Source: Eledone cirrhosa (taxonomy: Eukaryota). Taken from it: a stretch of 64,000 nucleotides of DNA. A program made the translations under genes and the position numbers. Location: positions 4,650,001 to 4,714,000 of the forward strand of contig OZ024745.1 in assembly GCA_964016885.1 (NCBI GenBank). The letters are read 5' to 3'. A model generated the notes under the pieces. It ran no database searches. It was given only the letters and a program-made list of their open reading frames with translations, and was not told where the DNA came from. Positions 1 through 64,000 of this stretch are shown here, piece by piece (the stretch's first letter is position 1; every line of letters begins with the position of its first letter).

Positions 1-3000
1 GTCATCTGTTGTTGAGTTCACTTCAAGTCATCTGTTGTTGAATTTACTTCAAGTCATCTGTTGTTCAGTTCACTTCAAGTCATCTGTTGTTGAGTTCACT
101 TCAAATCATCTGTTGTTGAGTTCTCTTTATGTCATCTGTTGTTGCGTTCCCTTCAAGTCATCTGTTGTTGAGTTCTCTTTATGGCATCTGTTGTTGAGTT
201 CACTTCAAGACATCTGTTGTTGAGTTCGATTCAAGTCATCTGTTGTTGAGTTCACTTCAAGTCATCTGTTGTTGAGTTCATTTCAAGTCATCTGTTCTTG
301 AGTTCACTTCAGGTCATCTGTTGTTGAGTTCACTTCAAGTCATCTGTTGTTGAGTTCTCTTTATGTCATCTGATGTTTAGTTCTCTTTATGTCATCTGTT
401 GTTGAGTTCACTTCATGTCATCTGTTGTTGAGTTCACTTTAAGTCATCTGTTGTTGAGTTCACTTCAAGTCATCTGTTGTTGAGTTCACTTCAAGTCATC
501 TGTTGTTGAGTTCACTTCAAGTCATCTGTTGTTGAGTTCTCTTTATGTCATTTGTTGTTTAGTTCTCTTTATGTCATCTGTTGTTGAGTTCACTTCAAGT
601 CATCTGTTGTTGAGTTCACTTCAAGTCATCTGTTGTTGAGTTCATTTCAAGTCATCTGTTGTTGAGTTCACTTCAAGTCATCTGTTGTTGAGTTCTCTTT
701 ATGTCATCTGTTGTTTAGTTCACTTTATGTCATCTGTTGTTGAGTTCACTTCAAGTCATCTGTTGTTGAGTTCACTTTAAGTCATCTGTTGTTGAGTTCA
801 CTTCAAGTCATCTGTTGTTCAGTTCACTTCAAGTCATCTGTTGTTGAGTTCTCTTTATGTCATCTGTTATTTAGTTCTCTTTATGTCATCTGTTGTTGAG
901 TTAACTTCAAGTCATCTGTTGTTGAGTTCACTTCAAGTCATCTGTTTTTGAGTTCACTTCAAGTCATCTGTTGTTGAGTTCACTTCAAGTCATCTGTTGT
1001 TGAGTTCACTTCAAGTCATCTGTTGTTGAGTTCACTTCAAGTCATCTGTTGTTGAGTTCACTTCAAGTCATCTGTTGTTGAGTTCTCTTTATGTCATCTG
1101 TTGTTGAGTTCTCTTTATGTCATCTGTTGTTTAGTTATCTTTATGTCATCTGCTGTTGAGTTCACCTTCAAGTCATCTGTTGTTGAGTTCACTTCAAGTC
1201 ATCTGTTGTTGAGTTCACTTCAAGTCATAAGTTGTTAAGTTCTCTTTAGGTCATCTGTTGTTGAGTTCACTTCAAGTCATCTGTTGTTGAGTTCACTTCA
1301 AGTCATCTGTTGTTGAGTTCACTTCAAGTCATCTGTTGTTGAGTTCACTTCAAGTCATCTGTTCTTGAGTTCACTTCAAGTCATCTGTTGTTGAATTCTC
1401 TTTATGTCATCTGTTGTTGAATTCTCTTTATGACATCTGTTATTGAGTTCTCTTTATGTCATCTGTTGTTTAGTTATCTTTATGTCATCTGTTGTTGAGT
1501 TCACTTCAAGTCATCTGTTGTTGAATTCCCTTCAAGACATCTGTTGTTGAGTTCTCTTTATGGCATCTGTTGTTGAGTTCACTTCAAGACATCTGTTGTT
1601 GAGTTCACTTCAAGTCATCTGTTGTTGAGTTCACTTCAAGTCATCTGTTGTTGAGTTCACTTCAAGTCATCTGTTGTTGAGTTCACTTCAAGTCATCTGT
1701 TGTTGAGTTCACTTCAAGTCATCTGTTGTTGAGTTCTCTTTATGTCATCTGTTGTTGAGTTCTCTTTATGTCATCTGTTGTTTAGTTCTCTTTATGTCAT
1801 CTGTTGTTGAGTTCACTTCATGTCATCTGTTGTTGAGTTCACTTTAAGTCATCTGTTGTTGAGTTCACTTCAAGTCATCTGTTGTTGAGTTCACTTCAAG
1901 TCATCTGTTGTTGAGTTCACTTCAAGTCATCTGTTGTTGAGTTCTCTTTATGTCATCTGTTGTTTAGTTCTCTTTATGTCATCTGTTGTTGAGTTCACTT
2001 CAAGTCATCTGTTGTTGAGTTCACTTCAAGTCATCTGTTGTTGAGTTCACTTCAAGTCATCTGTTCTTGAGTTCACTTCAAGTCATCTGTTGTTGAGTTC
2101 ACTTCAAGTCATGTGTTGTTGAGTTCACTTCAAGTCATCTGTTGTTGAGTTCTCTTTATGTCATCTGTTGTTTAGTTCCCTTTATGTCATCTGTTGTTGA
2201 GTTCACTTCATGTCATCTGTTGTTGAGTTCACTTTAAGTCATCTGTTGTTTAGTTCACTTCAAGTCATCTGTTGTTGAGTTCACTTCAAGTCATCTGTTG
2301 TTGAGTTCTCTTTATGTCATCTGTTGTTTAGTTCTCTTTATGTCATCTGTTGTTGAGTTCACTTCAAGTCATCTGTTGTTGAGTTCACTTCAAGTCATCT
2401 GTTGTTGAGTTCACTTCAAGTCATCTGTTGTTGAGTTCTCTTTATGTCATCTGTTGTTGAGTTCTCTTTATGTCATCTGTTGTTTAGTTATCTTTATGTC
2501 ATCTGTTGTTGAGTTCAATTCAAGTCATCTGTTGTTGAGTTCACTTCAAGTCATCTGTTGTTGAGTTCTCTTTATGTCATCTGTTGTTTAGTTCTCTTTA
2601 TGTCATCTGTTGTTGAGTTCACTTCAAGTCATCTGTTGTTGAGTTCACTTTAAGTCATCTGTTGTTGAGTTCACTTCAAGTCATCTGTTGTTGAGTTCAC
2701 TTCAAGTCATCTGTTGTTGAGTTCTCTTTATGTCATCTGTTGTTGAGTTCTCTTTATGTCATCTGTTGTTGAGTTCACTTCAAGTCATCTGTTGTTGAGT
2801 TCACTTCAAGTCATCTGTTTTTGAGTTCACTTCAAATCATCTGTTGTTGAGTTCACTTCAAGTCATCTGTTGTTGAGTTCACTTCAAGTCATCTGTTGTT
2901 GAGTTCACTTCAAGTCATCTGTTGTTGAGTTCACTTCAAGTCATCTGTTGTTGAGTTCTCTTTATGTCATCTGTTGTTGAGTTCTCTTTATGTCATCTGT

Positions 3001-6000
3001 TGTTTAGTTATCTTTATGTCATCTGCTGTTGAGTTCACCTTCAAGTCATCTGTTGTTGAGTTCACTTCAAGTCATCTGTTGTTGAGTTCACTTCAAGTCA
3101 TCTGTTGTTGAATTTACTTCAAGTCATCTGTTGTTCAGTTCACTTCAAGTCATCTGTTGTTGAGTTCACTTCAAATCATCTGTTGTTGAGTTCTCTTTAT
3201 GTCATCTGTTGTTGCGTTCCCTTCAAGTCATCTGTTGTTGAGTTCTCTTTATGGCATCTGTTGTTGAGTTCACTTCAAGACATCTGTTGTTGAGTTCGAT
3301 TCAAGTCATCTGTTGTTGAGTTCACTTCAAGTCATCTGTTGTTGAGTTCATTTCAAGTCATCTGTTCTTGAGTTCACTTCAGGTCATCTGTTGTTGAGTT
3401 CACTTCAAGTCATCTGTTGTTGAGTTCTCTTTATGTCATCTGATGTTTAGTTCTCTTTATGTCATCTGTTGTTGAGTTCACTTCATGTCATCTGTTGTTG
3501 AGTTCACTTTAAGTCATCTGTTGTTGAGTTCACTTCAAGTCATCTGTTGTTGAGTTCACTTCAAGTCATCTGTTGTTGAGTTCACTTCAAGTCATCTGTT
3601 GTTGAGTTCTCTTTATGTCATTTGTTGTTTAGTTCTCTTTATGTCATCTGTTGTTGAGTTCACTTCAAGTCATCTGTTGTTGAGTTCACTTCAAGTCATC
3701 TGTTGTTGAGTTCATTTCAAGTCATCTGTTGTTGAGTTCACTTCAAGTCATCTGTTGTTGAGTTCTCTTTATGTCATCTGTTGTTTAGTTCACTTTATGT
3801 CATCTGTTGTTGAGTTCACTTCAAGTCATCTGTTGTTGAGTTCACTTTAAGTCATCTGTTGTTGAGTTCACTTCAAGTCATCTGTTGTTCAGTTCACTTC
3901 AAGTCATCTGTTGTTGAGTTCTCTTTATGTCATCTGTTATTTAGTTCTCTTTATGTCATCTGTTGTTGAGTTAACTTCAAGTCATCTGTTGTTGAGTTCA
4001 CTTCAAGTCATCTGTTTTTGAGTTCACTTCAAGTCATCTGTTGTTGAGTTCACTTCAAGTCATCTGTTGTTGAGTTCACTTCAAGTCATCTGTTGTTGAG
4101 TTCACTTCAAGTCATCTGTTGTTGAGTTCACTTCAAGTCATCTGTTGTTGAGTTCTCTTTATGTCATCTGTTGTTGAGTTCTCTTTATGTCATCTGTTGT
4201 TTAGTTATCTTTATGTCATCTGCTGTTGAGTTCACCTTCAAGTCATCTGTTGTTGAGTTCACTTCAAGTCATCTGTTGTTGAGTTCACTTCAAGTCATCT
4301 GTTGTTGAATTTACTTCAAGTCATCTGTTGTTCAGTTCACTTCAAGTCATCTGTTGTTGAGTTCACTTCAAATCATCTGTTGTTGAGTTCTCTTTATGTC
4401 ATCTGTTGTTGAGTTCCCTTCAAGTCATCTGTTGTTGAGTTCTCTTTATGGCATCTGTTGTTGAGTTCACTTCAAGACATCTGTTGTTGAGTTCGATTCA
4501 AGTCATCTGTTGTTGAGTTCACTTCAAGTCATCTGTTGTTGAGTTCATTTCAAGTCATCTGTTCTTGAGTTCACTTCAGGTCATCTGTTGTTGAGTTCAC
4601 TTCAAGTCATCTGTTGTTGAGTTCTCTTTATGTCATCTGATGTTTAGTTCTCTTTATGTCATCTGTTGTTGAGTTCACTTCATGTCATCTGTTGTTGAGT
4701 TCACTTTAAGTCATCTGTTGTTGAGTTCACTTCAAGTCATCTGTTGTTGAGTTCACTTCAAGTCATCTGTTGTTGAGTTCACTTCAAGTCATCTGTTGTT
4801 GAGTTCTCTTTATGTCATTTGTTGTTTAGTTCTCTTTATGTCATCTGTTGTTGAGTTCACTTCAAGTCATCTGTTGTTGAGTTCACTTCAAGTCATCTGT
4901 TGTTGAGTTCATTTCAAGTCATCTGTTGTTGAGTTCACTTCAAGTCATCTGTTGTTGAGTTCTCTTTATGTCATCTGTTGTTTAGTTCACTTTATGTCAT
5001 CTGTTGTTGAGTTCACTTCAAGTCATCTGTTGTTGAGTTCACTTTAAGTCATCTGTTGTTGAGTTCACTTCAAGTCATCTGTTGTTCAGTTCACTTCAAG
5101 TCATCTGTTGTTGAGTTCTCTTTATGTCATCTGTTATTTAGTTCTCTTTATGTCATCTGTTGTTGAGTTAACTTCAAGTCATCTGTTGTTGAGTTCACTT
5201 CAAGTCATCTGTTTTTGAGTTCACTTCAAGTCATCTGTTGTTGAGTTCACTTCAAGTCATCTGTTGTTGAGTTCACTTCAAGTCATCTGTTGTTGAGTTC
5301 ACTTCAAGTCATCTGTTGTTGAGTTCACTTCAAGTCATCTGTTGTTGAGTTCTCTTTATGTCATCTGTTGTTGAGTTCTCTTTATGTCATCTGTTGTTTA
5401 GTTATCTTTATGTCATCTGTTGTTGAGTTCACCTTCAAGTCATCTGTTGTTGAGTTCACTTCAAGTCATCTGTTGTTGAGTTCACTTCAAGTCATCTGTT
5501 GTTGAATTCACTTCAAGTCATCTGTTGTTGAGTTCCCTTCATGTCATCTGTTGTTTAGTTCTCTTTATGGCATCTGTTGTTGAGTTCACTTCAAGACATG
5601 TGTTGTTGAGTTCACTTCAAGTCATCTGTTGTTGAGTTCACTTCAAGTCATCTGTTCTTGAGTTCACTTCAAGTCATCTGTTGTTGAGTTCACTTCAAGT
5701 CATGTGTTGTTGAGTTCACTTCAAGTCATCTGTTGTTGAGTTCTCTTTATGTCATCTGTTGTTTAGTTCTCTTTATGTCATCTGTTGTTGAGTTCACTTC
5801 ATGTCATCTGTTGTTGAGTTCACTTTAAGTCATCTGTTGTTTAGTTCACTTCAAGTCATCTGTTGTTGAGTTCACTTCAAGTCATCTGTTGTTGAGTTCT
5901 CTTTATGTCATCTGTTGTTTAGTTCTATTTATGTCATCTGTTGTTGAGTTCACTTCAAGTCATCTGTTGTTGAGTTCACTTCAAGTCATCTGTTGTTGAG

Positions 6001-9000
6001 TTCACTTCAAGTCATCTGTTGTTGAGTTCTCTTTATGTCATCTGTTGTTGAGTTCTCTTTATGTCCTCTGTTGTTTAGTTATCTTTATGTCATCTGTTGT
6101 TGAGTTCAATTCAAGTCATCTGTTGTTGAGTTCACTTCAAGTCATCTGTTGTTGAGTTCACTTCAAGTCATCTGTTGTTGAGTTCTCTTTATGTCATCTG
6201 TTGTTTAGTTCTCTTTATGTCATCTGTTGTTGAGTTCACTTCAAGTCATCTGTTGTTGAGTTCACTTTAAGTCATCTGTTTTTGAGTTCACTTCAAGTCA
6301 TCTGTTGTTGAGTTCACTTCAAATCATCTGTTGTTGAGTTCTCTTTATGTCATCTGTTGTTGAGTTCCCTTCAAGTCATCTGTTGTTGAGTTCTCTTTAT
6401 GGCATCTGTTGTTGAGTTCACTTCAAGACATCTGTTGTTGAGTTCGATTCAAGTCATCTGTTGTTGAGTTCACTTCAAGTCATCTGTTGTTGAGTTCACT
6501 TCAAGTCATCTGTTGTTGAGTTCACTTCAAGTCATCTGTTGTTGAGTTCACTTCAAGTCATCTGTTCTTGAGTTCACTTCAAGTCATCTGTTGTTGAATT
6601 CTCTTTATGTCATCTGTTGTTGAATTCTCTTTATGACATCTGTTATTGAGTTCTCTTTATGTCATCTGTTGTTTAGTTATCTTTATGTCATCTTTTATTG
6701 AGTTCACTTCAAGTCATCTGTTGTTGAGTTCCCTTCAAGACATCTGTTGTTGAGTTCTCTTTATGGCATCTGTTGTTGAGTTCACTTCAAGACATCTGTT
6801 GTTGAGTTCACTTTAAGTCATCTGTTGTTGAGTTCACTTCAAGTCATCTGTTGTTGAGTTCACTTCAAGTCATCTGTTGTTGAGTTCACTTCAAGTCATC
6901 TGTTGTTGAGTTCACTTCAAGTCATCTGTTGTTGAGTTCACTTCAAGTCATCTGTTGTTGAGTTCTCTTTATGTCATCTGTTGTTGAGTTCTCTTTATGT
7001 CATCTGTTGTTTAGTTCTCTTTATGTCATCTGTTGTTGAGTTCACTTCATGTCATCTGTTGTTGAGTTCACTTCAAGTCATCTGTTGTTGAGTTCACTTC
7101 AAGTCATCTGTTGTTGAGTTCACTTCATGTCATCTGTTGTTGAGTTCTCTTTATGTCATCTGTTGTTTAGTTCTCTTTATGTCATCTGTTGTTGAGTTCA
7201 CTTCAAGTCATCTGTTGTTGAGTTCACTTCAAGTCATCTGTTGTTGAGTTCACTTCAAGTCATCTGTTGTTGAGTTCTCTTTAAGTCATCTGTTGTTGAG
7301 TTCTCTTTATGTCATCTGTTGTTTAGTCATCTTTATGTCATCTGTTGTTGAGTTCACTTCAAGTCATCTGTTGTTGAGTTCACTTCAAGTCATCTGTTGT
7401 TGAGTTCACTTCAAGTCATAAGTTGTTAAGTTCTCTTTAGGTCATCTGTTGTTGAGTTCACTTCAAGTCATCTGTTGTTGAGTTCACTTCAAGTCATCTG
7501 TTGTTGAGTTCACTTCAAGTCATCTGTTGTTGAGTTCACTTCAAGTCATCTGTTGTTGAGTTCACTTCAAGTCATCTGTTGTTGAATTCTCTTTATGTCA
7601 TCTGTTGTTGAGTTCTCTTTATGTCATCTGTTGTTTAGTTAACTTTATGTCATCTGTTGTTGAGTTCACTTCAAGTCATCTGTTGTTGAGTTCACTTCAA
7701 GTCATCTGTTGTTGAGTTCACTTTAAGTCATCTGTTGTTGAGTTCACTTCAAGTCATCTGTTGTTGAGTTCTCTTTATGTCATCTGTTGTTTAGTTATCT
7801 TTATGTCATCTGTTGTTGAGTTCACTTCAAGTCATCTGTTATTGAGTTCACTGCAAGTCATCTGTTGGTGAGTTCACTTCAAGTCATCTGTTGTTGAGTT
7901 CACTTCAAGTCATCTGTTGTTGAGTTCACTTCAAGTCATCTGTTGTTGAGTTCACTTCGAATCATCTGTTGTTGAGTTCTCATTATGTCATCTGTTGTTG
8001 AGTTCCCTTCAAGTCATCTGTTGTTGAGTTCTCTTTATGTCATCTGTTGTTGAGTTCACTTCAAGACATCTGTTGTTGAGTTCAATTCAAGTCATCTGTT
8101 GTTGAGTTCACTTCAAGTCATCTGTTGTTGAGTTCACTTCAAGTCATCTGTTGTTGAGTTCACTTCAAGTCATCTGTTGTTGAGTTCACTTCAAGTCATC
8201 TGTTGTTGAATTCTCTTTATGTCATCTGTTGTTGAGTTCTCTTTATGTCATCTGTTGTTTAGTTATCTTTATGTCATCTGTTGTTGAGTTCACTTCAAGT
8301 CATCTGTTGAGTTCACTTCAAGTCATCTGTTGCTGAGTTCACTTCAAGTCATCTGTTGTTGAGTTCTCTTTATGTCATCTGTTGTTTAGTTCTCTTTATG
8401 TCATCTGTTGTTGAGTTCACTTCAAGTCATCTGTTGTTGAGTTCACTTCAAGTCATCTGTTGTTGAGTTCACTTCAAGTCATCTGTTGTTGAGTTCACTT
8501 CAAGTCATCTGTTCTTGAGTTCACTTCAAGTCATCTGTTGTTGAATTCTCTTTATGTCATCTGTTGTTGAATTCTCTTTATGACATCTGTTATTGAGTTC
8601 TCTTTATGTCATCTGTTGTTTAGTTATCTTTATGTCATCTGTTGTTGAGTTCACTTCAAGTCATCTGTTGTTGAGTTCCCTTCAAGACATCTGTTGTTGA
8701 GTTCTCTTTATGGCATCTGTTGTTGAGTTCACTTCAAGACATCTGTTGTTGAGTTCACTTTAAGTCATCTGTTGTTGAGTTCACTTCAAGTCATCTGTTG
8801 TTGAGTTCACTTCAAGTCATCTGTTGTTGAGTTCACTTCAAGTCATCTGTTGTTGAGTTCACTTCAAGTCATCTGTTGTTGAGTTCACTTCAAGTCATCT
8901 GTTGTTGAGTTCTCTTTATGTCATCTGTTGTTGAGTTCTCTTTATGTCATCTGTTGTTTAGTTCTCTTTATGTCATCTGTTGTTGAGTTCACTTCATGTC

Positions 9001-12000
9001 ATCTGTTGTTGAGTTCACTTTAAGTCATCTGTTGTTGAGTTCACTTCAAGTCATCTGTTGTTGAGTTTACTTCAAGTCATCTGTTGTTGAGTTCACTTCA
9101 AGTCATCTGTTGTTGAGTTCTCTTTATGTCATCTGTTGTTTAGTTCTCTTTATGTCATCTGTTGTTGAGTTCACTTCAAGTCATCTGTTGTTGAGTTCAC
9201 TTCAAGTCATCTGTTGTTGAGTTCACTTCAAGTCATCTGTTGTTGAGTTCTCTTTAAGTCATCTGTTGTTGAGTTCTCTTTATGTCATCTGTTGTTTAGT
9301 CATCTTTATGTCATCTGTTGTTGAGTTCACTTCAAGTCATCTGTTGTTGAGTTCACTTCAAGTCATCTGTTGTTGAGTTCACTTCAAGTCATAAGTTGTT
9401 AAGTTCTCTTTAGGTCATCTGTTGTTGAGTTCACTTCAAGTCATCTGTTGTTGAGTTCACTTCAAGTCATCTGTTGTTGAGTTCACTTCAAGTCATCTGT
9501 TGTTGAGTTCACTTCAAGTCATCTGTTGTTGAGTTCACTTCAAGTCATCTGTTGTTGAATTCTCTTTATGTCATCTGTTGTTGAGTTCTCTTTATGTCAT
9601 CTGTTGTTTAGTTAACTTTATGTCATCTGTTGTTGAGTTCACTTCAAGTCATCTGTTGTTGAGTTCACTTCAAGTCATCTGTTGTTGAGTTCACTTTAAG
9701 TCATCTGTTGTTGAGTTCACTTCAAGTCATCTGTTGTTGAGTTCACTTCAAGTCATCTGTTGTTGAGTTCTCTTTATGTCATCTGTTGTTTAGTTATCTT
9801 TATGTCATCTGTTGTTGAGTTCACTTCAAGTCATCTGTTATTGAGTTCACTGCAAGTCATCTGTTGGTGAGTTCACTTCAAGTCATCTGTTGTTGAGTTC
9901 ACTTCAAGTCATCTGTTGTTGAGTTCACTTCAAGTCATCTGTTGTTGAGTTCACTTCGAATCATCTGTTGTTGAGTTCTCATTATGTCATCTGTTGTTGA
10001 GTTCCCTTCAAGTCATCTGTTGTTGAGTTCTCTTTATGTCATCTGTTGTTGAGTTCACTTCAAGACATCTGTTGTTGAGTTCAATTCAAGTCATCTGTTG
10101 TTGAGTTCACTTCAAGTCATCTGTTGTTGAGTTCACTTCAAGTCATCTGTTGTTGAGTTCACTTCAAGTCATCTGTTGTTGAGTTCACTTCAAGTCATCT
10201 GATGTTGAATTCTCTTTATGTCATCTGTTGTTGAGTTCTCTTTATGTCATCTGTTGTTTAGTTATCTTTATGTCATCTGTTGTTGAGTTCACTTCAAGTC
10301 ATCTGTTGTTGAGTTCACTTCAAGTCATCTGTTGTTGAGTTCACTTCAAGTCATCTGTTGTTGAGTTCTCTTTATGTCATCTGTTGTTTAGTTCTCTTTA
10401 TGTCATCTGTTGTTGAGTTCACTTCAAGTCATCTGTTATTGAGTTCACTTCAAGTCATCTGTTGTTGAGTTCACTTCAATTCATCTGTTGTTGACTTCAC
10501 TTCGAGTCATCTGTTGTTGAGTTCACTTCAAGTCATCTGTTGTTGAGTTCACTTCAAATCATCTGTTGTTGAGTTCTCTTTATGTCATCTGTTGTTGAGT
10601 TCCCTTCAAGTCATCTGTTGTTGAGTTCTCTTTATGTCATCTGTTGTTGAGTTCACTTCAAGTCATCTGTTATTGAGTTCACTTCAAGTCATCTGTTGTT
10701 GAGTTCACTTCAAGTCATCTGTTCTTGAGTTCACTTCAAGTCATCTGTTGTTGAGTTCACTTCAAGTCATGTGTTGTTGAGTTCACTTCAAGTCATCTGT
10801 TGTTGAGTTCTCTTTATGTCATCTGTTGTTTAGTTCTCTTTATGTCATCTGTTGTTGAGTTCACTTCAAGTCATCTGTTGTTGAGTTCACTTCAAGTCAT
10901 CTGTTGTTGAGTTCACTTCAAGTCATCTGTTGTTGAGTTCACTTCAAGTCATCTGTTGTTGAGTTCTCTTTATGTCATCTGTTGTTGAGTTCTCTTTATG
11001 TCATCTGTTGTTTAGTTATCTTTATGTCATCTGTTGTTGAGTTCACTTCAAGTCATCTGTTGTTGAGTTCACTTCAAGTCATCTGTTGTAGAGTTCACTT
11101 CAATTCATCTGTTGTTGAGTTCACTTCAAGTCATCTGTTGTTGAGTTCACTTCAAGTGATCTGTTGTTGAGTTCACTTCAAGTCATCTGTTGTTGAGTTC
11201 ACTTCAAGTCATCTGTTGTTGAGTTCTCTTTATGTCATCTGTTGTTTAGTTCTCTTTATGTCATCTGTTGTTGAGTTCACTTCAAGTCATCTCTTGTTGA
11301 GTTCACTTCAAGTCATCTGTTGTTGAGTTCTCTTTATGTCATCTGTTGTTGAGTTCTCTTTATGTCATCTGTTGTTTAGTTATCTTTATGTCATCTGTTG
11401 TTGAGTTCAATTCAAGTCATCTGTTGTTGAGTTCACTTCAAGTCATCTGTTGAGTTCACTTCAAGTCATCTGTTGTTGAGTTCTCTTTATGTCATCTGTT
11501 GTTTAGTTCTCTTTATGTCATCTGTTGTTGAGTTCACTTCAAGTCATCTGTTGTTGAGTTCACTTTAAGTGATCTGTTGTTGAGTTCACTTCAAGTCATC
11601 TGTTGTTGAGTTCACTTCAAGTCATCTGTTGTTGAGTTCTCTTTATGTCATCTGTTGTTGAGTTCTCTTTATGTCATCTGTTGTTGAGTTCACTTCAAGT
11701 CATCTGTTGTTGAGTTCACTTCAAGTCATCTGTTTTTGAGTTCACTTCAAATCATCTGTTGTTGAGTTCACTTCAAGTCATCTGTTGTTGAGTTCACTTC
11801 AAGTCATCTGTTGTTGAGTTCACTTCAAGTCATCTGTTGTTGAGTTCACTTCAAGTCATCTGTTGTTGAGTTCTCTTTATGTCATCTGTTGTTGAGTTCT
11901 CTTTATGTCATCTGTTGTTTAGTTATCTTTATGTCATCTGTTGTTGAGTTCACCTTCAAGTCATATGTTGTTGAGTTCACTTCAAGTCATCTGTTGTTGA

Positions 12001-15000
12001 GTTCACTTCAAGTCATCTGTTGTTGAGTTCACTTCAAGTCATCTGTTGTTGAGTTCTCTTTATGTCATCTGTTGTTTAGTTATCTTTATGTCATCTGTTG
12101 TTGAGTTCCCTTCAAGTCATCTGTTGTTGAGTTCTCTTTATGTCATCTGTTGTTGAGTTCACTTCAAGACATCTGTTGTTGAGTTCAATTCAAGTCATCT
12201 GTTGTTGAGTTCACTTCAAGTCATCTGTTGTTGAGTTCACTTCAAGTCATCTGTTGTTGAGTTCACTTCAAGTCATGTGTTGTTGAGTTCACTTCAAGTC
12301 ATCTGTTGTTGAGTTCTCTTTATGTCATCTGTTGTTTAGTTCTCTTTATGTCATCTGTTGTTGAGTTCACTTCATGTCATCTGTTGTTGAGTTCACTTTA
12401 AGTCATCTGTTGTTGAATTCACTTCAAGTCATCTGTTGTTGAGTTCACTTCAAGTCATCTGTTGTTGAGTTCTCTTTATGTCATCTGTTGTTGAGTTCTC
12501 TTTATGTCATCTGTTGTTGAGTTCACTTCAAGTCATCTGTTGTTGAGTTCACTTCAAGTCATCTGTTGTTGAGTTCACTTCAAGTCATCTGTTGTTGAGT
12601 TCTCTTTATGTCATCTGTTGTTGAGTTCTCTTTATGGCATATGTTGTTTAGTTATCTTTATGTCATCTGTTGTTGAGTTCAATTCAAGTCATCTGTTGTT
12701 GAGTTCACTTCAAGTCATCTGTTGTTGAGTTCACTTCAAGTCATCTGTTGTTGAGTTCTCTTTATGTCATCTGTTGTTTAGTTCTCTTTATGTCATCTGT
12801 TGTTGAGTTCACTTCAAGTCATCTGTTGTTGAGTTCACTTTAAGTCATCTTTTGTTGAGTTCACTTCAAGTCATCTGTTGTTGAGTTCACTTCAAGTCAT
12901 CTGTTGTTGAGTTCTCTTTATGTCATCTGTTATTTAGTTCTCTTTATGTCATCTGTTGTTGAGTTAACTTCAAGTCATCTGTTGTTGAGTTCACTTCAAG
13001 TCATCTGTTTTTGAGTTCACTTCAAGTCATCTGTTGTTGAGTTCACTTCAAGTCATCTGTTGTTGAGTTCTCTTTATGTCATCTGTTGTTGAGTTCTCTT
13101 TATGTCATCTGTTGTTTAGTTATCTTTATGTCATCTGTTGTTTAGTTATCTTTATGTCATCTGTTGTTGAGTTCACCTTCAAGTCATCTGTTGTTGAGTT
13201 CACTTCAAGTCATCTGTTGTTGAGTTCACTTCAAGTCATCTGTTGTTGAATTCACTTCAAGTCATCTGTTGTTGAGTTCCCTTCATGTCATCTGTTGTTG
13301 AGTTCTCTTTATGGCATCTGTTGTTGAGTTCACTTCAAGACATGTGTTGTTGAGTTCACTTCAAGTCATCTGTTGTTGAGTTCACTTCAAGTCATCTGTT
13401 CTTGAGTTCACTTCAAGTCATCTGTTGTTGAGTTCACTTCAAGTCACGTGTTGTTGAGTTCACTTCAAGTCATCTGTTGTTGAGTTCTCTTTATGTCATC
13501 TGTTGTTTAGTTCTCTTTATGTCATCTGTTGTTGAGTTCACTTCATGTCATCTGTTGTTGAGTTCACTTTAAGTCATCTGTTGTTTAGTTCACTTCAAGT
13601 CATCTGTTGTTGAGTTCACTTCAAGTCATCTGTTGTTGAGTTCTCTTTATGTCATCTGTTGTTTAGTTCTCTTTATGTCATCTGTTGTTGAGTTCACTTC
13701 AAGTCATCTGTTGTTGAGTTCACTTCAAGTCATCTGTTGTTGAGTTCACTTCAAGTCATCTGTTGTTGAGTTCTCTTTATGTCATCTGTTGTTGAGTTCT
13801 CTTTATGTCATCTGTTGTTTAGTTATCTTTATGTCATCTGTTGTTGTGTTCAATTCAAGTCATCTGTTGTTGAGTTCACTTCAAGTCATCTGTTGTTGAG
13901 TTCACTTCAAGTCATCTGTTGTTGAGTTCTCTTTATGTCATCTGTTGTTTAGTTCTCTTTATGTCATCTGTTGTTGAGTTCACTTCAAGTCATCTGTTGT
14001 TGAGTTCACTTTAAGTCATCTGTTGTTGAGTTCACTTCAAGTCATCTGTTGTTGAGTTCACTTCAAGTCATCTGTTGTTGAGTTCTCTTTATGTCATCTG
14101 TTGTTGAGTTCTCTTTATGTCATCTGTTGTTGAGTTCACTTCAAGTCATCTGTTGTTGAGTTCACTTCAAGTCATCTGTTTTTGAGTTCACTTCAAATCA
14201 TCTGTTGTTGAGTTCACTTCAAGTCATCTGTTGTTGAGTTCACTTCAAGTCATCTGTTGTTGAGTTCACTTCAAGTCATCTGTTGTTGAGTTCACTTCAA
14301 GTCATCTGTTGTTGAGTTCTCTTTATGTCATCTGTTGTTTAGTTATCTTTATGTCATCTGTTGTTGAGTTCACCTTCAAGTCATATGTTGTTGAGTTCAC
14401 TTCAAGTCATCTGTTGTTGAGTTCACTTCAAGTCATCTGTTGTTGAATTTACTTCAAGTCATCTGTTGTTGAGTTCACTTCAAGTCATCTGTTGTTGAGT
14501 TCACTTCAAATCATCTGTTGTTGAGTTCTCTTTATGTCATCTGTTGTTGAGTTCCCTTCAAGTCATCTGTTGTTGAGTTCTCTTTATGGCATCTGTTGTT
14601 GAGTTCACTTCAAGACATCTGTTGTTGAGTTCGATTCAAGTCATCTGTTGTTGAGTTCACTTCAAGTCATCTGTTGTTGAGTTCACTTCAAGTCATCTGT
14701 TCTGGAGTTCACTTCAAGTCATCTGTTGTTGAATTCTCTTTATGTCATCTGTTGTTGAATTCTCTTTATGACATCTGTTATTGAGTTCTCTTTATGTCAT
14801 CTGTTGTTTAGTTATCTTTATGTCATCTGTTGTTGAGTTCACTTCAAGTCATCTGTTGTTGAGTTCCCTTCAAGACATCTGTTGTTGAGTTCTCTTTATG
14901 TCATCTGTTGTTGAGTTCTCTTTATGTCATCTGTTGTTTAGTTATCTTTATGTCATCTGTTGTTGAGTTCACTTCAAGTCATCTGTTGTTGAGTTCACTT

Positions 15001-18000
15001 CAAGTCATCTGTTGTTGAGTTCACTTCAAGTCATCTGTTGTTGAGTTCTCTTTATGTCATCTGTTGTTTAGTTCTCTTTATGTCATCTGTTGTTGAGTTC
15101 ACTTCAAGTCATCTGTTATTGAGTTCACTTCAAGTCATCTGTTGTTGAGTTCACTTCAATTCATCTGTTGTTGACTTCACTTCGAGTCATCTGTTGTTGA
15201 GTTCACTTGAAGTCATCTGTTGTTGAGTTCACTTCAAGTCATCTGTTGTTGAGTTCTCTTTATGTCATCTGTTGTTGAGTTCACTTCAAGTCATCTGTTA
15301 TTGAGTTCACTTCAAGTCATCTGTTGTTGAGTTCACTTCAAGTCATCTGTTGTTGAGTTCACTTCAAGTCATCTGTTGTTGAGTTCACTTCAAGTCATCT
15401 GTTGTTGAGTTCACTTCAAATCATCTGTTGTTGAGTTCTCTTTATGTCATCTGTTGTTGAGTTCCCTTCAAGTCATCCGTTGTTGAGTTCTCTTTATGTC
15501 ATCTGTTGTTGAGTTCACTTCAAGTCATCTGTTATTGAGTTCACTTCAAGTCATCTGTTGTTGAGTTCACTTCAAGTCATCTGTTGTTGAGTTCACTTCA
15601 AGTCATCTGTTGTTGAGTTCACTTCAAGTCATCTGTTGTTGAGTTCACTTCGAATCATCTGTTGTTGAGTTCTCTTTATGTCATCTGTTGTTGAGTTCCC
15701 TTCAAGTCATCTGTTGTTGAGTTCTCTTTATGTCATCTGTTGTTTAGTTATCTTTATGTCATCTGTTGTTGAGTTCACTTCAAGTCATCTGTTGTTGAGT
15801 TCCCTTCAAGTCATCTGTTGTTGAGTTCACTTCAAGTCATCTGTTGTTGAATTCTCTTTATGTCATCTGTTGTTGAGTTCTCTTTATGTCATCTGTTGTT
15901 TAGTTATCTTTATGTCATCTGTTGTTGAGTTCACTTCAAGTCATCTGTTGTTGAGTTCCCTTCAAGTCATCTGTTGTTGAGTTCTCTTTATGGCATCTGT
16001 TGTTGAGTTCACTTCAAGACATCTGTTGTTGAGTTCACTTCAAGTCATCTGTTGTTGAGTTCACTTCAAGTCATCTGTTGTTGAGTTCACTTCAAGTCAT
16101 CTGTTGTTGAGTTCTCTTTGTCATCTGTTGTTTAGTTCTCTTTATGTCATATTTTGTTGAGTTCATTTCAAGTCATCTGTTGTTGAGTTCACTTCAAGTC
16201 ATCTGTTGTTCAGTTCACTTCAAGTCATCTGTTGTTGAGTTCACTTCAAGTCATCTGTTGTTGAGTTCTCTTTATGTCATCTGTTGTTGAGTTCTCTTTA
16301 TGTCATCTGTTGTTTAGTTATCTTTATGTCATCTGTTGTTGAGTTCACTTCAAGTCATCTGTTGTTGAGTTCACTTCAAGTCATCTGTTGTAGAGTTCAC
16401 TTCAATTCATCTGTTGTTGAGTTCACTTCAAGTCATCTGTTGTTGAGTTCACTTCAAGTGATCTGTTGTTGAGTTCACTTCAAGTCATCTGTTGTTGAGT
16501 TCACTTTAAGTCATCTGTTGTTGAGTTCTCTTTATGTCACCTGTTGTTGAGTTCTCTTTATGTCATCTGTTGTTTAGTTATCTTTATGTCATCTGTTGTT
16601 GAGTTCTCTTTATGTTATCTGTTGTTGAGTTCACTTCAAGTCATCTGTTGTTGAGTTCACTTCAAGTCATCTGTTGTTGAGTTCACTTCAAGTCATCTGT
16701 TGTTGAGTTCTCTTTATGTCATCTGTTATTTAGTTCTCTTTATGTCATCTGTTGTTGAGTTCACTTCAAGTCATCTGTTGTTGAGTTCACTTCAAGTCAT
16801 CTGTTGTTGAGTTCACTTCAAGTCATCTGTTGTTGAGTTCACTTCAAGTCATCTTTTGTTGAGTTCACTTCAAGTCATCTGTTGTTGAGTTCACTTCAAG
16901 TCATCTGTTGTTGAGTTCACTTCAAGTCATCTGTTGTTGAGTTCTCTTTATGTCATCTGTTGTTGAGTTCTCTTTATGTCATCTGTTGTTTAGTTATCTT
17001 TATGTCATCTGTTGTTGAGTTCACCTTCATGTCATCTGTTGTTGAGTTCACTTCAAGTCATCTGTTGTTGAATTCTCTTTATGTCATCTGTTGTTGAGTT
17101 CTCTTTATGTCATCTGTTGTTGAGTTCCCTTCAAGTCATCTGTTGTTGAGTTCTCTTTATGGCATCTGTAGTTTAGTTCTCTTTATGTCATCTGTTGTTG
17201 AGTTCACTTCATGTCATCTGTTGTTGAGTTCACTTTAAGTCATCTGTTGTTGAGTTCACTTCAAGTCATCTGTTGTTGAGTTCACTTCAAGTCATCTGTT
17301 GTTGAGTTCACTTCAAGTCATCTGTTGTTGAGTTCTCTTTATGTCATCTGTTGTTTAGTTCTCTTTATGTCATCTGTTGTTGAGTTCACTTCAAGTCATC
17401 TGTTGTTGAGTTCACTTCAAGTCATCTGTTGTTGAGTTCACTTCAAGTCATCTGTTGTTGAGTTCTCTTTATGTCATCTGTTGTTGAGTTCTCTTTATGT
17501 CATCTGTTGTTTAGTCATCTTTATGTCATCTGTTGTTGAGTTCACTTCAAGTCATCTGTTGTTGAGTTCACTTCAAGTCATCTGTTGTTGAGTTCACTTC
17601 AAGTTATGTGTTGTTGAGTTCACTTCAAGTCATAAGTTGTTAAGTTCTCTTTAGGTCATCTGTTGTTGAGTTCACTTCAAGTCATCTGTTGTTGAGTTCA
17701 CTTCAAGTCATCTGTTGTTGAGTTCACTTCAAGTCATCTGTTGTTGAGTTCACTTCAAGTCATCTGTTGTTGAGTTCACTTCAAGTCATCTGTTGTTGAA
17801 TTCTCTTTATGTCATCTGTTGTTGAGTTCTCTTTAAGTCATCTGTTGTTTAGTTATCTTTATGTCATCTGTTGTTGAGTTCACTTCAAGTCATCTGTTGT
17901 TGAGTTCACTTCAAGTCATCTGTTGTTGAGTTCACTTCAAGTCATCTGTTGTTGAGTTCTCTTTATGTCATCTGTTGTTTAGTTCTCTTTATGTCATCTG

Positions 18001-21000
18001 TTGTTGAGTTCACTTCAAGTCATCTGTTATTGAGTTCACTTCAAGTCATCTGTTGTTGAGTTCACTTCAAGTCATCTGTTGTTGAGTTCACTTCAAGTCA
18101 TCTGTTGTTGAGTTCACTTCAAGTCATCTGTTGTTGAGTTCACTTCGAATCATCTGTTGTTGGGTTCTCTTTATGTCAGCTGTTGTTGAGTTCCCTTCAA
18201 GTCATCTGTTGTTGAGTTCTCTTTATGTCATCTGTTGTTTAGTTATCTTTATGTCATCTGTTGTTGAGTTCACTTCAAGTCATTTGTTGTTGAGTTCCCT
18301 TCAAGTCATCTGTTGTTGAGTTCACTTCAAGTCATCTGTTGTTGAATTCTCTTTATGTCATCTGTTGTTGAGTTCTCTTTATGTCATCTGTTGTTGAGTT
18401 CTCTTTATGTCATCTGTTGTTGAGTTCACTTCAAGTCATCTGTTGTTGAGTTCCCTTCAAGTCATCTGTTGTTGAGTTCTCTTTATGGCATCTGTTGTTG
18501 AGTTCACTTCAAGACATCTGTTGTTGAGTTCACTTCAAGTCATCTGTTGTTGAGTTCACTTCAAGTCATCTGTTGTTGAGTTCACTTCAAGTCATCTGTT
18601 GTTGAGTTCACTTCAAGTCATCTGTTGTTGACTTCACTTCGAGTCATCTGTTGTTGAGTTCACTTCAAGTCATCTGTTGTTGAGTTCACTTCAAATCATC
18701 TGTTGTTGAGTTCTCTTTATGTCATCTGTTGTTGAGTTCCCTTCAAGTCATCTGTTGTTGAGTTCTCTTTATGTCATCTGTTGTTGAGTTCACTTCAAGT
18801 CATCTGTTATTGAGTTCACTTCAAGTCATCTGTTGTTGAGTTCACTTCAAGTCATCTGTTGTTGAGTTCACTTCAAGTCATCTGTTGTTGAGTTCACTTC
18901 AAGTCATCTGTTGTTGAGTTCACTTCGAATCATCTGTTGTTGAGTTCTCTTTATGTCATCTGTTGTTGAGTTCCCTTCAAGTCATCTGTTGTTGAGTTCT
19001 CTTTATGTCATCTGTTGTTTAGTTATCTTTATGTCATCTGTTGTTGAGTTCACTTCAAGTCATCTGTTGTTGAGTTCCCTTCAAGTCATCTGTTGTTGAG
19101 TTCTCTTTATGGCATCTGTTGTTGAGTTCACTTCAAGACATCTGTTGTTGAGTTCACTTCAAGTCATCTGTTGTTGAGTTCACTTCAAGTCATCTGTTGT
19201 TGAGTTCACTTCAAGTCATCTGTTGTTGAGTTCTCTTTGTCATCTGTTGTTTAGTTCTCTTTATGTCATCTTTTGTTGAGTTCATTTCAAGTCATCTGTT
19301 GTCGAGTTCACTTCAAGTCATCTGTTGTTGAGTTCACTTCAAGTCATCTGTTGTTGAGTTCACTTCAAGTCATCTGTTGTTGAGTTCTCTTTATGTCATC
19401 TGTTGTTGAGTTCTCTTTATGTCATCTGTTGTTTAGTTATCTTTATGTCATCTGTTGTTGAGTTCACTTCAAGTCATCTGTTGTTGAGTTCACTTCAAGT
19501 CATCTGTTGTAGAGTTCACTTCAATTCATCTGTTGTTGAGTTCACTTCAAGTCATCTGTTGTTGAGTTGACTTCAAGTCATCTGTTGTTGAGTTCACTTC
19601 AAGTCATCTGTTGTTGAGTTCACTTCAAGTGATCTGTTGTTGAGTTCACTTCAAGTCATCTGTTGTTGAGTTCACTTTAAGTCATCTGTTGTTGAGTTCT
19701 CTTTATGTCACCTGTTGTTGAGTTCTCTTTATGTCATCTGTTGTTTAGTTATCTTTATGTCATCTGTTGTTGAGTTCACTTCAAGTCATCTGTTGTAGAG
19801 TTCACTTCAAGTCATCTGTTGTTGAGTTCACTTCAAGTCATCTGTTGTTGAGTTCTCTTTATGTCATCTGTTGTTTAGTTATCTTTGTGTCATCTGTTGT
19901 TGAGCTCACTCCAAGTCATCTGTTGTTGAGTTCACTTCAAGTCATCTGTTGTTGAGTTCACTTCAAGTCATCTGTTGTTGAGTTCTCTTTATGTCATTTG
20001 TTGTTTAGTTCTCTTTATGTCATCTGTTGTTGAGTTCACTTCAAGTCAGCTGTTGTTGAGTTCACTTCAAGTCATCTGTTTTTGAGTTCACTTCAAGTCA
20101 TCTGTTGTTGAGTTCTCTTTATGTCATCTGTTATTTAGTTCTCTTTATGTCATCTGTTGTTGAGTTCACTTCAAGTCATCTGTTGTTGAGTTCATTTCAA
20201 GTCATCTGTTGTTGAGTTCACTTCAAATCATCTGTTGTTGAGTTCACTTCAAGTCATCTGTTGTTGAGTTCACTTCAAGTCATCTGTTGTTGAGTTCACT
20301 TCAAGTCATCTGTTGTTGAGTTCACTTCAAGTCATCTGTTGTTGAGTTCTCTTTATGTCATCTGTTGTTGAGTTCTCTTCATGTCATCTGTTGTTTAGTT
20401 ATCTTTATGTCATCTGTTGTTGAGTTCACCTTCATGTCATCTGTTGTTGAGTTCACTTCACGTCATCTGTTGTTGAATTCTCTTTATGTCATCTGTTGTT
20501 GAGTTCTCTTTATGTCATCTGTTGTTGAGTTCCCTTTAAGTCATCTGTTGTTGAGTTCACTTCAAGTCATCTGTTGTTGAGTTCACTTCAAGTCATCTGT
20601 TGTTGAGTTCACTTCAAGTCATCTGTTGTTGAGTTCTCTTTATGTCATCTGTTGTTTAGTTCTCTTTATGTCATCTGTTGTTGAGTTCACTTCAAGTCAT
20701 CTGTTGTTGAGTTCACTTCAAGTCATCTGTTGTTGAGTTCACTTCAAGTCATCTGTTGTTGAGTTCTCTTTATGTCATCTGTTGTTGAGTTCTCTTTATG
20801 TCATCTGTTGTTTAGTCATCTTTATGTCATCTGTTGTTGAGTTCACTTCAAGTCATCTGTTGTTGAGTTCACTTCAAGTCATCTGTTGTTGAGTTCACTT
20901 CAAGTTATGTGTTGTTGAGTTCACTTCAAGTCATAAGTTGTTAAGTTCTCTTTAGGTCATCTGTTGTTGAGTTCACTTCAAGTCATCTGTTGTTGAGTTC

Positions 21001-22635
21001 ACTTCAAGTCATCTGTTGTTGAGTTCACTTCAAGTCATCTGTTGTTGAGTTCACTTCAAGTCATCTGTTGTTGAGTTCACTTCAAGTCATCTGTTGTTGA
21101 ATTCTCTTTATGTCATCTGTTGTTGAGTTCTCTTTATGTCATCTGTTGTTTAGTTATCTTTATGTCATCTGTTGTTGAGTTCACTTCAAGTCATCTGTTG
21201 TTGAGTTCACTTCAAGTCATCTGTTGTTGAGTTCACTTCAAGTCATCTGTCGTTGAGTTCTCTTTATGTCATCTGTTGTTTAGTTCTCTTTATGTCATCT
21301 GTTGTTGAGTTCACTTCAAGTCATCTGTTATTGAGTTCACTTCAAGTCATCTGTTGTTGAGTTCACTTCAAGTCATCTGTTGTTGAGTTCACTTCAAGTC
21401 ATCTGTTGTTGAGTTCACTTCAAGTCATCTGTTGTAGAGTTCACTTCGAATCATCTGTTGTTGAGTTCTCTTTATGTCAGCTGTTGTTGAGTTCCCTTCA
21501 AGTCATCTGTTGTTGAGTTCTCTTTATGTCATCTGTTGTTGAGTTCACTTCAAGTCATTTGTTGTTGAGTTCTCTTCAAGTCATCTGTTGTTGAGTTCAC
21601 TTCAAGTCATCTGTTGTTGAATTCTCTTTATGTCATCTGTTGTTGAGTTCTCTATATGTCATCTGTTGTTGAGTTCTCTTTATGTCATCTGTTGTTGAGT
21701 TCACTTCAAGTCATCTGTTGTTGAGTTCCCTTCAAGTCATCTGTTGTTGAGTTCTCTTTATGGCATCTGTTGTTGAGTTCACTTCAAGACATCTGTTGTT
21801 GAGTTCACTTCAAGTCATCTGTTGTTGAGTTCACTTCAAGTCATCTGTTGTTGAGTTCACTTCAAGTCATCTGTTGTTGAGTTCTCTTTATGTCATCTGT
21901 TGTTGAGTTCACTTCAAGACATCTGTTGTTGAGTTCACTTCAAGTCATCTGTTGTTGAGTTCACTTCAAGTCATCTGTTGTAGAGTTCACTTCAATTCAT
22001 CTGTTGTTGAGTTCACTTCAAGTCATCTGTTGTTGAGTTCACTTCAAGTCATCTGTTGTTGAGTTCACTTCAAGTCATCTGTTGTTGAGTTCACTTCAAG
22101 TGATCTGTTGTTGAGTTCACTTCAAGTCATCTGTTGTTGAGTTCACTTTAAGTCATCTGTTGTTGAGTTGTCTTTATGTCACCTGTTGTTGAGTTCTCTT
22201 TATGTCATCTGTTGTTTAGTTATCTTTATGTCATCTGTTGTTGAATTCACTTCAAGTCATCTGCTGTTGAGTTCACTTCAAATCATCTGTTGTTGAGTTA
22301 TCTTTATGTCATCTGTTGTTGAGTTCCCTTCAAGTCATCTGTTGTTGAATTCTCTTTATGTCATCTGTTGTTGAGTTCACTTCAAGACATCTGTTGTTGA
22401 GTTCACTTCAAGTCATCTGTTGTTGATTTCACTTCAAGTCATCTGTTGTTGAGTTCTCTTTATGTCATCTGTTGTTTAGTTATCTTTATGTCATCTGTTG
22501 TTGAGTTCTCTTTATGTCATATGTTGTTGAGTTCTCTTTAAGTCATATCTTGTTGAGTTCACTTCAAGTCATCTGTTGTTGAGTTCTCTTTAAGTCATCT
22601 GTTGTTGAGTTCTCTTCAAGTCATCTGTTGTTGAG
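1..22635. repeat. 26-bp satellite array, ~870 monomers, runs off the left edge
   Basis: Monomer GTCATCTGTTGTTGAGTTCACTTCAA alternates with variants ...GAGTTCTCTTTAT and ...TTTAGTTMTCTTTAT. kb-scale internal duplications are present. ORF-track hits here are repeat artefacts. Confidence 0.98.
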
Positions 22636-22924
22636 ATTTTTCGTTACTTTGGTCCTCCATAAAACCTGGAGGGGTGCATCCCACTTTATTGAGGAAGAAG
22701 CCCTGCAAGGGGGAATGGCTGATGCAGTGAGTGCCACTGGCTTTTCTTCACAGAAATGTCTTCACCCTTTGAGATATACCACCTAAACTGTCTCTAGCCT
22801 ATTAATATTAGTTCCAGGGTTATTGTTCCAACTAAATTGTATTAATTTAATTAATTTCTTCATTCCTACAATGTTTATCCTCATTTGTGTGTTGCTTTCG
22901 ATTGTAGCAATTTTCCTGTCCCAT

Positions 22925-23262
22925 ATCTCTATATAGAGCTTGGACAAATTGAGGGAGAATCTGAGTTTAAGTAGAATCTGAGATGGTGTGCAGGAGAGAA
23001 GACTGTGTTGGTCTGGACATGTGATGTGCATGGACAATGATTGTTGGGTGAAGAAGTGGCAGGAAATGCCTATGGAAGGAAGCCACGATAGAAGTAGATC
23101 AAGAAAAACTTGGGCAGAGGTTGTGAGAGCAGACCTCAAATCACTGACACTCACAAACGAGATGACAAAGGATCACAATGAATGGAGAGATACCGTGCTG
23201 AGAAGGATCTGTTCAACCCATGCTAGCATGGACAAATGGATATAAGAATGATAATGATGATG
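22925..23262 (+). mobile_element. RTE-clade LINE 3' fragment (degenerate)
   Basis: Translates QERRLCWSGHVMCM...SRKTWAEVVRADLKSL, homologous to the C-terminus of the 36848-38203 ORF. Ends in CCATGCTAGCATGG and a (GAT)n tail. Confidence 0.9.
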
Positions 23263-23267
23263 AGTGG

Positions 23268-23383
23268 ATATATATCATAAATGCACAATAGAGCAGGCCA
23301 GCCAAGATATATATCATAAATGCACAACAGAGCAGTCCAGCCAAGATATATATTATAAATGACAATAGAGCAGGCCAGCCAAG
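23268..23383. repeat. 39-bp tandem repeat, ~3 copies
   Basis: ATATATATCATAAATGCACAATAGAGCAGGCCAGCCAAG repeated. Confidence 0.85.
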
Positions 23384-23571
23384 CACTATTATATAAATTT
23401 GGTTTAACAGTTGAGTGAGGTTCATAATTGTATTGATTCTATATATCTGTGGACAGGTGGTGAATATATGACTCCTAAAGAGTTGTTTCAATACAACTGA
23501 AGCTCGTTAGGCCAATCCTCATCTTTTGTTTTCTTTTTCTGTACATGAAGAAATTATAAAGGCATCTGTTT

Positions 23572-23710
23572 TTACCAGCTGAGTGGACTGGAGCAACATG
23601 AAATAAAGAGTCTTGCTCAAGGACACAACATACCACTAGGAATCAAATTCACAACCTGATCACCCTAACCTCTGAAGTTCATGAGCCAACCACCCTAACC
23701 TCTGAGCCAC
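23572..23710 (-). mobile_element. tRNA-derived SINE fragment
   Basis: Minus strand begins GTGGCTCAGAGGTTAGGG (A-box-like) with a GAATTTGATTCC B-box-like motif, followed by TTGTGTCCTTGAGCAAGAC. Confidence 0.65.
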
Positions 23711-23740
23711 ATTCTTTACACTAAATGTATATATATATAT

Positions 23741-23859
23741 ATATTTATTAAAATAACAGATTAAAGTTTAAGCAAAGAATCTCTGCTTTCAGAAGATCCC
23801 GTTAAGGGTGAAAGCAGTGATTCTTTGCTTAAATTTTAATCTGTTATTTTAATAAATAT
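23741..23859. repeat. ~51-bp inverted repeat with 17-bp loop (probable Penelope pLTR remnant)
   Basis: Arms 23741-23791 and 23809-23859 are reverse complements with 2 mismatches. Flanked by (TA)n. Confidence 0.85.
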
Positions 23860-24617
23860 TTGCTCTACGGTTCTTATATATTTGATATATATTTATCCTT
23901 ATCGAGCCCTCTTTGGATTTTAGTCTTCAAATTTATTATTATTATTATATATATATATGTATGTGTGTGTTTAAAAGAAAACACCTTACTCAGCTCGGTT
24001 TCTTTTTTTAATTTTAATGTGTTTTAAATTTTAAATTAGGAGAAAATATTGTAAACAACAAAAATATCAAATAAGATATGTTTACAAGAGTTTGAAAGTC
24101 GTAAAAAGCCAGGAAACTTTTAGCTTGATGAAAGTTCTCTGTGATGAAAGAATCTCTATAAAACATTTTACCTCTTTCATGTTTGTAATTATTACAGTAA
24201 ATAATTCACACAAGTTGGAAAGTATATTTCTATTTAGGGATTAAATTTTTTACAGTTCCTTCTTCTTTTCATTTGTACTTACTTTTCATTTTCTTCTTAT
24301 TTTTTTTCTTTCCTATATCTTGTAAGGATCAAAAGACTTTGTTATTGATTCCATAAGAAGCAGGTTTATTCATACACCAGTTTCTTCTACAGCAGATCAT
24401 TAATCAATACTGAATTGAACCAGCAAGGGAGCTTTTTAAAAATAAGTCACCCGGACTGCTAAGTCAGAAAGGTAAAAGTTGTTTTCCAATCTCTTCTTTG
24501 AGAGTTGGAACTCACTGAGTCGTTACCTCTGCAACCTTTCTATCAGATATTCCTTACATCAATGGAACTCTTTGGAATGGTATCCCTAAAATTAAACTTT
24601 ACCTTCAACAGCTCAGA

Positions 24618-24810
24618 CTACCACCACCACCACCACTACCACCATAACCCCCCATAACCCCCCCCACTACCCCCCCCACATCACACCACCACCACAACCC
24701 CCCACACCACCACACCACCACAACCACCACCACCACACCACCCACACCACAACCCCCCGCCCCATCACCATAACCACCACTACCACCATACTATCCATAC
24801 ACCCCCCACT
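24618..24810. repeat. Degenerate (CCA)n / C-rich simple repeat
   Basis: Direct reading. Confidence 0.85.
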
Positions 24811-25191
24811 CTTCCTTTCAATCTCTCACTTCCTCAACCTCACTCTCTACCATTCTCTAGAAGAAGAAGAGAGATGGGTTCTGCCAGGTATAAAATCCCC
24901 AAGAACCACCATATGTCACTACGGTGCCTCAACAACTCCATCAGGAGTTACGGGACAATACCATTAAAGTCAGCTCTCTTTACTGAGTTCAAATCCCACT
25001 GAGGCCAACAAGTAGTGGGGCTAATCAAAAGGATATGTAGCTCCAAACAAAACTGAATAAATTAATTTTGTTTATTTAATGGTAGCAGGTCTGGTATTTA
25101 GAGTATATTGAGACATCAGTAAATACCACACATAATCCTGTCATTGAAGACTTAGAAATCTGTGTATGATTTGGTCCTGTAACTCCTGGTC

Positions 25192-26152
25192 CATATATGG
25201 TAGGGTCCTTAACTCCTTCTAGGGACATAATACTGACATATATGGTAGGGTCCTAGGGTTGTTAGGACACCATACTGACATATATGGTAGGGTCCTAGGG
25301 TTGTTAGGACACCATACTGACATATATGGTAGGGTCCTTAACTTCTTCTAGGGACACCATACTGACATATATGGTAGGGTCCTAGGGTTGTTAGGACACC
25401 ATACTGACATATATGGTAGGGTCCTTAACTTCTTCTAGGGACACCATACTGACATATATGGTAGGGTCCTAGGGTTGTTAGGACACCATACTGACATATA
25501 TGGTAGGGTCCTTAACTCCTTCTAGGGACATAATACTGACATATATGGTAGGGTCCTTAACTTCTTCTAGGGACACCATATTGACATATATGGTAGGGTC
25601 CTTAACTTCTTCTAGGGACACCATACTGACATATATGGTAGGGTCCTTAACTTCTTCTAGGGACACCATACTGACATATATGGTAGGTCCTTAACTCCTT
25701 CTAGGGACACCATATTGACATATATGGTAGGGTCCTTAACTTCTTCTAGGGACACCATACTGACATATATGGTAGGTCCTTAACTCCTAGGGACACCATA
25801 TTGACATATATGGTAGGGTCCTTAACTTCTTCTAGGGACACCATACTGACATATATGGTAGGTCCTTAACTCCTAGGGACACCATATTGACATATATGGT
25901 AGGGTCCTTAACTTCTTCTAGGGACACCATACTGACATATATGGTAGGTCCTTAACTCCTAGGGACACCATATTGACATATATGGTAGGGTCCTTAACTT
26001 CTTCTAGGGACACCATACTGACATATATGGTAGGTCCTTAACTCCTAGGGACACCATATTGACATATATGGTAGGGTCCTTAACTTCTTCTAGGGACACC
26101 ATACTGACATATATGGTAGGTCCTTAACTCCTAGGGACACCATATTAACATA
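25192..26152. repeat. Minisatellite with 45/42/41-bp unit variants
   Basis: Constant GACACCATACTGACATATATGGTAGG(G)TCCT plus a variable segment. The 3' half alternates 45 and 41 bp (86-bp higher order). Confidence 0.95.
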
Positions 26153-26264
26153 CTGTGTTTCTGGGGCATTTTAAACCTGACAGAACCCATCTCCTCTCCA
26201 GGTCTGAATACAGTCAATTTCTTCCAGAGAAATATAGAAAGAAGCTAATGTAGAGGAAGAAACA

Positions 26265-26400
26265 ACCCCAGTAGTAAACTGGTACTTTATTTATTGACCT
26301 TGAAAGGATGAAAGGCAAAGTTGACCTCAGCAGGATTTGAAGTGAGAGAGCAGAGGGCCAGAACACTAAGTATTCGTTCTAACTCTGCCAATTCACTGCC
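26265..26400 (-). mobile_element. SINE with conserved CTTTCATCCTTT..GGTC(G/A)ATAAA core (Deu/Nin-like domain)
   Basis: ACTGGTACTTTATTTATTGACCTTGAAAGGATGAAAGGCAAAGTTGACCTC. The same core recurs near 41440, 46700, 50060, 55140 and, degraded, 39230. Confidence 0.8.
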
Positions 26401-26546
26401 TCTGTTGCTATTGAATCCTACATCATTTGAATTATTGTGAAAAACACAGAATACAATAAATATCTGAAAGCAACAGAAAAACAAATGAATTGATTAATTC
26501 TGTATAAGAATGTTTTAGTCTGGGTTGAAATTAGTAATTTGGGTTA

Positions 26547-27292
26547 AGAGAGAGAGTGTGGGAGGGGTGGGTTGAGAGAGGGGTGGGAGTGGGAGATGGG
26601 TGGGAGTGAGGGAGGGATGGGAGTGAGGAAGGGTGGGATTGAGGGAGGGGTGGGAGTAAGAGAAGGGGTGGGGAGTGAGAGAGGGTGGGATTGAGAGAGT
26701 GTGGGAGTGAGAGTGGGTGGGAGTGAGAGGGGGTGGGGAATGAGAGAGGGTGGGAGTGAGAGGGGGTGGGGAGTGAGAGAGGGTGGGAGTGAGATGGGGG
26801 TGGGAGTGAGATGGGGTGGGGAGTGAGAGAGGGTGTGAGTGAGAGGGGGTGGGAGTGGGATGGGGTGGGGAGTGAGAGAGGGTGGGAATGAGAGGGGGTG
26901 AGGAGTGAGAGAGGATGGGAGTGAGAAGGTGAGGAGTGAGAGAGGGTGAGAGTGAGAGGGGGTGGGAGTGAGGGGTGGTGGGGAGTGAGGGAGGGTGGGA
27001 GTGAGTGGGGCGGGAGTGAGAGAGGGGTGGGAGTGATAGAAGTGGGGAGTGAGAGAGGGTGAGAATGAGAGGAGGTGGGAGTGAGAGGGGGTGGGGAGTG
27101 AGGGAGGGTGGGAGTGAGATGGGGTGGGGAGTGAGAGAGGGTTGGAGTGAGAGGGGTGGGGAGTGAGAGTGGGGTGGGAGTGAGAGAGGTGGGGAGTGAG
27201 AGAGGTGGGGAGTGAGAGGGGTGGGGGAGTGAGAGAGGGTGAGAGTGAGAGGGGGTGGGAGTGAGAGGGGGTGGGGAGTGAGAGAGGGGGAG
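26547..27292 (+). repeat. G-rich purine repeat (GGGAGTGAGA-like)
   Basis: Hundreds of bp of GGGGTGGGAGTGAGAG. The Pro/Ser/His ORF on the minus strand is an artefact. Confidence 0.95.
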
Positions 27293-27353
27293 GCAACGTG
27301 AGTCTAAAACATTTGTATTGCAATTTTAATCTAATAGGAAAACTTTAATTAAA

Positions 27354-27482
27354 ATGGTGGTGGTGGCGGTGGCGGTGGTTGTGATGATGGTGATGGTGGT
27401 GGCGGTGGTGGTGGTTGTGATGATGGTGGCGGCGGTGGTGGTGGTTGTGATGATGGTGATGGTGGCGGCGGTGGTGATGGTG
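27354..27482. repeat. (GGT/GAT)n microsatellite
   Basis: Direct reading. Confidence 0.9.
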
Positions 27483-27564
27483 AAAAAGAGAGGGAGAGAC
27501 AGAAGAGTTGAGAGTATGAAGAAAAAAGTTGTAAAGACTAAAACATTACTTGATAGGGTAGTTT

Positions 27565-27947
<383 letters not shown>

Positions 27948-28200
27948 CATTATCATCATCGTTTAACGTCTATCTTCCACGCTAGCATGGGTTAGACGGG
28001 AATTCTCCCACTTGAGGCAAGATTGGTTGGGTGACCGTGTCTCACTCGTATAGGACTGTCTGGCAGGTTTTCTACGGCTGGATGCCCTTCCTAACACCAA
28101 CTACATTTACAGTGTGGAACTGGGAACTTTTTACCGTGTTACCTACACGGCCACATTACAGCGTGGACTGTGTGTTTTTTTGTCGTGACACCTACACGAT
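27948..28200 (-). mobile_element. RTE 3' UTR/tail fragment or RTE-dependent SINE
   Basis: (CAT)n tail, CTTCCACGCTAGCATGGGTTAGACGG and GGATGCCCTTCCTAAC, shared with the 29157 and 56590 elements. Confidence 0.8.
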
Positions 28201-28357
28201 CTCGATCTCATTATCTCATTTATTTGGATAATATACACATATATATATATATATATATATATATGTTCAGATGTGCATGTGTATATAAATATATGTATAT
28301 AATTATATACACATGTGCATATGAATAGATACATATATATATATACATGCACATTTG

Positions 28358-28470
<113 letters not shown>

Positions 28471-28551
28471 TTACAGTAAATCTTGATGCAATTCAGTTCA
28501 AGCACTCTACGTTACGTACTTTTTCCAAATAGAAATGACGGGGTATATTTA

Positions 28552-28626
28552 GCTGTCTGATGAGATCATGGAACTGGGTACGCGGAATTGTGTGGCCACT
28601 GTCGTCATTGAAATATGTATCACAGC
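28552..28626 (+). ncRNA. Type I hammerhead ribozyme (minimal stem III, long stem II)
   Basis: Stem I GCTGT/ACAGC; core CTGATGA 28557-63; imperfect long stem II; GAAA 28610-13; TATGTA; AUC cleavage triplet ending 28621. Confidence 0.75.
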
Positions 28627-29156
28627 CTTATCAATAAAGGACTTTAACATCTGAAACTACTTCGCATTTTCTTATTCTATATATGTATATATATTGAATA
28701 ATCTATGCCCATCTCTCTCTTACACATATATTTATAAATTGTTTCTGAAGTTGGACGGTAGAATAAGTGTATTTTGTTGGGCTGAGACCATCGAGTTGTA
28801 TAACTGCTATAGATTAGTCAGTATATCAAGTTTTTGTTTATTTTGCCCTCTGAAACGATCGTAAAATAATGGCTTTACTAATTACCAAACCCAGTTTTAT
28901 TTGTTTTCATTGTTCAACATTATATCTATATATATAATCACACTCTACTATCCCAAGTATTGAGTACTCTGTTGAATAATGGTCTTACTAGTTAAAAATT
29001 GGTAAAATTCTGATATCTCTCTCTCTGTCTCTCTGTCTTTCTCTCTCTCTCTTTATATATAGTCTACGGTACTGTGACTGAGGAGACCACTCATCATGGT
29101 GCCACAGTTGGGATTTTACATCTCTCTCTCTCTCCCTTTTTATATATATATATATA

Positions 29157-30490
29157 TCATCACCATCATCATTTAACATCCATCTTCCACGCTAGCATGG
29201 GTTAGACGGTTTTGTTCCATTTGATGCGGGATTGTTCGGAAGACCGTGTCTCGCTCGGCCGGAAGTGTCTCTGGCAGGTTTTCTACAGCCGGATGCCCTT
29301 CCTAACCCCAACCACATTTACAGTGTGGACTGGGAGCCTTTTTACCGTGTCTCTTACACGACCACCTTACAGTGTGGACTGGGTGCTTTTTGTTGTGTCA
29401 CCTACACGACCACTTTACAGTGGGAGGGAGTAGGGTGTCTGGGATGAGGTGTATATTGGGTTAAAAGGTGCCTACTGACTGTAGGTTTGTATGCAAGGGA
29501 AGGCGGGTCTTCTGTACGACTGCATGGCACCAAAGATGTCGATCCAGTGATATTGTCTTAGAGAGGTGTAAGTGAGCTAGGTCAGTTTTTATCACCTCAT
29601 CCCAGGTTTTTTTTGGTCTACTCACTCTGTAGCTTCCATCAATTTTAATTGCTCTGCACTTTTTTATACAGCTGTCGTCCTTCATATGCATCACATAGCC
29701 ATACCAACACAAATCTCCTCTCCAGAACACAACATTTGATGCCTCTTATGCTTAGTCCTCTCTCTCAATTCATTTATGCTTCGTCATTCGCACACATTAC
29801 TATTCCACATCTATCGGAGCATGCAAGCTTCATTTCTTTCTAATCTATGCATGTCTTCAGCACACAACGCCCAGGTTTCACTACCATGTAATATCACCGT
29901 TCGTATACAAGCATCATACAATCTGCCTTTCACTTTTAGAGAAAAAACCCCTTGTGACCAACAGTGGTATTAGCTCTCTGAACTTTTTTCATCCCGTTCT
30001 AACTCTGGCTACTGTACTTTCAGAGCACCCTCCCCCACTGCTGATTTTGTCACCCAGGTAACAGAAAGTGTCTACTATTTCTGTAAAACCATCTGGGCAG
30101 TAGAAGGAGCTAGTATCCTGTGGGCACTTGCTACTACTTATTGCACCTGAGCATCGGCCACATATAAAATCTACATTTTTAGATAGCTTACCTGTGATCT
30201 CACTACATCTTTTATGTACCCATAGTTTCCATTTGGGGCATAGAATGGAATTTCTACCTACTCCTTTCCTACACACTGAGCATGGCCATTTCCCAGAGGA
30301 CACCTGTGCCCTATTCTCCTTTCTACATACTAGAACTTTAGTCTTAGACAAGTTAACTCTAAGGCTTTTTGATTCTAGGCCATGCTTCCATGTTAGGAAT
30401 TTCTTCTCTAGTTCAGCCATCGATTCAGCTATGAGTGTTAGATCATCTGCATATAGAAGTTCCCATAGGCAGCCAGTCTTAAACCATTCT
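29157..30490 (-). mobile_element. 5'-truncated, frameshifted RTE LINE with ~300-bp 3' UTR
   Basis: LLYADDL RT motif, CSVC..CPKW..HKRC..CGRC Cys-rich insert and WYGYVMHM...RPKKTW, split over several frames; (CAT)n tail. Confidence 0.92.
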
Positions 30491-30833
30491 GAATGGCAAT
30501 AATAATATATGTATAATAAAATAATAATATAAGAACGAGTGGTTACTCCTTCATTACATTTATTGGTTGGTGAAGCACGTTTCACTGCTGATCAGCTTAC
30601 GGTTCGATCTGTATTGATCGGGTCTGACTCTGGAATCAAAAGCTTGTTGGACCTCTGTAGTAGTAATGACAGAATGAATATACATGGCATGCAAACAACC
30701 TACAGTAACTCCGCGTTTCACTCCCTGGATATATATATATGTATATGTATATACATATATATATATGTATATGTATATATATATATGTATATGTATATAT
30801 ATATATATGTATATGTATATACATATATATATA

Positions 30834-31329
30834 TGTAGCGAAATCTATCCACGCCTTGAACCTTGGGTGACACGTAAAGGTCAAACTCTAGGTCACCACT
30901 GTTTTGGTGTGAACAGGTTCATGCGTGGACTATCCCCTCGAGGTGGGAGACAGAAAGTGACAGGTATATAAAGCCTGTATATTCCCACTTTAGATACAGA
31001 GAGATTGGAGCACCACGATACAGACAAGCTATGTGAAAGATTCACCGCTACCTTCAGGCCGCAGAGGTCTACAGACCATTACTCTCTCTCTCTCTCAGTC
31101 ACAGACTACACCAGCCTCATGAACCAACAACCAAATAACATTGTCAACCTTCGCAACCTGTGGTAACTTGTTTATTGTTCTTTTTGACTGGAGTGAAGTA
31201 AACCTTTTTATATAAAGTTATAAAGTAAATATGCTATTCTTGTTAATCCATCTAATAACCACTAAAATGCCTTTCGTTAAATATATATATATATTTTTTT
31301 CACTATAATACACTCTGTCTAGCTCTACA
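30834..31329 (+). mobile_element. Possible solo LTR (~495 bp)
   Basis: Begins TGTAGC and ends GCTCTACA, with internal TATATAAA (~30965) and AGTAAA motifs. No TSD or PBS found. Confidence 0.4.
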
Positions 31330-31365
31330 CCTCGACACTGAAGTTAATCTAAACATTGAATGCTT

Positions 31366-32081
<716 letters not shown>

Positions 32082-32205
32082 GGAAAGTTATATTTAAATT
32101 GTTGTGTTACAACTAGTAAATATTTATAACTGATATAAAAGCACTCGACAAATATTTGGAGTATATTTACAATATTAAATAAATGGAAACTATATTTATA
32201 AAACC

Positions 32206-32282
32206 ATATTTATTTCATTATATATATTTCAGGGATAACATATTAACAATATGCTATGCCTTCCTCAGACAAAATACAATAT
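32206..32282 (-). ncRNA. Minimal type I hammerhead ribozyme (Penelope pLTR, left copy)
   Basis: Reverse complement of 36683-36759. One stem II pair is C-G here versus U-G in the right copy. Confidence 0.85.
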
Positions 32283-33665
32283 AAACAGTTTTATAGATAA
32301 ATAGATTCGACATACCGTAACAACATCTACTTGCATTTGAGAAGGTTGATTTGGTTGTGACAAAATTGTACACAGAGAGAAAGAAAGAGAGAGAGAAAGA
32401 AAGAGAGAAAAAGAGAGAAAAAGGAAAGAAAGACAGAAAACGAAGAAAAAGAAAAAGAAGAAATGCATGGAACAAAATAGAGAGATGGAAAGATAGATAA
32501 AGAGAAGAACTTCATGTAAAGAAACAGAAAGAGATATATATATAGAGAGAGAGGAAATAGAGATAGATACATATATAGAAAGCTAGGTAGTGGGACGACT
32601 GTTGAATAACGTATCAATGATACATTTATTTATTTATTTATTTATTTAGCTCTAGTATTAATGTAAGGGAAATATATGGAGGGAAAACCAGCTGTTATAT
32701 AGGGAGAGAAAAAATATAGAGAGAGAAAAAAAGAGAGAGAGAAAATTCAAAAACATCCAGACACAGGCGAGGCGTAACAACCTCTGTTTTAATGTAGAGG
32801 TATTAGTATTTACAAAACCAGCCTCTGCATTGCAAATATCAGTATTCCTGAATGAGATATGTATCCACATTGTGTGAAAATTAATGATCTTATGTTTAGT
32901 TTTTTAAAAAATTCATATGTTTATGTGATAATTACAAACATCTATGTGAATGTACATGATCAATTCTGCAAACCCTAAGTTCACGGAAAGTATTCTCAAT
33001 GCGGTATAAAAATTTAAGTATACATATATGTGTATATAGAGTCAATATTACTATTTCTGTCTCTACTCTACAAGATTATCTATCAAGCAAAGATAGAGCA
33101 GATTTCAATATACTAATAAAAATAAAAATAAAAATATATCGGAAACAAAACTAAACTAAAAATAACAATAATAATAATAAGTAATAATAAAATAGAAAAC
33201 TAAGAAATATTACGAAAGAATATTACATATTAAAAATATTACATATTAAAAAATTTACATATTAAAAATATTAAAAATAAAAATTAGGAAATACTACAGT
33301 AATAAAAATAAAATAAACCACAAAGATCAACCCTTCAAAATTAATTGACAATATATTGCCAAGTTCATTATAAACATCAGAGTCGAAAAACAGATAAAGC
33401 CAAAAATTATCTATCAAATCGCATCTAGCAAAGATCAATTCAAAAAGTATAGGATGCCCAATTTGGTCTACATGTGTTTTTATATTTAATATAGAAGTTT
33501 ATCTAGTGTAACGTTTATTCGAAATATTTGGAGCATCAACTTTTAGGATAGCTTAATTTTTCATGAAGAATGTTTAAATAAATAAAATTAAAATAAAAAG
33601 AGTAAAAAGAGAATCAAAGATTTATCGGCTAGTTTCCCATATAATTATAAATCAAACTAAATATA

Positions 33666-34648
33666 CTACATTTTAAATTTAAATTTATATTTAAACGTTG
33701 AGTTTAATCTATGTTTGCAACAACTGAATAAATTTGTCCGTAGATTAAGGGAATTTTTAGATTTTAGTATAAAGAATATCTCCTCTGCGCAGAGGTCACA
33801 TGTCTCAGAGGATGAATTAAAAGGAGTCCCCCTTGAGACTATATTCCAAGCCGTCGAATATCTAACGTTATCTAGCTTAAGTTGCCATAGTACGCCTGAT
33901 AGTGCCGTTGAAGATTTTTTACTTGGATCTGTGAAAGAATTCTTGTGGTTATTATAGCGAAGTTTAAATTCCGTCGATGTGGAACCGACGTAGTTAAAAG
34001 AATTAGAGTCAGTATTAACATTACAATTGTATACTATATTTTTAACTAAGCAGTTGTTATTTAACGGACATTTAGATCTATCTCTACAGTTACATTTGTT
34101 AACTTGTATATTATTTATGCTGTTATCACTAGGTTTTAAGTTCCTATTATTTATTCTATTGATATTTTGTGCTAAATTTTTGGTGGATGAGTAGGTTAAT
34201 TTAATTGTATGTCTATTGAAAATTGAGTGATATCTATGTGTTCTAGGGAAGCGATTATCAAGAGCTTTAAAAAATAGTTTAGCGATGTGGGTTTTAATGT
34301 TTAGTGAGAAGGGGGGGGGGGGGGCAAACCAAATTATGTTCCTAGTTCTATTTCTTTTTTGGCCTTTGGAATTATTGTAATGCTTTCTATTATAGTTGTT
34401 AAGGATGTTGCCGTAATTAAAAAAGTTGTTACTTTGTTTAGTTTGTCTATCATTATCTATGTACACAATCTTATCAGCATATCCTGCTCTAGCTAATGCT
34501 TCATTGTAGTATTGAGCTTTTTCGTCGAAAATCTTTCTATTCGACGAGATCCTAGAGATACGTTTTTGGACAGAGTTTACTATAGTGTTTTTGACAGATC
34601 TGGGGTGGTTAGAGTTAAAGTTTACATAGTTTAAGTTTTCATTCAACT
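33666..34648 (-). pseudogene. Penelope-like ORF C-terminal half: RT thumb, Cys-rich linker and GIY-YIG endonuclease
   Basis: YVNFNSNHP, IIWF.PPFS, CNCRDRSKCPLNNNC, NIVY...YVGST..FKLRYNNHKNSF, CDLCAEE...CKH. Open to the stop but lacks the N-terminus and RT core. Confidence 0.9.
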
Positions 34649-34989
34649 GATCCCATAGTAATGTCAAAATTGCTATCTCTATCTGCTCTGGTCCATAGTT
34701 GTTCATTAAATTCTATCAAAGTTTTCCTAGCCGATAATATAATATGCATTTCATTGCTAGTTAGGTCAGTATGTTTGAATGCGTAATTTAGTGCCTTATT
34801 TAGTAGATTAGGGGTAATAGAAGAATAATAGTTAGCTATATCAAGTTGAATAAACTTATTATTATTGTTATATTTAATTTGCTTAAACCACTCAACGACT
34901 TCTCCAGTTCCCTTCCACAAGCTCAGGTTAGATAAATAATCCAAGTTCTTAATTTGCTGTATCACCCCTGTCTTCACTATCCTTTTCAC
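34649..34989 (-). pseudogene. Penelope-like reverse transcriptase fragment
   Basis: LWKGTGEVVEWF..KFIQLDIANYYSSIT..FDITMGS, broken before the catalytic DD motif. Confidence 0.85.
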
Positions 34990-36682
34990 AAGTTGAATGA
35001 AAACTTAAACTATGTAAACTTTAACTCTAACCACCCCAGATCTGTCAAAAACACTATAGTAAACTCTGTCCAAAAACGTATCTCTTAAGCTAGATAACGT
35101 TAGATATTCGACGGCTTGGAATATAGTCTCAAGAGGGACTCCTTTTAATTCATCCTCTGAGACATGTGACCTCTGCGCAGAGGAGATATTCTTTATACTA
35201 AAATCTAAAAATTCCCTTAATCTACGGACAAATTTATTCAGTTGTTGCAAACATAGATTAAACTCAACGTTTAAATATAAATTTAAATTTAAAATGTAGT
35301 ATATTTAGTTTGATTTATAATTATATGGGAAACTAGCCGATAAATCTTTGATTCTCTTTTTACTCTTTTTATTTTAATTTTATTTATTTAAACATTCTTC
35401 ATGAAAAATTAAGCTATCCTAAAAGTTGATGCTCCAAATATTTCGAATAAACGTTACACTAGATAAACTTCTATATTAAATATAAAAACACATGTAGACC
35501 AAATTGGGCATCCTATACTTTTTGAATTGATCTTTGCTAGATGCGATTTGATAGATAATTTTTGGCTTTATCTGTTTTTCGACTCTGATGTTTATAATGA
35601 ACTTGGCAATATATTGTCAATTAATTTTGAAGGGTTGATCTTTGTGGTTTATTTTATTTTTATTACTGTAGTATTTCCTAATTTTTATTTTTAATATTTT
35701 TAATATGTAAATTTTTTAATATGTAATATTTTTAATATGTAATATTCTTTCGTAATATTTCTTAGTTTTCTATTTTATTATTACTTATTATTATTATTGT
35801 TATTTTTAGTTTAGTTTTGTTTCCGATATATTTTTATTTTTATTTTTATTAGTATATTGAAATCTGCTCTATCTTTGCTTGATAGATAATCTTGTAGAGT
35901 AGAGACAGAAATAGTAATATTGACTCTATATACACATATATGTATACTTAAATTTTTATACCGCATTGAGAATACTTTCCGTGAACTTAGGGTTTGCAGA
36001 ATTGATCATGTACATTCACATAGATGTTTGTAATTATCACATAAACATATGAATTTTTTAAAAAACTAAACATAAGATCATTAATTTTCACACAATGTGG
36101 ATACATATCTCATTCAGGAATACTGATATTTGCAATGCAGAGGCTGGTTTTGTAAATACTAATACCTCTACATTAAAACAGAGGTTGTTACGCCTCGCCT
36201 GTGTCTGGATGTTTTTGAATTTTCTCTCTCTCTTTTTTTCTCTCTCTATATTTTTTCTCTCCCTATATAACAGCTGGTTTTCCCTCCATATATTTCCCTT
36301 ACATTAATACTAGAGCTAAATAAATAAATAAATAAATAAATGTATCATTGATACGTTATTCAACAGTCGTCCCACTACCTAGCTTTCTATATATGTATCT
36401 ATCTCTATTTCCTCTCTCTCTATATATATATCTCTTTCTGTTTCTTTACATGAAGTTCTTCTCTTTATCTATCTTTCCATCTCTCTATTTTGTTCCATGC
36501 ATTTCTTCTTTTTCTTTTTCTTCGTTTTCTGTCTTTCTTTCCTTTTTCTCTCTTTTTCTCTCTTTCTTTCTCTCTCTCTTTCTTTCTCTCTGTGTACAAT
36601 TTTGTCACAACCAAATCAACCTTCTCAAATGCAAGTAGATGTTGTTACGGTATGTCGAATCTATTTATCTATAAAACTGTTT

Positions 36683-36759
36683 ATATTGTATTTTGTCTGA
36701 GGAAGGCATAGTATATTGTTAATATGTTATCCCTGAAATATATATAATGAAATAAATAT
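36683..36759 (+). ncRNA. Minimal type I hammerhead ribozyme (Penelope pLTR, right copy)
   Basis: Stem I TATTTTGT/ATGAAATA; CTGAGGA 36697-703; 14-bp stem II with one mismatch; GAAA 36735-38; palindromic TATATA; AUA cleavage after 36746. Confidence 0.85.
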
Positions 36760-36791
36760 GGTTTTATAAATATAGTTTCCATTTATTTAAT

Positions 36792-36820
<29 letters not shown>

Positions 36821-36823
<3 letters not shown>

Positions 36824-38232
36824 ATCATCATCATCATCATCATCATTTTACGTCCGCTTTTCCCTGCTTGCAAGGGTGGGACGGGTCTTATTCAGCACAG
36901 CATCTCTCCACTCGTCACGGTCCCTCGTCATCTCCACCGTGAGCTTCAATGATCTGAGGTCTGTTCTCACCACCTCCGCCCATGTTTTTCGTGGTCTACC
37001 TCTACCACGTCTTCCTTCAACTGGCATTTCCTGGCACTTCTTCACCCATCGGTCATCCTCCATGCGCATCACATGTCCATACCACCTCAGTCTCCTCTCC
37101 CGTACACTACATTCTATCCCTCTCAGACACAGTTTCTCTCTCAACACATTTATGCTGGGTCGTTCACGCACATTTACACTGCACATCCAACGGAGCATGC
37201 TTGCCTCATTTCTCTCCAGCCGTCGCATATCTTCTGCGGTAGCTGCCCATGTCTCACTACCATGCAGCATCGCGCTCCTCACACAGGCATCATACAACCG
37301 GCCTTTCGTACGCAGGGAGAAACCCTTCTTCGTCAACAGAGGAAGCAGCTCCCTAAACTTCTTCCAACCCGTCCTTATTCTAGATACTATGGCCTCGGAA
37401 CACCCTCCTCCCATGCTAATCTGATCTCCTAGGTACCGGAAGCTATCCACCACTTCTATAGCCCCCTCTCGCATTTGAAAAATGTGTCTATCAGTGCGAC
37501 TTCTACTGTCTAATTTCCCTGTACATCTACTGCATACATATTTCTCCCTACCTGTTAGTTTGCCTGCTATCCCGCTACATCTCTTGTGTACCCAGGACCT
37601 ACATTGTGTGCATTTTATAGAATTTATGCCAGTTCCTTTTCTGCATATCGAACATGGCCATTTCCCTGACGGAATCAGGGTTTTGTCCTCTTTTCTACTC
37701 ATCAACACTTTTGTCTTAGCTAGATTTACTCTCAGTCCTCTTGCTTCCAACTGCTGTTTCCATAGCCGGAATTTATTCTCTAGCTCCTCTACTGATTCTG
37801 CCATAAGAGCCAGATCGTCAGCATAGAGAAGTTCCCATGGACAGCCAGTCTTAAACTCCTCTGTTATGGCTTGGAGGACTATAATGAACAAGAGCGGGCT
37901 GAGGACCGAACCCTGATGTACTCCTACTTGTATCTGGAATTCCTCACTAAACTCCATTCCTACCCTGACTTTACTGAGAGTACCTCTGTACAAAGTTTGC
38001 ACTGTCCTTACAAGCCATTCCTCAACACCCAGCTTCCTTAGGGACCACCAGATGACAGATCGGGGTACCCTATCAAAGGCCTTCTCTAGGTCAACAAAGG
38101 CTAAGTATAGTGGCTTATTCTTCTCTAAGAACCTCTCTTGCATTTGTCTCACCAAGAAGAGGGCATCTGTTGTACTCTTCCCAGGCACAAAACCAAACTG
38201 CATCTCATCTAGTTTGACCCTTTCTCTAGTGA
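36821..38232 (-). mobile_element. Young 5'-truncated RTE LINE
   Basis: Uninterrupted ORF running straight into the (GAT)n tail, inserted next to (TA)n. Confidence 0.95.
36848..38203 (-). CDS. RTE reverse transcriptase, partial (451 aa, lacks APE endonuclease)
   Basis: QFGF..STTDA, FVDLEKAFD, GVHQGSVLSP, LLYADD, FRYLG, WYGHVMRM, RGRPRKTW, plus a PHD-like Cys/His insert. Confidence 0.93.
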   Translation of the reverse strand: MQFGFVPGKSTTDALFLVRQMQERFLEKNKPLYLAFVDLEKAFDRVPRSVIWWSLRKLGVEEWLVRTVQTLYRGTLSKVRVGMEFSEEFQIQVGVHQGSVLSPLLFIIVLQAITEEFKTGCPWELLYADDLALMAESVEELENKFRLWKQQLEARGLRVNLAKTKVLMSRKEDKTLIPSGKWPCSICRKGTGINSIKCTQCRSWVHKRCSGIAGKLTGREKYVCSRCTGKLDSRSRTDRHIFQMREGAIEVVDSFRYLGDQISMGGGCSEAIVSRIRTGWKKFRELLPLLTKKGFSLRTKGRLYDACVRSAMLHGSETWAATAEDMRRLERNEASMLRWMCSVNVRERPSINVLREKLCLRGIECSVRERRLRWYGHVMRMEDDRWVKKCQEMPVEGRRGRGRPRKTWAEVVRTDLRSLKLTVEMTRDRDEWRDAVLNKTRPTLASREKRT

Positions 38233-38839
38233 TTTAATTCAGTGATAATATTTTCGACATTTGCAAGGTAATGGACAAACACAAATTACACGCTGTAAAT
38301 TATATTCATAGATGCAACATAACATTATTTAAAAAGTTGTTTAATCTTCAGAGATATTAATAACAATAAAGACATTTTATAATGTAGTAAGAAGACTTAT
38401 CTCCAGATTCTTTTCATGTTATGATAACATGATAAATATTCTTTATTGTAAGTTTACTAAAATATTATCTTATGATACACAAAACCTGGATAATACCGGC
38501 TAATTTATCTTTGCAGCACATTAGAAAGGAGAGGAAGTGGAATAAATTGAATGTTTTACCATTATTTTTCTATTCTTTGTGCGGTTGATTGTCTTTGATC
38601 ACCAACTTTTGTTAGTGATCAATTCTATATGTACAGATCCTATTCTAAATCTACTTCATTGTAACCATGTTGCATTACTTCCGATGTAACTTAAGAAATA
38701 TCCCAGATATTGTTTTATTGGTTAATCAAGGAGTGGAGGGCAGCGCCGATGACCTTTTTTATGAGCCAACAAACCTGGTGAGAGGAAGTAAGAAAAGTTC
38801 CCTTAAACCAGATACCTAGTCTGAATTTTTGCAACACAT

Positions 38840-39082
38840 TAGACTTTGTGCTGGTTGTGCTGGTGGCATGACAAAAACACCCAGACCACCCTCACAGGTT
38901 CTTGGCTTTAAAGAAAGGCATTTGGCCATAGGAATTGTATGAACAAGACATGGTCACCTGACCTGTCTAGCCTGTCTAACCCATGCAAGCATGGACGTTC
39001 GACATTAAACAGTGATGATGATGATGGTGATGATGACGACTACAATGACAATGATGATAATGATGATGACAATAATGATGAT
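38840..39082 (+). mobile_element. Degenerate RTE-tail element
   Basis: GTCTAACCCATGCAAGCATGGAC..ATTAAAC followed by (GAT)n. Confidence 0.65.
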
Positions 39083-39374
39083 GAATGGATGAAGTCTGTA
39101 ATCCATGTAAACCACAGCAGGATTTGAACCCAGAACATAAAGTGTTGGAATATACCAAATCATCTTGTCTGAAATTTAACAATTGCACTAATGCACTGCC
39201 ACTGCACTGAACTAGTTCTCTAATTCATTGATTCCGAAAGGATGAAAATAAAAATTGATCTTGATGAGTTTTGAACTGAGAGTGCAAAGAGCCAGAACAA
39301 ATTGTGGCTTACACCAACAACTCTGTCAATTTACTGCCATTCTGGAAACTATACAGACCTGGTGTAGAAAATAT

Positions 39375-39727
39375 TGTTTTACTAGAAGACTACAGCAATA
39401 TAAATGGGACATTAAATGTTAAACAATATAATGATAACAAAGATGTTAAATGTTACCTTGGAGTTGTTTAGTGGTCCTTAATATTTCAGGATAAAATCCC
39501 TTTATCAAAAGAATAAGTGAAGCGACTGACAGCATAAGAATGACACAAGATATGCTGTGCTGAATTAGTTTCTTCGATGGTTGATTTTTTTTTTGATAAA
39601 GGGATTTTATCCTGAAATATTAATGACTATTAAACAACTCCAAGGTAACATTTCAACATCTTTGTTATCATTATATTGTTTAACATTTAATGTCCCATTT
39701 GTATTGATGTAGTCTTCTAGTAAAACA
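39375..39727. repeat. ~136-bp inverted repeat with 80-bp spacer (probable decayed Penelope pLTR pair)
   Basis: Arms 39375-39510 and 39591-39727; inner ends read TTGATAAAGGGATTTTATCCTGAAATAT. Confidence 0.85.
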
Positions 39728-40385
39728 CAGTATTAAACACAGATTTTATTTAGTTCAGTGTGTCAAGTATTTGACTACTTCTCTGCTCAATGAGACACCA
39801 ACCAATCAACCATTTAAATATTAAGTTTCATTCCAAATGGCTAAGGAAAGTAATGAAATCAAACAATAAAGTATTTTACTGCTAATAGTATAATATGATG
39901 AACATGATAGAATGGTGGAGAAATCTTTGAAAATTAAACTAATATAACATTGCAGACAGAAGGAAATAATGTAAAAATTAATGAAAAATTTTGTTTCTTT
40001 TTTTATATTCTCTCCATTGCTTCTAGCAATTATTACAATGGTATTCAATATAGAACATAATTAAATTTAAAATTCAATAAAACAGTTAATTTAAATTTTA
40101 AAAAAGTATAATTAATACTGAGGAAAAACAAATAACTTTATGTTTTCCAGAATCTTCCTTTTTTCTTTATTGTTTCTACTAGATGATATTATGACATTGT
40201 AAATTGATTTGATGTGATTTTGTTATTTTAAGATTAGCTTTCATATTATAATCTCACTGGAAGCCAACTATGATATTCATATTGTCTGTAGATTCTAGGA
40301 AGCTTTTAGCATTTAGTTTGAATATTCCAACCACCCAGCCCATGGAATGATCAACACATTTGACTTTAACACAGATCACTGGAGT

Positions 40386-41311
40386 TTAGCCCTTTACCAT
40401 TTACATCACTCTATATATACTATTGTATTTTCACAGTAAAGGCTTTACCTCACATAATATCTCACATTATATTTACATTACTCTATATATACTATTGTAT
40501 TGTCACAGTAAAGGCTTTACCTCACATAATATCTCACATTATATTTACATTACTCTATATATACTATTGTATTGTCATAATAAAGGCTTTACCTCACATA
40601 ATATCTCACATACCATTTACATTACTCTATATATACTATTGTATTGTCACAGTAAAGGCTTTACCTCACATAATATCTCACATACCATTTACATTACTCT
40701 ATATATACTATTGTATTGTCACAGTAAAGGCTTTACCTCACATAATATCTCACATACCATTTACATTACTCTATATATACTATTGTATTGTCACAGTAAA
40801 GGCTTTACTTCACATAATATCTCACATAACATTTACATTACTCTATATATACTATTGTATTGTCACAGTAAAGGCTTTACCTCACATAATATCTCACATA
40901 ACATTTACATTACTCTATATATACTATTGTATTGTCACAGTAAAGGCTTTACCTCACATAATATCTCACATAACATTTACATTACTCTATATATACTATT
41001 GTATTGTCACAGTAAAGGCTTTACCTCACATAATATCTCACATAACATTTACATTACTCTATATATACTATTGTATTTTCATGATAAAGGCTTTACCTCA
41101 CATAATATCTCACATAACATTTACATTACTCTATATATACTATTGTATTTTCATGATAAAGGCTTTACCTCACATAATATCGAATCTATGAGATTTTGAT
41201 ATTATTTATTTTGAGAACAATATCTTAACATCAGTATGAGGAGCTGGTTACAGCCAGTTTGAACAGAAAGAGGTGAGAGAATTCTGGCTGGATATGGCCG
41301 GTAAGAGTTAA
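40386..41311 (+). mobile_element. piggyBac-type MITE containing an 11x72-bp internal tandem array
   Basis: Same family as 42544 and 52873 in the opposite orientation; decayed termini TTAG-CCCTTTACCATT...AAGAG-TTAA; 72-bp period seen from 40441 to 41161. Confidence 0.88.
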
Positions 41312-41397
41312 GTCATTTGAAATTATACAATTTTATTTGGCTTATCATCAGGATTATGATGATGATGATGATGATGATTATAATAATAATAATAATT

Positions 41398-41497
41398 GTT
41401 TCTACTTTAGGCACAAGGCCACCAATTACCCAGTGTATTACTGGTACTTTATTTTATCGACCCCGTAAGGATGAAAGGCAAAGTTAACCTTGGCGGG
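41398..41497 (-). mobile_element. SINE 3' half, adjoining the CR1 tail
   Basis: TTTCTACTTTAGGCACAAGGCC...ACTGGTACTTTATTTTATCGACCCCGTAAGGATGAAAGGC. Confidence 0.8.
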
Positions 41498-42345
41498 ATA
41501 ATAATGAAATATTGTGTACAGTGCTCAGGTGCACTACAACTCATCAAAAAGTGTATGTATAGTACATAGGGTAATGTACAAACGTCAGGAAAATGAACAG
41601 TGTATGAGTCATAATATACACATGTGTGCATGTGTATGGAAGGGGTACATCAGGTGTAGTTTTGCGGAATTTCGGGAAGCATGAGGGTTTTAAAGGATGC
41701 AGTGTCTCGACAGCTAACCACTGATGCAGGCAGTTTGTTCCATGCTTCAGCAACTCTGAGTGTGAAAAAATGTTTCCGAAAGTCATGGGCGCTGTGCTGT
41801 TTTCTGATTTTGTAGGCATGTCCACGTGTGTTAGACACATGGAGATCAAAAAGGTGCTCAGGGTTGTTGTTGGCGAGATGGTTAATAACTTTGTGGGTGT
41901 TTACCAAGTCCATTGCCAGGCGTCGGAGCTTCAATGAATCCATGCCCAGGAAAGCAAGGCGTTCAGAGTATGGTAGGTGTCTGATGGAGGGTATGCACTT
42001 GGTTGTTCTGAGCAAGATAGGGGTTCTAGACTGATGATGCGAATTCCAAGTGTGGTCGTACCAAAGTTGTATACAGCTTTAAATAGATGGCTGGAGAGCG
42101 GCTAACAAAGGTCTTGCTGAGTGATGCCAAGACACCCTCGGCTTTCTTGACAATCTTAGACATGTTTTGTCCAACGCAAATCGCTGCTGACAGTAATGCC
42201 CAGGTCACGTTCACAAGAGGACTTCTTGATATCAGTGTTGTAGAGGGAGTATGTGGACGCTGGATTTTTCCTCCCAAAATGCATGGTGGTACACTTGTCC
42301 ACAGCCAGCTCCATTGTTTAATGTCTGCTTTCCATATTAGCAAGT
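41498..42345 (-). mobile_element. CR1-clade LINE 3' fragment
   Basis: LKLYTTLVRPHLEFASSV, LPYSERL..LKLRRL..D, TRGH..K, FFTLRV..WNKLP, plus a 3' UTR. Confidence 0.92.
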
Positions 42346-42543
42346 GCTGCAGAGGTCGTCAGCAGACCGTGTTGGTACTCAAAAGTGAAGTACTGACCTC
42401 ATAAGTACTCAGACTGCTTTTCTTTTGTTTTTAGCTTGACATTTCTATCTGAATGCAATGTTGCTTGAGAGAAGAGGACATACATTTTAAACAAGTTTCT
42501 TTGAAATGTAGACTATTTCCCATCAACAGGTTTAATATTCAGC

Positions 42544-42761
42544 TTAACCCGTTAGCATTCAAACCGGCCGTATCGAGCCAGAATTCTCTCACCTCTGCTG
42601 TTCAAACCGGCCACTCATACCAATGTTAAAGTATTGTTCTTAAAATAAATAATATCAAAATCTCATAAATTTGATATTATGTGAGATAATAATGTAAGAT
42701 AAAGCCTTTACTGTGAAAATACAATAGTATATAGAGAATGATGCAAATGCTAAAGGGTTAA
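42544..42761 (-). mobile_element. piggyBac-type MITE (~210 bp)
   Basis: TTAA TSD with TIRs CCCGTTAGCATT / AATGCTAAAGGG. Confidence 0.88.
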
Positions 42762-43276
42762 GACAATGAAACATTAAAACAAGGTTACAAGTCAACTATT
42801 TTTGCTACACTCTATATTGAAGCTTGTTTACTGATCAAGCCTATCACCAAAGGTTCCCCTACTTTAGCTCCTTCCTGATTTTTTTCAGGTACAATGTATC
42901 TAGGACAATATCCTCCAAAGTGGGTCCCACAAACAAATTATGGTGTGTGATGAGAGAAAATATCATTTATAAAATTTTATAAACATTTTATGATTTTTAT
43001 TAATAAATTCTTTCCCTAAAGCAACTTTGCTTCCTTTAATATCTTATTCAAATCAGAGTGGTTTAGTGGGGATTGTTTATAAAATATAGGTATAGGTTAT
43101 ACAATTTTTGGAAAATTGTAAAAGGGTTGATAAAATAAGTTTAGGAACCGTTAAGAGAACCTCATCTAATGAGTTCTTCTTTTAAAGAAATGTAATTTGA
43201 AAAAGATTTTGATACAAATTTTAGCAAGTTCGGTAATTACATAGAAGTTCCTTTATTGACTTATGAATAGTGTTTA

Positions 43277-45995
43277 ACTTACCTATAGGCTAAATAAGCT
43301 ATATCTGAGGGCCACACATCTTCAGTATAGTCAGTACTAGACTTACCTATAGGCTAAATAAGCTATATCTGAGGGCCACACATCCTCAGTATAGTCAGTA
43401 CTAGACTTACCTATAGGCTAAATAAGCTATATCTGAGGGCCACACATCCTCAGTATAGTCAGTACTAGACTTACCTATAGGCTAAATAAGCTACATCTGA
43501 GGGTCACACAGTATAGTCAGTACTAGACTTACCTATAGGCTAAATAAGCTATATCTGAGGGCCACACATCCTCAGTATAGTCAGTACTAGACTTACCTAT
43601 AGGCTAAATAAGCTATATCTGAGGGTCACACAGTATAGTCAGTACTAGACTTACCTATAGGCTAAATAAGCTATATCTGAGGGTCACACATCCTCACTAT
43701 AGTCAGTACTAGACTTACCTATAGGTTAAATAAGCTACATCTGAGGGTCACACAGTATAGTCAGTACTAGACTTACCTATAGGCTAAATAAGCTACATCT
43801 GAGGGTCACACAGTATAGTCAGTACTAGACTTACCTATAGGCTAAATAAGCTATATCTGAGGGCCACACATCCTCAGTATAGTCAGTACTAGACTTACCT
43901 ATAGGTTAAATAAGCTACATCTGAGGGTCACACAGTATAGTCAGTACTAGACTTACCTATAGGCTAAATAAGCTATATCTGAGGGCCACACATCCTCAGT
44001 ATAGTCAGTACTAGACTTACCTATAGGCTAAATAAGCTATATCTGAGGGTCACACAGTATAGTCAGTACTAGACTTACCTATAGGCTAAATAAGCTATAT
44101 CTGAGGGTCACACATCCTCACTATAGTCAGTACTAGACTTACCTATAGGTTAAATAAGCTACATCTGAGGGTCACACAGTATAGTCAGTACTAGACTTAC
44201 CTATAGGCTAAATAAGCTACATCTGAGGGTCACACAGTATAGTCAGTACTAGACTTACCTATAGGCTAAATAAGCTATATCTGAGGGCCACACATCCTCA
44301 GTATAGTCAGTACTAGACTTACCTATAGGTTAAATAAGCTACATCTGAGGGTCACACAGTATAGTCAGTACTAGACTTACCTATAGGCTAAATAAGCTAT
44401 ATCTGAGGGTCACACATCCTCACTATAGTCAGTACTAGACTTACCTATAGGTTAAATAAGCTACATCTGAGGGTCACACAGTATAGTCAGTACTAGACTT
44501 ACCTATAGGCTAAATAAGCTACATCTGAGGGTCACACAGTATAGTCAGTACTAGACTTACCTATAGGCTAAATAAGCTATATCTGAGGGCCACACATCCT
44601 CAGTATAGTCAGTACTAGACTTACCTATAGGTTAAATAAGCTACATCTGAGGGTCACACAGTATAGTCAGTACTAGACTTACCTATAGGCTAAATAAGCT
44701 ATATCTGAGGGCCACACATCCTCAGTATAGTCAGTACTAGACTTAAGTATAGGCTAAATAAGCTATATGTGAGGGTCACACATCCTCACTATAGTCAGTA
44801 CTAGACTTACCTATAGGTTAAATAAGCTACATCTGAGGGTCACACAGTATAGTCAGTACTAGACTTACCTATAGGCTAAATAAGCTACATCTGAGGGTCA
44901 CACAGTATAGTCAGTACTAGACTTACCTATAGGCTAAATAAGCTATATCTGAGGGCCACACATCCTCAGTATAGTCAGTACTAGACTTACCTATAGGCTA
45001 AATAAGCTATATCTGAGGGCCACACATCCTCAGTATAGTCAGTACTAGACTTACCTATAGGCTAAATAAGCTATATCTGAGGGTCACACAGTATAGTCAG
45101 TACTAGACTTACCTATAGGCTAAATAAGCTATATCTGAGGGCCACACATCCTCAGTATAGTCAGTACTAGACTTAAGTATAGGCTAAATAAGCTATATGT
45201 GAGGGTCACACATCCTCACTATAGTCAGTACTAGACTTACCTATAGGTTAAATAAGCTACATCTGAGAGTCACACAGTATAGTCAGTACTAGACTTACCT
45301 ATAGGCTAAATAAGCTACATCTGAGGGTCACACAGTATAGTCAGTACTAGACTTACCTATAGGCTAAATAAGCTACATCTGAGGGTCACACAGTATAGTC
45401 AGTACTAGACTTACCTATAGGCTAAATAAGCTATATCTGAGGGCCACACATCCTCAGTATAGTCAGTACTAGACTTACCTATAGGCTAAATAAGCTATAT
45501 CTGAGGGCCACACATCCTCAGTATAGTCAGTACTAGACTTACCTATAGGCTAAATAAGCTATATCTGAGGGTCACACAGTATAGTCAGTACTAGACTTAC
45601 CTATAGGCTAAATAAGCTATATCTGAGGGTCACACATCCTCACTATAGTCAGTACTAGACTTACCTATAGGTTAAATAAGCTACATCTGAGGGTCACACA
45701 GTATAGTCAGTACTAGACTTACCTATAGGCTAAATAAGCTATATCTGAGGGCCACACATCCTCAGTATAGTCAGTACTAGACTTAAGTATAGGCTAAATA
45801 AGCTATATGTGAGGGTCACACATCCTCACTATAGTCAGTACTAGACTTACCTATAGGCTAAATAAGCTACATCTGAGGGTCACACAGTATAGTCAGTACT
45901 AAACTTACCTATAGGCTAAATAAGCTACATCTGAGGGCCACACAGTATAATCAGTACTAGACTTACCTATAGGGTAAATAAACTACATCTGAGGG
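43277..45995. repeat. 64/58-bp minisatellite, ~45 units
   Basis: ACTTACCTATAGGCTAAATAAGCTATATCTGAGGGCCACACA(TCCTCA)GTATAGTCAGTACTAG. Confidence 0.97.
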
Positions 45996-46019
45996 CGGCC
46001 ACATACCGTCAGGGGCCTT
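45967..46019 (-). CDS. Candidate 53-nt internal coding exon of an unidentified gene (KAPDGMWPPSDVVYLPY-)
   Basis: T-rich acceptor TTTTTAATGTATTTTTAAAAAG, GC-richer open body, perfect AG|GTAAGT donor. No homology recognised. Confidence 0.4.
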
Positions 46020-46619
46020 CTTTTTAAAAATACATTAAAAATGATATACTGCATGTACATAAATCCCTGATTATAAAATACCATAATAATTATTTCTAAA
46101 GCTGACTCAAAACTAACACTACAATGATATATTGATGCCTTTAACATTTTTCTTTCAATAAATAATGGCTGAGATTGTCTTATGTATTAGATCAATTCTA
46201 AGAAAAGGAATTAAATGTTAATAAAACCAGCACCAAAAATATATTGTAATTTGAGGGAGACTAACTCCTATTTCTTGCTTAAGTAATCACATATCATGTT
46301 CTTTCATTGGTTAGATAAATTATGTAAATGAAAGATAGGATGGTCACAACTTTGATCTTAGGTTCGCTGGCCCAGGTCTGACATGGGTCAAACCAGTAAT
46401 GAAATGAAGTAACAACAATACAGCTGTTAGATGTGCTAGAAATAGCAGCAAAATCACCTTCAAATCACATCCTTATTGTCTTCAATAGAGACACATTGGA
46501 TAATGAATGTAGTTCTAGATACATTGGATTTGAAATAAAGACGGGATGGTCACAGTAGGAACGCCTTCGATCTTAGGTCTTCGTATTTAATGCTGATATT
46601 TGTACGATGACAGATTGAC

Positions 46620-46815
46620 AGAATTGGTAAGGTGTCAGATAAAATGACGCCATTACGATATATTCCCCTTTATATTCACAGTTCAAATCCCGCTGAGTCA
46701 GCTTTACTTTTCGTCCTTATCGGGGTCAATAAAATAAAATGCCAGTCAAGTATTAAGGTTGATTTAATCAACTGTTTTTCCCTTAAAGTTACTGGTCTTG
46801 TGCCTATATAAGAAA
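46620..46815 (+). mobile_element. SINE (same core family)
   Basis: GTTCAAATCC B box, CTTTACTTTTCGTCCTTATCGGGGTCAATAAAATAAAATGCCAG, GGTCTTGTGCCTA..TAAGAAA. Confidence 0.75.
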
Positions 46816-47089
46816 TCAATATTTGTGAGTTTGTAAAAAATCTTGGAAGATTTGTCGCTACATTTCACTAACAATTGACATCTCTAAACCAATCAAAATC
46901 ACATTCTTCCTATTCAGAATACTAATCTTGGTCGTTCAGTTAAAAGGCGTTAGTTGATTAATCAAATTGTTTAACGAAAATCAAGATTACAAAAATCAAT
47001 ATCCGTCTACAAACACACATCACACGCAAATGAATTTTTTTATCGACAGAAAAGAAAAGAAAACGAAATAGATTTTTATGTAGCTATGT

Positions 47090-47283
47090 ATGGTGAGGGG
47101 GGTTGTTTGGAGTAAGGTCAGACTTAGCTGAACAGATCTATGATTAAAGTCACTCCAGTCATGACCATCTCGTTTATTTAGGTTAATTTGGAGTCTCCTT
47201 CTCCATTTTAAGACGGTTGGAGTATGATTTGAGAAAAATTTGGCTACGATTTTTAGTAAGTCAATTGACCACATAAAGGTTCT
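47090..47283. mobile_element. Dispersed repeat of unknown class (related inverted copy ~46430-46580)
   Basis: TGACCATCTCGT..TGATTTGAGAAAAATTTGGCT matches the reverse complement of the 46430-46580 segment; weaker relatives near 42830 and 52380. Confidence 0.5.
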
Positions 47284-47505
47284 TTCTAAAGTGAAAACGT
47301 CTTACAAATATTATAAAATAACACAAGGGAGGTAATAAAGTAAACATAAGGGAGTTAATAAAGTGATTCCCTTTAGCTGGAACTCTCCATAAATTTACAA
47401 TTAGAGGAGAGTTTAAACCGAAGTAAAAGCGTCCTTGACGATAACCCTATTTCACATTTGTTATTTTCGATTGATTTTTAAGCAATATTTTTTATACATA
47501 TATAC

Positions 47506-47553
<48 letters not shown>

Positions 47554-48936
47554 CTAATATGAGATACGATATATTTTAAAGGAAATCATTAATTGGATAA
47601 ATGTTTCTAAATATGAAGTCTATAATATATTAACGAAGACACTGCGTGTTTTGTGGTGTGTGGTTGTCGTGGAAACTGACAGTTGACAAGAAGTAAAATA
47701 ATATACCACCAGGTTAGTGATATGATAAATATAAAACTAGCCTGCTAAAAGGCAAAATAAAACTAGAAGTTATTTGTATTTAATGTTTTATAAATATGAA
47801 GAGAGAGAGAGAGACGTATTTCTTGATTTATAATTCGAGTGAAATATTACCGTGTACACACACACACATATTTTCTCTCCATTTCTGCCAGTTGTGTCAA
47901 GCATTTAAGATTATATTAAAGGATGAGTTAGATAAAAATTAGACTTATTTCTAAGGATCATGCACTTGTTTACAATATTTAGTGAAGGAGACTATTTTTA
48001 TTGGATATATATTTGGTAATTGTTTTTACTATTACAGCCGTCTCGCTTTGGGGGTGAACTTTATGTTTTCCTATTGTTTTTTTTAACGAATATAGCTTTC
48101 AAAACATCGATAATTGTTCATTTTACAACCGGGGAAGGAAGGTGTCGGCGAAAGATTCATTTGAAACAAAAGAAAAAACAACAAAAAATAAAGAAAAACA
48201 AACTTCTACTCAAACGGGAAACGGGTGTAATTGTAAAAAATAATCATATATTTTATTTTTATTTATATTTTGTGTGTAAATGCGAAGATTAATAATTTTT
48301 TCGGCGATATCCAATTTTAGCGGCCTAAATGCCGCTTACTTCAATGTATGAGGCTATTCCAACAAATTTACATTCCCCCTTTTTTAGCCGTTAAAAGAAA
48401 TATAAATTTATTTATTGTTTTTTTTTTGCGATTTATTTGCCACTGGGGCATAGATTTCTTTATTTGCCCCTTTTTTGTTTGTTTGTTTGTTAGTTTGTTT
48501 TTTTGCGATTTATTAGCCTTTTGGGGTCACACACACCCCCGTAGAAAGTGTGCGACCTTTCTGCCAGGGAGCACAGAGAGAGGGGGGTGCTCCCTTCTTC
48601 TCTTACCTGTACAAGCCGATATAGAGAGATGGCCCACTTACACGGGCCATTATTGCTACTTTCACCCATCTTTCATGGAATTGGCTGGGATTGAGTGCCT
48701 TTTTCTCCACCTTGATCCTTCTTTCGAAGTGGTATCGGAAGAAGAGGACCATTTGTTGGCCGGCGACATATCCCCACAGTTTCCTCGTTGCAAACGCATC
48801 TGGGACATTTCTTTTCCAAGGGGTTTCCGTCCCGGAATCTGTGTCTGTAGAGCCTTTCCCGAATGGGCAGGGCCCCTCGGTATAATAGTAAGTATTAGTG
48901 GTTGTAATAAAAATGCAATCAAAATGTAATAAATAC

Positions 48937-49072
48937 CTTCACTGATTTCTTTCCTTATATTATCAACAGAAGTTGGTATGTCACCCAAAGTTCGCTTTGT
49001 ATGTTCCCGAATAGCAGTGAATTTTGATAAAACTGTTTCTAATTCCTTCTCCACAGTAAGACAAATATCCAT
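48937..49072 (-). pseudogene. RMND5: Captured RMND5-like first coding exon (left arm)
   Basis: MDICLTVEKELETVLSKF..., 136 nt ending at a G|GTATTT donor; resembles the recalled RMND5A N-terminus MDQCVTVERELEKVLHKF. Confidence 0.78.
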
Positions 49073-49245
49073 GTGTAGTCCAAAAAGATATAAATCTTTA
49101 AAAAAATTATAATAATTCTTTATTATTATTTTCTTTTTCTGTAAATAATTATTTTTCTATATATCTCAAACCCTGCCAAACACCACATCTGTCCATCTGT
49201 AAATTTAAATGACTGTTCTTTCATACTTATCCTCTTCAACTACAC

Positions 49246-49381
49246 ATGGATATTTGTCTTACTGTGGAGAAGGAATTAGAAACAGTTTTATCAAAATTCA
49301 CTGCTATTCGGGAACATACAAAGCGAACTTTGGGTGACATACCAACTTCTGTTGATAATATAAGGAAAGAAATCAGTGAAG
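49246..49381 (+). pseudogene. RMND5: Captured RMND5-like first coding exon (right arm)
   Basis: Identical peptide and a phase-1 donor at 49382. No downstream RMND5 exons recognised in the window. Confidence 0.78.
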
Positions 49382-50016
49382 GTATTTATTACATTTTGAT
49401 TGCATTTTCATTACAACCACTAATACTTACTATTATACCGAGGGGCCCTGCCCATTCGGGAAAGGCTCTACAGACACGGATTCCGGGACGGAAACCCCTT
49501 GGAAAAGAAATGTCCCAGATGCGTTTGCAACGAGGAAACTGTGGGGATATGTCGCCGGCCAACAAATGGTCCTCTTCTTCCGATACCACTTCGAAAGAAG
49601 GATCAAGGTGGAGAAAAAGGCACTCAATCCCAGCCAATTCCATGAAAGATGGGTGAAAGTAGCAATAATGGCCCGTGTAAGTGGACCATCTCTCTATATC
49701 GGCTTGTACAGGTAAGAGAAGAAGGGAGCACCCCCCTCTCTCTGTGCTCCCTGGCAGAAAGGTCGCACACTTTCTACGGGGGTGTGTGTGACCCCAAAAG
49801 GCTAATAAATCGCAAAAAAACAAACTAACAAACAAACAAACAAAAAAGGGGCAAATAAAGAAATCTATGCCCCAGTGGCAAATAAATCGCAAAAAAAAAA
49901 CCCAATAAATAAATCTATATTTCTTTTAACGGCTAAAAAAAGGGGAATGTAAATTTGTTGGAATAGCCTCATACATTGAAGTAAGCGGCATTTAGGCCGC
50001 TAAAATTGATATCGCC

Positions 50017-50195
50017 ATTTTTTCTACATTTGGCACAATGCCAGCAATTATCTCAGTATATTACTGGTACTTTATTTTATCGACCCCGTAAGGATGAAAG
50101 GTAAAGTTAACCTCGGCCGGATTTGAACTCAGACCGTAAAGGAACATAACTATGCTGGAAAGCATGGCGTCCGACCCTCAACCGATACTGCCAAG
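50017..50195 (-). mobile_element. SINE whose 3' tail is the target of the foldback insertion
   Basis: TTTCTACATTTGGCACAATGCC...ATCGACCCCGTAAGGATGAAAGG...GATTTGAAC. Confidence 0.85.
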
Positions 50196-50609
50196 ATTTC
50201 AGAAAGAATTGTATTTTATGTCTGTCATTCCAAGTTGTTGTTTATATATTTCTATAGTTTTATAAGCAGCAGAAACTCTGCGGTATTTCTTCCGGTTCCT
50301 GAGAGGTTGGCATTCATAAGAATCATTTGTGCCTCTTGGAATCATTAGAGCGTGTATTCTTGTGTGTGTGTGGGGGGGGGGGGCTTTTTCTTCTTCAGCT
50401 TTTTGCATTCTGAGTTGAAATCCTGTTGTGTCTTGCCTGTTTCACTTCATTTGTCAGTTGAAAACCAATGGTTCTTGGATGTCTTTAGTTTTGGACTCAT
50501 GCCTCCTGTTTCAATATGTCTTCCTTCTCTCCCCCCACCTGTCTTGGGGGTCCTGATAACAGTAATTACCACAGCGCCTGACTAAATCAAAAGCACCTCC
50601 CAGAACTAC

Positions 50610-50853
50610 CTGCATTAGTTGTTAGCTGTCAGGACACTGCATCCTTCAAAACTTCCATGTTTCCTGAAATTTGCCAACACTACACCTGACATTCCTCCTC
50701 TATACAAACGCACACATGTATATGTGTCTGTGTATATCATGACTCATACACTGTTTACTTTCCTGACATTTGTACATTATTCTATGTACTATACATGCAC
50801 CTTTGATGAGTTGTAGTGCACCTGAGCACTGTACATGATAATTTTCATTATTA
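50610..50853 (+). mobile_element. CR1 3' end fragment
   Basis: Reverse-complement homologue of 41500-41730. Confidence 0.85.
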
Positions 50854-50949
50854 TATATTGTTATTCATAATTAGTGGAGCTGTCTATAAATATTTGTATA
50901 GAATTTGTTACGTAGGGATTAACTTTAGGTTCAGGGTACAACCTCCACC

Positions 50950-51490
50950 CCAAGCATAATTGTTGCAGGTGCACGTATGCAATGTTTTGTAATGGCTATA
51001 AATTCATATATATTCAAATAGGCTCTGAATTCATCGTCACCTCAAACCTTTTCGTCTGACTCTCATGACATTCTATGCAGAGCCACCAAAAGAAATCTTG
51101 CAAGGCAGTTTTCACAGCTATATTCTGGAGGGCACCTCTCAAAATTTAAGAGGGCTTATATGTTGTTTTTTTTAAAGAGGTTTTTAGATATTCAAGGCTC
51201 CTCGTTGGCTCTCCATACTCTGATGGCTGAACCTCATTCATAAACACCCCGACTTTACAAGCCTTCACTCCTCATAGGGAATATATATAAGATCTTGTAA
51301 TCGCACCCGCAATATTCTGACACCATATAAACAGTGAAGGTTACTGAATTTTGACAATGAAGTTTTTGCCATTGTTGGCAGCTGGCCTTACCAAAGTATC
51401 AGGTGATGCCAGTGATGGTGTTTGGCTATTTCAGAATCTTTGACTCGCTTTCATCCATGGCAAAGCTACGAGTGTGTTGGTTTGCCTAAA
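50950..51490 (+). mobile_element. Highly degenerate CRE-like (RLE) non-LTR retrotransposon C-terminus
   Basis: ~51386-51490 translates LTKVSGDASDGVWLFQNL*LAFIHGKATSVL, resembling the recalled CRE C-terminal motif GD.R...L.QR.S.AIQRGNA.S.L. Upstream boundary uncertain. Confidence 0.45.
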
Positions 51491-51942
51491 ATATTTGAGA
51501 GAAACTCTGGCACCCCATGTTGTGGTGTGTGATTAAGTGTGCAGGTCTCCCACCTACTTCCAGTTCTGTATCTACATCATATAAAGTGACCATTATAAAT
51601 ACCTTTGAGGTAACGAATAATGAAGATTTGTTTGTTATGTGATTAATGATACTGAACATGTAGTTGCCTATTGACAGATTCCTGTGAATCATATAAAGTA
51701 GGTATGGGCAATGTTTCTTGAGCAGTGGGACACATAGGATGATGTCCATCGTAAGGTGGGCCACACTAGTAAAATGAGACGTACCATCGAGAAAGCCAAA
51801 TGGGCTGCAGTTTGGCCCTGGCCCAAAGTATCGGCACACCAGATATTTAAATTAGTTTACACCATACTACTTCCAAAGAAATGAATAAAGCATTGTCATG
51901 TTGAAAACTGGGTCTTTCGATTTATTTGTGCTCCTTTCCAAG

Positions 51943-51986
51943 GAACATAAAGAAGTCATCAGGACTGAGATATGTCAAAGAGAAAG
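51943..51986 (+). other. Candidate 44-nt exon
   Basis: Acceptor TTTGTGCTCCTTTCCAAG and donor AAG|GTGAGT; two of three frames open; no homology recognised. Confidence 0.3.
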
Positions 51987-52872
51987 GTGAGTCAAAGGAA
52001 ATTTTTTAATTGGAAATGAAACATAATCTTTAATATAAACAAGACAGTTGACTTAGGAAGCAGTGGAAATTGCCCCTGTTTACTTTTTCCCATCTTCAGA
52101 AATACTTTACTTCATTTTCTCAACTATTATTTATAGTGAGTGTCTTTTGTTATGGTCATTTGCATTGGGATGCACATATTTAAAGTTGCATAATATTTTA
52201 TGGAAGGAATTTCTAATCATAGCCATTGCATGGAATTTATTGTTTTATTTTCTTAAATTCAGGACTTACCATCTAGGTATAAGTTGGGTTGCTACATTGA
52301 GTAAATTGAGTGATTTCATAAAGTTTCATTTTGTCACAGTTGTAATTTAACCCAAGATTATGGATCGGACCAATCAGAAAAATTGTCTCAGCTGTAACCA
52401 TGGCATATTTTATTTATTTATTAGCATTTTTTCCCCAAATCAATCTATGTAGGACTATAATTATCTAATGTGTCCTTTGATTTTTAAGATGGTTGATGGA
52501 ATGGACGAGGAAGATTTAGCTGTACATTTTTATTATTACACTCAGGTGTTATGGAGTTCTCTGGTGCTATAAGTGACTCCTTCAGAGTGTCAAAGAATGA
52601 TACACTTATGGTGCCAAGTATATCATGAGGGGAACTGTGAAATATAATTTTGGCACATATACCTTTCCCAACTATTTTAGAGATATGAAAGTTGCACTTG
52701 ACTTATCTTCTCTAATACAAGTTTTTTATCATTCAGTCTCACTGGATTTAACATTTCTCTGTTTCCTGCCAGCTAACCATAATATAACGATGTAATGTAA
52801 TACACTAAGATAGAATCAACTAACTAGAACACTCTGTATACAACATGGCGCTGCTCCTAACACTATTAACCA

Positions 52873-53101
52873 TTAACCCTTTAGCATTTAAACCGGCCAT
52901 ATCCGGCCAGAATTCTCTCACCTTTTTCTATTTAAACCGGCTGTAACTGGCCACTCATACTTATGTTAATGTATTGTTCTCAAAATAAATAATATTAAAA
53001 TCTCATAGATTCAATATTATGTGAGATATTATGTAAGATAAAGCCTTTACCCCCAAAAATACAATAGCATATACAGAGTAATGTAAATGCTAAAGGGTTA
53101 A
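52873..53101 (-). mobile_element. piggyBac-type MITE (~220 bp)
   Basis: TTAA-CCCTTTAGCATTTA ... TAAATGCTAAAGGG-TTAA. Confidence 0.92.
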
Positions 53102-53325
53102 ACCTATATATATTATTTATATATTGTGATATGAAAGTACAACTTTTCTTATTCATGTATGTATTTATTCTTATGGGGGTAAATAAAATCCACAAGCCAC
53201 TACCATAAGACTTAAGGGTCAGTCCATCTCATGGTCCTGGTGGGAGACAGGATGGAGAAGACATTGCCCCAGAGGATGGCAGTGAGGAAGATGTGCTGGA
53301 ACAGACACTCCACCTTGTGGGGTTC

Positions 53326-54599
53326 ACACCTGCAGGTAGCCAACTCCACCCCTATAACAGGGATGTGGTCTAGGGACCAAGACTACCAGAAGTAACCACT
53401 GCCACACCTGCAGGTAGCCAACTCCACCCCTATAACAGGGATGTGGTCTAGGGACCAAGACTACCAGAAGTAACCACTGCCACACCTGCAGGTAGCTAAC
53501 TCCACCCCTATAACAGGGATATAGTCTAGGGACCAAGACTACCAGAAGTAACCACTGCCACACCTGCAGGTAGCTAACTCCACCCTTATAACAGGGATAT
53601 AGTCTAGGGACCAAGACTACCAGAAGTAGCCACTGCCACACCTGCAGGTAGCTAACTCCACCCCTATAACAGGGATGTGGTCTAGGGACCAAGACTACCA
53701 GAAGTAACCACTGCCACACCTGCAGGTAGCTAACTCCACCCCTATAACAGGGATATAGTCTAGGGACCAAGACTACCAGAAGTAACCACTGCCACACCTG
53801 CAGGTAGCTAACTCCACCCTTATAACAGGGATATAGTCTAGGGACCAAGACTACCAGAAGTAGCCACTGCCACACCTGCAGGTAGCTAACTCCACCCCTA
53901 TAACAGGGATGTGGTCTAGGGACCAAGACTACCAGAAGTAACCACTGCCACACCTGCAGGTAGCTAACTCCACCCCTATAACAGGGATATAGTCTAGGGA
54001 CCAAGACTACCAGAAGTAACCACTGCCACACCTGCAGGTAGCTAACTCCACCCTTATAACAGGGATATAGTCTAGGGACCAAGACTACCAGAAGTAGCCA
54101 CTGCCACACCTGCAGGTAGCTAACTCCACCCCTATAACAGGGATGTGGTCTAGGGACCAAGACTACCAGAAGTAACCACTGCCACACCTGCAGGTAGCTA
54201 ACTCCACCCCTATAACAGGGATATAGTCTAGGGACCAAGACTACCAGAAGTAACCACTGCCACACCTGCAGGTAGCTAACTCCACCCTTATAACAGGGAT
54301 ATAGTCTAGGGACCAAGACTACCAGAAGTAGCCACTGCCACACCTGCAGGTAGCTAACTCCACCCCTATAACAGGGATGTGGTCTAGGGACCAAGACTAC
54401 CAGAAGTAACCACTGCCACACCTGCAGGTAGCTAACTCCACCCCTATAACAGGGATGTGGTCTGGGGACCAAGACTGCCAGAAGTAACCACTGCCACACC
54501 TGCAGGTAGCCAACTGCACCCCTATAACAGGGATGTGGTCTGGGGACCAAGACAGCCAGAAGTAACCACTGCCACACTTGCAGGTAGCCAATTCCACTC
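53326..54599. repeat. 78-bp minisatellite, ~16 copies, with 234-bp (3-unit) higher order
   Basis: Unit variants cycle in threes (PHPCYR / LYPCYK / LYPCYR in the ORF track). Confidence 0.97.
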
Positions 54600-55114
54600 C
54601 AGTAACAGTGAACAGGGATGTTTATTTAATCAATCTAAACATGCGTATAGAGCTAATAAGCCATGACTAGGGGAGGTATGAAAGAGAGGGCAACAAGAGG
54701 CAAAATAAGGATTACTAATAGTGTGAAAAGTAACAATTATAAAGTTTCATAGCTGCCATTTATTGAAAGGTCTTGTTTATGGTTAGTTGATCGTTGAAAA
54801 TATATTGTGAAGTCTGTGTTGCTGAGGATGTTTAACATCTAAGTCTTTCGAATTACTAAAGCTGTGTTAGTCATTAAGCTAATATTGTCTTTTCCTCACT
54901 TCATAAGTATTTTTAATTAGATTTTTAATGCTCACTACATTAAATATGCTAACATCAATTTTCCTTTTTGACCGATGGGCAGCAATGACATAGAATGTTT
55001 CTTAGACGTTTTAAACCTGGTGGAACTCATCTCTCACTGGGTTTGAATGTAGCCGATTTCTTCTAGAGTAAGAGAGAGTGAGTGTAGTAGAGAGGAAATG
55101 AGAAAGAGATTTAC

Positions 55115-55275
55115 AGGGAAAATTGACCCTACTACTGGACTGGTATATTTTTTATCGACCTCAAAAGGATGCAAACCAAAATTGACCTTGGTTGGATTTG
55201 AACCCAGATCACAGAGAGCCAGAATAAAAACCACAAAGTATCCAAGATTCTTATGATTCTGCCAATTTGCTGCTT
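55115..55275 (-). mobile_element. SINE (same core family)
   Basis: ACTGGTATATTTTTTATCGACCTCAAAAGGATGCAAACC...GGATTTGAACCC. Confidence 0.75.
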
Positions 55276-56489
55276 AACACTAATTAAAGGTCTTCTGTAG
55301 ATGAGCTGCCGTTGTTTATAATAACTGTAGTGATTTGATGATCTTTAATAGAAGTAAAGGTCTGCTGTAGATGAGTTCCTGTTGTTTGTAATAAAATTGT
55401 TGATTGTGATGGAGTGAGGATTATTCACTTTGTAGTGCTGTTTTGTTTTTCTTTTTTAGGTGTGATGATTGTGTTATGTTCCTTAGAGTCCACATAGAGA
55501 GTAGCAAGGAAAGCATAGTTTTCAAAACCCATCATTATTGTTGTCATGGCAGCCTCCAGTTTTCACGCTGCAGGCACTAATGTATTTGTTGAGGTCTTGA
55601 TTAATAATCAGTTATTTCTCTGATATTTACACCTTTCAGGAATTCACCAATTCCTTTGCTTCTTTTATCAGCTTTCTCTGATATATCTCAGTTATTTTTC
55701 TGAAATGTCTAGTTTTATTGATGATTCAGACTGAGTATGAGACATTCTAGATGTTTCTATAGCCTTTTATAAATACCTTTGTTGAATGGAATTCAACCAT
55801 CCCATTTAAGATTTCTTTTGTCAGAAAGCTAACTTATTAGTCTATGTTGACCATAAGACAAATAAGCAAACAGTTTATATTTTATGTAGTTATGCTGTTA
55901 TTATTGCTGTTATTGTTGCTGTTGTTGTAGCCGATTAACACAGCAAGTTTCCATCAAACAGAATTTGGTTTGGCTTGCAGCAGTAAGTTTGTGCTGCTTT
56001 ATTCCTATTCTTTACAATAAGATTATGAAGGAGAATGGTAAGACAGTTCAACAATTCATCCATTATCCTTGCTTGCAAAGATGGATTATTCTTCTATTCA
56101 CATTACAGCTTATTAATTTTTCCTTAGATCTCTTGCATTTATTTCTGGCTGTTTTGTTCTAAATGTTACTTTTATTATCTGATTTTGATATCTTTCATGT
56201 ATTGTTTAATCTGCTGCGGGTTGTGGTGTAGCTTGCTATTTTCCTTGATCCTATTTCAAGCAAAATCATATAACTGGAACTTGACAGTTCTTAAGTGCTT
56301 CTTATTGCTTCTTTAACTGTACTCATTCACTCTTGCAGTGCCTTAAACTTTCTCTCTCTTCTGCTCATTTCACATAGAGTCAATATACATATGTATGTGC
56401 AAGTAGTTAATCTGATGTCCATTTTATAGTTATATTTATAGTTAGAAATATACTTCTGTCCACATCTATAAAAAGAATACCCCCCCCCC

Positions 56490-56536
<47 letters not shown>

Positions 56537-56589
56537 AAATTAGAATTGGTGCTCTGAAATAGCGATGTATATATGAATGTATATATAGT

Positions 56590-57998
56590 CATCATCATCA
56601 TCATCATCACCGTTTTACATCCGTTCTTCCACGCTAGCATGGGTTAGACGGGTTGTCCTGTTGTGGGCAGTGTCTGGTCGGTTGACCATGCCTTGCTCAT
56701 ACAGGAACTGATTTGGCTTTATTTCTACAGCTGGATGCCCTTCCTAACACCAACCTCATTTAAAGTGAGTGCTGGGTGCTTTTTCGTGGCGCCTACACGT
56801 CCATTTTACAGTGTGGGCTGGTTGCTTTTTTGCCGTGGCACCTCTACGACCACCTTGTGGTGGGGGAAGTGGGGGCATATTGTTTATATGCTTCAGCATG
56901 TACCCATGGGAGGTCGGGTACTCTGTATTACTGCGTGACGCCAGAAGTCACGGTCGTGTGTCATTGACTTTGAGAGGTGTAGTTGGGTAAGGTCGGCTTT
57001 TATCACCTCATCCCAGGTCATCTTGGGTCTCCCCACTCTGCGGTTTCCATCAACTTCTAGTGCTTTGCACCTTTTTATGCAGCTGTCATCCTTCATACAC
57101 ATCACATGTCCATACCAGTGCAACCGCCTTTCCTGCACACAGCATTTGATTCCTCTTATGCTCAGTCTCTCTCTCAATTCATTTATGCTTTGTCGTTCAC
57201 GTATATTACTGTTACACATCCATCGGAGCATGCAGGCTTCGTTTCTCTCTAATCTACGTAAGTCTTCCACCTTCAGCGCCCAGGTCTCACTACCATGCAA
57301 CATTGCTGTTCGGATACACGCATCATACAGTCTGCCTTTCATTCTGAGGGAGAAGCCTTTTGCAGCTAGCAGTGGTAGTAGTTCCCTAAACTTCTTCCAT
57401 CCCGTTCTTACCCTAGTTATTGTACTTTCTGAACACCCACCTCTGCTGCTAATTCGGTCACCTAGGTAGCAGAAGCTGTCTACTGTTTCTACAGAGCCCT
57501 CCCAGAGATTGGTGGTACTTGTTTCCTGTGGCTGTTTGCTGCTTGCTGTCTCAGCACAGCTGCTGCACGTGAAGCCTACATTCTTAATTAAGCTTCCTGA
57601 GATCCCGCTACATCTCTTGTGTACCCATTGTTTGCATTTGGGGCAGAGAATGGAGTTCCTACCTACACCTTTCCTACATACTGAGCAAGGCCATTTGCCT
57701 GAGGGGATCTGGGTTCTGTTTTCTCGTCTACTTACAAGGACCTTAGTCTTTGTCATGTTGACTTTGAGACCCTTTCTTTCTAGTCCCTGCTTCCAAGTTT
57801 GGAATTTATTCTCTAGTTCTATCATAGATTCAGCTATGAGTGCGAGGTCATCAGCATACAGGAGTTCCCATGGGCATCCGGTCTTAAACTCCTCCGTTAT
57901 TGCCTGCAGGACTATGATGAACAGGATGGGGCTAAGAACAGAGCCCTGGTGGACCCCAACCTGTACGCTAAATTCCTCGCTATACTCATTGCTAATCC
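56590..57998 (-). mobile_element. 5'-truncated RTE LINE with 3' UTR
   Basis: GVHQGSVLSP, YADD, Cys-rich insert, WYGHVMCM, GRPKMTW; (CAT)n tail; possible TAGT TSD. Confidence 0.94.
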
Positions 57999-58189
57999 TA
58001 GTGTATTTGGTAATACATTATGCTTAATTAAAAGCATTTTGAAGACCTTACACTGTATATATACATTCATATATACATCGCTATTTCAGAGCACCAATTC
58101 TAATTTTCAATTTTTGCTGGACCGGCAACCGCTCTGTATAATCAGTTCCTGATTATTACTGGAATTCTATAAGAATTCAACATTCATAA

Positions 58190-58281
58190 TTTTCAACAGA
58201 CAAGGGGAGTGCTAAGCTCTGAGGAATACCAACAGTATGAAACAGAGATCTGTCAGCTTATCTCCCTTTGTTTGTTGAAAA
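58190..58281 (+). ncRNA. Canonical type I hammerhead ribozyme
   Basis: Stem I TAAGCT/AGCTTA plus a 20-bp extension; CTGAGGA 58219-25; stem II ATAC-CAACA-GTAT; GAAA 58239-42; stem III CAG-AGAT-CTG; GUC cleavage after 58254. Confidence 0.93.
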
Positions 58282-58853
58282 AAGAAGTAAGTGACATAGT
58301 CACTATTTTAAAACAATAGCGTAAGGTCTTCAAAATGCTTTTAATTAAGCATACAGTGTATTGCAAAATACACTATATATACATTCATATATATATATAT
58401 ATAGAGAGAGAGATGTATGTATATATATATATAGATATGTGTGTGTATATATATTGAAGATACACTGTATTTATCTATGTTTTTCTTCTTCTATATCTCA
58501 GTATTAAATCACACTTGATACACACAGACATCACAACACACACATATATTTTTATATGCTAACAGAATTGTGTTAAACCTGAAATCTTGGATTTTTTTAG
58601 AAACTCTTGTAGTTCTGGTTCTGTAACTATTGTTTCCCATTATATCATGCAGAAGTTATATCTACTTTCCACTTATAAATAAACTAACCTCTGTACACAT
58701 GTGAGGTTCAATTCAGTTGTGATTGATTATTGATCTGTATCCCTAAAACTGCAATTTCCTAAACTTGAGGGTTAAAACATTCTTTAAACACCATCCTGTT
58801 ATATTTACAGATGTTGACATCCAAACACTGCCTATTTTTCTGTTGTTTTTTCC

Positions 58854-59222
58854 CATCTGTCATAAGACCCACAACATAGATCTGGACAGATGTAAAGTTC
58901 TAACTATTACCTGCTCATCTGTCATAAGACCCACAACATAGATGTGGACAGATGTAAAGTTCTAACTATTACCTGCTCATCTGTCATAAGACCCACAACA
59001 TGGATGTGGACAGATGTAAAGTTCTAACTATTACCTGCTCATCTGTCACGAGTGCCACAGCATAGATGTGGACAGATCTAAAGTTCTAACTATTACCTGC
59101 TCATCTGTCACGAGTCCCACAATATAGATGTGGACAGATCTAAAGTTCTAACCTGCTCATCTGTCACGAGTCCCACAGCATAGATGTGGACAGATGTAAA
59201 GTACTAACCTGCTCATCTGTCA
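58854..59222. repeat. 62/56-bp minisatellite, ~6 copies
   Basis: CATCTGTCATAAGACCCACAACATAGATGTGGACAGATGTAAAGTTCTAACTATTACCTGCT. Confidence 0.92.
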
Positions 59223-59544
59223 TGAGTCTTCACAGTTCACATTTCAAGTTGGTGCAGTATTTGTTCCCAATCACATTAATACTGTAACCAACTCTATAAT
59301 GTAGTTACAACTAATACTAATCTCTGATCAAGTGTCAGGTCAAATACAGACATCTGTGTGAATAAGGTTGCCCTGTATTTTATAGATTTGATCATCTGTG
59401 TTGGGGACAGGGAGAGTATGAGGATTTAGACTTTACAAGTAAAAAGGTTGTTGTTGTTAGGTTAGGTGTTGTGGGTAAATGTCAGCAGAAAAACAACACA
59501 AAGGAGATTGATGTACCTAAACAAAACATGGATTACATGAGAGA

Positions 59545-62500
59545 TGATATAGTATTGGTTGTGAAAGATATAGTATGGGGATGAAAGATATAGTATGGAT
59601 GTGATAGATATAATATGGGTGTGAAAGATATAGTATGGCTGTGAAAGATATAGTATGGATGTGATAGATATAGTATGGGTCTGAAAGATATAGTGTGCGT
59701 GTGATAGATATAGTATGGGTGTGATAGATATAGTATAGTTGTGATAGATATAGTATGGGTGTGATAGATATAGTATAGTTGTGATAGATATAGTATGGGC
59801 GGGTTAGATATAGTATGGGTGTGATAGATATAGTATGGGTGTGATAGATATAGTATGGGTGTGATAGATATAGTATAGTTGTGATAGATATAGTATGGGA
59901 GTGATAGATGTAGTATAGTTGTGATAGATATAGTATAGTTGTGATAGATATAGTGTAGTAGTGATAGATATAGTATAGTTGTGATAGATATAGTATGGGA
60001 GTGATAGATATAGTATAGTTGTGATAGATATATGGGAGTGATAGATATAGTATGGGAGTGAAAGATATAGTATAGTTGTGATAGATATAGTATAGTTGTG
60101 ATAGATATAGTATAGTTGTGAAAGAAATAGTATAGTTATGATAGATATAGTATGGGTGTGATAGATATAGTATGGTTGTGATAGATATAGTATGGGTGTG
60201 ATAGATATAGTAGGGGTGTGATAGATAATGTATAGTTGTGATAGATATAGTATGGGTGTGATAGATATAGTATGGTTGTGATAGATATAGTATGGCTGTG
60301 ATAGATATAGTATAGTTTTGATACATATAGCATAGTTGTGACATATATAGTATGCGAGTGATAGATATAATATAGTTGTGATAGATATAGTATAGGTCTG
60401 ATAGATATAGTATAATTTTGATAGATATAGTATAGTTGTGATAGATATAGTATGGGTGTGATAGATATAGTATGGGTGTGATAGATATAGTGTGGGTGTG
60501 ATAGATATAGTATGGTTGTGAAAGATATAGTATGGGTGTAATAGATATAGTATGGGTGTGATAGATATAGTATAGTTATGATAGATATAGTATAGTTGTG
60601 AAAGATATAGTATGGGAGTGATAGATATAGTATGGGTGTGATAGATATAGTATAGGTCTGATAGATATAGTATAATTTTGATAGATATAGTATAGTTGTG
60701 ATAGATATAGTATGGGTGTGATAGATATAGTATAGTTGTGATAGATATAGTATGTGAGTGATAGATATAGTATGGAGTGATAGATATAGTGTGGGTGTGA
60801 TAGATATAGTATGGTTGTGAAAGATATAGTATGGGTGTAATAGATATAGTATGGGAGTGATAGATATAGTATAGTTGTGAGAGATATTGTATGGGTGTGT
60901 TAGATATAGTATTGGTGTGATAGATATAGTATGGGTGTGATAGATATAATATGGGTGTGATAGATACAGTATAGTTTTGATAGATATATTATTGGAGTGA
61001 TAGATATAGTATGGGTGTGAAAGATATAGTATGGGTATGAAAGATATGGTATGGGTGTGATACATATAGTATGGGTGTGAAAGATATAGTATGGGTGTGA
61101 TACATATAGTATGGGTGTGATATATATAGTATAGTTGTGATAGATATAGTATGGGTGGGTTAGATATAGTATGTGTGTGATAGATATAGTATGGGTGTGA
61201 TAGATATAGTATAGTTGTGATAGATACAGTATGGGCGTGATATATATAGTATGGGTGTGAAAGATATAGTATGAGTGTGAAAGATATAGTATGGATGTGA
61301 TAGATATAATATGGGTGTAAAAGATATAGTATGGGTGTGATAGATATAGTATGGTTGTGAAAGATATAGTATGGGTGTGATAGATATAGTATGGATGTGA
61401 TAGATATAGTATGGGTGTGAAAGATATAGTATGGGTGTGATAGATATAGTATGGGTGTGAAAGATATAGTATGGATGTGATAGATATAGTATGGGTGTGA
61501 AAGATATAGTATGGGTGTGATAGATATAGTATGGATGTGATAGATATAGTATGGGTGTGAAAGATATAGTATGGATGTGATAGATATAGTATGGGTGTGA
61601 AAGATATAGTATGGGTGTGATAGATATAGTATAGTTGTGATAGATATAGTATGGGAGTGACAGATATAGCATGGGAGTGAGAGATATAGTATAGTTGTGA
61701 TAGATATAGTATGGGTGTGATAGATATAGTATAGTTGTGATATATATAGTATAGTTGTGATAGATCTAGTATAGTTGTGATAGATATGGTATGGGTGTGA
61801 TAGATATAGTATGAGTGTGATTGATATAGTATGGGTGTGATAGATATAGTATTGTTGTGATCGATATAGTATGGGTGTGATAGATATAGTATGGTTGTGA
61901 TAGATATAGTATGGGTGTGATAGATATAGTATTGTTGTGATAGATATAGTATAGGTGTGATAGATATAGCATAGTTGTGATAGATATAGTATGGGTGTGA
62001 TAGATATAGTATAGTTGTGATAGATATAGTATAGTTGTGATAGATATAGTATGGGAGTGAAAGATATAGTATGAGTGTGAAAAATATAGTATAATTGTGA
62101 TAGATATAGTATAGTTGTGATAGATAGTATGGGAGTGATAGATATAGTATGGGTGTGATAGATATAGTATGGGTGTGATAGATATAGTATGGGTGTGATA
62201 AATATAGTGTGGGTGTGATAGATATAGTGTGGGTGTGATAGATATAGTGTGGGTGTGATAGATATAGTATAGTTGTGATAGATATAGTATAGTTGTGATA
62301 GATCGTATGGGAGTGATAGATATAGTATTGGTGTGATAGATATAGTATTGGTGTGATAGATATAGTACGGGTGTGATAGATATAGTATAGTTGTGATTGA
62401 TATAGTATGGGTGTGATAGATATAGTATAGTTTTGATAGATATAGTATGGGAGTGATAGATATAGTATGGGTGTGATAGATATAGTATGGGCGGGTTAGA

Positions 62501-64000
62501 TATAGTATGGGTGTGATAGATATAGTATGGGTGTGATAGATATAGTATGGGTGTGATAGATATAGTATAGTTGTGATAGATATAGTATGGGTGTAATAGA
62601 TATAGTATAGTTGTGATAGATATAGTATAGTTGTGATAGATCGTATGGGAGTGATAGATATAGTATGGGTGTGATAGATATATTGTGGGTGTGATAGATA
62701 TAGTATGGGTGTGATAGATATAGTATGGGTGAGATAGATATAGTATAGTTGTGATAGATATAGTATGGGTGTGATAGATATAGTATAGATTTGATAGATA
62801 TAGTATGGGAGTGATTGATATAGTATGGGTGTGATAGATATAGTGTGGGTGTGATAGATATAGTATAGTTGTGATAGATATAGTATGGGTGTGATAGATA
62901 TAGTATAGTTGCGATATATATATTATAGTTGTGATAGATATAGTATAGGAGTGATAGATATAGTATAGTTGTGATAGATATCGTATGGGTGTGTTAGATA
63001 TAGTATTGGTGTGATAGATATAGTATGGGTGTGATAGATATAGTATAGGAGTGATAGATATAGTATAGTTGTGATAGATATCGTATGGGTGTGTTAGATA
63101 TAGTATTGGTGTGATAGATATAATATGGGTGTGATTGATATAGTATTGTTTTGATAGATATATTATTGGAGTGATAGATATAGTATGGGTGTGAAAGATA
63201 TAGTATGGGTGTGAAAGATATGGTATGTTTGTGATAGATATAGTATGGGTGTGAAAGATATAGTAAGGGTGTGATACATATAGTATGGGTGTGATAGATG
63301 TAGTATAGTTGTGATAGATATAGTATGGATGGGTTAGATATAGTATGGGTGTGATAGATATAGTATAGTTGTGATAGATACAGTATGGGCGTGATATATA
63401 TAGTATGGGTGTGAAAGATATAGTATGGGGATGAAAGATATAGTATGGATGTGATAGATATAATATGGGTGTGAAAGATATAGTATGGCTGTGAAAGATA
63501 TAGTATGGATGTGATAGATATAGTATGGGTCTGAAAGATATAGTATGGGTGTGATAGATATAGTATAGTTGTGATAGATATAGTATGGGAGTGACAGATA
63601 TAGTATAGTTGTGATAGATATAGTATGGGTGTGGTAGATACAGTATAGTTGTGATATATATAGTGTAGTTGTGATAGATATAGTATGGGTGTAATCGATA
63701 TTGTATAGTTGTGATAGATATAGTATAGTTGTGATAGATATAGTATGGGAGTGAAAGATATAGTATGAGTGTAAAAAATATAGTATAGTTGTGATAGATA
63801 TAGTATGGGTGTGATTGATATAGTATGGGTGTGATAGATATAGTATAGTTGTGATAGATATAGTATGGGAGTGATAGATATAGTATGGGTGTCAAAGATA
63901 TAGTATGGGTGTGAAAGATATAGTATGGGAGTGATAGATATAGTATGGGTGTCAAAGATATAGTATGGGTGTGAAAGATATAGTATGGGTGTGATAGATA
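59545..64000. repeat. 20-bp satellite, >220 monomers, runs off the right edge
   Basis: GTGATAGATATAGTATGGGT / ...GTATAGTT variants. The long YYIYHT ORFs are artefacts. Confidence 0.98.

Follow-up and report, generated by a model that had tools for sequence, protein, structure and literature searches.

A non-autonomous Merlin palindrome with an RMND5 first exon in both arms in Eledone cirrhosa, and a sister copy near the 5' end of a hAT element

Host exons within both terminal inverted repeats (TIRs) of an animal DNA transposon have been described for Turmoil-1, a Harbinger element of C. elegans with inverted repeats of ~760 bp, intron-containing host gene fragments in both arms and nine copies, one of them complete (PMC2572040). 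A survey of 100 animal genomes lists 370 cases of Pack-TIRs, Ssk-FB4 among them, mostly in hAT and Tc1/mariner elements, and such gene-capturing elements are reported there as rare in animals and nearly always single-copy, with four of the 370 being multicopy in reference genomes (PMC8277862). Extension of a TIR by copying internal sequence from end to end is known from the 2RT elements of Galileo in Drosophila (PMC3573991) and from homomorphic Mu elements (PMC10401008). The Merlin superfamily is characterized by 5'-GG termini, an 8-bp target-site duplication (TSD), a DDE_Tnp_IS1595 transposase and TIRs ranging from 24 to 462 bp, and the accessible text of its description mentions no host-gene capture (PMC8101967); an octopus repeat annotation lists Merlin families and, in the part available, never mentions capture (PMC13282606). 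In the mRNA/LINE-1 chimeras, which are spliced retro-insertions of primates, a host first exon is placed 5' of a LINE piece in the sense orientation (10.1101/2025.02.02.635956). The tomato element PM-ZIBP was considered as a precedent and rejected, its cargo being internal to tandem TIRs in the portion of the source available (PMC3310237).

Palindrome architecture and the parental RMND5 gene

The window is the whole 64,000-nucleotide stretch analyzed here (C5:4650001-4714000 of the 3.0-Gb genome). The palindromic element occupies window positions 48303-50016 (1714 bp), has the termini GGC...GCC and is flanked by the 8-bp TSD ATTTTTTC, which is exact at both 48295-48302 and 50017-50024. The left arm (48303-49079, minus strand, 777 bp) and the right arm (49239-50016, plus strand, 778 bp) differ at eight places, comprising five substitutions and three gap columns, in agreement with the near-identical inverted arms of ~775 bp, the termini and the exact TSD described in an earlier note on this DNA. 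The ~160-bp spacer of that note is also present (49080-49238, plus strand, 159 bp), with the addition that it is itself captured RMND5 sequence. Each arm holds the 136-nt ATG-initiated exon with a phase-1 GT donor that had been claimed, the right copy at 49246-49381 (plus strand, 45 codons and 1 nt, GT at 49382) and the left copy at 49072-48937 (minus strand, GT at 48936-48935), and the left arm stops 7 nt upstream of its ATG at a 3-bp microhomology (49077-49079).

The middle of each arm is a LINE 3' fragment consisting of the end of the zf-RVT region and the 3' UTR with an internal deletion, located at 48521-48882 in the left arm (minus strand, 74-78% identical to LINE copies, with Pfam zf-RVT matched on the longer version in copy L139) and at 49436-49797 in the right arm (plus strand, same sense as the RMND5 exon). 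The repeated motif that the earlier note called subterminal is found in the element (repeat families D3, D5 and D6, with D3 at 49793-49913, plus strand), and because the LINE alignment in L139 continues into the first motif copy it is likely a duplicated LINE 3' end or poly(A) signal rather than a part of Merlin. No Rfam family is matched in window 47500-51000, and the open reading frames of 111-178 amino acids in the arms, which overlap the LINE piece, have no Pfam match. To the right of the element, at 50040-50200, lies a very abundant SINE-like repeat, a relative of which is located at the end of the captured interval within intron 1 of native RMND5. Window 1-22000 and 59500-64000 contain long tandem arrays with strand skew (AT skew about -0.46; GC skew about 0.95), and the remaining window contains reverse transcriptase-like and simple-repeat open reading frames.

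The RMND5 identity of the exon is based on the native locus and not on peptide searches, in which the 45-amino acid peptide matches no Pfam family, reaches RMND5A in the PDB at E = 0.036 only and gives nine candidates in a large protein search, none at E ≤ 0.001. A CTLH search leads to a locus at C5:79.55 Mb where an exon matches human RMND5A (E = 9e-21). The native RMND5 gene at C5:79.536-79.559 Mb is intact, with full-length homologues mapping as nine coding blocks from 79536336 to 79558761, a phase-1 join between exons 1 and 2, and exon 2 located 5.7 kb downstream of exon 1; the named homologues closest to it are mostly molluscan. The element peptide is identical to native coding exon 1 at 39 of 45 positions, which bears out the resemblance to the RMND5 N terminus noted earlier, and the other RMND5 exons do not adjoin the element as they would at a native locus, the complete gene being 75 Mb away.

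The parental locus that the earlier note proposed to look for also defines the captured interval. The spacer begins with ~12 bp from behind the Merlin transposase, and from 49092 onward it is single-copy RMND5 upstream leader aligning to C5:79536166. Window 49092-49429 (plus strand) aligns, with gaps, to C5:79536166-79536519 at 89%. On this alignment a single contiguous capture makes up both the spacer and the right arm's inner 200 bp; it comprises the leader, exon 1 and the beginning of intron 1, of which ~48 nt are retained in the window copy, and in the longer capture of L139 the native match extends to C5:79536556. The 90 kb around native RMND5 resembles the element over the captured interval only, so that the host gene fragment has a transposon-free parental locus, and the start of intron 1 lies 3' of the captured exon, which is thus not a spliced retrocopy; both are features by which Pack-TIRs are defined. 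All six coding differences from native exon 1 alter amino acids, and there is accordingly no sign of selection on the captured peptide. In 47 of 53 rows (44 of 50 without three rows counted twice) the exon keeps its ATG, frame and donor, which needs no selection because the copies differ by only 1-2%.

Merlin identity and foldback of the 3' end

Family copies with ends like those of the window element hold an IS1595-type DDE transposase (PF12762 above cut-off in L138, L145 and L223), and several of the PF12762 matches lie directly upstream of the RMND5 piece; the window copy has no transposase. Because the GG ends and 8-bp TSDs are combined with an IS1595-type transposase in same-ended copies, the window element is assigned from its sequence to Merlin as a non-autonomous member. 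The earlier note held that the superfamily could not be decided between MULE, Merlin, hAT and P from an 8-bp TSD alone; with the PF12762 matches it can be. A MULE or Pack-MULE would have a TSD of 9-11 bp and a Mutator transposase in place of the 8-bp TSD and IS1595-type transposase found, and an assignment to hAT was rejected, the same-ended copies containing PF12762 and not a hAT transposase. Among 21 distinct family elements with both ends (loci L001-L060), the TSD is an exact 8 bp in 14, within the 8-9 bp of Merlin, has one mismatch in three and is not found in four; all the sequences differ, confirming a mobile, multicopy element with copies in different TSDs, and a 9-bp comparison fails throughout the elements examined.

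An exact exon-end pattern has 54 + 52 = 106 matches in the genome and an exact terminus pattern 66 + 67, each with none in the control. Spread over 16 contigs, the 100 exon-end matches listed belong to 70 loci, a minimum for the genome, and 28 of these loci have two copies that face outward; a query of spacer plus exon gives 116 candidates, of which the 40 scored are 96-100% alike. The 3024 candidates of a whole-element search were rejected as a copy number and likely include LINE matches. The search for autonomous elements with the same termini, suggested in the earlier note, succeeded in so far as transposase-bearing copies exist; among the copies inspected no transposase of the window's Merlin family is intact, the longest open reading frame being 286 amino acids and the others broken. 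The window element was likely moved in trans by a Merlin transposase. Two separate observations concern related sequences: a cluster of ~20 weak matches (35-38%, residues 55-179) to the N-terminal half of the Merlin transposase at C25:19.2-24.4 Mb has near-constant frames of 150 amino acids, possibly a domesticated tandem family, and a GIY-YIG (Penelope-like) inverted pair is nested in a Merlin copy at L141:4245-6191.

Copy L139 is unfolded and 2894 bp long, with the order TIR, transposase, RMND5 piece (reference 1552-1931), LINE piece (1932-2600) and TIR. Its TIR measures ~64-69 bp compared with 777 bp for the window arms, the length of which is a secondary extension. The window element maps wholly onto this reference, 1537-2894 on the right and, inverted, 1688-2894 on the left, joined at the 3-bp microhomology, and lacks ~180 bp across the RMND5/LINE junction through a later loss. 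The right arm is thus the original Merlin 3' end, its GG terminus being common to the transposase-bearing copies, and the left arm (terminus, LINE piece and RMND5 exon) its inverted copy. Foldback occurs at other points in L140, L145, L149, L223, L224, L226, L228 and L044, some with transposase in both arms, and in the first seven of these the copied end is always the 3' end. A sister Merlin family of ~70% identity without the RMND5 capture folds back too. Further Merlin families (L144, L146, L147, L230 and L231) likewise show foldback from their 3' ends, in some cases with transposase sequence in each arm, and at L145:2046-5873 (C11:53.55 Mb) a fully palindromic Merlin of 3.8 kb carries two outward-facing transposase copies within an exact 8-bp TSD. 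Foldback from the 3' end looks general for Merlin in the E. cirrhosa genome.

It is extremely improbable that the palindrome was produced by faulty assembly or that it arose from native RMND5 by inverted duplication. Neither a listed contig nor a long read was seen to span the whole window element, as such a reading would have it. Against it, short-read contigs of run X1 stop at the arm boundary (49233/49239), with a depth of 332 in the spacer compared with 641 in the exon, depth being a rough guide. Native RMND5 is complete and 75 Mb distant, many copies are flanked by differing TSDs, and the window arms differ at eight places. The inner junction of the window type is common to 24 of 30 loci, two of which form a tandem pair, while five of the remainder are unfolded at the same point and one has a different junction. 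Because this junction recurs in 24 of 30 loci and the X1 contigs break at the arm boundary, the palindrome is confirmed as a real feature and not an artefact of the copy's type.

The explanation of the palindrome as two inverted copies of the 3' end of a Merlin carrying RMND5 exon 1, together with a likely single capture by template switching and likely mobilization in trans, is held with good confidence. An ancestral Merlin would have gained ~390 bp of RMND5 (leader, exon 1 and intron start) and a LINE 3' end directly behind its transposase, a step for which the structure is visible in the copies and the order is deduced. The 3' end may then have served as template for the repair of a break on the 5' side, with copying that went well beyond the TIR before the ends rejoined at 2-3 bp of microhomology, which would place the exon in both arms; such foldback appears to have been repeated with different break points. 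This putative repair of one end from the other matches the TIR extension proposed for Galileo and Mu. The earlier claim that the captured DNA became part of the TIR is borne out by the exon in both arms, with the correction that there would have been one capture behind the transposase and that the arms gained the exon later. The window-type palindrome then spread as a unit, as its new 8-bp TSDs show, and by the statistics that follow the arms of a copy have gone on converting each other.

This last step was examined in the 15 of 30 loci with both inner arms complete, one tandem duplicate being dropped. In the resulting 14 copies, minor alleles occur in both arms of the same copy 23 times compared with 0.92 expected (maximum 5 in 10,000 re-pairings). 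The distance is 1.1% within a copy and 1.6-1.7% between copies. The two arms of a copy thus convert each other on statistical grounds, with the reservation that repeated foldback from one arm is not fully separable from gene conversion.

Locus L235 was rejected as a pre-capture ancestor; it retains 57 bp of RMND5 leader and LINE-tail sequence and is a deletion derivative. Searches with window pieces in other organisms gave two further observations. With window 49109-49355, run X6 of organism C gives one record unbroken across the arm boundary, a spacer depth similar to that of the exon, and loose ends that match the hAT-embedded variant described below; the window-type foldback may, on this weak indication, postdate the species split. 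With window 49080-49941, run X4 of organism B gives an RMND5-like record with 19 differences and, at low depth, element-type pieces that differ at 0-2 positions; these pieces are due either to sample carry-over or to horizontal transfer.

Capture route and the exon within a hAT element

The piece behind RMND5 comes from the 3' terminus of a LINE present in abundance; it has a zf-RVT match above cut-off, is 79-81% identical at the protein level to long open reading frames and has a best DNA match of 87%. Of the earlier statement that genomic DNA and not mRNA was captured, the exclusion of spliced mRNA stands, the intron start being present; a LINE reverse transcriptase may, with lower probability, have copied unspliced pre-mRNA. 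No pre-capture Merlin copy was found among the copies inspected, so that the capture junctions and the order of LINE and RMND5 are provisional. A templated inverted piece of 36 bp is present at the 5' capture junction, ~190 bp are deleted within the LINE piece, and no TSD was found bracketing the RMND5-LINE insert. Because of these three features, a single capture of the exon behind the transposase by DNA template switching during repair is, in the author's judgment, somewhat favored.

With the history of the element otherwise unchanged, the capture could instead be RNA-mediated: during insertion of a LINE into Merlin, its reverse transcriptase would have copied the LINE 3' end and then moved on to unspliced RMND5 pre-mRNA, so that one event delivered both pieces. 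This route is possible and rather less probable. The RMND5 and LINE pieces have the same orientation, with the former immediately 5' of the latter; the LINE piece has a complete 3' end, the RMND5/LINE junction has a 5-nt match, and the two pieces show similar decay (8 of 177 conserved first and second codon positions in the LINE compared with 6 of 90 in the exon). In run X5 one native-type record extends across the 5' capture boundary, which may thus lie in transcribed DNA (strand unknown), and sense-oriented mRNA/LINE-1 chimeras have been described (10.1101/2025.02.02.635956). However, no TSD could be found around the insert, the deletion in the LINE and the templated junction piece fit template switching on DNA, the chimeras in the available part of that source are spliced exons without intron-containing pieces, and among the LINE copies found none resembles the piece by more than 87%. 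The features of the junctions accord with both routes, and DNA template switching is preferred.

A sister palindrome of the Merlin-RMND5 family has entered another transposon. The hAT family L275-L281 (for example C2:364154433-364158872) is young, 4.4 kb long and present in 13 copies (13 candidates, all scored). In the carrier PF05699 and DUF4371 score above cut-off, and three of the four copies with both TIRs are flanked by an exact 8-bp TSD, so that the dimerization domain, TIRs and 8-bp TSD of hAT elements are all present; the full open reading frame of 883 amino acids is kept in two of the seven copies fetched whole. The sister palindrome (1.3 kb) or its remnant lies ~100 bp inside the hAT 5' end in all 13 copies, the Merlin TSD is the same on at least one side in 12, and the sense exon is kept in 11. 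The insert joins a Merlin 5' piece to the RMND5 leader a short distance before the exon; the exon itself has a 45-nt in-frame deletion and is 91 nt long. The intron measures 539 nt, and the spliced frame consists of 31 codons, a stop and two further codons before the transposase ATG.

None of the listed runs is recorded as RNA; run X5 is taken to be RNA on account of a native-type record of 1435 nt that leaves the window sequence exactly at the donor. A further record of 1939 nt starts with window 49352-49381, with 0 differences including the diagnostic base 49364, and likewise leaves at the donor. All 30 of the mixed loose-end letters are reproduced when native exon 2 and the hAT exon are tied letter by letter (computed agreement 0.533, reported 0.53). 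A pattern formed from these letters minus native exon 2 has seven matches and none in the control, all seven being the acceptor 11 nt before the hAT transposase ATG. The splice is thus seen in one contig of one run of this presumed RNA kind, with the partner deduced from a mixed 30-letter consensus. The contig contains the last 30 nt of the exon only and the donor copy is not distinguishable; the summed depths (31.5 compared with 21.4 + 11.2) would fit a full-length exon as well as the 91-nt hAT exon. Away from the splice junction, the element-type records of run X5 do not count here as proof of transcription, since a multicopy element would yield them equally from copies in introns or from carried-over DNA. 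Run X7 gave two short pieces, and the small-share runs X7-X13 were left out of the analysis.

By these structures, a sister palindrome inserted once near the hAT 5' end and the hAT then spread as a composite; if run X5 is RNA, the exon donor is spliced to the transposase acceptor with a reading frame that stops in frame two codons before the ATG. The host exon in the hAT likely acts as a leader exon of the transposase, the sister copy likely serving as a spliced first exon of the transposase gene. The earlier suggestion that the exon could seed new first exons in either direction is supported to this extent for the sister copy, by the one contig of run X5.

That the splice is instead incidental leakage, with the Merlin insert riding along and having no role in transposase expression, is given equal weight with its contrary. 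The hAT has a possible donor of its own ~50 nt upstream of the acceptor, the splice appears in a single contig, two of the 13 copies have lost the sense exon, and just two of the seven fetched copies have the full frame, all of which would suit a passive insert. Yet all 13 copies descend from the composite, and in 12 the same Merlin TSD survives on one side or both. In depth the spliced record (11.2) reaches about half of the unspliced element-type record (21.4), and the insert has the junction of Merlin 5' piece and RMND5 leader shortly before the exon. An extended version of the leader-exon proposal is speculative and considered unlikely: the first exon of RMND5, a housekeeping gene, would have been relayed via a LINE reverse transcriptase, the Merlin palindrome and the hAT, would now head the mRNA of a hAT transposase active in recent times with a leader that both drives and throttles the transposase via the in-frame upstream open reading frame, and this borrowed control would be why all surviving hAT copies carry it. 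The window copy itself is most likely a passenger; no RNA record holding the window element is listed, which is evidence neither way.

Comparison with known systems

The Merlin-RMND5 family places a splice-competent host first exon at its at least 70 loci, often facing both ways. Intermediates of each step are kept in one genome, from which the order of capture, incorporation into the TIR and amplification can be read. The family is a measured case of conversion between arms and a candidate case of a transposon donating a host exon to the transcript of another transposase. A transcript across the palindrome would form a long hairpin, which is trivial for a palindrome, with sequence ~95% identical to RMND5 exon 1, and silencing of the host gene by small RNAs thereby becomes testable.

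Like Turmoil-1, the window element is an animal DNA transposon with host exons within both TIRs. Turmoil-1 is a Harbinger and the present element a Merlin, and in Turmoil-1 the 5' splice site is mutated with no transcript evidence in the accessible text, whereas here the donor is kept in most copies and a spliced product is indicated. The 106 exon copies of the Merlin family, with a traceable origin of the arms, compare with nine copies of Turmoil-1 (PMC2572040). The Pack-TIRs share with the window element captured intron-bearing host DNA, microhomology at junctions and chimeric transcripts with flanking sequence, but their cargo is, in the accessible text, internal and not in both arms, and the word Merlin is absent from the main text of that survey (PMC8277862). 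TIR extension by break repair or conversion is described for Galileo (PMC3573991) and Mu (PMC10401008) as proposed here; Galileo (P superfamily) and Mu (Mutator), however, recruit transposon DNA, whereas the DNA recruited here by Merlin includes a host exon and, in certain copies, a large part of the transposase or the whole of it. The TIRs of 24-462 bp given for the Merlin superfamily (PMC8101967) contrast with arms of 777 bp in the window and up to ~1.9 kb in L145. In the LINE-1 chimeras, to judge from the accessible part of the source, a host exon serves a transposon transcript (RAP1GDS1/L1PA2) as here, but in the present case the intron start is kept, the carrier of the exon is a DNA transposon, and the apparent splice partner is a hAT transposase. 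In the literature searched, to which most subscription papers do not belong, neither a Merlin host-gene capture nor a host-exon relay to another transposase was found. Host exons in both TIRs were known already from Turmoil-1 and TIR extension from Galileo; as far as the available portions of these sources extend, what is new is the Merlin case and the candidate exon relay.

Follow-up and report, generated by a model that had tools for sequence, protein, structure and literature searches.

The analysed window, a 64,000-nt stretch of the Eledone cirrhosa genome to which all coordinates below refer, harbours a foldback at 48303-50016, composed of two near-identical arms in inverted orientation and a loop of 159 nt between them (Table 1). 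The arms are identical in 778 of 787 alignment columns, with 3 gap letters, and also align at 98.5% over 790 nt; the clean duplex, formed by 48303-49079 with 49239-50016, is interrupted by 5 substitutions and 2 small indels. Each arm contains a copy of one and the same exon, the two copies being identical over 136 nt, facing outward and directly followed by a GT donor. The coordinates assigned to them in the preliminary description (left exon 49072..48937, minus strand; right exon 49246..49381, plus strand) were exact. The same description had proposed that a read-through RNA would fold into ~775 bp of near-perfect dsRNA including both strands of the exon. In agreement with this, 772 arm positions were predicted by RNAfold to pair, with an energy of -1484 kcal/mol for the plus strand and -1513 kcal/mol for the minus strand, and the entire exon lies inside a perfect duplex run of 170 bp starting at 48910.

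The arms appear to be composite. Their middle segment (48524-48882) has a GC content of 53% and contains 14 CpG; it had no match in Pfam, PDB, Atlas or the protein search (83 candidates, none scored), and its mirrored-arm reading presumably resembles the C-terminal cysteine motif of L1/Tx1 LINE ORF2. The 136-codon frame that runs from the exon into the linker and repeat is open in both arms, and neither a Pfam match nor any other sign of function was found for it. Rfam gave 0 matches across 47000-51500. An AATAAA hexamer closely precedes the antisense exon on the plus (48928) and on the minus strand (49390), which may be due to chance, as the element has six such hexamers per strand.

Table 1. 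Features of the foldback and its insertion site (positions within the 64,000-nt window).
Feature	Coordinates	Strand	Evidence
Left target-site duplication, 8 bp	48295..48302	+	Identical to 50017-50024
Left arm, composite terminal inverted repeat, begins GG	48303..49079	+	Arm alignment, RNAfold, loose contig ends in run X5
High-copy terminus of a putative larger transposon family	48303..48430	+	Contig depth in run X1
Two subterminal repeat units of ~35 nt (48407-48441, 48482-48518)	48407..48518	+	Self-BLAST 84-86%, motif scan
High-copy GC-rich middle segment, mosaic of another repeat	48524..48882	unassigned	X1 depth 7,887-40,162, many loose ends
Linker starting with captured splice donor	48883..48936	-	GT donor; parent-type contig in run X4
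RMND5A first coding exon, mirror copy	48937..49072	-	Identical to right copy
Unpaired loop; probably RMND5A 5' leader, oriented into right exon	49080..49238	+	X5 contigs
Right arm, ends CC	49239..50016	+	Arm alignment, RNAfold
RMND5A first coding exon (45 codons, 6 residues replaced), from start codon to phase-1 donor	49246..49381	+	Homologue profile, Octopus proteins
Unspliced read-through frame, 136 codons, exon fused to linker and repeat	49246..49656	+	Open reading frame list
Right target-site duplication, 8 bp	50017..50024	+	Identical to 48295-48302
Dispersed repeat, element inserted at its end	50017..50122	+	89.6% over 106 nt to 41395-41499

The RMND5-like nature of the exon, suggested previously, was confirmed by a profile of 24 homologues, which matched in the PDB only human RMND5A residues 1-46 (E 5e-7); the exon alone gave a weak match to residues 1-42 of the same protein (E 0.036). 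Among 1.84 billion representative sequences 65 relatives of the exon were found. Through the closest of these a protein of 401 residues was reached, which matches human RMND5A at E 5e-156 and whose cluster includes the named RMND5A proteins of Octopus vulgaris, O. bimaculoides and Argonauta. The named Octopus and Argonauta proteins share the same first 45 residues, 39 of which are also found in the element exon, a match that points to an octopus or a near relative as the host. A word-based protein search with the element's own exon returned 9 candidates, none of which scored. Since the window contains no further RMND5A exon, the parent must be located elsewhere or beyond the window.

Of 22 listed sequencing runs, 16 contain some of the stretch and 5 at least half of it; none is recorded as RNA, an absence that is no evidence on expression. 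Contigs of four runs (X1, X4, X5 and X6) were aligned to the left flank, the left arm and the loop. X1, of unrecorded library type, covers the flank evenly and thus looks like DNA. X5, also of unrecorded kind, is taken to be an RNA run, because its parental contig leaves the alignment at the donor and is ~200x deeper than single-copy DNA would be on the repeat scale of that run. This contig, 1,435 nt long and with a depth of 99.5, shows 6 differences to the exon in 129 nt, exits exactly at the donor and would correspond to the spliced parental RMND5A mRNA. Its five listed DNA differences restore five of the six Octopus residues, the sixth site being deduced from the protein. In X4, a run of organism B, the parent-type contig (record 14, 48929-49074) extends 8 nt past the donor, as expected of DNA, and the four further differences listed for it are all synonymous. 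As the parent-type differences yield Octopus residues and the extra ones are synonymous, the changes in the exon sit on the side of the element. The parent-type exons of organisms A and B are separated by at least 4 synonymous differences. Compared by eye with the codons that would encode residues 46-56 of the Octopus protein, the loose-end consensus at the donor agrees at 12 of the 20 fixed positions, which is what a mixture of two records would give.

Identity to the parental exon, a measurement called for in the preliminary description, is 95.3% (6 differences in 129 nt), and divergence of this order does not block targeting. Stretches of 21, 22 and at least 30 nt match the parental contig without any difference, as do 13 of 109 21-mers (31 of 109 when the sixth site is left out of account). 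Both the foldback structure and its ability to match RMND5A are thus plain from the data: the locus holds a long self-complementary sequence matching a target mRNA, as a hairpin RNA source should. All six changes in the exon replace residues, the five DNA changes listed being without exception non-synonymous; this pattern is compatible with drift (P 0.23) without proving it. As for the loop, over 49111-49219 X5 contains two types of contig, an element type with 0 differences and another with 8 differences and 16 gap letters. A further contig, whose depth of 66.9 is approximately the sum of the two loop types, joins the right end of the loop to the exon, which indicates that the loop is probably the captured RMND5A 5' leader.

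The ends of the foldback are those of a DNA transposon. Among the lengths from 4 to 13, only 8 bp matches outside both ends (chance ~4e-5 at local composition). The element interrupts a dispersed repeat, an uninterrupted copy of which lies at 41395-41499, and the last 14 nt of the left flank agree with this paralogue at 12 of 14 positions, as expected for an empty site. Terminal inverted repeats combined with an 8-bp target-site duplication are the hallmarks of a non-autonomous TIR transposon, and the presence of host sequence with an identifiable parent (RMND5A exon 1) would make the element a Pack-TIR, albeit of a variant layout, with the leader between the arms and the exon inside both of them. 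The transposon identity is well supported, and the foldback is most likely a multicopy non-autonomous DNA transposon rather than a one-off inverted duplication. Judging by its GG…CC ends and duplication length, the superfamily is most likely Merlin, for which GG ends, duplications of 8-9 bp and TIRs of 24-462 bp have been described, with 191 sequences in O. bimaculoides (PMC8101967, in the part available). MULE would fit as well, given the long TIRs with internal repeats; MULEs are listed with duplications of 8-11 bp and long TIRs in the accessible part of PMC6446971. No transposase was found for the element, and its terminus motif occurred 0 times in metagenome contigs.

Contig depth supports a family. 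In X1, single contigs with 0 differences have a depth of 641.1 on the exon, 332.1 on the loop and 10.2 on the flank, that is, the exon is ~63x and the loop ~33x as deep as the flank. The exon to loop ratio, 1.93, is close to that predicted for two exons per loop. Roughly 16-33 two-armed copies per haploid genome are estimated, depending on whether the flank contig represents one haplotype or both; as contig depth is no true copy number, the copy scale is given here as tens. Over 48303-48430 the summed contig depth of X1 reaches 8,125-14,137, against 10.2 on the flank, and even if such a many-contig sum gives only a rough scale, the outer 130 bp would appear to mark a much larger family. Three X5 contigs with loose ends before 48303 reveal other flanks at the exact terminus; these may come from relatives without the exon, the comparison being one of contigs and not of whole second copies. 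Joints between loop and exon are present in all four runs examined. A 0-difference contig of X4 extends to the left junction, its overlap on the exon side being 30 letters, one fewer than the bridging rule requires. The terminus depths of X4 (0 and 1.1, against 36 and 61 predicted for contamination by an X1-like genome) are a hole in coverage and no proof against contamination. Element-type exon contigs (48937-49079) show 0 differences in runs labelled as three organisms, a lead that may point to recent spread across species, to horizontal transfer, or to mixed or mislabelled samples.

Several other repeats were noted in the window. A second, larger foldback occupies 32162-36803, with arms of 1,720 nt that are 99.8% identical and a right end adjoining a TA run; open frames inside it (33666-35004, minus strand) had no Pfam match and are presumably derived from a Penelope-like retroelement. 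Three fragments of a reverse-transcriptase element that has an internal PHD-like finger, mutually 68-74% identical, were found at 36848-38233 and 56893-58017 (both minus strand) and at 29143-30591, the former two with Pfam matches to RVT_1 and PHD. Shorter palindromes at 39375-39727 and 23741-23859, ~85% self-complementary over 353 and 119 nt, respectively, are possibly older MITE-like elements.

Whether any copy is transcribed was assessed in X5. Element-type contigs with 0 differences are present in this run with a depth of 31.5 on the exon and 23 on the loop. Relative to X1, the element-type exon stands at 0.049, other repeat bins ranging from 0.008 to 0.084 (Spearman 0.68 over 14 bins); as the exon level falls inside this range, DNA carry-over or intronic background could explain the signal. 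The element-type exon contig of X5, however, stops at the donor, where two unrelated loose ends start, one of them accounted for by the parental contig and the second known from its consensus only, whereas the exon contig of X1 passes through the donor unbroken. This combination suggests that some copy is spliced into a foreign exon and hence gives a sense transcript. As the copies are identical and indistinguishable, the signal is tied to no particular locus, the copy in the window included, and contigs reveal neither strand, nor level, nor whether both arms share one RNA.

The left flank has almost no depth in X5. Over 49030-49075 the listed contigs explain 7392 of 7397 depth-bases, the remainder fitting one contig that starts near 49101, and no contig is apparent for the left exon-to-loop junction; the arithmetic of X6 is the same. 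The missing junction would be in keeping with one-armed transcripts that begin in the captured leader, bearing in mind that filters leave holes in coverage and that edited or snapped-back RNA may fail to assemble. Satellite arrays with units of 26, ~122, 78 and 20 bp extend over 1-22635, 43277-45996, 53325-54608 and 59546-64000, and the heterochromatic look they give to the region lowers the prior for read-through at the copy in the window. Of the 65 frames in 22600-59600 that stay open for at least 90 codons, a length at which short exons would escape, none was recognised as part of a host gene.

As to the fate of a hairpin RNA, the preliminary description had envisaged endo-siRNAs or piRNAs against the host mRNA, or hyper-editing. 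The siRNA branch of this proposal seems rather doubtful, since in the available parts of two surveys molluscs are reported to lack DICER2, the siRNA Argonaute and an endo-siRNA signature (PMC11114477, PMC12479628), siRNA-like read pairs being at least fivefold below those of species with siRNAs, O. bimaculoides included (PMC12479628). Mollusc DICER1 is described as keeping its helicase and PAZ domains, with a diverged helicase box in Cephalopoda, and the route by which mammals make endo-siRNAs through the miRNA Dicer is left open for Trochozoa (PMC11114477, part of the text). Silencing of RMND5A by siRNAs from the foldback therefore appears unlikely. Molluscan piRNAs, on the other hand, are reported as abundant in soma and gonad, with phasing and ping-pong (PMC12479628, in part), and the high-copy middle segment precedes the antisense exon on either strand, which might offer a route to phased antisense piRNAs.

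The editing background invoked for coleoids agrees with the literature: the hyper-editing of Octopus bimaculoides is reported as exceptionally high, palindromic transposons are heavily edited in frog, and loci subject to editing often give no unedited reads (PMC5625713, in the part consulted). Taken together, these reports suggest that editing would be the likeliest fate of any hairpin, ADAR or piRNAs being likelier than siRNAs, and that it would be invisible in contigs. T>C plus A>G places are not in excess in X5 (21 of 45, against 11 of 24 in X1, 12 of 26 in X4 and 21 of 45 in X6), a comparison made without a matched individual and on contigs, which lose rare or heavily edited reads. In X5, the contig of record 17 carries T>C at 48703 and A>G at 48727; neither change is shown in X1, and X6 has both.

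The observations are best explained by a young insertion of a foldback-type, non-autonomous cut-and-paste transposon, a multicopy Pack-TIR in which the mirrored RMND5A cargo is a passenger, and we regard this reading as probable. An ancestral element would have captured the RMND5A 5' leader, first coding exon and donor site, after which a mirror image of the exon may have arisen in the second arm. The simplest route would be fold-back copying, with a short and imperfect inverted repeat of the leader serving as primer; arm-to-arm conversion would be an alternative. At the inner edge of the arms 7 of 11 further letters pair (P ~0.025), a lead that suits fold-back copying primed in the leader. 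In X6 (organism C), exon and loop form one unbroken contig of depth 250 (record 31, 48963-49245), at a place where X1 breaks, which hints that a one-exon form preceded the mirrored one and may dominate in organism C. The arms differ at 5 of ~770 nt and the exon differs from its parent at 6 of 129, so that an older capture followed by recent spread or homogenisation is indicated. A transposase acting in trans, most likely that of Merlin, would then have spread the mirrored form to the tens of sites estimated from X1, the RMND5A cargo travelling as a passenger. Some copies probably make sense transcripts in which the captured donor is spliced into foreign exons, as one run suggests, and a two-arm transcript would, by the literature cited above, more likely be A-to-I edited than diced. 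Trans-silencing of RMND5A may be a side effect and would not be the reason why the structure exists.

Other readings of the same locus were weighed against the passenger transposon. That the family regulates RMND5A through antisense-exon piRNAs, made from piRNA clusters or from read-through transcripts that are cut in the high-copy middle segment, has a small chance of being right. It could draw on the somatic and gonadal piRNAs of molluscs with their phasing and ping-pong (PMC12479628, part of the text), on the tens of copies, which raise the odds that one lies inside a cluster, on the antisense exon that every copy offers whichever strand is read, and on the uninterrupted matches of 21, 22 and at least 30 nt to the parent. 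However, editing of the 775-bp duplex might precede its processing, the antisense exon is closely preceded on either strand by an AATAAA (48928, plus; 49390, minus), though each strand has six of these hexamers, and the parent-type mRNA contig is present at a depth of 99.5 in the one tissue sampled by X5. The original suggestion of a single silencing locus like maize Mu killer, a hairpin diced into trans-acting siRNAs that cut RMND5A mRNA, was not borne out, as the foldback is one copy of a transposon family, and it must now be called improbable. The near-perfect 772-bp duplex containing both exon strands, the 95% identity to the parent, the helicase and PAZ domains retained by mollusc DICER1 (PMC11114477) and the hairpin dicing proposed for Mu killer (PMC3440606; both sources in part) would all be in keeping with it. 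They are set against the reported lack of DICER2 and siAGO in Mollusca, the diverged helicase box in Cephalopoda (PMC11114477), siRNA-like pairs at least fivefold below those of siRNA species (PMC12479628; again parts of both), a target of one 136-nt exon only, and the lack of a recognised host gene among the 65 frames (at least 90 codons, 22600-59600) to supply read-through.

It is more improbable still that the family is kept for a truncated or chimeric RMND5A N-terminal peptide interfering with assembly of the CTLH ligase. The start codon, frame and donor are intact, the 136-codon frame is open in both arms and a second exit at the donor was seen in X5, but the six exon changes are all replacements, with none synonymous and no trace of purifying selection, and among copies so young and so similar an open frame carries no information. 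A one-off inverted duplication or a fold-back chimera introduced by assembly, which the near-identity of the arms and the second large foldback in the same window might bring to mind, is largely refuted and hardly tenable: the arms differ at 7 places, the target-site duplication is exact, the exon to loop depth ratio is 1.93 in an independent run and the loop-to-exon joints recur in four of four runs.

The passenger transposon may be placed among known systems, described here from the available parts of the papers cited. Like the animal Pack-TIRs Ssk-FB4 of Drosophila and Pack-hAT-N8_XT of frog, it is non-autonomous, carries a host 5' fragment far from its parent, has long foldback arms (~700 bp in FB4), would have spread by repeated transposition and may yield chimeric transcripts, as is often the case in this class (PMC8277862). 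A survey of 100 genomes counted 370 animal Pack-TIRs, 4 of them multicopy, in addition to the fly Ssk-FB4, and at least 30% are transcribed as chimeras (PMC8277862). In contrast to the octopus element, the cargo of those Pack-TIRs lies between the TIRs and not, self-complementary, in both arms, and the multicopy examples shown have 3-4 copies instead of tens (PMC8277862); no mention of octopus, molluscs or Aplysia was found in the text and 12 supplement files of that paper as searched. With Merlin, which is abundant in Octopus bimaculoides, the element shares GG termini and the 8-bp duplication, and it departs from Merlin in its arms of ~777 bp as compared with TIRs of 24-462 bp, although the high-copy terminus alone measures ~130 bp (PMC8101967). 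No DDE_Tnp_IS1595 transposase was seen with the octopus element.

Composite TIRs, internal repeats, 8-11 bp duplications and gene-fragment capture are equally features of MULE/Foldback elements and plant Pack-MULEs (PMC6446971, PMC3169594, PMC3310237). Most listed MULE groups, however, have 9-bp duplications (PMC6446971), and PM-ZIBP of tomato has tandemly doubled TIRs around a gene fragment that is internal and unmirrored (PMC3310237); Tm1, a foldback MULE, may include a host motif (PMC3169594). Maize Mu killer (PMC3440606) is likewise an inverted duplication able to give a long hairpin by read-through, yet it is a single rearranged locus directed against a transposase, in a plant whose siRNA pathway is complete, and not a mobile family with host cargo in a mollusc, a group reported without that pathway. 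The palindromic Harbinger of Xenopus tropicalis, too, is a DNA transposon giving self-dsRNA that serves as an ADAR substrate, but it holds no host exon, and editing has been demonstrated only there (PMC5625713). In the literature searched, which included few subscription papers and had Repbase and Dfam outside its scope, no such element was found for cephalopods, nor an exon mirrored in both arms. The octopus element thus departs from known Pack-TIRs in copy scale, in host group and in the position of the exon inside both arms.

In animals, multicopy DNA transposons with gene cargo are described as rare (PMC8277862, part of the text). Should the family merely drift, it would be a neat if modest case of exon capture. 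It also constitutes a natural test, since a 170-bp perfect host-exon duplex, present in many copies and distinguished from the parent by six diagnostic letters, allows dicing, editing and piRNA production to be compared in a mollusc. A bolder conjecture, which we consider unlikely, is that a young, possibly horizontally spreading family acts as a mobile, orientation-proof hairpin cassette made from the first exon of a conserved ubiquitin-ligase gene. Copies landing in transcribed regions or piRNA clusters would yield small RNAs antisense to RMND5A, and others would provide its leader and first exon to new chimeric transcripts. If this were true, transposon dosage would tune the levels of the CTLH ligase in an animal thought to be without endo-siRNAs.
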